Shown here: positions 1 through 64,000 of the stretch, in pieces
Position numbering within the stretch: position 1 is the stretch's first letter
Layout: every line of letters begins with the position of its first letter
The notes under the pieces: generated by a model
What the model was told of the DNA's origin: nothing
The model's input: the letters and a program-made list of their open reading frames with translations, nothing else
Databases searched by the model: none
Made by a program: the position numbers and the translations under genes
NCBI GenBank assembly: GCA_010405405.1
Contig: MU004232.1
Span: 2,549,038 to 2,613,037, forward strand
Reading direction: 5' to 3'
Length of the DNA stretch: 64,000 nucleotides
Source of the DNA: Microthyrium microscopicum
Taxonomy: Eukaryota

Positions 1-30
1 TAGAAAGTCTATTAGGTTTAATTCTTAATA
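1..30. repeat. End of an LTR of the same family as 1671-2031 and 10048-10408 (element continues upstream of the window)
   Basis: tagaaagtctattaggtttaattcttaata matches the last 30 nt of both LTRs and is followed by the same ttattactctattaattaatt flank as at 10409. Confidence 0.85.
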
Positions 31-1670
31 TTATTACTCTATTAATTAATTATAAATTATATTTATTATAAATTATATCTATTATATATTTAGTTATATT
101 ATACTTATAATTTATATCTTAGTTATTCTACTATTAGTCTTATTTTAATTATCTATATTTAGTTCTTAATATTACTTTATTATTATATTAAGATTTATCT
201 ATTTTAATTATATATTATTATATTATTATTATACTAAGATTATTTTAGCTTATTACTTATTATTATATTCTTTATATTACTTATTCTACCTATATTAATT
301 TTACTTATATATATTTTAGATTTATAAACTATAAGCTAACTATATAAGGAATTTATAAAAGTCTACTTAGAGTAAAATCTTAGTCTCTTAATAAGCTTTT
401 TAGAGTTTTATAAAGACTTAATAGCCTAATTATAAAAGAATTATACTCTTATAAATTTTTTAAAAATTTAGTATTTTATAAATAAGTATCTTAATATTAA
501 GAAGTTATAACTACTAGCTTAAAGCTTCTTTAAAAGTAAATATACTTATACTAATTATTATAATTATAAGCTTATAAATATTATAGTAATATTTATTAAT
601 ATAGTACTAAAAGCTACTATATATATTAAGGCTACTAGAAATAAAGGCGCTAAATATTTAGTAAATAAAGCTATAATTAATTATTAGTATATTAAGCTAA
701 CTTATTTTATAAGTTTATATATATATTATATTTTTACTCTATATAATTATTTTAATTATTATTACTTTTATAATAATAGTATAATTAAAGTAACTCTATA
801 TATTTATAATATTTATTTATATATTATTTAGATTATAACTAATATATATATATAAATGTTTAATAATTTAGTAATAAATAACTTATAGTAGTTTATATCT
901 ATAAGTAAAGGCTAGAAAAAGTCTAATAAAAAACTAAATCTTTAGTTTATTAATAATAAAATAGAGATATCTCTTAATAGTTAGTTTCTATATTTTTATC
1001 TTTATTAATTCTACTTATCTTTATTTATATATCTTTTTTCTTTACTATATACTTTATTTATTTACTTCTTCTTTTTTTTTTAATTTTATAAACCTTTTTT
1101 TATATATCTTTTTTTTAACTATATACTTTATTTTACTTTATTACTATAGCTAATATAACTATATAATAATTATTACTATTAACTTTACTTCTTTCTTTTA
1201 TACTTCTTTTTATAAAGCTAATACTCTATTTACTATAAGAGAGTATATATTATAAAAGGATTCTATAAATAATTATATATAAAAGACTCTTCTTTCTTTA
1301 TATATAATACGCTTTTATATATTACTATATACTAGTTACTAATTCTATAATAAGGTATTTAAAAAGCTTTAGCTAGCTTAAGAATATAGCCTAGAAAATT
1401 TTAATAAAAATAGAAAAAGTTATTTCTAGTTAACTAATATCTATATATTTAGTAATAAAACTTATAAAAATATATAAGTAAGTTATAGTATTATTTTATT
1501 TATTTATTATCTTATTTATTTATTATTCTATTTATTTATTTATTTCTCTATTTATTTATTTATTTATTTATTTATTTATTATTTTATTATTTATTACTTT
1601 ATTATTTATTACTCTATTATTTATTACTCTATTATTTATTACTCTATTATTTATTACTTTATTATTTATT
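31..1670. repeat. ~1.6 kb tandem unit A, copy 1
   Basis: Colinear with 10409-12050 and with 14019-15204, differing almost only by transitions. T-rich segment followed by a minisatellite tail. Confidence 0.9.
1490..1670. repeat. (TATT)n / 15-bp TTACYCTATTATTTA minisatellite tail of unit A
   Basis: Repeated ttactctattattta units and tatt runs are directly visible. Confidence 0.85.
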
Positions 1671-4600
1671 TATTAAAGATTAAAGTTATAAAGTAGATAA
1701 GAAAGTTATAAAATACTTAAATAGATTAGGTATATAGAAATAGAGATAAAAGTAATTACTAAAAAACTATAAGAAAATTCCTTAGCCTTTATCTTATTAC
1801 TTAGAAACCTCTAAAGTTTTTCTTTAAGCTAGAGTAGTCTATCTATAAGCTAAAGTACTTTAAAAGTATACTTAGCTACTAATTATAATAGTTAGAAACC
1901 TATTAATTCTCTTAACTATAAAATATACTAAAGCTAAAGAAGTAGCTTTACTAGCTTCTAATAGCTATTAAGCTAAGGTACTTAAACTATAATACCTATT
2001 TTAGAGAGTCTATTAAGTTTAATTCCTAATATTATTTCTCTAATAAGGACTTAAACGTCCTTATAGGTCTTTAAAGAATTAACTATATTCTAATAGTATT
2101 AATATACTTTAAAGTATATTATATTATAATAGTATAAATTACTTAGCTACTATTTAGCTAGCTAGATAATAATCTTAGTAAATTTTAATAAACTTATTAT
2201 TAGTTTTAAACGTTACTTAAAGAGGTACTTCTTAAATAATAATTTATAAAGCTAAACGTTACTATTAAGTACCTATTTAGATTTATTTAGATTTATTAGA
2301 GACTTAAGCGTTTTTAAGTTTCCTTAGGCTATTACCTTAAGCTTATTTAATTTATAAGTTATTACTTCTTAAGAGTAACTTCTTTCTTTAGAATCTTTAC
2401 TTATAGTAAGAATTAATATTAAAACTTTTCTTAATAGAAAGTACTTAATAAAGTAAGTATTTACTCTTTACTAACTTAATTAGGTAGAAGAGTATTAAAT
2501 AAAGTATATTTAATCTTATAATTATATACTTTTTCTAATTTTTTTTTATTCTACTTTTATAGAATTAAGGTATATACTTAAGTAAACTTTAGCTAACTAA
2601 GTAAAGTTAACCTTTATAAATAGAGCTATAGTATAAGAATAAGTCTTAGCTAATAATTCTAATATTTTACTAATAGCTTTCTTATAAATCTACTTAGTAT
2701 ACTTTATATTCTTTTATACTTATTTTCTTTAATAGCTACTATAAAAGATAAAGTAAGAGTTAATAAAGCTTTAAATAAACTTAGTTTATCTTTATTTAAT
2801 ACCTTTAAAGTTTCTAAAAATACTTTTAAAGTTTCTAAAAATACTATTACTTTACTAAAAACTTTAATTACTAATATTATAAAACTAGCTAATTTTATTA
2901 ATACTAATACTATTAAAAAAGTAACTAATAAAGTTAAATTTATTAATAGTACCTAAATTAATACTAATAATAACTATATTAAATTATTAAGTTTTAGCTA
3001 CTTCTCTTTAGAACTTTCTAAATTTAAAAAAATTAAAAAGGATACTATTTAAGCTAAAAAGAAAAGAAAAGCTTCTAAGTATAATTATAATAGTAAATTT
3101 AAACCTTCTTAGCCTAATATAAAGTAAATATATAATAATAGTATTATATATACTAATAAGGCTTAAGCTTAGTTTAAATTATACTAGACCTTTCTTATTT
3201 ATAATATATTAATTAATTATAGTTAGTTAAATAGTAAATATCTTCTATATAACTCTAATAATAATAAAATAAAACTATTTAATATAGATAAGTCTATTCT
3301 ATATAAGAATAAGGCTAAGTTAATTATTAAATAGTTTCTTATACTTAATTTATATTAATAATATACTAAAGTATATACTAAGACCTTCTTATATACTAAT
3401 CTAAAGAATTAGTACTATATAGCTTCTAAGGACTATATATTAGCCTTTAAGATTTAAAATAGTTATTACTATATAACCTATAAGACTACTAAGTCTTATT
3501 AATAGTATCTTAAAGTAAGTTATTCTTAATTAATTTAGTTTAAATCTAATTATTACTAATTATTTCTTAGGTTATTTTTTATAAAAAGAATATTACTAAG
3601 AACCTTCTTTAAAAGCGTTATAATATAATAAAGATCTATATACTTTATTAGTAAACTTATAATAGTAATCTAAGTAAGTATAATATAAGTTAGCTCCTTT
3701 ATATTAAAAAGATAATTTATGTTACTAATAAGAATATTATAAAAGCTATCTAGATATAAGTAAACTCTTTTATTATACTTAGGTTTAAACTAATATAAAT
3801 AAGTATATTTATATTAATGCTATAAATAATACCTTTCTTTTATATTTTAGTATTATTAAAGGTAAATATAATAGTATCTATATAATACTAGTATATTATA
3901 AAAATAGTAAAAAGGTCCTTATAATTAAAAAAGCTACTTATTACTCTAAAGTAGCTTTACTTAGAGCTATTATTAATATTACTTATATTAAGTACTATAA
4001 TAACCTCTATACCTATTATTATAAATTTAAACTACTTATAAATAGTAGCTAAAAGAATATAAGTACTCTAATTATATTACTTAGATTCTAACTAACTCTA
4101 TTCTAGGTTATAAGTATTTTATTATATTAAATTAATAATCTTACTAATATTATAAAGATACTTACTTCTTAGTAGGCTAATAGCGTTAAAAAGAAAGAAA
4201 AAGCTTTTAATATAAGTTAATTTATAATCCTTTAGAGCTAGATTAATAAGTATAAGCTTAGAATAAATAAATAAGTAATTCTTTATTACTATTTAGTTAT
4301 AATAGATTAAATTAATTTTAAAAATAATAATTTAAAGTCTAAAGAGTCTAAAGAGTTTAAAGAATAGATATAGTATTTAGTAGATATATTTAATATTAGG
4401 TTAATATATTTAGTATTTAATAAGTAAAGTTAGTTATATTTTAGATTTATTATAAGCTATTTATTAGTACTTAGTAGCTATTAAGTTCTATTTAAACTAA
4501 TTTATATAAATAGTATAAGATAGTTTTTTTTAATAAAATACTTTCTTAAATTTCTAAGTTTTCTCTTATAAACCTAGATAATATCTAGAGATATATCTTT

Positions 4601-7600
4601 ATAAATCTAAAATTATTATTTTAAGATATTTAAAAAGTACTCCTTTAAGAGTTAATAAGTAAGGCTAAAGTAATACTAATAGTTTTAAGTTTAGATTTAA
4701 AATTAATTCTATATTTAGTTCTAAATTTTCTTTAAGTCTTTTTTATTTAGATTATATTTATATATATATTTATAGAAACCTATTCATTCTAAAGTATTAT
4801 AATAGTATTATCTAAATACTATTTAGTTTTATCTAAATAGGCTTATTTTAATTATAAGTAAAGTAAATTATTATTATATATTTATATATACTATAAAATA
4901 ATTATACTTTTATACTTATCTTTTTTATAAAAAGAGGCTTATTTTAAGTCTTATTATAATTATTTTAATCTACCTAGCTCTTTCTTAACTAGTATAGGTT
5001 TAGTAGACGCTAAAGACTTTTTTAAATATTCCTTTAGCTTCTTAGGCTCTAAATAAGGTTTATCTAAGTTAAGTTATTCTAAATTATATTTAGTTATTCC
5101 TATTAGAGCTAATTTAGCTAAGAAGATACCCTTTTTTTTTAATTTCTCTTAATAGCGCTTTAATATAACTAAAAAAAAGTTACTAGTAGGTTCTTAGCTT
5201 ACTTTAAACGTAGAGTAGTTCTTTTATTTTACTTTATAGTAATAGGTACTATTTTTATTAACTTTATATCTAATTACGCTTTTAACCTTATAGTAGTTAG
5301 TTTCTTTAAAGTCTAAAATTTCTTAAGATAAGACTATTTATTATAGAAAGTATATATTAAATATATATTATTATAATAAGAAGATATAAAAAACGTTATA
5401 AATTAGAGCGCTCTTAAGTAAATTAATATAGTACGTATTATAATTAATAATCTTTATTACTTTAAAGGAGCCTATATACTTAATATTTAGTTTCTTTTTA
5501 GACTTAGCTATTCTAATATTCTTTATATTAAGTAGAACTTAGTTATTTACCTTTAAGGTAACGTTTTTATAGCCTTTATTATAATATTTAGCTTATAGGG
5601 TTTAAACGTTTTCTAGATAGACTTAAAAAACTCTTTAAAAGGATAGAATATATTCTACTAGTTTCTTTACGTTAAAAGTAGTATCTATTAAGTATTCTTT
5701 AAGTACTTTTAATATATATAAGTATTTACTTATATATACTATAAATAAAGTAATACTAGTTAAGCTATATATATTATTATTATATATAAACTTAGTAGAA
5801 TTAAGCTTTTTAACTTAATTATCCTACTCCTAGCTATAATAGATATATAAATAGTACTTAATTTCTTAGTTTTAATACTTTATTTACTTATCTATCTAGA
5901 GTTAGAATATAATAAATAGCTTCTATTAGATTTTTAAGTAGTAGAGAAATATATTTTAAAACTTAAAAATAAATATAGAGCCTTTATTAGATATAATTAT
6001 ATTTAGTATATTATAAAGTTATACTACCTTATATAAAAAGAGCTTAGTAAGATTATTTATATTTATATTTTTATAATAGAATATATAATAAGCTATTTTA
6101 GTTAGTTTATAGATAACTATTATAATAGAGTTATATAGCTATTCTTAGAAGATGCTTAAAGGTAAGTTAGTAATAAAATTAACTATAATATCTTTCTAAA
6201 AAGCTATTAGTACTAGTAAGAGTAAAAGGAGCCTATTTTAGCCTTATTTAATAGATATATTTTATTTATACTCTAAATAAGCTATATAGTACTCTTAAAT
6301 ATCCTTATTAATATTATTCTAAATATAATAGCGTTAAATCTTTTCTAATATCTTATATTAGCTTTTATAGCTTTCTTTTAGAAGATTATTATAGAAATAT
6401 TAAAGAACTTAGACTTTACTATTCTTTATAGTAACCTCTATTTATAGATAGGTCTATTTATCTTTTATTAGCTTAGTAAAGAAGCTATTAGATATATCTA
6501 ATATAGTAATAATATTTACTTCTTAAGAATTATTTCTTAAGTACTATAATAAAGTACTAATAGATATAACTAAGATAGTAATAAACTTAGTTAGGTCTTT
6601 ATTAGGCTTAGAAGCCTTAGATAGTTATAGTTTATTTTAGATAAGATTTAATAAGATATTTATAGTTCTTTTTTATTCTATATTACTTAAGAAGATATAG
6701 TCTAATTTCTATAAGAGTTTATCTATAAAGTTTATCTTCCTTAGATAGTACTTAATATTAAACTTAAACTTAATAAAAAAATCTACCTATTTTATATATA
6801 TAGTAAAAATATTTTAAAATATATTAAATAAATAGAAGTTTATATAATTTATTAAGACTAAGAACTTTAGAATACTATATAGGTACTTATAAAAGACTCT
6901 TATAGAGTTAATAATAGCTAAGAACTCTTATTATAAAGTTTTATAGTAACTCTTAAGTCTTAATAGCTTCTTTAAGTAAAATACTATAAGTTATTATTAG
7001 CTCTCTTAGCCTAGCTTAGTTTATTTTTAACTTAAAATACTATAAATTACTTACTTAGAAGTATCTATTTCTAGATAAGTCTTTAATATAAAATTATAGT
7101 AAATAAAGATTAGTATATATATAAAAGTAGCCTTTAGATTATTAAAAAATTAAATAGCTTTAGAAAAGAAATTAATAAAAACTAATTCTTTATTATATAG
7201 CTATTAGCCTTTTAGAGCCTACTCTAAAAGCTTCTTAGTTAAAGAGTTTAATAAAGAAATAATATAAAAAAAATTAATAATAAAATATTAATAGTAGTTT
7301 ATAAAGCTAATAAACTCTTTTATTTAATATATATTATATAGTATTAGCTAATCTATAACTATTATAATTTATTCTAGTTCTACTATAATACTATTTAAAG
7401 TTATAATATACCTAAGATATTTAGTTTAGTTTATATAGAAGCTATACTTTAATAGCTTAGCATATAACTTAAACTTAATAAGTCTTTTAAGTACCTCTTT
7501 TATATATTTAATATAATCTTTTTTATTCTTAGAAAAGATAAGAATATTATTAAAGTAGATAATATAAGTTACGTTAATAAAGCTATATAAAGCTTAGTTA

Positions 7601-10408
7601 ATATATACTTAGAAAGTAGTAAAAGTATTAGTAAGCCTAAAGAATATTACTTAGTACTTAAAAAACTTATATTTAGTTTAAAATACTATCTTTTACTTAT
7701 TATTAGTATAAATATAAATATAATAGTATACTTTATAAAAGTCTAAACTTATAAAGAGCTTAGCTCTTAATAGTTAGTTTAATAACTCTTTAATTAGTAG
7801 TAAAGTATAGTAGTTCTTAACTATAATATTATTTAAGTCTTTATAGTCTATATATAAATATAAAGTACTATCCTTTTTTTTTATAAAGATAATTAGAGCT
7901 TTAGTAAGAGATTAAGATTTATAAATAAATTTTTTCTTAAAATCTCTCTTAAGATATTTATATAAAATAACTAGTTTTATTTCTAATAGGCTATAAATAA
8001 GCTAATAAGGTATAATTATACCTAGCTTAAAGTTAATAGCTAGGTTCTATAGACTATATTCTACTAAATCTTATACTTTATCTTTACTAAAAGCCTTTAT
8101 AAACTTCTTATAGTAATATAGTAAGTTTTATAAGCTAATATAGTTTAATAACTCTATTAAATACTTAAAGAGCTAAGTAGATTTATCTTAACCTAATTAG
8201 AGTAGTTCTTTTAGAAAAATAAAGCTAATTTTACTATAGTAGTTATTCTCTAAATAAATAAAGAATAAAGTCTTAGCCTTAAAGTCTAGTAAAAGATTCT
8301 AGTTCTTAAGCTAAAGTATTTCTATAATAATTATATAGTATAGTAAATTTATAATATAAAATAATATTTTATTAGTCTTTAGAATTCTATTAAAGTTAAC
8401 TATTATTACTTTAGTAGTTACTACTTTATAAATAGCTATAAATGTACTATTTAAGTATTTAGCTAACTTTTTTAAAAGATAATATATTTCTAATTAAAGC
8501 TTCTTAGCTAAGGTATAGTTTATAATATTAAAATAGGCTCTACTATTAATTATTATACTCTATAGTATATAATCTTAGCTTACTTAATTTTAAGTAGTTT
8601 TTTATAGAATAATTTAGTATAATTTCTTTAATTAATATACCTCTTTATCTAAAATTCTTTTATTCTTTACTACCTCTAAGACTTAAGTAATAATAACTTT
8701 ATAAAAGTTACTAAAAAGGTTAAGGACTAGATTATTTATAATAAAAGTTATAAAGTCTTAGTTAGCTACTTTATAGCTTAGTCTTTTTTCTTAATTCTCT
8801 TTAGCTTTAAGTTAGAGTAGTTATAAGCTATATAGCTTACTTTAGTATAGTTTTAGTACTTATCTTTATTAAAGTTACTAAGAAATAGCTATTTAACTTT
8901 AGATATTATATTACTCTTTAGTTTATCTAGCTTTAAAGCCTTATTAAAAGAGCTTAGTCTAAACTTCTTTAACTTATCCTTTTAAGAACCTTATTAAGTC
9001 TTATCTTCTAGATTTATAAATATTAAATACTATTTAGAAAATTTACTATTTCTAGTATCTTTCTTAGAAGTAGTTAGTATCTTCTAATTACTAATAGATC
9101 TTAAGTACTTTAAAATATATTAAGATAAGGCTTTTTTAGTTATCTTAACTATATAGTCTAAGTTAAAAATTATATTATTTCTAAAGTAAGTAAATAGTCT
9201 ATTACTAAAGAATAATAGGTAAATTAATATATTATTAATTTTATACTTATAAAAGAGAGGTATAAGCTTATTAAAGTATTCTTAAGAAGTCTTTTTTCTT
9301 ATTATAATAGTTAAGAGGCTCTAAAAGGCTTTATAACGCTTCTTAATAGGTAGACTAAAAAGTTTAAGAGCCTATTATTCTATAAGAGTTTATATAGGTT
9401 TATATTAGTTTAGTTTAGTTAGCTAAGTCTAAAAATTAATATAATTATTCTAGATTAGTTATATAACCTTCTTATTAAAGTAATTATAAGCTTAAAGAAC
9501 TACTAAGTATAGGTCCTCTTTATATTTCTTTATAATAAGTATATTAGTTATATTAAAGACTTAATTTTTATACTTTTATAAACTTTTAGCTTTATATATT
9601 TATAGTTTATTATTACTATAAGCTAATTTAGAGTTATTATATTTAATATAAGCTAAAATAGCTAGGCTAGTATTATATTAACCTTATTTATTAATCTATT
9701 TAACTAAGTAAAGTTCTTTATATTTATAAGCTACTTTTATTACTTTAAGTTATTTAATCTTAAGTATATTATATATTTACTATATTTTAGCTTATAACTA
9801 TTCTAATATCTTTTTTATATTTACTACTAATTCTAAATAAACTTATTCTATATTAGTAAAGTTATTTATAGGGTTACTTAGTTTTACTAAAGTTAATATA
9901 GCTATATTTAGTATAATTAGATTTAATTTAGCTAGTTTTACTCTAGAGGTCTTACTCTTAGGTTTTATTAGTTTATTATTTATAATTAATTATAATATTT
10001 TAAAAAAAAAGCTTTATAGATACTCTATTAGTAAAAAGTAATTATAATATTAGAAATTAGAGTTATAGAGTAGGTAAGAAGATTATAAAATACTTAAATA
10101 AATTAAGTATATAAAAATAGAGATAGAAGTAATTACTAAGGAACTATAAAGGAATTCCTTAACCTCTATCTTATTACTTAAGAACCTCTAAGGTTCTTCT
10201 TTAAGCTAGAGTAGTCTATTTATAAGCTAAGGTACCTTAAAGGTACGCTTAGCTATTAATTATAATAGTTAGAAACTTATTAGTTCTCTTAACTATAGAA
10301 TATACTAAAGCTAAAGAAGTAGCTCTATTAGCTTTTAATAGCTATTAAGCTAAGGTACTTAAGCTATAATACTTATCTTAAAGAGTCTATTAAGTTTAAT
10401 TCTTAATA
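1671..10408 (-). mobile_element. Ty3/Gypsy LTR retrotransposon, heavily RIP-mutated, 8.7 kb
   Basis: 361-bp LTRs at 1671-2031 and 10048-10408 (tattag...ctaata = tgttag...ctaaca after de-RIP). TSD ttatt at 1666-1670 and 10409-10413. Minus strand gives RT IYFNNILIFS (=VYLDDILIFS, ~7531-7560), integrase de-RIP STAFQPQTDGQT (~5881-5940) and TFNVKKLVEY (~5650-5690). Confidence 0.9.
2732..4500 (+). pseudogene. RIP-inactivated extra ORF antisense to gag-pol in the 3' region of the Gypsy element
   Basis: From ata-gct (ATG-GCT before RIP) at 2732 one frame is codon-like for >400 codons. Its stops are TAA/TAG, as expected from CAA/CAG/TGG. Contains a KKKRK cluster at ~3056-3070. End coordinate approximate. 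Confidence 0.5.
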
Positions 10409-12050
10409 TTATTACTCTATTAATTAATTATAAATTATATTTATTATAAATTATATCTATTATATATTTAGTTATATTATATTTATAATTTATATCTTAG
10501 TTATTCTACTATTAGTCTTACTTTAATTATTTATATTTAGTTCTTAATATTACCTTATTATTATATTAAGATTTATCTATTTTAATTATATATTATTATA
10601 TTATTATTATACTAAAATTATTTTAGCTTATTACTTATTATTATATTCTTTATATTACTTATTCTATCTACGTTAATTTTATTTATATATATTTTAGATT
10701 TATAAACTATAAGCTAACTATATAAAGAATTTATAAAAGTCTACTTAGAGTAAAATCCTAGTCTCTTAATAAACTTTTTAGAGTTTTATAAAAATTTAAT
10801 AGCCTAATTATAAAAGGATTATATTCTTATAAATTTTTTAAAAATTTAGTATTTTATAAATAAGTATCTTAATATTAAGAAGTTATAACTATTAGCTTAA
10901 AGCTTCTTTAAAAGTAAATATACTTATACTAATTATTATAACTATAAGCTTATAAATATTATAGTAATATTTACTAATATAGTACTAAAAGCTACTATAT
11001 ATATTAAAGCTATTAAAAATAAAGATACTAAATATTTAGTAAATAAAGCTATAATTAATTATTAATATATTAAGCTAACTTATTTTATAAGTTTATATAT
11101 ATATTATATTTTTACTCTATATAATTACTCTAATTATTATTACTTTTATAATAGTAGTATAATTAAAGTAACTCTATATATTTATAGTATTTATTTATAT
11201 ATTATTTAGATTATAACTAATATATATATATAAATATTTAATAATTTAGTAATAAGTAACTTATAGTAGTTTATATTTATAAGTAAAGGCTAGAAAAAGT
11301 TTAATAAAAAACTAAATCTTTAGTTTATTAATAATAAAATAGAGATATCTCTTAATAGTTAGTTTCTATATTTTTATCCTTATTAATTCTACTTATCTTT
11401 ATTTATATATCTTTTTTCTCTACTATATACTTTATTTATTTACTTTTTCTTTTTTTTTTAATCTTATAAACCTTTTTTTATATATCTTTTTTTTAACTAT
11501 ATACTTTATTTTACTTTATTACTATAGCTAATATAACTATATAATAATTATTACTATTAACTTTACTTTCTTTTTTTATACTTCTTTTTATAAAGCTAAT
11601 ACTCTATTTACTATAAGAGAATATATATTATAAAAGGATTTTATAAATAATTATATATAAAAGACTCTTCTTTCTTTATATATAATACGCTTTTATATAT
11701 TACTATATACTAGTTACTAATTCTATAATAAGGTATTTAAAAAGCTTTAGCTAGCTTAAGAATATAGCCTAGAAAATTCTAATAAAAATAGAAAAAGTTA
11801 TTTCTAGTTAACTAATATCTATATATTTAGTAATAAAACTTATAAAAATATATAAGTAAGTTATAGTATTATTTTATTTATTTATTATCCTATTTATTTA
11901 TTATCCTATTTATTTATTTATTACTCTATTTATTTATTTATTACTCTATTTATTTATTTATTACTTTATTATTTATTACTCTATTATTTATTACTTTATT
12001 ATTTATTACTTTATTATTTATTATTTTATTATTTATTACTCTATTATTTA
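10409..12050. repeat. ~1.6 kb tandem unit A, copy 2, with 15-bp repeat tail (~11868-12060)
   Basis: Colinear with 31-1670. The tail has about 8 consecutive ttacyctattattta units. Confidence 0.9.
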
Positions 12051-15000
12051 TTACTCTATTAATTAATTATAAATTATATTTATTATAAATTATATATATA
12101 TATATAAATCTCTTTATTGTCTAGTTCGTTTAGACCCTATAGGGGGTCTGAACACGCTACTCTAATAGGCGTATGTAGACTATACTAACTATTTATAGTA
12201 GAAACCCTTAGGGGAATAAAACTATACTGTTTGCCTTAGTAGGGCGCTATAGGCGTTCTGGCGTCCCTTTATCCATTGTAGATCGTTCACCTTGCGGTTA
12301 TTAATAGACTAATCTAGAAATGCTTCTACTTTATTTAATCTCCTTTCTATCTATCTAACTCTATCTCTATCTAAACTTCTTCGTCTACTTCTTTAAACTC
12401 TACTAGAGTCGCTGGAGCTACTTTAGCCGCCTTATAGACACTAGCTAATATAGCTATGGCTATCTTTCTTCCTAACGCCGCTATAGGTGTAGTAGCGCCT
12501 AATGGGCCTATTGTTTAACGAGTAGGCATAAAGCTAAGAAACTGTTATCCTAGAGCTGTTCCTACTATGGCTAAGGCTAGAGGCCTTTTAGGGCCTTTCG
12601 TAGAAGTAGCTTTTAATATAGCGGTAGGTATTTGTTTATTCTTTAGTATTATGTTTGTATTACTACGATTCTATTAAGCTAAACTATTCTATAGGTTGAC
12701 GGTATATTTAAATAAGGTCGCCTAGAGGGTGTTTGCTACTAAAGTAATACTTTTATAGACACTATAGAATTTGTCCTAATGGTTATATTTATAACCGTAA
12801 TTTAAGTACTATTTACTTTTGCTTTTTGTTTTGTAATCCTATATATCGTGCTTACTTATATAGTGTCTATAGTAAGCTTCTACTAAATAGGAAGACTATA
12901 TATATCCCTAGGTACTATACTAGTAGTACTAAGTGCTTACTAGCGTTATTGCCTAGAGTTTATAACTATACTATACGCCTTTAATTATTAGTCCTTAGGC
13001 TATAATAGTCTCCTAGAGACCCTCTATAGGGAAATATACGATAAAGGATGATCTCTTCTTCTCTAAGATTATTATTTTATTGCTATATATCTAGCTTACC
13101 CTAGTAATAGTAAGAATATGCTAGTTGTCTTTATTTAGAGCCTTAATAAATTCTAAGTTATAATTATCTACTCCTTTATTATAATGAACCTTATTGCTAA
13201 TACTTTTAAGAGGAACGCTAGCTACTTTAATAAGATAGTCCTGCTAAAGCACCTACGCCCCTTTAATGGATAGGAACTAGGCTTAATCCTTCTATTTAGT
13301 GTCTCTAAAGATGACTTAAAGATTACTACTCTATAGAGGGCGTACGCCTATAGTACCTATAAATGTCTTTTTAAGCTCCTTAAGGACCTTTAGAGGAGTC
13401 CCTATATATTGTCCTGCCTTAGGTTATAGAATAATAGAACGACCTTTTAGTTTACTTACGTATAGTTTAGTATAGGAAGCAATTACTACCTAGGAATATA
13501 GCTTTAGAGCTAGTATAGTAGAACGACGTTAAACCGCTGCTTTAATCTTGTTAAGCTAATTAAGTATAGTTTTAAGGAAGGTAGGTTTAGGAGTAGGGTG
13601 TTTAGCCACTAGAGGCTCTTCCTCTTAGTTAAGGATAAAGTCCTTTAGCTTAATAAGCTCCTCCATAGTGTTATAAAGGTCTTATTTTGAGATGATTATT
13701 TCTAATTCTTTTTATATACCTTTTTATAATCTAGATAGGGACATCCCTACTACGTTAACCATGCTAAGCAGTTCCGAAGGGCTACTGTCGTCAAGTAAGC
13801 TCTTGTAGCTCTTGTAATCTGATTCTCGTTCTTCTATATTATGGTCGTTTAGTTGTGCTATTTTGTTTTAATCGTAACAATACTGTAGCGCGTACGGGCG
13901 TCTAGCTGAAAATTTGTAAGTATAATCCCTAAGCTTTAGCGAAGGGATTCCGATGGTTTATTTAAATTAAATCGATGAAGTAGTGCAAAACGAGCTATGT
14001 AGGAGCTAAAGAAGGTCCTATTATAAATTATATTTATTATATATCTAGTTATATTATATTTATAATTTATATTTTAGCTACTTTACTATTAGTCTTATTT
14101 TAACTATCTATATTTAGTTCTTAATATTACCTTATTATTATACTAAGATCTATCTATTTTAGTTATATATTATTATATTATTATTATATTAAGATTGCTC
14201 TAGCTTATTACTTACTATTATATTCTTTATATTACTTATTCTACTTATATTAATTTTACTTATATATATCTTAGATTTATAAACTATAAGCTAACTATAT
14301 AAAGAATTTATAAAAATCTACTTAGAGTAAAATTCTAGTCTTTTAGTAAGCTTTTTAGAGTTTTATAAGGACCTAATAGTCTAATTATAGAAGAATTATA
14401 CTCTTATAAATTTTTTAAAAATTTAGTATTTTATAGATAAATATCTTAATATTAAGAAGTTATAACTACTAGCTTAAAGCTTCTTTAAAAGTAAATATAC
14501 TTATACTAACTATTATAACTATAAGCTTATAAATACTATAGTAATATTTACTAATATAGTACTAAAAGCTACTATATATATTAAGGCTACTAGAAATAAA
14601 GGTGCTAAATATTTAGTAAATAAGGCTATAATTAATTATTAGTATACTAAGCTAACTTATTTTATAAGTTTATATATATATTATACTTTTACTTTATATA
14701 GTTATTTTAATTATTATTACTTTTATAATAATAATATAATTAGAGTAACTCTATATATCTATAGTACCTATTTATATATTATTTAGATTATAACTAATAT
14801 ATATATATAAATATTTAATAATTTAATAATAAGTAACTTATAGTAGCTTATATCTATAAGTAAAGGCTAGAAAAAGTCTAATAAAAAACTAAATCTCTAG
14901 TCTATTAATAATAAAATAGAGATATTCTTTAATAGTTAGTTTCTATATTTTTATTCTTATTAATTCTATTTACCTTTATTTATATATCTTTTTTCTCTAC

Positions 15001-15204
15001 TATATACTTTATTTATTTACTTCTTCTTTTTTTTTTAATTTTATAGACCTTTTTTTATATATCTTTTTTTTAACTATATACTTTATTTTATTTTATTACT
15101 ATAGCTAATATAACTATATAATAATTATTACTATTAACTCTACTTCTTTCTTTTATACTTCTTTTTATAAAGCTAATACTCTATCTACTATAAGGGAGTA
15201 TATA
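12051..15204. repeat. Unit A copy 3, interrupted at 12095-14018 and truncated at ~15204
   Basis: Unit start at 12051-12094 resumes at 14019. Similarity stops after ...ctataagggagtatata. Confidence 0.85.
12095..14018 (-). mobile_element. ORF1(gag)-only non-LTR retroelement, Tad/I-like, moderately RIP-mutated
   Basis: TSD tattataaattata at 12081-12094 and 14019-14032. (TA)n tail preceded by AATAAA on the minus strand (12113-12118). Single minus ORF from ~13762 to ~12300 with three de-RIP zinc knuckles (CHRCGAWGHTQSSC, CGHCAGKHDTRDC, CLNCGCKYNH). No room for EN/RT. Confidence 0.8.
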
Positions 15205-17100
15205 GATATATAATAGTCTTCTTAAACTATATAGTTTAAGTTATAATTTAGATCTTAGTTTAATTTATAGTTTAATTTTTAAAGTCTATTTATTACTTAC
15301 TACTTACTATTATATCTATAAAGAATTAGTTAGTTTTAAGTACTTAAGTTTTATAGAAGTTTACTCTCTTAATAACCTAATTAGTATTTAACGTTATTAT
15401 TACTAGTAGACTATTCCTCTACCTTATATTTAATAGTAGTAACTTTATAAAAACTAAACCTACTAAATATAGTATAATTAACTATAATATAATTAAAGCT
15501 AGTAACTAAATCTCTATTAGTAGATCTACTACTAATAGTTCTATTTATACGTAATTAAAAGCTACTTAGTAAAGTATTAGGCAATTAGCAATACTAAAAC
15601 TAATAGCTAGGATCTAAAGTAGTAGATTTAGTAAACTAAAATATAAACTTATATAATAATTTATAGTTCTAATTCTTATTTAGTAGAAAAAGCCTATAGA
15701 TAAGTAGACTAAGCTTATTATGTTTTAATTAGTAGTAATAATATAATATAAACTAATTATACTTACTAAATATTATACTACTAATTAACTTATCTAGTCT
15801 AATATTATCTCCTCCTTTTAAGAAGTCTCTCCCTCCTTAATAATTATATTCTCTAAGTCTACTATAATATAGTCCTTTTGCTCTATATAAGCTTTAAACT
15901 TACAAGCCTTTAAAAAAACTATAGCCTAAACGTTAGATAACTACTATAACTCTAAGATATTACTTATTACTTCCTCTAGACGCTTAATTACTTTATTAGC
16001 TATTATAATTAGTTTTATAAATATAATTACGTATTTAATAGATCTTTACTAAATAATAGTAATAGAGAGGCACTATTAAATATAGCTACTAGGTTAATAA
16101 TAAAATCTAAGTAATTTAGGCTAATTTTGCTATCTAGTAATACGCGTAGTAAAGGCAAAGAAGACCTAAGAGGAGAAGACAAGAAAGAAAGAAATAGAGC
16201 TTATAATAATATATTTATACTAGTATACTTACGTAAATTTAGATTATTATATATATAATTATATATTATATATATAAATTTCTTAATATTCTTAATAACT
16301 ATAACGTTACGTAAGATCTAATTAATATTAATTATACCTTCCTATCTAGTAATCTATAAGGCTATTAATATAATACGAAACTTACTTATTATTCTCTTTT
16401 TAATTAAACTTTATATATATTAAATAAAACTAGATAATATTATAATTATAACGATATAATAATTATCTATATAACTATATAATTAGTTTATTATTTATTT
16501 TTTAAACTTAAATTACTAGTTTATAGATTAAGGCCTACGTTTACTAAGCCTTATAAAATAGTCTATATAAATTATAGAGTTAAATACCTTTAATATTATT
16601 ATCTATAAAATAACTCTATTTTTTATTTTCTACTATCTATACTCTATACTCTAACTTTTATAGTCTATACTTTATAATATTTCTACTCTTATATAAGTAT
16701 CTACTACTACTCTATCTATTCTAATAAAATAATAAATATAATAACTTCCTATATAAATATATACGTACTATTTACTTAATTAGCGTATAATTATTAAATT
16801 AGCTATTACTATAAAGCTTTATTACTAACCTTCTAGTATAACTCCTATTAGTTCTTATATACTAATAGGCTATTAATATATCTTATTAAGCTTCTAGTTA
16901 AGAAGCCTTCCTTCCTAATATTAAGAAGCTACTTTTATATATAGTATGTAGACGTTATTACAAGTATTTACTAAGTAAAGATCCTTCTACTATAAGTAGA
17001 TTAGGTCCTATTAATAATAATAGTAATATACTAATATTTTATAATAATAGTAAAGATAGTAATAATAATAATAACTTTAGTATACCTATTTTTAATCCTC
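15205..17100. mobile_element. Highly degraded TE relics, possibly including LTR-retrotransposon integrase C-terminal fragments
   Basis: RIP composition. A GPF-like segment (cgtttactaagccttataaaata) lies near 16540. No boundaries recovered. Confidence 0.35.
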
Positions 17101-18108
17101 TTTTAAGTCCTATACTAGTTAATATTAGTAAAATAGTTTATCTTTTCTTATACTTCTTAATTATTATTACTAATTATATTAAAAAATTTAGTATAAATTA
17201 TAATTACTCTAAGCTTACTTAAAAATAAAGACGAAGAAATAATAAAAGATTTTAAGCATCTAAATATTACTAATATTAATCCTCTTAAAAAAGATATTAT
17301 TAAGGAGTTAGCTACTATTAACGAACTTAATAATAAATTTACTAATATAATAGCTAATATTAACAATAAAGTTAATAATACTACTTAGTCTAATATAAAG
17401 ATAGAATTACCTTAACTTAATTTTAATATACTTCCTTAAATCTAAGTTAAAAACAATATATCTAAAGAAGTATATTAGGACTTTTCTACTATACTAATTA
17501 CTTCCTTTAAACTAGCTTTTAATCTTTAGGTTAAAGAAGCTAGTTTATCTTACTATAACTACTTTAGAATCTATACTATCTTAGAAATACTTAAATACTA
17601 TAATATTCCTAAGCTTAAAGCTCTACTACTAACCTTAGATACTCTTAAAGCTTATATTAACTATTAAATTCCTATAATTTAGCTTTATAAATAAAAGATT
17701 AAACTTAATCTATAATAATTATTTACTATACACCTAAATTAGAAGAATAAGAAACGCTAAGCTCCTCTACTAAAGTTTATATACTTTATTAACCTTATTA
17801 ATATATTTACTAAAATTACTAAAAGTATAGAAATCTATATAAAGTTATATATAAGTATAGTATATTTCGTAAATAAGCTAAGTAAGCTCTAGTATAAAGA
17901 TATATAGGCCTTATTAATTTACGTAGCCTCTAAATAAGTCCTTAAGATTACTAATCTAATTCCTAAGTTTAACTATAAAGACTTATTACTACTAAAGCGT
18001 ACTATCTTCTCTAGTAATATTATAGTATATTAATATACTAAGTCTAGAGAATATAATATATATAAAGATCTAAAGAAGTATAACTATACTAACTTTATAG
18101 TTACTTTT

Positions 18109-19303
18109 TGTGATGATTCCTCTTTATAGGCTTAACAGCGGTCTTGCCCTAGAGGGGCTACCCCTGCACGGTGACGTCATAGTCACGTGCAGGTGGTCCG
18201 TGCGCGGATCTTCCTCTACTACTTCAGCGCGCCTCCGTAGCTCTAGATCTCTCTTCCCTAGCTTTGCATTCAATATACTATCTTGATCTACTACGGCTCC
18301 CGTATCTCTAGGATCCTTACATAATGCAAAGCTCTTCAAACTTCAACTCCCGTGCTTACCCCGTAGGAACCAGCCATCGGTTTGAATAGGCTCTTCAGCG
18401 CGCGAAGCGAGCGCGCAGCCATTCCAAAGCGCGTTCAACGCGCAAATTCAATAACGTGTCCGTGGACGCTCGGACCACCAAATGGCCTCTGCGTTGATCA
18501 CGCGCATGCCCCACCAACATTCGAAAACGGCTCCCCTACATTCCAAACTCCTCGATACATTAGATGTTTATTCCGTAGAGTACCGACGCTACGAACGGTC
18601 CCTGAGAGGATTTTTGGGTGGTCCCTCAGGAGACGAGAAGAACTAGTGGTTGGCAGGATCCCACCAAAATAACAGGAGCAGAAGGGATGGGAGCGTTGGC
18701 AGATTCCTAAAAAGTTCAATTTCGGTCCGAGCGGAAGATCTTCGGCAAAATACGGCAATCCACGGCACGTCCGATGGCTTCACAATATTAGAAGATCACC
18801 AAAAGGGACAAAGGTTTGGTAGTAGAATATGAGATGGATTTTTCACTAAGTCCTCGATCTGAAGATCTGGGGGCTGTCTACTACTTATACAATTTGTGCT
18901 GAGTCAGCATATCTTGATGTTGTTCAACATCTTCAAACACACAACAACAACAAAAAAGTGGTTTTTTACCTGTCTTCATGGTTCCCGCAGGTTTTCCACT
19001 CCTAGTCAATTTTCAAAGGATCTTCTTGCAAGGCAGGAGCAGGTTTCAGTTTAGTTCAGTTCAGGAGCACTGATTTGAAGGGGGGGCTCGTGTGATGATT
19101 CCTCTTCACAGGCTTGACAGCGGTCTTGCCCTGGAGGGGCTACCCCTGCACGGTGACGTCATAGTCACGTGCAGGTGGTCCGTGCGCGGATCTTCCTCTA
19201 CTACTTCAGCGCGCCTCCGTAGCTCTAGATCTCTCTTCCCTAGCTTTGTATTCAATATACTATCTTGATCTACTACAGCTCCCGTATCTCTAGGATCCTT
19301 ATA
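18109..19303 (+). mobile_element. TRIM (non-autonomous miniature LTR retrotransposon), 1195 bp, almost free of RIP
   Basis: 213-bp LTRs at 18109-18321 and 19091-19303 (TG...CA). TSD ctttt at 18104-18108 and 19304-19308. PPT gaaggggggg at 19077-19086. The 769-bp interior has no gag/pol ORF. Confidence 0.93.
18323..18333 (+). promoter_or_regulatory. Self-priming primer-binding site of the TRIM
   Basis: aatgcaaagct, 1 nt after the 5' LTR, is the exact reverse complement of agctttgcatt at 18260-18270 inside the LTR. Confidence 0.75.
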
Positions 19304-22300
19304 CTTTTAGTTAAAACTTTTACTCTATTTATAAATATAGCTATAGAAAAGATACTCTAATATTAAAAATAAAGAAGATAGTTTATGCTACCTATATCTT
19401 AATATATAATAATAAAAAGTTAAATACTTTTTAACTTTTTTCTACTTAGGACGCCTAGGTAACTACTTAAAAGAATAATATAGATAAGTTATAAAAATAG
19501 TATACTAATAAGAATAAAGCTTAATTAAAAGCTATATTAGGATAAATTTCTATACCTAAAAACATCTATAAACTACTAATTTAAAAACCTTATACGCCTA
19601 AACTTAAGAGCTACTTAAAGTACTTTATTTATAATACTAATATACTCTATATTCCTCCTAATTTTACTAAATATTATAATATTAAATTATTCTCTTATAA
19701 GAGCTTCTATCTTAATAATAACTTTAGCTCTTAAGTTTTAAGTCTACCTAATAATCTATCTATAAAAACTTTTAATATAAGCTTCCTATATATTTATTAA
19801 ATATACTATCTAAAGCATAGTCTTTAGCCTTTATTTTAATATATACTCCTTTAAGTAGAGCTAGAAATTAAATACTTTAGCTATAAGTACTTAAAAAAAA
19901 CGTTTTACTTCTCTACTATCTCTATTCTTACTATTTTACTACTATTATTTATTAACGGCTTTAGATTATATTATAATATATATTATATAATAATAAGCTT
20001 CTACTTTATAATTATAAGTCTTATAAGCTAAGAACGTATCTATATCTCTAATATTCTACTATTTACTCTTAGTCTCTATAAGAGTAAAATTAATAATATT
20101 ATTATATAAGGATTCCTCACTAAAGCATAATGGCTTTAGTATTAAGCTAGATCTTTAACAAAGATCTAGCAGCGCTAGTCCCGATCGGGGCTAGCGTCTC
20201 TAAGGATTTACTAAGTATTACCCTCTTCTTCCCTTAGCGTAAATTCTACTCTACCTCTCTCTCTCTCTTTATACGCTAGATCGTTAAATATTATCTATCC
20301 TTTGCTTAATTATATACCTATTAGATCCTTATATAATCTAGCATACTTATTAAACTAAAAAATTAACTTTAAAATCATTTATGTATTTATCCTTAGGAAT
20401 TAGCGCTCCTAGATTTTAAGACCTATACTTAAGAGATAGCTTATGCGTATTCTTACTTATAGACCCCTTAATATAGTTAGGTAGTATATCTTTACTACTT
20501 TCTAAAACACTAATTAATTATTATTATAAGGTATTTAACATAAATACCTAGATCTTATAGTAATCTAAGCTCTTAGAACTCCTCTACTTAGTCGTATAGA
20601 ACCTTCGCCCTTTCGCCTCTCTATACTATTAACCTATATTCTAATTACCCTTAATCTATTAATCTATCTATCCCTAGTAATTAAGAAATTATCTAATTAT
20701 TATTACTTATTATTACCCCTACGTAACTACCTATTAACGAAACTATAGACCCTCTTAAAGAGTTTCCTCTCTTAGCGCCTCTAGGCCTTAACGTAACTAC
20801 TTACTCTTAATTATAGTCTATATCTCCTTAACGCTAAGACGAAATAGTTCTAGGCTCTTCTTAGAGCTACTATACGTTAGTTATTAGCTACTATTAGGAT
20901 TAAGATTCTAAAGGCCTATTTATAAAGAAAGTAGTAGTAGATATATAGGACTCTATGTAAGCTACTATTTAGACTTCTTAATAAAAAAAGAGTAGGTACT
21001 AGCTATCTTATATTAATTCTAATAAAGATAATAACCTTTTATTCTCTAATCCATCTACTTATAGTTAAGTAAACTAAAAGCTAATTCTGCTACCTACTTA
21101 GCGCACGCCTAGTAGTAAACTCTTATAATTAATTAAAACTATAGCGTTTGCCACGCCCTTAGTGCTAGTCACTCTAGTAATACCTTTAGCTTTTCGTAAG
21201 AATATATAAAATACGAAAGAAGGAAAGATATTTAAAAGAATCTATCCTACTATATTAGTCTAGTTACAAGACATATAGCTTAAGAATAACGGCCATAAGA
21301 AGGTCCCTCTAGCTTTCTAAAATAACTACCTAGTAGTTAATAATGCTACATGTATTATATCCTTTTAGGTCTTCTAAGGCCCTCTCTAGATATAAGTATA
21401 CAAAGATCTAAAAGTAGTTATACTAGAAGGTCCCTTAAACTCATTACTACTATTTCGTTATAAAGAACCTAATCCTACTACTAGAGTATTTAAAGATTAC
21501 TATCTAATTTATAATACTTAAGAGCTAAAGCAAGAAGTTATATAGAAAGATCCTTAGCTCTTATTTAATTAACTTTACGCTACCTTAGCTATAAACTAAG
21601 CTATAGTAGTACGCTACTAATTTTATTATAATAAACTATAAAAGAGCAATATCTAAAATACTAAGTCTTTAGAGGAGATTTAAGATCTTACGAATAAGGT
21701 AGATAATCTAAAAGGCTCTATAGTTAACTATAAGGCAGAAGTAGATAAGCTCTTCTTAGAAGTTAAAGAACTTTAGATTAGTATAATTAATTACTACAAA
21801 CTTACCTCTAATTATTATTAACTATAGCATAATATCTAGGTGGTAGAGAACTACACTACTTCTATAGAAGTAGAGTTAGTATATTATATAAAATAACTCT
21901 AAGAATATTATAAGTAGATATAACTTTAGAATACTACTATTGCAAACCTTAATACTAAAAATAAATTCCTTACTTAACGTCTTTAAGCTATAGAGTAGTA
22001 GATATAAGATCTTTTAACCTTTATAAAACCTTATAATATACTAGCTTTTATATACCTAAGAGATAAAGAAGACGCTAAATTACTTAGTAATATACTATAT
22101 TAACTTATAGCTACTTAACCTAACTTAGTATAAACGTATTTTATATTACCTTTCTTAAGAGTAGGGTCTAACCCCTTAAACGATACTACTCTATATATTA
22201 GTTAACCTCATCGTATAGTTAAACAGTATAATAGTAAGGATAAGAGTAAATACTATTAATAGAAGGATTAAGTATTAAACGTTCTAGAAGAAGATACTTA

Positions 22301-23065
22301 GTTTTACCTAACTAATAAGAAGAAGATTTAGTTTATTTATAATAACCTAGATAATCTAGCATAGTCTTTAATATTATATTACTTAGGCTATAACTTCGTA
22401 AGCCTTTATCTTACTATTAATAATATATAGAAGGACCTAGATGCTTATAACAAAGTAATAAATAGATACAATATTATAAAGTAATAGCTCTATTTAGTAG
22501 ATACTAAGATAAAAACTATAAAAGACCTAATAGAATTCTTAGGCTACTTTTTAGAAAAGACTAAAGACGTAGACCTAGAGGATTGTAATAAAGTTACTAA
22601 ACTACGCTTGCTTCTCTTAGGATAATTTATTTGCCCTCTAATAAGATATAATATTAAAACCTACCTAGAACTCTATACGTATCTATATAACGTAGAGTAA
22701 GACCTAAACTTCCTAAAATAGAATAATAATAATAATTCTAATACTAATAACTTTAATAGTAGCGACGTTAATAATAATAACTTAACTAATAATTTAAGAA
22801 ATTAGAATAGAGGCGCTTATAATAATAATAGTTAAAATAATAATAAACGTCTACGCTACTCTAATAATATCTTTCTAGCCTTATAAGTATAAAATAGGTA
22901 CCCTAAATATAGTAAGAAAGGTTATACCTTAGAATAAAAGAATGCTCCCTATAGATAGAAGACTTACTTAATAGATAATAAAATTTAACTAAAGGTTTTA
23001 GCAATACTTACTACTATAGTAAACACTTCTTAGGTAGAGATACTTAGCGCGTATTTATATAAGCA

Positions 23066-23105
23066 TTTAAACTAAACGCTCCACCTTACTAACGCAAAGA
23101 GGAGC
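23066..23105 (+). promoter_or_regulatory. Putative -1 ribosomal frameshift site at the gag-pol junction
   Basis: Slippery heptamer TTTAAAC followed by TAA, then a gctcc...ggagc stem. Lies between the gag zinc knuckle and the protease. Confidence 0.6.
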
Positions 23106-26100
23106 TAAACCTATAAGAAGCGTATAATTAGCAAAAAAAGTAAGAATTAAGCTAGATTTAAGATAGGATTTAGAAGCTAGAAACCTAGTAGGCAAATCTA
23201 AACCTACTACTAGTAGTATACTACGTTATTTAACTATCCTTAGTAGTAATTAATCTAGGATAGCTACTACTAAACAATATTAACTATATACCTTTTATAG
23301 GGCTATAATAGATAACGGTTAGAGGCATACTAATTCTAGAAGCTAATATCTTTAAGAAGTATAACGTACTAATTAATACTAGTAGTAGCGTACTTAGAAT
23401 CGTCTATACTTACTTTATTAAACAGTATAATATACTAAAAATATAACTTAACTAACTATACTTAGTAGAGCTCATAAATAGGAAGACTATCGTTAAAATT
23501 AATAAAGCTACACTAGTTACTATATATATTAGAAGTTATATTAAATAAATATACTATTTCGTAATAGAAGTAGCTACTTATAATCTTATTCTTAGTAACC
23601 CTTAGATCTAGCTTTATAAAGTGTACTTAAGAGGAAGTAAGAAGATTATTATATTCAACTCTTATTATTACCTTTATAATTATATTCTAATACGTCGTCC
23701 TATTAAAGTTAATACTTAGGAACGATATAACTTTATTGTAAAACCTCTAGAAAATGAAGAAGTAGTAGTAGTATCTATACGTATTATAGTAATACTTACT
23801 AAGCGTAAAGGTTAGATAGTAGAAGTTCTCTATCCTAAGGACTTTACTAAGCCTAAAGATAAGAAGCTACTAGATGGCCCTCTACTAAAGAACCCTTTAA
23901 TAGAGGAAGAGAAGCCATTTAACTTCTTAGGAATATTAGACCTAATCTTCTTTATAGACAACGTAGCGATTAACCTATCTACTATCTTAGAATACGATTT
24001 TAAGAAGTAGTAAGAAAAATATAAGCATTCTTATCTTACTTATAAAGAACTTTGTAAGATAATTCTAAAGGAATTTTATTACTATTTTAAAGTCTTTAAC
24101 CTATAGAAAGTAGATAAATTACTATCTTACTACCTAGGTTTTAATTATTCTATTAATCTTATACTAGACGCTACTATACTAAAATGATATAGTACTAGCA
24201 TAAACCTAAAATAGAATATTATTATTAAATAGTATCTAGAAGGTCTATTAAGGAAAGGCTTTATACGCCTTTCTAAATTATACTTTATAGCACTAATATT
24301 ATATATATATAAACTAAGTAAAGGCATTTAAGTCTATATTAATTATTAAGGTCTTAATAAAATCTCTTATAAAAATAAGAACATACTACTACTGCTTCCT
24401 AATACTTTAGTAAAGCTATATTAAGCATAGTACTATAGCAAATTTAACATTATTATAGCTTATAAGTAGATATAGATTAAACCTAGGGATAAATATAAAA
24501 TAGCCTTCTCTATATAATATAGTCTCTATAAGTTTATTATTATACTATTTAGATTAACTAGCGCTCTTAGCACCTTTTAAATATATGTTAACTATATCTT
24601 AATAAAGTATCTTAACAACTTTACTATAGTCTATATAGATAACATCCTTATTTTTAGTAAAATATATAAGGAATATATAACTTATATATACTTAGTACTT
24701 AATAAGCTAGAGAAAGCTAGCCTATATCTTAATATCCATAAATTAGAATTTGCTACTATAAAAGTAAAATATCTAGGGTTAATTATTACTATAGAAGGTA
24801 TTAAAATAGATCTTATAAAGGTGAAATTAGTATTAGAATAGGAACGACCATTATGCGTTAAAGACGTTTAAGCTTTCCTTAGTTTTGCTAACTTTTATTG
24901 CTATTTTATACGAGGATACTTAGAGATTACTGTACCCCTTATAGCCCTAATAAAGAAAGACGTAGTTACTATATTCCTATAGGATGTTAGAGGACTAGAA
25001 GATTAGGCATTTAATAAACTAAAGAAGGTATTTACTATAGCACCTATCTTAAAGTATTTTAATTATACTAAGGAGACCTAGCTTAAGACTAATGCGTCTA
25101 ATTAAGTGTACGCTAGAGTATTATCTTAAAAAGATAATAATAGAGATCTATATCCTATAGCGTTCCTTTTAAAAAAGATGTTACTAGCGAAATATAATTA
25201 TAATATCTATAATAAAGAACTTCTTACAATTATATACGCTTTTAAAGAATAGGAACTAGAGCTATTCTCTACTAACGATCTTATTAAAGTATTCTTAGAT
25301 TATTAAAATCTATAGACGTTTATAACTACTAAGAAGCTTTTACGCTATTAAGCACGCTAGGTAGAGTTTTTATTGTAATTCTACTTTAAGATTATATATT
25401 GTCCTAGACTAGCTAATAGGAAGGCAGACGTGCTAACTTAGCATTCTTAAGACTTACCCTAGAGTAATAATAATCTACGTATCTAGTACTAGGTATGCCC
25501 TTTACTTTTCCTTTACTAGTTCGATACTATGCATATAATTAAAATAGCATGCCTACTAGTTAAATCTATTACGTTATCTCTTATATAAATTACTACTATT
25601 ATTATAAATAAGTTAGATTTTCTTATTAAAGTAGGAGAGTCGTTAGAGGACCCTATAATAGCGAACCTTAGTAATAAGGACTAGCCTAGGAATGCGCCTA
25701 AGGGTAACTTCTTAGAGTTTAATAAATCCCTAGACTTTAACGTTAATTAGTTTCTAATAGAAATAATAGAAGTAGGTAAAGATAATGCGTTACTAAATAC
25801 TATTTATTATACTAAGCAAGAAGGATTATTATACTTCCCTTTTAGTATCCTAGAACGACAAGATATTAAGCTTAGTAACTATATAATCTTAGTAGAAGGC
25901 TTAGTTCTTTACTACTAACGTATTCTAATACCTAAGGGTAAGCTTTATTATTATGCTATAATATATACCTACTATTATAAAGTTATAGGTTATAAAGGCT
26001 TAGTAACTACTTATTACTAACTCTAGTAAGATTACTAGTAGCTATATATATTATAAGATATAAAGAAGTATATCTTAAGATATAAATATATCTTTACTAA

Positions 26101-27558
26101 ACCTATCCGCTAGAAGAAGTAAGGACTTCTTTAATTATTCTCTTTACTAGAGTAAGCGTAGTTAAATATCTTAATTAACTTTACTATCTCTTTACCTTAG
26201 TGTACCTATTTAGGTATTACTTTTCGTTATATTATAGTCGTTGTAGACTAATATACTTACTAATAGCGCTTTATTTCTTTACCTAATCTCTTTATAGAGA
26301 TAATAGTTCTTACGTTTATTAATTAAGTCTAAAAGCTAACTAGATAGCTAAATACAATCCTATTAGATAGAGGGTTATAGTTTACTTTAGCGTTCTAAAA
26401 ATAATTATATAATTAAGTAGATATAGTGCTATAGCTAAGTACTATATAGTATCTATAGACTAATAAGATTATAAAGATCTTAATATTAGTACTTAAGTAA
26501 TATCTTTACGTTTTTATTAACTAGGATTAGGATAATTAGGTCTAGCTACTACCATTTATAGAATTTGCTATTAACTCTACTATTAGTATAATAATAGGCT
26601 TCGCTCCCTTTAAGATCTAATATAGCTTCCTCTCTAAATCTAGACTTAAATTAGCTTACTAAGTACTAGTACTATACTAATACTCTTCCTCTTTAGCTTA
26701 ATAAAAACAGAAAAATGCTAACAAGATATAGAAAGGCCGTAAAGATATATATAATTATCTTATAAAATAGCTAACGTAGGCATAAGCATAATAGGCTAAA
26801 TAAGCTAATAAGTACTAATATATAGCACTAAATCTTTAACTTAGAGACTAGGTATATCTAAATATTTAAAACTACTATATAATACACGCGTCTAAAACCC
26901 TTAATAGTAAAAACGTAGAGCCTTTCCGTATCCTAAAGAAGCTTAACGTTATTATATTTAAACTTAACCTACTAAAGTATATAAAGATGCATTCTATATT
27001 TTACGTTTAGCTACTATATACTATCCTAAACGATATAGAGCTTCTACGTTAATACAACTCTTTACTAGTAGTAATAGGTAAAGCGCTAGAAGAAAAAGAA
27101 TAGTAAGTTAATAAAATCCTTAATAGCTATTATAAAAAAGGCACTTATAAGAAGTTGGAATACCTTATAAAATAGATAGGCTACAATATGCTATTATAGT
27201 AACTATAGGAAGACCTTAAGAATATAGCGAACCTAATCTATAACTTCTATAAACGTAATCCTACGAAGCTTAGCCCTAACCCTAAGTAGTCGCCACCTAT
27301 TATTAGACCCAATACATCTAACTCTACTAACTATAATAGCAATAGATTACTAGACGACTAGTTAGAGTAATAGAAAAGTATTTATTTATTTATTTACATT
27401 GCGCTGCTATTAGCGCCTTATTAGCATTATAAACTAGAGTATTCTAAGGATATCTAGGTTCGTTAATACCTAGATAGTTGCCTTAGTAGGCTAAAGGATA
27501 GCAGAATAGCGAAAGAGCATAAATAGTATTTTGTTAGATATAAAGCAAATTAGATTGG

Positions 27559-27608
27559 ACTAGACTAGACTAGACTAGACTAGCCTAGCCTAGCCTAGAA
27601 TAGAATAG
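27559..27608 (+). repeat. Pentamer microsatellite (actag/cctag/aatag)n in the 3' UTR of the chromovirus
   Basis: gactagactagactagactagactagcctagcctagcctagaatagaatag. Confidence 0.85.
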
Positions 27609-28699
27609 TATAAATTAGAACGTAGCTTAGAGCGCTAGTTTTAGAGAGGGGAGTAATGTAAGGATTCCTTGCTAAAGTATAATAGCTTTAGTGTTAAGCT
27701 AGATCTTTAATAAAGATCTAGCGGCGCTAGTCCTAATCAGGGCTAGCGTCTCTAAGGATTTACTAAGCATTACTCTCTTTTTCCCTTAGCGTAGATTCTA
27801 CTCTACCTCTCTCTCTTCCTTCGTACGCTAGATCGTTGAATATTATCTACCCTTTGCTTAATTATATACCTATTAGATCCTTACATATTAACGCTATTAA
27901 AGCCTATCTAGCTATCTTAAAGTAAAGTATAGAAATTAAAGTTAAACCTAGTTAAAAGATCTTATTATATATAAGTATTTACGTCCTTATAAGTAATATA
28001 TTATAATAATATTAAAACTTAGGATTTTAGTATATAAGTAGTACTAAAGTATATTACTTTTATAATATTACTACTTAAGAACGTAAAGACTTAGGTTTTA
28101 ACGTTATTTACTAAGGCTACTATTATTATAAGCTAGAGTAAATATATAACTTTATAAAGCATCTAAAACCTACTACGTAAGAGGCTTATTTAATAGCTAT
28201 AAGGCTTACTTTACTATAATAAGTTATAATTCTATATCTTATTCTAGTACTAAACTTAATATTCTCTTAGCCTTCTAACCCTATATATTTTAAGCTTAAT
28301 AAGATTATTAATCTAGTATATTTATTATTCCTTAATAATATATTATTAGAATCTAGTAAACTAATATATAGTAAAGCCTTATAATTATTTTTATCTTCTT
28401 CTAGATAGAAGTATATCTAGAATCCTATTTATTATCTAGAAAGCTATACTCTATAAAAATATAGCTATTAGTTTATTATCTTCCTAGCTATATATTATTT
28501 ATAGCTTTATACAAAATATCTAAACTAGTTCTTCTAGTTAACTATTATCTTAGAGTTCTTAGATTTAGTTTAAGATTAGATTAATCTATTATATTTAATA
28601 AAAAATAATAAGCTAGTAAAGGCTATTCTTACTTATATCTTTTTAATACTAGCTAAATTAATTATACTCTATTTTACTAACTATATAACTATAGCTAAT

Positions 28700-31600
28700 T
28701 AATAAACCTTTAATAAGACTACCCTTAAAGCTTATAAGTACTAGTAGAAGCTATATAAAGTAGCTACTTATATATATATAGTTAACCTACGTAGTTATAG
28801 CTACGCTAGTAGTTAAGTAAATAGTTAAATAAGTAATTAAGTAAGTTCTATTACTCCTAGTACTTCTACTATAAGTACTATAATTCTAGAATCTATAGGA
28901 CTACTTACTCTAGCTATAATAAGACTACCTATACCTATAGACTTACCTATAGTTAAGCCTAATTCTACTAAAGCGGCTAAATATTATAAAAACATAACCT
29001 ACCTAAATTACTATATTAGCCTTTATATAGAGACTATTAATAAGCAATTTATAAACCTAAAGAATATTAACGCCTTTATTAGTAAACGTAAGCATTATAA
29101 TAACAAAATAGATATTTATCTAACTAATTACTATAACCCTAACTATAATCTTCTTAGTCGTTTTATTAAGAAATAGTTCTTTTAGTTACTATTATATAGT
29201 ACTATAGAAGATATTACTCCTAATATTACTAAAATAATATAGAATCTCTATTAAGATAAGCTAATCTTATTTAAGTAACTATTACCTTAATCTAAGTAGT
29301 AAGCCTACCTTAATTCTATTAAGGAAGAAGAAGATTTTAAAGATATTACTATTATAATGAATAATAACTATTATATAATTAAAGTATTATAATATCTAAA
29401 GCAAGAGATTATTAAAAAGGATTATAAACTACCTAATTACACTAAGTCTATAAATATATACTAGACTACTTTTAAGATAATTATAGTTAACGTATATAAC
29501 TAAGATTATAATAAGTAATTTACTTATTTTAAACCTTTAAAGAATCTTTACTAGAGCAAGTTAGTTATATTTACTAATTTAAAGATAAAGAAATATTTAA
29601 CTTATAAATAAGAAGCTAGTATATAATATTATAGTACCTAATTTAGTATTATTTAGCTTACCTTACGTTATAAGCTTTCTACTAACTATAAGCATATCTT
29701 CCTCTAGGTTAAGAAGCTAGATAATTCTAACAAGAAAGACCTTATTATAAGTTATCCTATTCTTTATTAAGTCTTTAATAAATAAGGTTAACTATAGTAC
29801 AAGCTTATTAGCCTTCCTAAAATTGCTCTAATTACTTACTATATTCTTCTATTTAAGACTAAAAGTAGATATATAAAGTTATTAACTAAAGACGTTAAAA
29901 CTAAGAGATATTTATACTTTAACTAGGATTTTAGCTATATATAGGCCTATATATATACTTATTTTACTTTTATTTAATACCTATATTATAACGTCTAGTC
30001 TCTTAAGCCTAGCGTCTAGTTAGAAACTATATTATTATTATTCTATTAATATTATGTCTTACTATATCTAGTAAAACTTAATACTAAAAAGTTATCTTTT
30101 TATATATTACTACCTATTAGTATATATTATACTTCCTATTTAACTATTACTAGATAATAAAATTAATATTTATATTATTAAATCTTTACTTAACTACTAT
30201 AAAATAAAATAAATATATTTAATACTTTAGTAAGCTATAAGATAAAGTTAAAGTCCTAACTACTACGTTTTATATTATATCTTCTACTTTTAAGTATAGT
30301 AAACTATACTTTTACGCTAATTCTTCTAACTTTATCCTATCTCTTTTCTTTATCTTCTCTATCTATTTTTATTATCTATCTATCTTTTATTTTAATCTAA
30401 ATTTCTTATTTATACGTTATATTATACCTAGTAATAGTTATTACCTATACTACTTATTATTACCTTTAGCTACTATGCTATATACTAAAAGATACTTTAG
30501 TTTTATAGGTTTATTATTAACTAACTATTAGAAATTATAAGATTTCTTATATATCTATTTACTCTAATATTAACTAATAATAATAGATATTACTAATAGT
30601 AAGTTAATAGCTATACTTATAAAATCTACTAATATCCTATATAAACTATATCTATATAATATAAGTATAGTATTATTTATAGTTAATATTTATTAAATTA
30701 GAAACAATACGTATATATATATACTACTACTATAGTATAAGTAAGCTAAAGCTAACTAATAAAAGCGTATATTACTTAGCTTTATTATTATCTTTCTCCT
30801 TACTACTTATATTTAACTTATTTCTTTAGCTAAATTCTAGTTTTAGTATATATATTTTAGAGCAGATAGTAGTTATCTATCTTTAAGTAAGTATATAATT
30901 ATTACTATAGAATATCTAAATATAATAGCTAATATAATAACCTTTACGTATATAAGATAAATAATACTAGTAAAGAGATTAAAAATTTAGTAAGCTATAG
31001 AAAGCTACTAGTTATTATCTAATATCTAGCTAATACTCCTATATATAGTCTACCTACAAATTAATATCTCTATTTTAAATTTAAGCTATTACATAGTAAC
31101 GTTACATTCTAAAAGGCTACTAATAAGCTATAAGAAAGTCCCTTTAAGCCTTATTACTCTCTACTAATTATATTTAAGTTTAGAACTTAAGTTTATAGCT
31201 ATTTATTACTACTCTAAATGTTTACTTTCTATAACTAGTAATATTTACTAATAGATAATCTAAATACTATTAATATTCAAATCTACTAATAAGGCTATTA
31301 CTAAATAACTATTTACTACTAGTTTTATACTATCTATTACTTATTACTCCTTTAGATTCTATTACTATTACTAATAATTTAGTAGTTATTTAAATCCAAA
31401 ATCGCTATTATATACCTATCTATACTATTAGCTATATAGTAATATACTATATAGATTATAACGTTATTATCCTAAAGATATAAAACTTTATTACTATTAA
31501 TAATATTAAAAGCTAACTATTAATATAGTAAACTTAATAGGATCTTCTTTATTATAGAATCTAGTAATAGTTAGCTTTATCTAGCTCTTATGCTAACTAT

Positions 31601-33200
31601 TATATAGATCTTATCCTAATACTCTTATTATATCTATAAGTAACTTATCTTAATAGCTTACTTATATTACTTTACTCTTATCTTAAATCTTTAATATATC
31701 TTACTAATATAGATATAGTGTAGTTACTTAGTAGTATTACTTATTACTCTCCTAGCTAATAGTTCTATATATAGGCTAAACTTCTATCTAAATACATTAA
31801 ACAATATAGTAAGTTACTTAAATATCTCTCCTACACGTTCCTAGTACTAACATCTAGGCTTACCTAGTAGCAAAGGAAGTTCCTAGCTCTACTACTTAAA
31901 AGAAAGTACTAATTCCTCTTATATTAACTATAACTAACTATAAATAGCTAGAACTTACCTATAGATAATCTATTTATACTAAAAGTATTTATATAAGACT
32001 CTTTTATTCTTATTATACCTTTATACTATATAACTAACATACTTTAGTATATTAAATACCTCCTACTAGCATCTATTTCTAACTATACTATTAAGAGCTA
32101 CTATTTACCCTAAAATAGTCTAAAAGCTTTTAAACTTTATTAGTCTATATATATAGACTATCTAAAGTACATTCTCCTAGTCTTATATTCTTATTACTTA
32201 ACGCTACTAAGAAATATAATCTTTACTACCCTTATAAAATCCTATTTTATTACTAACTAATATCTTAATAGCGTCTCTTTAGAACTATATTAAAAATATA
32301 TCTTTATAATTAGTCTAGTTTTATAAATAACCTTCTACTATTTATTAATATTTATTATTTATAACTTATGCTTCTATTTTTGCCTCTATTAATACTATCT
32401 TTATCGTAACTTCTCTAAACCCTTAGAGAGGAAGCCCTAAAATTACCTTCCTCTATTCAAAAATTATTCTCTTACTTTCCTTTTAATTTATTAATAATTA
32501 ATATAAGCTTAACGCATACTAAGACGTAAGAGAACGTTAAATCTTAAGTAGAATTCCTTAGCTTTAAGTAGTAATATACATAAATCTTTTACTACCCTTT
32601 TACTAATACTTAGTAATAACGAATTAACTCTTAGAGTTACTAATTACGAAACTAAAAGGTTTAAAAGATAAAGAGAAGAAGTTCTTAAAGATTATAATAT
32701 TAGAAGGCACTCTATATAGTATTAAAGAAGTAATAAATAATAAGAGTAAATACTACTATAATATATATATTAATATATATTAGTATATAAGGTATATATA
32801 TAAATAGTTATTAGCTATATACTTTATATATAGATACTATAGAATTAAAGTTCTTATTTATAATAATTAAAGTATTTATTATAAGTAGCTATAGAAGTAG
32901 CTAAGTATAAAGCGTAGTAGTAGAGTATAAATAAATATTATAAGTACTAATTAGAATAATTTTAGTAGTAGTAATAAGTAGTAACGCGCGCTAATACGTA
33001 ACTAAGCTGCCCTAAGAGAGCTAATAAGCATTTCTAAAGAATAAAAGCTTAAAAACGTTTTAGAAGCTAAAAACGCTTATTTTTATAGAACGCTTATATT
33101 CTAGAACGCTTAGGGGCTAGAAACGCTTTAATAACGTAACGCTTTCTACTAATTACGATATTAAAACTACTATTATAGAGGAAGCGTTTAGTTACGTAAA
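28700..33200. mobile_element. Unresolved RIP-mutated relics (gag-like frame ~28690-29300, other TE or gene fragments)
   Basis: RIP composition with codon-like stretches. No LTR pair or TSD recovered. Confidence 0.35.
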
Positions 33201-33967
33201 CTATTCCATAATGCTACCAGAACCGCTCTAGATACCCTGGTACGCCCGCTAATGCTAGATGGCCACTGATTCTGCCTTGAACATGCCTTGCACTCGTAAA
33301 CTACTCGCTTCTATTTCAAGCGCATCGTGGCCACCTATAACGCGTCGAATGGAGATGGCTTTCTGGCGCGATGCTCCTAGCTGCATTGAGTTCTATGTCG
33401 CGCTCATCTAAATGGCAATTTTTTGCGAGTACGGAATGCCAACCTCAACCTCGTGTCGATCAGTTGACCTGGTAAGGAAGCACGCAGGCACTGCTGTTAA
33501 GAATAGCAGTGCTTTGAGTCCACCAAGCATGATTCCCACCAGTCTCTACTTTGGATTTGGTCCATTGCAATCCGGAAATGCTTACTTATCGGACTTGTCC
33601 AATCTGCTCAACATGGCTTTTTCAATATGCCAGCCATGTCACTAAAGCCAAGAAGTGGCTAGTTTCATTATGGATGGCCGAGTCGCTGAACACGAGCTAC
33701 CTCTGACAAGGAGTAGAGTAGCGAGCATTTTGATTCCCTTCGCATTCCTGTTCCCGTTCTGTCTGGAATATGCCTTGAGACTCTTGAGACAGGAACTGTC
33801 TATATTAAGAACACAACTCTTGATTATCATGATCAAGCATATAATAATTTTCCACTCGTTCACCCTTCTGTAATCCCAGAATTGTATAATATGCTACTGT
33901 TTACATAGGACTGTTGTCTAGCCTGCAATCATTCCCCTTGTTGACACTGGATAGAGTACTGCTAACC

Positions 33968-35231
33968 ATGACTTACGGTAAGTCTTTAAGAAACACAAAG
34001 CATTTTAGTCTGACTGTGTCCATAGTTGATGGAAGCGTATATTATTACGCTCCGAACAAGGTCGCCCCGGCCATTTTTGCTGTTTTGTTTGCGATATCTG
34101 GAGTCGTTCACTTTATACAGACCTGGTGAGTACCAAGTTACAACAACCTGAACATGACAGAAGCTCATTGTATATAGGCGATATGGCTCGTGGAGAACTA
34201 CGGGATTGATGCCGTGGGCAGCAATACTGTTGACCACTGGATTTGCATTCAGAGAATACGGCGCATTCCACTACAAAAACGTCGATATCCTAATCGTCAA
34301 TTCCGTTCTCATCTTCTCCGGTCCTCCAGTTTACGCACTCATCAACTACATGGTACTTTCTCGCATACTATACTATGCGCCGTATCTATCGCCGCTTCAT
34401 CCAGGACGCGTCCTCACCACATTCTTGGCCGCTGACCTTCTTTGCGAAGTATTGCTCGTCAATGGCGTGCAGCGCGTCGTGAACACGCGATTTAGCGACC
34501 ACCAGAGATCCATTGGGGAGGATCTTGTCAAAGCAGGACTTCTTATGCAAGCCATCTTCTTCATAATCTTCATCATGATTGGAGTGACTTTCCAGTGGAA
34601 AGCCACAAAAGCTGGAGTTCTCAACGTCAAATTACAACGAGTGCTCTATGTTATGTACGTCAGCTCGCTTATAATAACAGCTCGTTGTATCTATCGCATA
34701 GTGGAATACTTCCAAGGCTATACCGGACAACTGTTCACTCATGAAGTCTACTTCTGGGTCTTTGAAGCCTCACTGATGTGGGTCAACACTGCTATGCTCA
34801 ACGTTTTTCATCCAGGACGAAGCCTGCCGCGATCCAACAAGGTTTTTCTAGCCAAAGATGGTGTCACTGAACTTCATGGACCGGGCTGGAAAGATGATCG
34901 AAACGTACTCCTCACGATTTTCGATCCATTTGACATTGGTGGCCTCATTACTGGCCGTGACAAGAAAACCAAGTTCTGGGAACTCTCTCCGCAAGAGCTG
35001 GAGGCCCTAACTGAGAAGGACCGGATTGAAAGAGCAGAGAGATATGCACGTCCACGTCCGGCGTGGCGTAGATTTGTTGACCCGTTTCATCTCTTTGATC
35101 ATACTGGAAAATTTCAACGGATGTTTGACTGGATGGATGGCGAAGAACCACTTACTAAAGCAACAGCTTCCAGCATCTTGCAATCTAACAAACACAAAGA
35201 AGGTCAGAAAGAGGCTTCGCTGAATGTGTAG
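33968..35231 (+). CDS. RTA1-like lipid-translocating exporter family membrane protein (3 exons)
   Basis: ATG 33968; GT-AG introns ~33978-34025 and ~34127-34177. Motifs YYYAPNKVAPAIF, PPVYALINYMVLSRILYYAPYLSPLHPGRV, RCIYRIVEY, HEVYFWVFEA, FHPG. Confidence 0.9.
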
Positions 35232-35975
35232 AATGGGAGTCGGTAGGCGTCGTATTTGATGACAGACGGAAATGCTGCTTCACGCACTGTCATGTTGGAA
35301 TTTGGTATACTCGTCTGCGTTTTTGGTCGAGCAATTTAGCATTCGTTATCAAGGCGATAGGGCCTTGCAAATACCCAATGGAATTGATTTGTATTTGTTC
35401 CATTGCCTAACGGGTCGACAAACTAATTAGCGCACTGCCAGCGAGTGTGGTGTCTAGCACCGCACCTTATAATGATCATACTCTCTGAATTGCATCGTAT
35501 TCAATATTCCACAATTGATTCTTCTACTTCGATGGGAAACAAAGCGGATCATAGCTGAACGTAACGAATGGGAGGCAACGAAGCTAATCAGAGCGCGCTG
35601 GTTATGTTGTCCTTCAGTTGGTTGTCATCCACCGCCCCAATTGGCCGAATGGTATCTGACCCGACTGAGCCGACTCGCCATTTTCCCGCTAATTCAGGAG
35701 TATGTATGTAAGAGAGAAAGACAGATCTCTGTTGCCCGTCTAATAGTTCAAAGGAAGAACAACGGTTTACTAAAGGTATCCTTTCTCGACAATACACCGA
35801 CAATGAGAAAAGTTCTTTGATCGCCAAATCATTGTCTATGGACAAAATTTCCACACTCTTTTATATACCACATAGCCAAATTGTACAGATATAATTCCTC
35901 AACTTCTCACAAGCCTACATTCATTAAATTATCCAGCTTTGACAGCTACCTCGCTCTCTACAATCATTTCTCACT

Positions 35976-36485
35976 ATGTTCGCTCACAAAACCGCATTAG
36001 CTGCAGTTGCAGCTCTCCTATCCAGCCAGGCGTTAGCTATCAACGGCTGGGTACACAACAACTGCCAAAGTCCCATCTACGTTTGGACGGCTGCGGCACC
36101 AGGCTCCATTGGATGTACAGGCTTCTGTTCCTCTCCGCTCGTCCAGGTTGCTCCCGGTCAAGGCTATCAAGCTGCATTCCAGCCACTTCCTGATGGCGAT
36201 GGCGGCGTTACCGTCAAGTTCACAACCTCACCAGATGGCATGGCAACACCCTATCAAGCTGAATTCTCGGAGCGCGCGGGGAAGATCTGGTACAACTGGT
36301 CCGGCCTCAACGGTTCGCCTCTCTTGGGCATGAGACGCTCTATGCAGGTTGGAGATGGCAGTTCATGTGCTCACTCGGTTTGCGACGCTTGGAGCTCTAC
36401 TTGCGACTGGTATAAGGCTCCAGATGGCCAAGAGCTCAACGTCTATGATTGCCCAGCCGGGGATCTCGTTATGGATATCTGCTAG
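35976..36485 (+). CDS. Small secreted cysteine-rich protein, Bys1/thaumatin-like
   Basis: 169 aa with a signal peptide (ALAAVAALLSSQALA) and 8 Cys. VHNNC.PIYVW, GGVTVK and IWYNWSGLNGSP resemble Bys1 family motifs. Confidence 0.8.
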   Translation: MFAHKTALAAVAALLSSQALAINGWVHNNCQSPIYVWTAAAPGSIGCTGFCSSPLVQVAPGQGYQAAFQPLPDGDGGVTVKFTTSPDGMATPYQAEFSERAGKIWYNWSGLNGSPLLGMRRSMQVGDGSSCAHSVCDAWSSTCDWYKAPDGQELNVYDCPAGDLVMDIC

Positions 36486-37291
36486 ATTGCTGATTGGTCA
36501 TATTTGATAAGCAGCTTTTCGGTGGACAGATTTGGATTGCAATTGGCCGGCTCAGTTGTTCGCATCTCTGGTCATAGAGTAGAGTAGTGTGGCCAGACAT
36601 CATCGCAGATGCGATTCATTTCTATAGATCAGCAGAGATTTGGGGTCAACCTGCCACTAGATTGTATAAATAGATTCTATCCTTTCAATATCTTCCCAGC
36701 TCTTTACTTGTGACTCTGTGGTCCCGGTTCGCGCTAACCTGTGGTCGTTTTGTGATTTCGCTAGATCCGTAACATAGCAACAAGATCTTATTTTCTCGGC
36801 AGTTTTTTAGTTATTCGGCTTCTTGAGTGTTTGTTTGTCTGCTATGATTGACGAGCATAAAGAAAACCAAATGCGCGCCAGCGTGGTTGATGACAGAACA
36901 AAGCGGATTGTTGGACAGGTTAGACGAAGATGTGTGTGTTGGAGAGATCTGAGCCGAATTGCCGACTCGGCATGCCGAATCAACAATCTAATTCTTCACG
37001 TGAAGCGGCCTCGATTTGGTGACGATCAGAAGGATCGCCAAAGATGTTGCGCCATCAACATCTTCCAACACCCTTCAGGCGCACAAGATCCAAGGACCGG
37101 GCTCCAGGCATATATTTCCACTGATGAACTAGACACCAAAGCTCCGTTCTACCTCGATACCCATCGATTAGCGTCACGGTAAACGATCCTACCCAAAAAC
37201 GCGAAACCCCTCCGCGTTTTGGTAGCCTTATATCAAAGGCCCTTCTTCGTCGCAACACTGAGTGTATCGTCTTGTACATATTCCACACGAA

Positions 37292-37930
37292 ATGTTTTGC
37301 TTACGAAGCTGGATACCGATTCTTTTCTTTCTGTAAGTTTAGACCTTTGTCACTTCAGTTCGATGCGGCAAGTCTTATCTCGCTTGCCACTCTGCGAGGC
37401 TGCGAGCTGATTGACTTTCCTTCCGCTTCCTAGGTTTCCTATTGTATTGTCACTGCTAACACGAATATCAAAGGACCAATGCCTCTCCAATATACCTTGT
37501 CCTCTTTATATCCGCAACGTACATAGTAAACCGGCCATGCGTATACTGCTCCCTTCTCCTCGCGATCCTGGTCATTTCACTCTTCGACTTTCACACGGAC
37601 GACTGGTTTGAACCACGGTACCGACGAGCAGAGAACATGAACGGCTTCTTCGCGTCTCCCTCAAACACATCGTCACCCCTCCTACAACCCGGCTCAGCGT
37701 TCAATGGCTCGATGCTAGTACCGGACGTTGTTCGAGACACACTGGCAGTCTTCAGCGCAGCAGTAAACAATAGTATGCCGACAGTCGCTGGAAGCATCTG
37801 GAAATCGTCGAAAGAAACTGTCGGCGAGGTGACAGCAAACGCCACTGTGTCCGGAGTCAGTGGATGGATAAGAAACGTTCTTAGGAAGGAATGGCGGATA
37901 GATTGTCTGGACATTGTTCTTCGGCTTTGA
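37292..37930 (+). CDS. BC10/BLCAP (bladder cancer-associated protein) family small membrane protein (2 exons)
   Basis: Exon 1 MFCLRSWIPILFF; intron ~37333-37473; exon 2 TNASPIYLVLFISATYIVNRPCVYCSLLL, in frame with the listed 37637-37930 ORF. Confidence 0.85.
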
Positions 37931-38544
37931 TTTGACTGCCAGCAGACATGCGGATACAGTGATCACACTATATACTGTCTTTGTACGATGATTGTGGGAA
38001 CAGGCGGAAGCGTTGCATCTGATTATGCACGAAATTACGAACAGCAGCATAGCTATGCGGATTCTATCCGCGCCATTAATAGCAAATTGGCTTTTTGGCC
38101 ATACATATTCTGATATCAACTTCAAGTCGGCCCATTCTATCACCTTCAGTCTCCCATCGTGCACCTCAGCTATACCTTATTACCAACCTCAAATACCAGA
38201 AGTTCAAGATATGAAGCATACATGGTTTCCACTGAGGATGGAGTGATTGAAGAGCTGATATCCCAGAGCTTTGTCCTAGATCTTATGTATGTACCGGTAT
38301 GGCTCTTGGAGAGCAACTCACTCAACAGCTGCCCTTTTTTAATTACAAAAACTGGCACAAAAAGCTATCACAGCGGGCACACAAAGCAGCCAGCAAAGCT
38401 TTTATTGGCTCAGGCAACTTGCATGATGAACTATGGCGAAATTGTTGGCTGCATATTTAGTCGCGGGTAGCTTGCTTGATCACCGTTGTTCTGCACTAGA
38501 ATTCCACTGCTAACCAAAACCAACCACCAACCTGCTCTTTCAAT

Positions 38545-38878
38545 CTGGAGGGTCGGCAACCCGGATCCGTAATAATAAGAACCTGATCCGTCGCTTGATC
38601 AGGTAAGGTGTTACTCAAAAAACGATGGTACTTATATAGCGCTAACGTAATCCATTAGCGCTACATAATAGATTTAAGCTTCAAAACTACTTGGTTCCTT
38701 AAGTTCCGTATAATCTCCTTTTGGTACGACGACGGGAAGTGGATTAGCTATTCCTTTGTAAGTAAGGTAGCTTTCACGAGCCTGAAGTTTACTTGGTACA
38801 CCATTTAAAATACCGAAGGAGTGGCCCAGTCCGCTGGAGTCCGTTTATTAACAAAAATGTCAGTTGCCGACCCTCCAG
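38545..38878. mobile_element. Tourist-like MITE (334 bp) related to the Harbinger at 56770-59936
   Basis: 16-bp TIR ctggagggtcggcaac flanked by AT on both sides. First ~130 bp align with the reverse complement of the Harbinger right end, including the tagcgctaa...ttagcgcta hairpin. Confidence 0.88.
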
Positions 38879-39427
38879 ATTCAATCGCACAATCCACACA
38901 TGATTTCTTGCCCGGTCGCTCTGGATTGACCACTTCCTTGCAGCATAGTACCAAGACAATGCGGGGAAAGCGCTCTAACTTTTCCGTTTGTTGACCCAGC
39001 ACCCAGATGCTAAGATAGTGCCACCAAGCATCCTTGATGGCACCTTCAGACTCCTACATCGGACGTCAATTGCGTGCTCAATCGGCCAGGAGAGCTCTGC
39101 AAAACTACAAGGTTTCAAAATGGCAGCTTCATCCAAGCCAGAATTAAAAGTTTCCAGCTGTTTACTTTCTGATCTATTTACATTGTCTCGTGTTCGTGCC
39201 CATCTCACTGCCTCAAAGCTTGTCGACAACTCTACCAACTGCAATTGGACATCTCGCGTCGTATTTTCTCTCCAACACGGGACCAATTGACCAATTTTAG
39301 GTAAGTAGCTGCAGTAAAAGCGTAATATTCTCGCTTGCTTGCGTGCTGAGTCTGACATCACCCACACCTATAGCTCCCCTTCAACCGATCTAGTACGAAG
39401 ATCGCCAACATTATTTAAACCCTGAGC

Positions 39428-41334
<1,907 letters not shown>

Positions 41335-42168
41335 AAGGAGTCTATTCACATGCGAGACTTTGCGCTTCCAGATAGCTATGATTATCCCAAAAGGTTGATG
41401 GTGGAAGCTTTGATGGAGTTGGACGATTTCATTGCTGGTGCGGGTGCGGGAATGCGGCGTTTAAGTCTTGGGCGTCGTTGAATTGGGGTTTATGATCGTG
41501 GAAAAAGTCAATAGGTATTACTAGCAGTAATGTACATTTTATTACTATCACTAATGTATGACACGGGATTGACTGACTTGAAACCTTCTGTTTTTGACAA
41601 TACTGTGAACGAAAGCATAAGATGCCAGCAATAGAAAGCTTGTTCATTTCATATTAATATCATTTTATGCGAACGAATAGTAGCTCATTCAACTACCTGT
41701 TACATCAAGATCTATACCACAACACCAATTTTTTGAAGTCCAGACCCATCACAGACAATTACTCGGACCAAGAGTAAGATAAAGCTAAATAAATCTTGGA
41801 ATCGTATGCCGCCCAAACTTTTGTTTTCCCCATACCTAGCTGCGCTTTGGGCTGCTTGTAAAACCGAAGAGCAGCACCACCAAGCGCAAATAGACAAATT
41901 GGGAACATGTACAGAAACCGCAACAAAAACAAAACAACAATAAGGGGTATCTATGCAAACAAAACAAAACGCAAAAAAAAACCAAGGGAGATAGGCGACA
42001 TGCGTGTTGTATGTGCCTGACTGGTGCAGAAAATGTAAATGTACATAGCACTGGAAGCTCGTACAGAGAGGAGAGGGTGATTAAATGGTTGATTTTTGCA
42101 AGGGATGTGTCGCCATGGACGTAAATGATGTTATGTGTGGGCGGGTATGTGTCGATATGCCATACGGA

Positions 42169-45100
42169 TTATGTTAGGCCGCTCATAAAGCTACCACGTT
42201 GACTCTGTCGATTGACGCCCGCGGCACTGGGATTCAGTGTACCTACACCCAATGTCTGCTGTGGAGTTGGGCTGCGTGCGTTGGGAATGCTGGTCTCGTT
42301 TGTATAGCGCTCACGTAGACGCTTGATCTCGCGCAAACGGTTGCGCCAGGGCGAGACGTGTTCGCCGCCCTCTCGCTCTTTCCACACGAGGCTGAAGAAG
42401 GAGGCGTTGAGTGCGAGTAGACGGATGAATGGCGCTAAAGAGGAGGCAGAGATCATCTTGGTTTCCGCGGCGGGTGAGATGGCTGGGAAGTCGGCCCGAG
42501 ATTGAACTTGGACTTTGTAGAAGAGTTTGCCAGCTGGATTTTGGACTGGATTATGAGGTGAGAGATCATCGACTGGAGGATGGGTGGTTGAGTCGTCGGT
42601 GGAGAGGCGTTGGTCGACAAAGGAGGTACGGACTTCGGGAGTGATGACTATGTAAACGTAGTTGAATTGGGAGGGAAACGTATCAAATTTGAAGTCTTGG
42701 CCCGAATCGTTCCAGATGATGCTGACGAAATCGTTGCCGATGTGGCTTTTCTTTCTTATGAGACAGTCGGGATCTTTCTCCATGTCTGTAGGCATCATGG
42801 TTGTAACGTGGAAGACGACTTCAGTGGCACGGTCTCGCCAACAGTAGGCGTATTTGCCATCAAAGTCGCCAACCCGATCAAGACCTTGCGTATTTAAGGT
42901 AGCACCTTTCAATCGCACCAAAGTGCCTAATTGGCTGATGAAATCGGCATATGCAGCTGAGCCGGAGTCATTTTTCAAGATCTCGGTTTCTTGAGTTTGA
43001 TTTTCTCCAACATAGATGACGCCGATTTTGTGACCATCCACAGTGGAATTGAGATCAAAACCCTTGAGCGCCCGCTGAATTCGATCGTCATTTGCTGGAA
43101 GAGGAACAGGGACTTCTTTTAGTAGAGCAGGTGCGGCTGCCAGGCTGAGAGATGAATACATATCCTGCATGACATCTTCGGGAAGGACACCAATGTAAGA
43201 TGACGTGTAGAAGACATCAGCTTCCAAGCCATTGGTAACCGGAACTTGATGTCTTGCTGGCTTTGTCAACAAGGGACGATAGATGGAATATCTGGTGCTA
43301 GATGGGCGTCTCCGGGTGATGGCCGAGAGACCAGTTCTACCGGCTGTTTTGATGGTGACCAAGCTCATTCCAACGATCCATGTCCTCTCGGATACCTCTC
43401 CATCAATCGGCTTTGAAAAGTCTGTCTGCTCAGCAGTCTCGTCACGATCAGTGAAGGCGACACGCTCGATCATATCAAGTGTGACCATTCCCTGTTCTTC
43501 CACGACTTCATCGCCGCTATCATCACTATACATGAGATTTCTGCCTATCCAAGGAACGTAACCAGGGCGGTCCCGGAGCTTCAGGGCCATAAACCAGAAA
43601 GTGATGACATGATAAGCGAGAGCATAGACGTACTGTGGCAAATCGTCATCTCGAGATTTGTTTCGCAATTCTGGATCTGTGGCCTGCTTTTTTGATTCTC
43701 GAGCAGAATCACTGTGTCGCTTAGCTTTAGAGGATTGTATAGAGGCTCGTTTCAGACTCTCTTCTTCTTGTTTTTTGACCTCCCGTTCCCTGCCGTCCCG
43801 TACGTATTGGAGGTAGCGAAAGCTAATACCAAACACCATTTTGTAATCCTCTTCTCTGAAGTTCTTGTACAGTTCCGGTAATCTCGCCACTCCGCAAAGA
43901 AATTCCAAAATGTGAATGGCGATCTGGGGCTGCGTGATGATTTGGGCCATTTTTGCAAGTATACTATCGAGCGTTCTGGCGATGGATAGCGGGAGCTCAT
44001 GGCAGCAAATGGACAAGGCGTGAATGCACCATTTTGAAGTGCCGTCCCAGGATCCAAGTCCCGAGATAAACGAGCGAACCATGTCATCGTGTTCGCTTTT
44101 GGCGAAGAAGGTATTGTAACTGATTATCATTGTGAGGACATGAAACAAGCATATAGCTACATCTGCTTTTCGTAGAGACGAATGACCTGGTGGAGCGTGA
44201 AAGTTCTGTGTTCGAATTTGATCACACAGAACATTCCTGAGCATTTTGATGTGTGGAATGGCCTGAGTAAAAAGAGTGTGGTTTTTGAGCTGTGCACCCA
44301 GATGGACCAAAACATAGCTGTATATCTCCCAGTCAAAAACATCTACAGGTTGTTGGAGTAGACCGAGAACAGCCTCGAGCCATAGAGAGACTTTGAGAAC
44401 GGTATACTTTTGTCCAGGTACGATGACTCTGGGAGGTGCTGAATAGAGCACCAGACTTGGAATCTTGGATGGCTCCTGAGGAAGACCTTTAGGGCCAGGA
44501 TAGAACCACAATGGCGGTACCGGACGTTTGACATTGACCGCTTTGGATTTTGTGACTTGTGCGCTGCCCGTCGAGACAGTCCGTGTCTCTTGAGGTTCTA
44601 TGACTCCTGTATCCGCAGATCCCCAATTGGCAGTGTCCAGGGTTCTACAGAGGACGGCGGCGATAGTCTCAGACTCGGAGATGGGGGCAACATAGATTCT
44701 ATGCTCGCCAGTGCTTCGAAGTCGGAAAAACAGCTTCAAGGCACATATGCGGGCATCTGCGTCAAGCTTGCCATCTTGCGTGACTTCTAGAATCAAGAGA
44801 TAGAGTTGTTCGGCATGATGGGCAGATTCGTTCATAACCTTCAAAAAAAGACGAATGACATGTCTAACGACGATCCGACAAGCAGACGGATCTGAAGTCT
44901 TTAGTTTCGGGATAGGTGATACTGAAGGTCGACGGGCGGTTGGAGAAGTTCCGGTGGCTTGGGCTCGCCTGAAAATGGCTTCCTTTACCTTGACCATCAC
45001 GGTTTCAAAAAGCGCATCTCGATGCGCACTATTTAGTACTTTTGTCGCAAATGCCGCAAGCAATTCAAGAACAACAAGGTCGGATTCAGTGTGAAAGTTT

Positions 45101-46848
45101 TCCAGAATCGTGAAAATGAACTCTTCCACAGAGGAGGTAGGCAGAAACTGGACCTGATCAAACCTTGCTATCATTCGTTCGTAAGCTTTTTTCCGAAGAG
45201 ATGCTGGCCTCGAGGTTTCATGGGCGAAGTTCATAGTCAGGTGCTTCCAATACTTTTGATATACGTCCATGTCTGCAGGTACCAGGAAAGGACGAGTCGA
45301 GAAATAGTCAAGAAGGGTGGAAGCAGCACTATCACTCAGAGAATCGCCAAGGGTGAAGAAAAGGGCGGCAGCTTCGTCTTGATGAATCACGTTGAGTTCG
45401 TCAAAGCCGCTAGAGATATCTTGAATGATGCCATTGAATAAGCGAAGAGCCTCTGCGTGGCGTGAATTGTCCTCTCGTTTCGACTCGGTCTGTTTTTGTA
45501 GAACTTTGTGACATTGTAGCAACGATTCCCGAAAGTACATCCAGTCTGTATCCTCGAAGAGGCGTTTTCGTAACATGGGCTTGTCTAGAACAGATCGATA
45601 CAGCTTAAGTACCTCCAGTTCTAGTTTGTATTTTCCAGGCCGTTGCAGAGCTGTATTGATTGGGGACATCAGTGAAGCTAGGGACACGTTGGGTAAGCCT
45701 TCTTGTCCATCATTCTCCATGAGGCGTCGTAGAATCGCAAAGGAACCTTGGACTGTAATATCCTGTAGTTCAGATCTTTTGATGAGAATGTCAAAAATGT
45801 GCTCAAGAGCTGCGCTTCGTAAGTTGGACTCAAGAACCCGTTTTATTACAGTCCAGCATTTATTTCTTACGGTTGAAACTTGTCTGTACACTCCACAGAG
45901 GAGTTCTATACAAGGTTCAAAGGTTCTCGGAGTAACGTTTGTGAAGGTCGCAATGTGGCTGATAGTGTCCAAGGAGTTATCAAGATCCACCCATGTTGTA
46001 GTCTTACTACAGACATTGTGGATCTGGCCAATGATTTGTTTGAAGTCAGAGTCTTTCAAAGAAATCGTGTTGAACTTGATGACCTCAATGGCGAATTTGA
46101 AAGCGCTTGCAAGACCTTCTTCTTCAAAGCTTGTTGATTCCCCATAGCTTTTGGCATTTTTCTTACGATAGTCATTTGCGTTGGTGAAAGACGTGTTCAG
46201 GATTTCGCTGATGAAAGCCGCAATCTGAGTCTCCGTGCATTCAATGTTCCGTCCATTTTGGGTGAGGTCAATGGCAGCCTGGAGTCGCATATCTACATTA
46301 TCATCGCGGGGGTAATTGAATATCGATTCCCAGAAGAGTGCCCGTGAGGTTGTCGTAAGCTCTGCAGCCCGAATGCAGCTGTCCAAGAGCGAAAAGCCAG
46401 CATGAGAGGCTTCCACAGACTCCTCAAACCGAAGGTCATGGCCGATAGCCCAGATTGGTAAGACTTCCTTCACAGGAAATGTCGAGAGAAAACCACAAAT
46501 TTTCCCAGCAGCTTGTATTCGAGCGGGTAATTGCATTCGACTGTCAAGTTGGACTAGATATCTCTTGAGCTCTGGCGGTGCTCCTGCAATATTGACCAAC
46601 TGAGGATCACTAGAATGTGAGGTGGGTAAGGTCGGCGGTTCATCATCATTTAAATCGGATTTGCTATATTCAAGACTCAAAGTATCCGAGGCAGCTGGTA
46701 CCGAAAGGGAAGAGTCTGTTGCAGACAATGTTGGCGACTGGACAGTAGGTTTACGTCCAGCAGCCAGGGTTCGCCATGCTGAGAGCAGCATGGATGATGA
46801 TGGTTTGCGATCCGGACGGCGCTGCTTGGCTTCGTCGGCTGGAGACAT
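42169..46848 (-). CDS. TSC2: Tuberin, Rheb GTPase-activating protein
   Basis: Long uninterrupted ORF (first ATG 46848). HEAT-like N-terminus, tuberin region, C-terminal Rap-GAP motifs GHKIGVIYVGENQT, VVFHVTTMMP, KKSHIGNDFVSIIWN. Confidence 0.93.
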   Translation of the reverse strand: MSPADEAKQRRPDRKPSSSMLLSAWRTLAAGRKPTVQSPTLSATDSSLSVPAASDTLSLEYSKSDLNDDEPPTLPTSHSSDPQLVNIAGAPPELKRYLVQLDSRMQLPARIQAAGKICGFLSTFPVKEVLPIWAIGHDLRFEESVEASHAGFSLLDSCIRAAELTTTSRALFWESIFNYPRDDNVDMRLQAAIDLTQNGRNIECTETQIAAFISEILNTSFTNANDYRKKNAKSYGESTSFEEEGLASAFKFAIEVIKFNTISLKDSDFKQIIGQIHNVCSKTTTWVDLDNSLDTISHIATFTNVTPRTFEPCIELLCGVYRQVSTVRNKCWTVIKRVLESNLRSAALEHIFDILIKRSELQDITVQGSFAILRRLMENDGQEGLPNVSLASLMSPINTALQRPGKYKLELEVLKLYRSVLDKPMLRKRLFEDTDWMYFRESLLQCHKVLQKQTESKREDNSRHAEALRLFNGIIQDISSGFDELNVIHQDEAAALFFTLGDSLSDSAASTLLDYFSTRPFLVPADMDVYQKYWKHLTMNFAHETSRPASLRKKAYERMIARFDQVQFLPTSSVEEFIFTILENFHTESDLVVLELLAAFATKVLNSAHRDALFETVMVKVKEAIFRRAQATGTSPTARRPSVSPIPKLKTSDPSACRIVVRHVIRLFLKVMNESAHHAEQLYLLILEVTQDGKLDADARICALKLFFRLRSTGEHRIYVAPISESETIAAVLCRTLDTANWGSADTGVIEPQETRTVSTGSAQVTKSKAVNVKRPVPPLWFYPGPKGLPQEPSKIPSLVLYSAPPRVIVPGQKYTVLKVSLWLEAVLGLLQQPVDVFDWEIYSYVLVHLGAQLKNHTLFTQAIPHIKMLRNVLCDQIRTQNFHAPPGHSSLRKADVAICLFHVLTMIISYNTFFAKSEHDDMVRSFISGLGSWDGTSKWCIHALSICCHELPLSIARTLDSILAKMAQIITQPQIAIHILEFLCGVARLPELYKNFREEDYKMVFGISFRYLQYVRDGREREVKKQEEESLKRASIQSSKAKRHSDSARESKKQATDPELRNKSRDDDLPQYVYALAYHVITFWFMALKLRDRPGYVPWIGRNLMYSDDSGDEVVEEQGMVTLDMIERVAFTDRDETAEQTDFSKPIDGEVSERTWIVGMSLVTIKTAGRTGLSAITRRRPSSTRYSIYRPLLTKPARHQVPVTNGLEADVFYTSSYIGVLPEDVMQDMYSSLSLAAAPALLKEVPVPLPANDDRIQRALKGFDLNSTVDGHKIGVIYVGENQTQETEILKNDSGSAAYADFISQLGTLVRLKGATLNTQGLDRVGDFDGKYAYCWRDRATEVVFHVTTMMPTDMEKDPDCLIRKKSHIGNDFVSIIWNDSGQDFKFDTFPSQFNYVYIVITPEVRTSFVDQRLSTDDSTTHPPVDDLSPHNPVQNPAGKLFYKVQVQSRADFPAISPAAETKMISASSLAPFIRLLALNASFFSLVWKEREGGEHVSPWRNRLREIKRLRERYTNETSIPNARSPTPQQTLGVGTLNPSAAGVNRQSQRGSFMSGLT

Positions 46849-47754
46849 TTCGAAGGAGAAAGGAGGACAAAGAGCGCCTGTAGAACAAAGTGCAAAGTAA
46901 TTAGCATAAAAGATGGCATGACAGGGATTTATGGAAACTGTACTGTTTGCTGACTGGGGAGAAATCTCCAATGGGGGAGATAATCATTTTAGAGTATTGT
47001 AGGAGATGTGCATGTTGTGCAACCCATTTGGGAGGAGTCAGCAGCAAGCCGGGGAACTATTAGAGAATAGCCATGACAGCAAGGTGGATGACGAAGGGAG
47101 GGGTCAGAGGATGAGATGGTGGTGATATATGTATGGTTGATGATTGTTGAGAGTCAGTGTGGTAGATTGCGGAAGGGTGAGATAGTCTTGGGACCGAAGA
47201 TGGTCATCTGCTTGTACTTGGTGGAGTAAGAGAAGAAATAAAATGCCGCTTGCGTGTGAGTGGTCAACGTACCTGCCTAAGTTCTAAACTAGCGAAAAGC
47301 GTGAGGCCGCCCATGCGCTACGCCGTAAGAGGAATGGCTTATTTTCTTCCATCGCGGTTGCTCTCTCCAAGTTTTGTGGCGTCGGTCGCTCCTTCCTTGC
47401 CTGTGTGGCTCCTGCTTATTGTTTGCAAATATTCAGACCTCAACACCCCACCACCAACAAGTTCGACAATCAATCCATCATCACCGCAAAGAACCATTTT
47501 AGGCCGCAAATTGCCTCACCTGATTGTTGTCGTCTAAATCATCTTTTCTTGTACATATCACATCCTTTTGCTTCTTTGGTTTTTCTGCACTAGCCATCTT
47601 GGACGCTCAACAACTCTCCCTGTCAGTGCGCAGCTCCAAAAAGCTATAGAGCTGTCATACTCTACGCAACCTTCTTCCATACCACAAAATCCACCGTCAC
47701 ATCAATCGCTCAAGAACAAGCTATCATCACTAAAGGCGCTACCTTTTGCTCAAG

Positions 47755-50700
47755 ATGGCTGAGCTCCAAGCAATCGGCCAGCTTTTACAACACAGCTTAA
47801 ATCCCAATGAGCGCAAAGCTGCGGAGGCGGCCCTGCGCGAGCGAGAAGCCCAACCTGGCTTCAGTATACTCTTGCTACAGGTTGTAGCGAGCCAAGACCT
47901 GGATCAAGGGCTGAGACTAGCTGCTGCTCTCTACTTCAAAAATTTCATCAAGCGGAATTGGACGGTTCGTTGGAGCCCTTTCAAGCAAAAGATCCAAGCT
48001 AACTAGCTTCTAGACTGAAGATGGCGAATACAAACTTCCTCTTGATGAAGTCGCCTCTATCAAGCGAGAAATCATCGGCCTTATGGCGTCGGTACCATCC
48101 AAGATACAACATCAGCTTGGTGAAGCTATAAGTGTCATTGCGGACAGTGATTTTTGGGAAAGATGGGACACCTTGGTCGATGTGAGGAAACCAGCACAAG
48201 AAGCAGAAGAAAGGTTGCTAATTGCTCTAGGATCTTGTTGGCCGCCTTACGCCTGATAACACTGAAGTCAACATGGGTGTCCTTCAAATCGCACATTCCA
48301 TCTTCAAGAGATGGCGACCTCTTTTCGCCTCTGACGCTTTGTTTACTGAAATCAACCACGTTCTCGAGAAGTTCTCAAAGCCTTTCCTCCAGTTACTTCA
48401 AGTAAGATAAGAACCGATGCATGGTAGAGCTCACTGACACTCTATAGCACACCGATACCGCAATTCAAGCACAACAAAACGACAAAGCTGCGCTACAACA
48501 AACCGTTAACCTTCTGAGTCTGGAGATCAAGATATTCTATGATTTGTCTTGCCAGGACATGGCCCCAGACTTTGAAGAAAATCTTCAAGCTCTATCAGGT
48601 CTTCTACAAAAATATGTCACATACGACAATGCGCTACTTCACACGGATGATGACACTGAATCAGGAGTTTTGGAATATGTAAAGGCCGGGATTTTCGAAG
48701 ACTTGACACTTTATACCCAAAAGTTTGAGGAATTTGGTCCGTACGTTCAGGAACATGTCACCAGTTGCTGGACTTTCCTCACCAATGTGGGCGCTGAAAC
48801 CAAGTATGATATCCTCGTTTCACGAGCATTGCAATTCCTCACCGCGGTTGCAAGCAATCCCCAATACGCGCAAATCTTTGGAACTGAGAGTACCATCACA
48901 GAAGTTGTCCAACGCGTCATTCTGCCTAATGTTACACTCAGAGAATCGGATCTGGAGCTGTTTGAAGATGAGCCAATTGAGTTCATCCGTAGAGATCTTG
49001 AGGGTTCTGACAACGATACTCGGAGACGTGCCGCTACAGACTTCCTTCGCCAGCTTGTAACCCACCACGAACAATTGACCACTACTGTCGTATTCGCTCA
49101 AATATCAGCTCACTTGGACGAGTACAGCAAAAATCCGAAGGATAACTGGCAACACAAGGACACTGCCATCTATTTGTTCTGCGCGGTAGCTGCAAAGGGA
49201 TCGTCAACCGCTGGCCAAGGTGTGAAGACCATCAATCCTCACGTTGACCTTATGGACTTCTTTCAAAAAAACATTGCTCAAGATCTTACATCTGGCGCGG
49301 CTTCTCACCCTGTGCTTATCGTTGATGCGATCAAGTTCCTTTATGTCTTCCGAAGCATCCTTGGTCGAGACTTGTGGCATGCCGCATTTTCTCCGCTTGT
49401 ACAGCACTTGGTTTCGAAACAGTATGTCGTTTATACATACGCGGCTATAGCAGTTGAGCGAGCCTTGACTCTGGTGGGCGACGATAAGCAACCAATTATA
49501 CCGCAGGAGGAAGTTGTCATGTTGTCTAAGGATCTTCTACAACACCTCTTTTCGATCATTCAGCAGGATTCTGACCCACGAAAGATACAAGAGAACGAAT
49601 TCTTGATGCGTTGCGTGATGCGAGTTCTCATTGTAATCCGAGAGGGAGTAATTCCTCTTACAGACCTGGTTCTGACCAATTTTATCAACATAACCATGGT
49701 TATTCGACACAATCCTTCAAATCCAAAGTTCTACTATTATCACTTTGAGGGTATTGGAGCTCTGGTTCGATTTGGTGCTCCATCGCAACCCGAGAAGCTA
49801 GAAACTGCACTATTCCAGCCGTTTGCAACTATTCTGGAAAGCGATGTCCAAGAATTCGCACCTTACGTCTTCCAACTGTTTGCTGCTCTCCTCGAAGCGA
49901 ATCCTTCCGGTACACTATCAAGCGGTTACTTTGATCTCATCCCCCCTATCCTCCTACCCAACATGTGGGATTCAAGAGGAAACATCCCCGCTCTAGTTCG
50001 CCTGCTCAGCGCCATAATACCCCGTGGAGCAGAGTCCATTATCAAGAACCATCAGCTCGAGGCTATTCTAGGCATCTTCCAAAAGCTCGTCAGTGTCAAG
50101 AGCAGCGAAGTACACGGCTTTGACCTTCTCGAATCCATCGTGGGCTCCTTCACCGTCGAACAGCTGAAACCATACTGGATTCCCCTTCTCACAATCATGC
50201 TCACCCGCCTCATGTCGGCTAAAACCGATAATTTCTCCCAACGTTTCTCCCGCTTCTACCACTTCTGTTCCGCACGGGATAAGCAAGGCCTTGGCGCTGA
50301 CTTCTTCATCGGCATCTGCGATCAAGTCCAAAACGAGTACGCTCCCTCTTTCCCCATTGCCCTGTACACCTTTTACTGATAATACCTCTTAGTGTCTTCC
50401 GCCAAGTATACACAGGCATCATTCTCCCCGACACCGCCAAATTCACCCGCTACTACGACAAGAAAATCGCGCTCGTCAGCCTTACCAAAACCCTCGCCGA
50501 CTCCACCGCTTTCAGCGACCGCTACCCCAAAGGCTGGCCACTCACTGCCGAGCAAATGCTACGCCTACTCGTCGAGCCCCCCGTCCCAACCACCGGCAGC
50601 GATGAAGTCATTGTGGACGCAGACCCAGATGATCTATCCTTTGGCGTCGGCTTTACACCACTCAATACCTGTCGTCGCACAGTGAGTGATCCGTTCCCAG

Positions 50701-50837
50701 AGGCAGCGGACGTCAAGGGCTGGGTCGCAGCGTACTTGAAGGAAGCGGATGGTAGGACTGGCGGACGAATTGGCCAGTTTGTAGAGGAGCGGCTGAGTCC
50801 ACAGCAGAAGGCGGCGATGATGGCGATTTTGTCGTAG
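47755..50837 (+). CDS. CSE1: Importin-alpha re-exporter (exportin-2/CAS), 5 exons
   Basis: IBN_N-type start (LRLAAALYFKNFIKRNW), ELFEDEPIEFIRRDLEGSDNDTRRRAATDF, QENEFLMRCVMR, PSNPKFYYYHFE. Canonical introns. Confidence 0.95.
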
Positions 50838-51493
50838 ATGAGATGAAGAGAGAAAGAAAACGATGCTTTAGCGAGGTTGGTAGCAAGCAATCAGATCCGT
50901 TGAACTTTTGAGCAGTTTTATATCACGGGCATAGATGTATGTGACTGAGAGAGAAAGAAATGTATGGAATAGTTGTTGATATGAAAAAGCGCATCTTCGT
51001 TTCTGTGCAGTTTTTGAGTGGACTTGATTATTTTGTATTTCGTGTTTGACTACTTAGTTCACTCTCAAGTCCTTTCAACGTTTCCCAACAATGGTAAACA
51101 ACAACAATGCCTCATCCGACATGATTCCCAGACACACCAAACTCCCCGTTCCTCTCCGTCAGGACCCAAATTAGAGCGCAAAGGTGGATTAGAGATAAGA
51201 ATGAAGAGCATATGGATTCCTGGGAATTTCTTCAAAAGACGCATTAAGGTACAAATAGAGTCCCAAGCCATCAGCCAGAACTGGCGAAAAGACAGAATGA
51301 CTAGTATAGTTTGATGACGCTGATTTGCGGAGAGTGTGAACAATGGGTGGATTATTGGTTTCAACAACCGAAATGTGTGAACAAGATGGCCCATAGGAGA
51401 CGACTGATTAGAGTGACCGTATTTTCCACAGCCACAACATTTCTTTGCCCCGAGCAATCCTCCTCAGTTTTCGCCCAATATTTTTCCTCGAGC

Positions 51494-52904
51494 TTAGTGT
51501 TGGTCATCATCGGGCTGGTCGAACAAGAAATTGGCGGCCAACTCCTCATTCTTGTCGCATGCGAAGTAGGCTTGGATGACGAGATCGCGTTCGAAGCCCA
51601 GACGGCAGAGCTATTTGTAATTAGTACGGTTGAAATGGAAGTAAGTTTCGCATAACTTACGCGCTCAATCGCATCTCGTTCTTCTTCCGTAATGCTCACG
51701 ACTTGCGCACCCGGTGGGAGTGCCGCATCGTCGCCCTCATCCTCGGCGAGAAGCTCCAAGAACTCATCTGGTCGATTGGTAATCATCTGAGCGAGTTGAG
51801 GATTGCCCTGCGTCAACTGTTGCATAATGGGCTCCAGCATTTGTGGATTTTGTTGAACCAGAGTTCTGAGCTGATGGAACTGTGGGTTGTTGCGCAAGAA
51901 ATCGAGAGTTCCTGCTGGCACAGCTCCTCCAGCACCAGCACCAGCACCAGCTGCAGCACCAGCTCCTTGGCGTGGTCCTCCTCGTCCCAGTGCCTCTGCG
52001 GCTTCAAAGAGGTTGATAGGCTCATCGCTGGCTAGATCAGCTGGTGCGGTTGCAGTCTCAGTTGTCGCAGCTGGAGCCCGAGCCGCAGGGGCTTGGGTCG
52101 CAGCAGCAGCAGGTGCTTGCTCGCGTTGCAGATGCTCGGGAATACCATTTAGAAGGTATTCAACGGCTCGATCTGGGTTGAAGAAAGCAGCGCGCATAGC
52201 ACGATCGATCTGATCCCGAGGGAACCCCATAGCTTCCATATTCTCCGTAGCGGCTGCGCGCTCTGCGCCTAGCGCAAGGGTTGAAGGGTCGTTTGATTGT
52301 CTCGAAGGGGACTGGGCAGCGCCAGCTGGTGAAGGAGTAGCAGGCACATTTGAAGCACCAGTAGAAGCAACGGGAGCGATCGGTGCGGCAGGAGTCTGGC
52401 TTGTAGTGGAGGACTGTGCAGGTGTTGATGGGGCAGCGGATGTAGAAGGTTGAGGCTTTGGCTATTGTCTTCGTTAGCTAGAATTCGACGGGGTTGGCGA
52501 AGGCTGTAATTACCTTTTGGATCATGCAAACGATGAAACCCTTCTCTTCGATGTTGTAGGACTCTATGGTCTTGTCATCTTGTAAGATCTTGCCTATCGT
52601 CGCGAGTTAGCTTCTGTGGCGCATACAGCTCGAGTCGAATCGGCCTTTCATTACCAGAGTAGATGAGTTTCTGCTGAGCTGGTTCCCATTCTTTCTCCTG
52701 CTGAATCTTGGCCTTGACTTGTGCAATCTACAGGAATTAGTCGAGTTTCTACAAGCTCAAAGCGGGGCAAGGCGATGAAGCTCACAGTTTCAAAAGGTTC
52801 CGCCTCGATGACGAACTTGGCCTGCTTGAGGTCCTGATAAGTGTTAGACAGATTCCATTAGACGCTTTGCTTTGGGTAGAGTTTACCTTGAAGGTGAGCT
52901 TCAT
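51494..52904 (-). CDS. RAD23: UV excision repair / proteasome shuttle protein (UBL-UBA-XPC binding-UBA)
   Basis: MKLTFK-DLKQAKF start over short exons, [65 protein letters not shown]. Confidence 0.95.
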
Positions 52905-55900
52905 GGTGTATTTGGTAGATGCTCTCGGATGAAAGTTCAGATGACAGGCGAGTAATGAAGATGTGGGGTTAGGATTCGCTAGCAGAAGCGGGCTGGTGGT
53001 GTGGCAAGACGATGGAATATGTAGAGCGAAGGGTGAAGAGGCAGAGTTTTCAACGGTGGTGGGGATAGAGGATGAAATAAGTGTTGGAGTTGAAGAGTCA
53101 GTGAAGTACAGTATTGAGATGAAGCCAGAAGATTTGAGGTTTAAGGTAGTGTGGACCGTTGGCAGTCACAGTGTGCAGTCGTTGCCGCAGTTGCCTTGCC
53201 TGTGCGGGCAGTGAAGCCTTCCTTTGCTTGGTCCTGCCTAACCGCGGGTGGCTGCCCGCAAAATAACCTACACCTCCAATTCGGTCCCTATCTTCATCTC
53301 ATTCTTAGCACGCTCTTTGTCCCCCTCATTCACGTATATCTTCATGTGAACATTGAAAGTGTTACTTGATGCCGATTTCGTACTCGATCCCGATAAGGCT
53401 GCTACTTACAAGTCACTCTTTGAAGCGCAAGCGCGCTTATTACCCGAAGATATCTATCATCTCATGAGCATATCCCCCAAATCTGGCGCTATTGAATTTG
53501 GGGAATATCTTCATGCTGTTCCCATAAGATGCCTTTGATCTGTTGACAGCATTTTAGCAACAGGACGATTCTCTCTACAATGGTAGATCAGGCGGAAAGC
53601 TGTCACCCACCTCACAACTTGCATATCGAGTCTGAGATGAGCGTGAACCGTTGGATACCTGTCATGTAGCTTCTACTCAAGTACTTTCGGTGATTGGTAT
53701 ATACCCCTAGCAAGCAAGACCGCGAGATATGACTTGCAGTATCGGCTCAACGCTCTTCGAATATATGCCTGCGTAAAAAGAAAGGCCCTCTGGCTGATGA
53801 TGGATATGGACATCAAGGATGTTCGTTGTATAAACTGGAGTTTTCTTATGCTTTTTGAGTTTCTAAGGTCAAGAGTCTGTATCCTTATCGCATCATCTGG
53901 TCCGAATTTTGAATGACCATTGTAATATATCCAGGCCCAAAGCCTGAGAATGGATATCTGCCTGCAAGGACAACCCTACAGAGTAGAGTCTCGTTGCCTC
54001 CATCCTTGATTTCCTACAACCTGCATTGCTGAGCGCTCATCAACTGTTCAGCTATATTTCTTGACTGGTTCAAGAAAGAGACAATCATAATGGTTCTTTA
54101 AAGGCTTTCTGGTAATTTCATTTGACAAGAATGCTATGTCTAGCAAGGCATGATAGTAATATCAACTCTGAAAGTTTCCGCTTTCTCTCTAAGATGAACC
54201 ATAACGCCCACCCTAATCAACAATATATTCTATACATGCTTTACCAGGTCTGAAGAATCGCTGCGCTACCAAACAGCATTGGATGAGTAATGAAGAAATG
54301 TCGGCTACACTTCCTATCGGCGATCCATCAACTTTGAATCTTTTACGAGAAAATCAACCACTGCGTGAAGTTGAACGCGTTCCTTAGCGTGTCAACCACC
54401 AACTGTGAACTATCAGCATCCACATCTTAGCCACCCAACCCGTTGGCATCAAGCCTTTCGTAATTTTTTCAATCATAGAGACTTCAAAGCGCGCCACTCG
54501 CTCCTTCAAACGCGTCAAGCGATTTGGGAATGACTGGTGAGCAGCCAAAGGCCATTGCTTGCGAATCCGGATGCTCAAAATGAACAGTCGCACCCATCTT
54601 CGTGGTCACTAGTATGCCGCTGAGCATCCCTCTCTACTTACCTTTCCGAGCCAATCACTTTACACTGACCGGCGAGTAATTGCTTCCATCCCAGGCATCG
54701 CGGTTTCAAGGTGACAATGCAACATTGTCGTGAGCACTGTTCCCGTTCGGTCGCGTAGAAGGTCAACAAGAACAACAACAAACAACGCGACGCGTTGGCA
54801 ATAGTAACGCCTAGTATAGCGCCTCACCAGCAAAAGTTTGCAACTTTGCACAGCTGGCAGTGCTGTGGCGGAACATGTTAACAACTGACTTGTTCGCCAT
54901 TTTGACAGCAGCGCGTTCTAGGAAAGAGCATCCTTTTTGGCAGCGCCCGACGCCCATGGCACTGGCAGCATGTTCCTCTCGCGTGGAATAGCTTTTGGCT
55001 GCAGAACAAAGCCCATGCTTTCCCCAGCTTCAGCTGAAAACGGGCTGAGAGCTCTGAGCCAAGGTTGTTCCTTGTGTTCTTCTGGAAAACCCAGAAAACA
55101 TCAGTTGGCCCAAGCTAACGGTGGTTCGAACCCAATTGACGCATTTCATTGGTTGCTGAGAGCATTAATTCTTGGATTCTTCCTCCGATCAGCCGCATCC
55201 ACGCCTGGCTCCCACGTTGCAAATTGACGCTGAATCGACCCAGATATTAATTCAGGGTAGATTTTTATCGTTCAGCAACCCTTACACGCAATCTCATTCC
55301 TATCTTCTCTTTCAAAGTACCTCTGGCATTGGCTGTCAAGGAAATGAGACTTGATCGAGCAGCAGGGAATCTGTACAAAGTTCTACAAATACAACAAACT
55401 GGCTTGAAGCCTGATTCGCAATCCGGCCAAGTACCATAGATTGGTCGACTGCTGCCACAAAGCAGTCCCTGCCAACAACTCTCTACGATCAAGTCTGCTG
55501 GCGCCAGTCATCTGGGAAGACCGTGTTGCACATGTGTGTCCTATTTTAGACTTCCTTGCTGAAGACTGTTACGGGGTGCTCCTTTTCAAGCCAGAAGGAT
55601 GTTTGACGTAGTACCAGACGCGCAGTAATTGCTGTATTGATCCGGTATAATCACTTGCCTGTTTGGTTGGAACTCCATGATCTCAGCCAGGATTCCAGGA
55701 AGAAAGCCGCTGTCCGATCCAGGATGTTTGTCCGGCATCTCGCAGATTTGGTTGACGTGGTATGCAACATGCCAATCTCGTCAATGGGACTACAGCCTTA
55801 TTCCTGCCAATGGCATGGATATTGTTCTCCTCACACTTGTAATATGTTAATGCACGCAGGCTCAGGTTCATCTCTTGCGATTGATTATAACTTCACAGTC

Positions 55901-56769
55901 TAACCCTGCCTTCCGCAGCTCATGCACACATTTCAGTTTTCTTGCGACTCTTTTGAATTACAGTACCCCTGAGACGACTGACAAGACATGGTATAATATC
56001 TTTGCCGGAGCCCAGAAGTCTTCGCTACGACAAACGCTGTACTCCGTACTCCTTCTTTATGCTCTGTGTACCTATTTTGTCTTTTACCATTTGTCAAAGG
56101 CGTCGTCTAGCGTTTCATGATCGCACAAGGTCGCCTCATTGCCAAGTTTAGACGATAGTGCCACAGCACAGACAAACCTTAAAATCCGCCTCCTTTTGGA
56201 CACAGACCGTCAACGTCAAGATCCAGGTACTGGGTGTAGGCGATCAAAACGTGCCGGTTGAAGAATCGGGTCTGAGCACTCTGAAGTTCTGATTCTGAAC
56301 TTGAAAGTCAGTCCCTCACCCAAGCCTCCTTCGCAGCCGTTCGCCAACTACCGCAAGTTTTGGTCTTTAGGCCAACCTACTTGGTTCTATGGTGCCTTCT
56401 TGAAACAACGCCGCAAAGACTGGAGAGCACCAAGATCTTTCCAAGAGAAAGAGATATTCGATTCAGGTTAACAACAGGTTTTGGTCCAGACTCCAGCACC
56501 GCCACGAGTTTCCGTTCAATCATTGCGCGTGTTTGACAACAAGCCTAATCAAATTGGCTGCAAGCTGCAGTTATAAAGTTGTTGGTTTATGCTGTTCAAG
56601 CATGCTCAACTGGATCTGATCAATTTTGAGTTGGTACACTAACAGTAAGTCGCATTCGGGACTTTATGCGGAGGTTTTATTTCGTTTGCACTAACCAACT
56701 CCCAGTACAAGGAAGATACTTTCGGGATACGACTCGGTTGGCTTTTAAAAGTAATCGGTCAACGCCATT

Positions 56770-59700
56770 CTGGAGGGTCGACAGCTGAAAACCTGATAAT
56801 TAATAAACGCTATCCGACAGCCAAAAGAGGTAAGGGGTAGATTAGTTGGTCTTATTAGGGGGTATTAAATAGGGATAAAGGATTACATACAAATTTTGTC
56901 TCTATGGCTTTTTAAACCTTAATCCTGCTAGATCTTAGCCGTTGACTATCTAAAAATTATTAAATTTGAAGCCTAAGATACCTAAAATGGACGCTATATA
57001 ATAGATTACTAGTGAAGCTACTAGTATAGCTTTGCAATGGTTCTAATTCTTTAATGTTATTAATTAGGACTACATTAATTAAGAATATTAATTACTTGTT
57101 AGATATGGACACTAAGAATAGTATTTAGATCTACTTAGTAATAGCGATATAGTATTATAATATTAGTATAGTAAATCTATATTAAAGAATGCCTATAGTA
57201 CTAATTAGTATATAATAGGTTCTTAAAGTAGAAAATTAGATAGTTAGCTTAACTAATAGATCTTTAAAACATGTCCTTCAAAAAACAATATAATTCTTTA
57301 CGTAAAGCTAAATTTCTAATATCGTTACTACTTATGCATTTAGTTTGACTATATATTTATTTTAATTTAGCGTAATAGTTTTGTAAGAGCCTAATAATAT
57401 TAAAGGACTACTTTAATAATACTCTTCTTTATCTTTATTGCTACTACTCTAAGCTCTTGAAATTCTATCCTTTTTTGACGCTAGATTAAATGTAAGAGTA
57501 TATAAATATTATAAGGGATAGTAGTAGTAGAGATTGCTTTTAGGGCTTTATTAATACCACTATAGTAAATATCTATTAATCTAAAGGTAAAGAGGACTAA
57601 TAGCGAGCTTTTTATAGTAGTTATATAAGAAGATACTATATAAAAAGCTAAGCTATTTGTTGTCCTAATAGTATAATCCTCTTTATTAACGTTAGTTATC
57701 TTAGTACTATTAATAATAGAATGATGTTACTTAAGTCTAGACTTAAAGATAGACTTCGTTAGCTATTTTAATACTATTAGAAATAATAGTTATATAGAGA
57801 TGTTATATACTAGGGTAGTAATATTATAATGGTTTTATTTAATAGGCCATTGAATTTAATTAAGCGACGATTTAATTATATTATAGCAAAGAAGAGGGTT
57901 TTTGTTAAGTAATCTTTTACTTAGTTAAAGGGATTATAGTATAGAGGGATATTTAATTTTAGGCTAGGCCTACGCGTTAGTTTAATACTTATTATATATT
58001 ATTTAAGTATCTTATTTTTGTTAACTAACTACTTAACGTATTACTATATAAACTTAATAAATTCTTATTTTAGGACATTGCTAATATTTATTAAGGATTA
58101 TTTAAATCTTTTTAGAATGTTTAATTAGATAGAATTATTAATTTATTATAGTTTAAAAGATATCTATTTTGTTAAAGATATTAAAGAAGATAAGATGTAG
58201 TTAGGTGCCTATAGATGTTAAGGAGTAAAGATATTAAAGATTTAGGGTTAGTATTTTATTTAACCCTTAAAGCTTTTAGAAGATATTATAAAGGGCTATA
58301 AATAGAATATGTCTATAACTACTACTAAAATTTGTAGAGAACATTAGAATTATATCTATTTAGGTCTATTTATAGGATTAAAGCTAAGATTCCTTACTAT
58401 CTCTAAATATTACTCTAATCTCTAAGTAGCCTGTTCTTCTAATCTAAATATCCTTAACTTAATACTTCTTATATCTAATATATCTTTACTAAAATAATTA
58501 CTACTACTACTACTATAAATCCTATTCGCTTTATACTATGTCTTCTTTAGCTTATCTACTTCTTTAAGGTTCTTATTAGTATTAACAAAAAAGCAAGTTA
58601 TCGCAATCGTAGCTTTATTAATATAAGAGCGAGTTTTTTAGCGCTTTACTTACCTTACTATAGGATTTTGAGTATTTCTACTCTTTTTTAAGCCTAAGCT
58701 AGAACTTATTAGAGGCTTAGGGGTAGGGGATTAAACGTGTGTATGCTATAGTAGTAGAGGACCTAAACTAGTATTATTAAAGTTAAGGAATTCTTGTAAT
58801 AGCGATCTAGGAATATGTAAAGTAGTAACAATATTTATTAGTAATAGTAAAGTCTTATCTAATTTAATTATAGGGCTAGAACGCTTGCTAAATATTGTTA
58901 TAATAATATTATAGCGTTAAACCTATTCTTGTCTATAGGCGTTAACTAGTTCTTAAGCTTTAGTTTTATTTAATACCCTTGAATTATATTAGTCTTTAAT
59001 AATAATCTACGTATTTAGAGCTTTTTAATATAGGTTAGATCTAAGAACTATCTCTAAATAATATTTATCCTTCTCTTTACGCTAGTGTAAAATATTATCT
59101 TTTAGAGTAGTCTTTATAGTCTAATTAGAGGGTGCTCTACTACTAGACGCTACTTTAAAATCTTAAATAACGCTATTCTAAAATATGCCCTTTTAACTAC
59201 TTAGGGTATTACTAGTACTACTACTATATAATTCTTTATTATAGATATAGATTTTAACTAATTTAGTTAGATTATCCTAGCCCTAGCTTAAATGCTAGCG
59301 TAGTAAAGCTATTAGCCTTATAAGCGCTGTAGCCTGCTAGTAATTAGAGTATTAAATAGGCGTATTTTATATAGTAGGGCCCTAGGGGGCTTAGAAGAGT
59401 AGGGAAAACGTTAGGGTCGTTGTTAGGGTTGCTTTAAATAAGCTAAGCATACTCTTAATTAAGATTTTAGGTATAGAATTATATTATTAAGATATTTTAG
59501 CTTTAAAGAAGATATTAAGCTTTAGAATATAAAGATATAAGTTATAGAATATAAAGATATTAGATCTAATAGTTTCTATAGCTAAATTATTACTATAGGA
59601 TTATATTTCTTTATTAGGGCGTATTTTATAACTTATAGCTCTCTTAGAAGTCTTAGCTATTCTTAGTTCTACTCGTAGCTTTAAAAATATACTTAAAATA

Positions 59701-59936
59701 GATTAATTCTTAAGGGATTTTATTACTAATAAGGCTAAGATATAACGTTTATATAAACTCTATAGTAATACTATTCTGGTAACGCGTTATTAAGAATTAG
59801 AGCTAAAATCTCTTATATAGCGCTAATGGAATTTATTAGCGCTACATAAGAACTATCGATTTATGTGTAATACTATTCCTGATTAAGCGACGGATTAGGG
59901 TCTTATTATTGCGGATGCGAGCTGTCGACCCTCCAG
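56770..59936 (+). mobile_element. PIF/Harbinger-type DNA transposon, RIP-mutated, 3167 bp
   Basis: 17-bp TIR ctggagggtcgacagct with att on both flanks. Plus-strand transposase ~56990-58050 with de-RIP DDE_Tnp_4-type motifs WGFIDTT..ICRP, FYSGY.RRH, PDGMI, LYGD. Convergent second ORF remnant on the minus strand ~59500-58400. Confidence 0.88.
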
Positions 59937-60479
59937 ATTTGAAACTATCCAATCGTACATGCTGCCTTGCTCTGGTCCAACTGCCAACTTCAAACCGCCG
60001 CAAAGTGGGTCAAAAACCCACCTCTAGCTCTAGGATTCTAACCTGGCTTAATTTCCTTCAGCCTTGCAAGCTGCTCGCCTTTGACGAATCCTATCTACGC
60101 GATCCCAACGCGTCGTGGATACCCCTTCTACTGTCTTACTCTTCTAAAATCCACCCACTGTATTCTCTTTTCTACCAATCGAGTCCTGGCCTATTGAACT
60201 TTTCCACTACCTCAGTCTCTCGTTCATTTCCCCAGACCCTTAAGTCTCAAAACCTCTCGAGGTTGTCGCTCATTCAAAAACACTCTTTTTCACACTAACT
60301 GGATTTTGCTCTGGACTGGATCTAAACTTGTAGCTATCCAATACATTTTAAAAGGTCATTCTCTATCATTCCTTCTGGAAATCAAACTTTTACCCGTGGG
60401 CTCACTAGGTATTCTTGTTGGATCACCAATTTGTCAATATCTCAAGCTCAACGGCTCCAGGGCTCAGGATCTTCATGCC

Positions 60480-62165
60480 ATGGATTCCCAGAACAGGCGC
60501 AACATGCGCCTGTTCATTGTACCTGCTACTGGACTCGTCGTTGCGTCTCTGGCTACAGTCAACCTCGTTTTCATGACCAAGGATTCGAACACTGTTGACC
60601 TCGGACTACCGTCATTCAAGACCACAAGTATAGCAGCCGCTGCCTTGAATGGAGCAACTGCCGTTACCATACTTGCTACATCAGTTACACATTCGATGGA
60701 CCTTAAACCAAGGGTCTATTTTCGAGCTGTATTGGGTTTGGTAGGAGCAGTGGTTGCTTTGGCGTCAATGGTCATCACCGTCAATATCATTATTCTCAAA
60801 AGGATAAATCCTTCCAAACTCGAAGCTAGCAAGGCATCGCCAGTGATCTCAACTGAGACAGAACTCATTGCATGGGCTTTATATACGGCTTTCACCCTAG
60901 CATTCTATGTCTTGTTGGCTGCTTTACCACACAGACAAGTCGTAAACCATGGCCATTCCACATGGACGACTTCAACACTAAGCTTTTACGGCGACAAGAA
61001 GACCAGTAATGGATCAAACATAACACAATCACCGCCAACTCCTCTCCGCGAACTCTCACCTCCCATTCCTCAAGTATCAACCCATACACAAAAGCCTTTG
61101 CAAAATAATTCCCGAAGAAGCTCTTGGCGAGATTCGTTAGCCTCTCTACAACAGGTGGTTCGTCCAAGCCATTCAAACAACTCTTTCCAGTCTAGAAAAC
61201 GGCTACTTAACAGCGGGCCTTCAACAGCCAGGAGCTCGTACTCCAAAGAGACGCAAAGCTTCATGTCCATGGACTCCAAGTCAATCACCAATACAGAACG
61301 CTCAGATACCCTGGATTCTCAGACCTGGGATCTTTGGTGCAAAGAAGTCCAGATTGGCGAGCAATCCTCCCCAACTGCTCGCAAGACCGGACAGATGCCA
61401 CTGGGCACCTCTCTCGAAACCATACCAGGCAGTCGGCCCAGCAGCCCAGGGAAACCCCTAGATGGGCCCTTTGCAGAAATCGAGTCGCAAATCGAAACAA
61501 GTCTCTTCCGGTCACCTTCGTCCCTCGCCAACCACACGCCTACAACATCCACCGATCACCTCCGACCCATCCCACGCTCCAGCTCCTCCTTCCGTCTGGC
61601 TCGCGACTTCTCTCCCAACCGGCCGTCCACTCATACTTCTTCTTCCGCCTCTCTCGCCTCCCTCGATTTCGATGCCTATCAACCCACCACTATCACACGC
61701 CCACCAACAGCTATGAGCACAACATCCACAATCCGCCCCTCCACATCCCTCAGCGTGCGCCGCCCTGTAGTCCGCATACCATCCCGCCCCACGACACCAG
61801 CCGTGGTAGAAGCACACATCCACCCGCTCTTCCGCACCGACTCGCCCACGCCTCCACCTAATGCCTCCGCAAACACTGTCGTCCACGCGTCGCCATTTAG
61901 CGGCCAAGTCATCGGACAAGTACACACACCTGGCGCTGCAAATCAAACGTGGTCGAGCGTATCCGCGCGCTCATACACCAGCGTACGCGCACCAAGTCGT
62001 TCCAACAGCCGACTAGGCGAGCGTATTGACGAGGACGCTGTGACGCCTAGCAGCTATTTTGCTGGCCCAGGTAGTCGGTCTGGCAGTGGACGGTCGACGC
62101 CGACGGGCACGAAGATGGCCATTCCGGATTTTGTGTTAGGGGTCAGTAAGGAGCGATTGATCTGA
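60480..62165 (+). CDS. Fungal hypothetical membrane protein: ~4 N-terminal TM helices and a long Ser/Thr/Pro-rich tail
   Basis: Single long ORF, first ATG 60480. Hydrophobic segments followed by a low-complexity tail with EAHIHPLFRTDSPTPPP. Confidence 0.8.
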   Translation: MDSQNRRNMRLFIVPATGLVVASLATVNLVFMTKDSNTVDLGLPSFKTTSIAAAALNGATAVTILATSVTHSMDLKPRVYFRAVLGLVGAVVALASMVITVNIIILKRINPSKLEASKASPVISTETELIAWALYTAFTLAFYVLLAALPHRQVVNHGHSTWTTSTLSFYGDKKTSNGSNITQSPPTPLRELSPPIPQVSTHTQKPLQNNSRRSSWRDSLASLQQVVRPSHSNNSFQSRKRLLNSGPSTARSSYSKETQSFMSMDSKSITNTERSDTLDSQTWDLWCKEVQIGEQSSPTARKTGQMPLGTSLETIPGSRPSSPGKPLDGPFAEIESQIETSLFRSPSSLANHTPTTSTDHLRPIPRSSSSFRLARDFSPNRPSTHTSSSASLASLDFDAYQPTTITRPPTAMSTTSTIRPSTSLSVRRPVVRIPSRPTTPAVVEAHIHPLFRTDSPTPPPNASANTVVHASPFSGQVIGQVHTPGAANQTWSSVSARSYTSVRAPSRSNSRLGERIDEDAVTPSSYFAGPGSRSGSGRSTPTGTKMAIPDFVLGVSKERLI

Positions 62166-62684
62166 GCCAAACTATGAAAAATGGGGCTTCAGGATTTTTC
62201 TACGTTGGTTTGCATGTTGACGTGTTTGTTATGGGGCGTTTTCTGGATGCATTTATTATTAGGATACCCACGATTTGGCTGATGACTTTTCCCTTTTTTT
62301 GAAACAGCGAGGACAATCTCGTAGCATATATTTATTGTATATATCTTAACTTTTATGAGGCGCGATTTAACGGCCGCACAAAGCAACGACTGCAGAATGC
62401 AATGAAGACAATTATATACAATTAGACTTTCTAGCATGCTAACAATACTCCAGTGACTGCAGAGCCATGGGCAGTTTCAATTAGTCCAAAAACCAGTCGT
62501 TGACTTGGATGAGAACATGATAATTGCCTCAGTACGGACAAGGTTTTAGTCAAACAGCATAACTGTCTATCTTCCCTGGAGGTTCCTGGGACATAAGACC
62601 TTTAACTATTTTCCAAAATGGATAGCGAATACGGCTCACTCTTCAAACCGTCATATCGATGCGGTGATGGCCCATCGTTACAGT

Positions 62685-63788
62685 TCACCGCACAGCTTTC
62701 TCTTTCGCAAGACCATAAATCCCACGGGCCTTGATCAACGACTCCCCAATCTTCACTGATCGCTCACCCTCTGGTAAACATACCGACAGATCTGTTACTT
62801 GTTGTTCAAGTAGTTCCCAGAATTGCTCGTTATCCTTTTCTGTCATTGCCATCAACTCAGCCCGCTTGCCTTCGAGAATTTGTTTTTTCGCCTCAATACG
62901 ACCAGTCAGCTTCTTCATATTCTTCCTCAACGTAACGAGCTTTGTTCGCCGCGACTTGATCAATTTCCGTCGAACCTTTGGATCAGCCTTATGTTCCAGC
63001 GCCTCCATCTTCTCAGACAGAAATTTGACATCATCCATGGCAGAAGAAAAGTCATGAAGAAGCCTATACGGTCCCGTCACAAATGGCAACGCCTGCCGTA
63101 GCTCAATCAACTCCTCTTTCGACGGACACGCCGGAAACTCGTTCTTGGTAATAGGCGCATGATAGCCCGTGAAGAGGCCAGCTTTCCATATTCCGTCAAC
63201 CTTCTGATAAGTTGCGCGCGAAGAACAGCGTTCCTTCTCCAAGAAGACATTATGCACAACAGTATGCGCATTCTCGAATTGCGCAAGCAGCAAATCCAAT
63301 CGTGGTCGCAAAGGAATGGGCAACTGCGGCCTTGATATCTGCCATGGGCGGCGCCATGGGCGGGAAGTTTCTTGTGGAATTTCGCTCTCCGGGACAAGGG
63401 CAGGGCCAACATCACAAATGGCGTTCCCTAGGATCCAGATATTGCGGATGTGTTTTGCGTTGCTGAGGTTTAGAGGTGGTGCGATTTTGATGGCCTGCGC
63501 TGTGCTGCCGGAAAAGCCATGTTCTGGAGTGCGTGTCATTTGGAAATTGAGAGCTTCTTTGGCTATGAAGCAGTGGGTGGAGTTCCAGCGGAGGTCGAGA
63601 ACGAACCAGGACTTGCGCAGGTATGTGAGCTCAGATTCGGATCGTAAGGTTGGGCCGGCGTTGTGGATTGCGGCGAGGGTTGGGAGGTCGAGCATATCGT
63701 AGATCATCCATCTGAGTTCGAGGGGAAGAGATAGGAAGCGAGGAAATGTTTCTGGAGCGTCCGGTTGCATGATTTTCTGAGGAGGCAT
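62685..63788 (-). CDS. Hypothetical protein with an N-terminal F-box-like/2EXR-like motif and C-terminal coiled coil
   Basis: FPRFLSLPLELRWMIYDML motif and a K/E/R-rich heptad C-terminus. Start chosen at MPPQK (63788); upstream in-frame ATGs exist up to 63947. Confidence 0.7.
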   Translation of the reverse strand: MPPQKIMQPDAPETFPRFLSLPLELRWMIYDMLDLPTLAAIHNAGPTLRSESELTYLRKSWFVLDLRWNSTHCFIAKEALNFQMTRTPEHGFSGSTAQAIKIAPPLNLSNAKHIRNIWILGNAICDVGPALVPESEIPQETSRPWRRPWQISRPQLPIPLRPRLDLLLAQFENAHTVVHNVFLEKERCSSRATYQKVDGIWKAGLFTGYHAPITKNEFPACPSKEELIELRQALPFVTGPYRLLHDFSSAMDDVKFLSEKMEALEHKADPKVRRKLIKSRRTKLVTLRKNMKKLTGRIEAKKQILEGKRAELMAMTEKDNEQFWELLEQQVTDLSVCLPEGERSVKIGESLIKARGIYGLAKEKAVR

Positions 63789-64000
63789 TTTGTCTGAATG
63801 AGAAGTTGGGGTTATCGCAGGTTCAGTGGAGGTTCTGCAGTATCCAAAGCAACATAGGTCGCGGCGCGGAAGATTTGGAGTTTGCCGATACCTCATGTTA
63901 TGAATTGCGAGGTGAAGTTGAGAGATTGAGGTAAAACGTGACCCCATGCAGTCTCACTTGAGGTAGTGAGGTGACAGTTGCAGGAGGACAGGTGCAGTAG

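Follow-up and report, generated by a model that had tools for sequence, protein, structure and literature searches.

A TRIM-sized LTR element with a predicted Tf1-type self-primer in RIP-mutated DNA of Microthyrium microscopicum

Introduction

LTR retrotransposons of the Tf1 type can start reverse transcription from their own RNA. In Tf1, the 11 bases at the start of the RNA anneal to its primer-binding site (PBS), and cleavage by RNase H falls between bases 11 and 12 (PMC7175516). The RNA is described as folding into a "pretzel" structure of three duplexes, and self-priming is presented as a common feature of the Tf1/sushi chromoviruses (bioRxiv 10.1101/2022.12.06.519325). It has been proposed for Tj1 (PMC4600332) and Tcn1 (PMC7175516), and predictions exist for the Tcn1 and TAR lineages of plants (PMC6317226), with the predicted self-primers listed in Additional files 1 and 5 of that article. 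Among elements of filamentous fungi, self-priming was predicted for MAGGY, Skippy, CfT-1, Boty, Grasshopper, and Afut1 (Lin and Levin 1997, RNA 3:952, cited in PMC6934838).

Small non-coding LTR elements of fungi have also been published as TRIMs. One of them is RLX_TRIM_Sinope of Parastagonospora nodorum (PMC8549362), and elements of Sclerotinia sclerotiorum (PMC5004834) and Cochliobolus heterostrophus (PMC4112212) have been tagged as TRIMs. Three criteria for the class were taken from bioRxiv 10.1101/010850, which credits a stricter figure of "less than 1000 bp" to Witte et al. 2001.

Here we describe a 1.2-kb LTR element and a degraded Ty3/gypsy neighbour from one stretch of DNA of 64,000 nucleotides, referred to below as the window. 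An original prediction, made from the letters of the window, had described the small element as a young, self-priming TRIM.

Results

The first 33 kb of the window have a GC content of 13-34%, and ordinary fungal genes with 44-56% GC occupy 33000-57000 and 60000-64000. Proteins encoded between 33 and 57 kb are RTA1-like, tuberin/Tsc2-like (Rap-GAP), Cse1/CAS-like, and Rad23-like, and an AT-rich island lies at 57-60 kb. A strongly RIP-mutated repeat family was seen at 1-363, 10379-10741, and 13956-14318, and also at 1671-1970 and 10048-10347. Copies of the 1-363 repeat family are 78-97% alike, and two of them are spaced 10,378 bp. Short AT-rich tandem units occur at 1459-1709 and 11841-12116. 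A block of 32-34% GC at 12100-14000, within a region of 13-20% GC, is less RIP-mutated than its surroundings. TGG and CCA are absent from both strands over 1-12258 and 13957-18193, which fits near-complete exhaustion of RIP target sites.

At 18109-19303 lies an element of LTR type, 1,195 bp long, which we refer to as the mini element. The repeat search returned direct repeats at 18109-18319 and 19091-19301 that are 97% identical. By reading, these repeats are longer, giving LTRs of 213 nt in which 206 of 213 positions are identical. The features of the element are as follows.

18104 to 18108, + strand: left TSD copy, CTTTT, read from the sequence
18109 to 18321, + strand: 5' LTR, 213 nt, TG...CA, from repeat search and reading; with four changes relative to the 3' LTR, none beyond its nt 43
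18172 to 18189, + strand: U3 motifs TGACGTCA (18172-18179) and CACGTG (18184-18189), read directly
18248 to 18259, + strand: CT-rich tract, directly 5' of the putative transcript start; the neighbour's tract is in the same place
18260 to 18270, + strand: putative self-primer AGCTTTGCATT, 62 nt before the LTR end; predicted to form nt 1-11 of the transcript, at the start of R
18322 to 19090, + strand: non-coding internal domain, 769 nt, 48% GC, RIP index 1.20 (not RIP-mutated)
18323 to 18333, + strand: primer-binding site AATGCAAAGCT, beginning 1 nt after the LTR; exact complement of 18260-18270
19077 to 19086, + strand: polypurine tract (PPT) GAAGGGGGGG, 10 purines, separated from the 3' LTR by 4 nt (CTCG) rather than abutting it
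19091 to 19303, + strand: 3' LTR, 213 nt, TG...TA; three differences from the 5' LTR, in its last 55 nt
19304 to 19308, + strand: right TSD copy, CTTTT, read from the sequence

The features by which an LTR retrotransposon is recognized, namely, terminal direct repeats, a TSD of 4-6 bp, and a PBS and a PPT beside the LTRs, were all found in the mini element. As originally predicted, a 5-bp TSD flanks it on both sides and the PPT is in place. The description of both LTRs as complete TG..CA repeats was correct for the 5' LTR only, since the 3' LTR ends in TA through C>T at 19302. The 3' LTR copy of the 11-mer (19242-19252) likewise carries a C>T change, at 19249.

The two palindromes in U3 are separated by 4 nt. 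They look like bZIP and bHLH binding motifs and may represent promoter elements. No TATA box was seen by eye upstream of the putative start at 18260. A stretch of 13 nt in the interior (18467-18479) is 92% complementary to a U3 stretch in both LTRs (18192-18204 and 19174-19186) and could pair with the 3' U3 in a transcript of the element. An Rfam search of 17000-20500 with E up to 1 gave three sub-threshold chance matches (mir-1 twice, Flavivirus_DB once) and nothing credible within the element.

The prediction that the mini element has no coding capacity was borne out. Its longest stop-free frame is 101 aa without Met, and none of the 11 internal frames had a Pfam match at the family cut-off. 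Nine of them had no match at E up to 10, and the other two had a single sub-threshold match each (E of 0.11 and 0.14; 13 and 12.6 bits versus cut-offs of 22 and 30). A phmmer search with the 101-aa frame against 1.84 billion representatives returned a single hit, to a tandem-repeat protein matched over nine short stretches, which was judged spurious. As the element is without pol, its phylogenetic placement in the chromovirus clade is impossible.

Regarding the TRIM criteria, the mini element is below the size limit of 1,500 bp, above the figure credited to Witte et al., and contains no internal retrotransposase sequence. With regard to the third criterion, copy number, further copies were looked for in several ways. 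A blastn search within the 64-kb window found none, nor any solo LTR of the element. A RIP-tolerant diagonal scan of the window revealed no relic, its best 100-nt window scoring 70 versus shuffle maxima of 70-73. A metagenome scan with a U3 20-mer, which a diverged U3 would escape, returned two loci with 21-nt matches on contigs of 59-75% GC, attributable to chance, and a viral-contig scan with a 22-mer spanning the LTR end and PBS returned no hits. A search for an uninterrupted paralogue of the insertion site gave nothing, since no other sequence in the window matches either 800-nt flank. On the minus strand, the LTR-end motif is also matched at 1249 and 11627; these sites were considered as further elements and set aside as too degraded to read.

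The PBS AATGCAAAGCT is the exact reverse complement of AGCTTTGCATT in the 5' LTR, at 11 of 11 nt, in agreement with the original prediction. The bases flanking primer and PBS are unpaired on both sides, so that the duplex is exactly 11 bp. In a chance test, which counted any exact complement of at least 11 nt starting 0-5 nt after the LTR, such a complement appeared in 7 of 20,000 LTR shuffles (P of about 3e-4) and in 1 of 3,426 mock windows, each of 20 nt and drawn from the window's genic DNA. The element had also been predicted to have no TGG-initiated tRNA PBS. Indeed, the + strand has no TGG from 18322 to 18462, the first one after the 5' LTR being at 18463, 142 nt downstream. ARAGORN found no tRNA genes in the 64-kb window.

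In the predicted RNA fold of 18260-18340, nt 1-11 are closed on the PBS around a small U5 stem. The fold energy is -19.4 kcal/mol (z of -4.57), and 0 of 200 shuffles were equally stable. Within a 106-nt context, the probabilities of the primer:PBS pairs were 0.76-1.0. For the mini element, folding predicted the central duplex of the Tf1 pretzel together with one U5 stem. The third duplex of the pretzel, formed with the sequence after the PBS, was no better than shuffles, 35.6% of 500 being equally stable. A CT-rich tract directly upstream of the 11-mer, found in both the mini element and its neighbour, is the only feature favouring a transcript start there. Taken as a prediction from sequence, self-priming of the mini element is well supported.

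A second LTR element begins 800 bp downstream of the mini element. The repeat search gave its LTR pair as 20104-20335 and 27656-27887, 91% alike, and reading yielded the following features.

20105 to 27885, + strand: RIP-degraded Ty3/gypsy element, 7.8 kb, used as comparator; a relative of the likely helper
20105 to 20333 and 27657 to 27885, + strand: LTRs, 229 nt each, by reading
20100 to 20104 and 27886 to 27890: TSD, TATTA, by reading
20272 to 20282 and 27824 to 27834, + strand: 11-mer TACGCTAGATC
20335 to 20345, + strand: PBS AATCTAGCATA
27643 to 27653, + strand: PPT

For the Pfam search, the + strand of the neighbour was translated with X at stops. Matches were obtained to RVT_1 (E of 4.9e-9), RT_RNaseH_2 (E of 9.5e-19), and RT_RNaseH (E of 8.3e-13). 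SH3_Tf2-1, a Tf2-1-like integrase SH3 domain, was matched with E of 1.2e-6 and 29 bits versus a cut-off of 30, and a chromodomain-like tail gave a weak match to Chromo (E of 0.26, 11.7 bits). The frame from the RT to this tail has 89 stops in 1,062 codons. The neighbour is a RIP-killed Ty3/gypsy element and probably a chromovirus.

The two elements agree at their LTR ends and in the layout of the priming site. The last 10 nt of the LTR, GATCCTTACA, are identical, with T and then AAT coming next in each element. At the LTR start, 11 of the first 13 nt agree, and the start motif TRTRANRATTYYT occurs four times in the window, each time at one of the four LTR starts. The distance from the 11-mer to the LTR end is exactly 62 nt in both elements. 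The 11-mers themselves differ in sequence (TACGCTAGATC in the neighbour, AGCTTTGCATT in the mini element). In the neighbour, 9 of 11 positions of the PBS are complementary to the element's own 11-mer, both mismatches being G>A transitions of RIP type, and the 11-mer site is the best RIP-tolerant match to the PBS within its LTR. An equally good match was obtained in 143 of 20,000 shuffles when it was allowed anywhere in the LTR and in 2 of 20,000 when its position was fixed at -62. That the geometry is common to both elements while the sequence differs amounts to covariation. The neighbour therefore strengthens the self-priming reading of the original prediction, with the same geometry and a different primer/PBS pair. 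The covariation check proposed with it also came out as anticipated, the differing 11-mers being kept complementary, between related families and not within one.

Outside these conserved points, the two elements have little in common. Overall LTR similarity was not significant in a RIP-aware alignment (z of 1.7 and 2.4), similarity of the leaders was only suggestive (17 of 300 shuffles as good), and similarity ahead of the PPT was absent (45 of 300 shuffles as good). This pattern indicates that the mini element is not a deletion product of the neighbour's own family. A RIP-aware alignment of the two interiors (z of 4.1) was rejected as evidence of descent, being long, poor, and not co-linear. 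We infer that the mini element is a more distant relative of the neighbour that shares its integrase-recognition ends and priming layout.

To describe the extent of RIP, we used the index (CpA+TpG)/(ApC+GpT), which gave the following values.

Two flanks of the mini element: 0.05
Degraded gypsy element next to it: 0.21
Mini element, internal domain: 1.20
Genic DNA: 1.32

An unmutated element of 1.2 kb thus lies inside DNA in which RIP target sites are almost exhausted. The seven differences between its LTRs are all transitions; six are CpA>TpA (or the complement, TpG>TpA), and one is CpG>CpA. The 5' LTR carries four of them, at positions 17-43, and the 3' LTR the remaining three, at positions 159-212 of its 213 nt, so that all seven lie no more than 55 nt from the outer edges (18109-18151 and 19249-19302). 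The two LTRs together contain 48 CpA/TpG target bases, 13 of which are in the edge zones, and the chance of finding six of six CpA-type changes there is P = 1.4e-4. When all C/G bases are considered, the probability that all seven changes fall in the edge zones is P = 3.3e-5. Leakage of RIP into adjoining single-copy DNA is known in Neurospora and Leptosphaeria. The edge changes look like RIP that leaked about 50-55 nt from the repeated flanks into a non-repeated insert.

Since all seven differences are of RIP type and lie at the outer edges, the LTR divergence of 3.3% is no molecular clock. Apart from RIP leakage, the LTRs are identical, and the insertion is consequently young. The description of the element as young was therefore right as far as LTR identity is concerned, but its divergence cannot be used for dating. 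The insertion is later than the bulk of RIP in the flanks and earlier than at least one RIP episode. That the interior was still clean after this episode argues mildly that no long duplicate was present at the time. A single copy would agree with this, and so would a short form able to escape RIP, an idea put forward for fungal TRIMs and MITEs in the relevant part of PMC8549362.

Discussion

We consider it rather probable that the mini element is a non-autonomous, TRIM-sized LTR retroelement from a self-priming (Tf1/sushi-type) chromovirus lineage of a RIP-proficient ascomycete. Its life cycle can be modelled on that of Tf1, as outlined in parts of PMC7175516, PMC4600332, and bioRxiv 10.1101/2022.12.06.519325. 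RNA polymerase II would start at about 18260, just past the CT-rich tract in the 5' LTR, a position suggested by complementarity alone, and the transcript would end within R of the 3' LTR. Nucleotides 1-11 of the RNA would fold back onto the PBS, and the RNase H of a helper reverse transcriptase would cut after nt 11. The released 11-mer could then prime minus-strand synthesis through U5-R, and the plus strand would be primed by the PPT. A helper integrase that recognizes the common LTR ends (TGTnAnGATTCCT...GATCCTTACA) would integrate the cDNA and duplicate 5 bp of the target. The neighbour is dead, and Gag, RT, and IN would have to be supplied in trans by an intact relative of its lineage; no intact helper came to light in the 64 kb examined. 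The present copy would have landed in already RIP-mutated DNA, and at least one weak RIP episode later would have leaked about 55 nt into both edges. Under the general reverse-transcription scheme, the 11-mer of the progeny would be copied from the 3' LTR of the parent. For progeny of this copy, the C:G pair at position 8 would become a U:G wobble, which still pairs.

A one-off deletion derivative is a serious alternative, though on balance we do not expect it. It supposes that a full-length self-priming chromovirus inserted and lost gag-pol in place, or that a single aberrant cDNA was integrated. There would then be no propagating TRIM family, and the self-priming architecture would be real but passively inherited. 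Such an origin agrees with the single copy found, with no others in the 64 kb and none in the metagenome or viral scan; however, a 64-kb window is small, and the absence of copies there says little. The 769-nt interior is about the size of a leftover 5' leader plus a 3' untranslated tail, and in the neighbour the chromodomain-like stretch ends near 27316, with the PPT starting at 27643. Yet no remnant of gag, RT, or IN is found at either deletion edge. An interior that stayed unmutated through a RIP episode is consistent with a sequence of which the nucleus then contained no long duplicate. On the other hand, a fresh copy of 7-8 kb together with its source copy would be a strong target for RIP, and the interior is clean. 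Moreover, active GC-rich TRIMs have been published for a fungus with RIP, according to part of PMC8549362.

Alternatively, the 11-nt complement could have arisen by chance or have some other role (e.g., as an RNA packaging stem), with a tRNA fragment or another primer being used. We regard this as very improbable. Internal or half-tRNA primers need no TGG, but the mini element's pair has a chance probability of about 3e-4 and is repeated independently at the same fixed position in the neighbour (2 of 20,000 shuffles). The duplex has exactly the 11 bp of Tf1, and no TGG follows the LTR for 142 nt. Half-tRNA primers were found only in Ty1/copia lineages, as opposed to the Ty3/gypsy relative here (PMC6317226, in part, for both statements on primers).

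The reading of the mini element as a non-autonomous member of a self-priming lineage can be taken one step further. It might be one copy of a currently mobile, self-priming TRIM family that is moved by a self-priming chromovirus and goes on spreading in a strongly RIP-mutating fungus because its short form escapes RIP. We hold this extension to be doubtful and offer it tentatively. If true, this would be the first TRIM with Tf1-type self-priming explicitly shown; no such case was indicated in the literature searched, which comprised parts of main texts. Should there be more copies, the family could serve as a convenient marker, and it would offer a simple system in which to test self-priming and trans-mobilisation of elements in filamentous fungi.

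Overall, the original prediction was supported for self-priming and, with the correction concerning LTR divergence, for youth, whereas its terms "family" and "TRIM" go further than the single copy found, and it rated the novelty of the element too high. Self-priming is reported as common to Tf1/sushi chromoviruses, including many fungal ones, and fungal TRIMs are published. The mini element adds no new mechanism, both being already known, and knowledge of how self-priming elements work is unchanged by it. Its value is that of a clean in-genome example in which the self-primer/PBS rule was kept through sequence change, with different 11-mers in identical geometry. It is also an example of a short non-coding retroelement that is unmutated within DNA driven by RIP to 20% GC.

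The closest described systems, all from fission yeasts, are Tf1 and Tf2 (Schizosaccharomyces pombe) and Tj1, Tosmo1-3, and Tcry1 (other species), which resemble the mini element in having no tRNA-type PBS. Like the Tf1/sushi group, the mini element has an 11-nt stretch in the 5' LTR that is complementary to a PBS just past the LTR, an LTR that ends in CA, and a U5 stem inside the primer:PBS loop. In contrast to this group, with which it was compared by description, it is without gag and pol and is only 1.2 kb long. It also differs from the Tf1 pretzel in that the third duplex is unsupported, and inspection by eye revealed no TATA box. MAGGY, Skippy, CfT-1, Boty, Grasshopper, and Afut1 share with it a filamentous-ascomycete host. 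The neighbouring relic, with its gypsy-type RT, RNase H, Tf2-like SH3 domain, and the same primer/PBS layout, adds to the likeness to fungal chromoviruses. Chromoviruses of the MAGGY type are autonomous and 5-8 kb long, whereas the mini element is non-autonomous.

TRIMs of P. nodorum average under 400 bp, according to part of PMC8549362, compared with 1,195 bp for the mini element. The priming mechanism of fungal TRIMs, which for the mini element is predicted, is unstated in the parts of PMC8549362, PMC5004834, and PMC4112212 that deal with them. As in fungal TRIMs, we see a small, non-coding LTR element that is GC-rich amid large RIP-degraded elements, in a fungus with RIP.

In plant TRIMs, the PBS is of the tRNA-Met type, whereas that of the mini element is self-complementary. 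In other respects, the mini element matches the description of plant TRIMs (Katydid; 289 subfamilies) in part of bioRxiv 10.1101/010850, being under 1,500 bp, with LTRs of about 200 bp, no retrotransposase, and a TSD.
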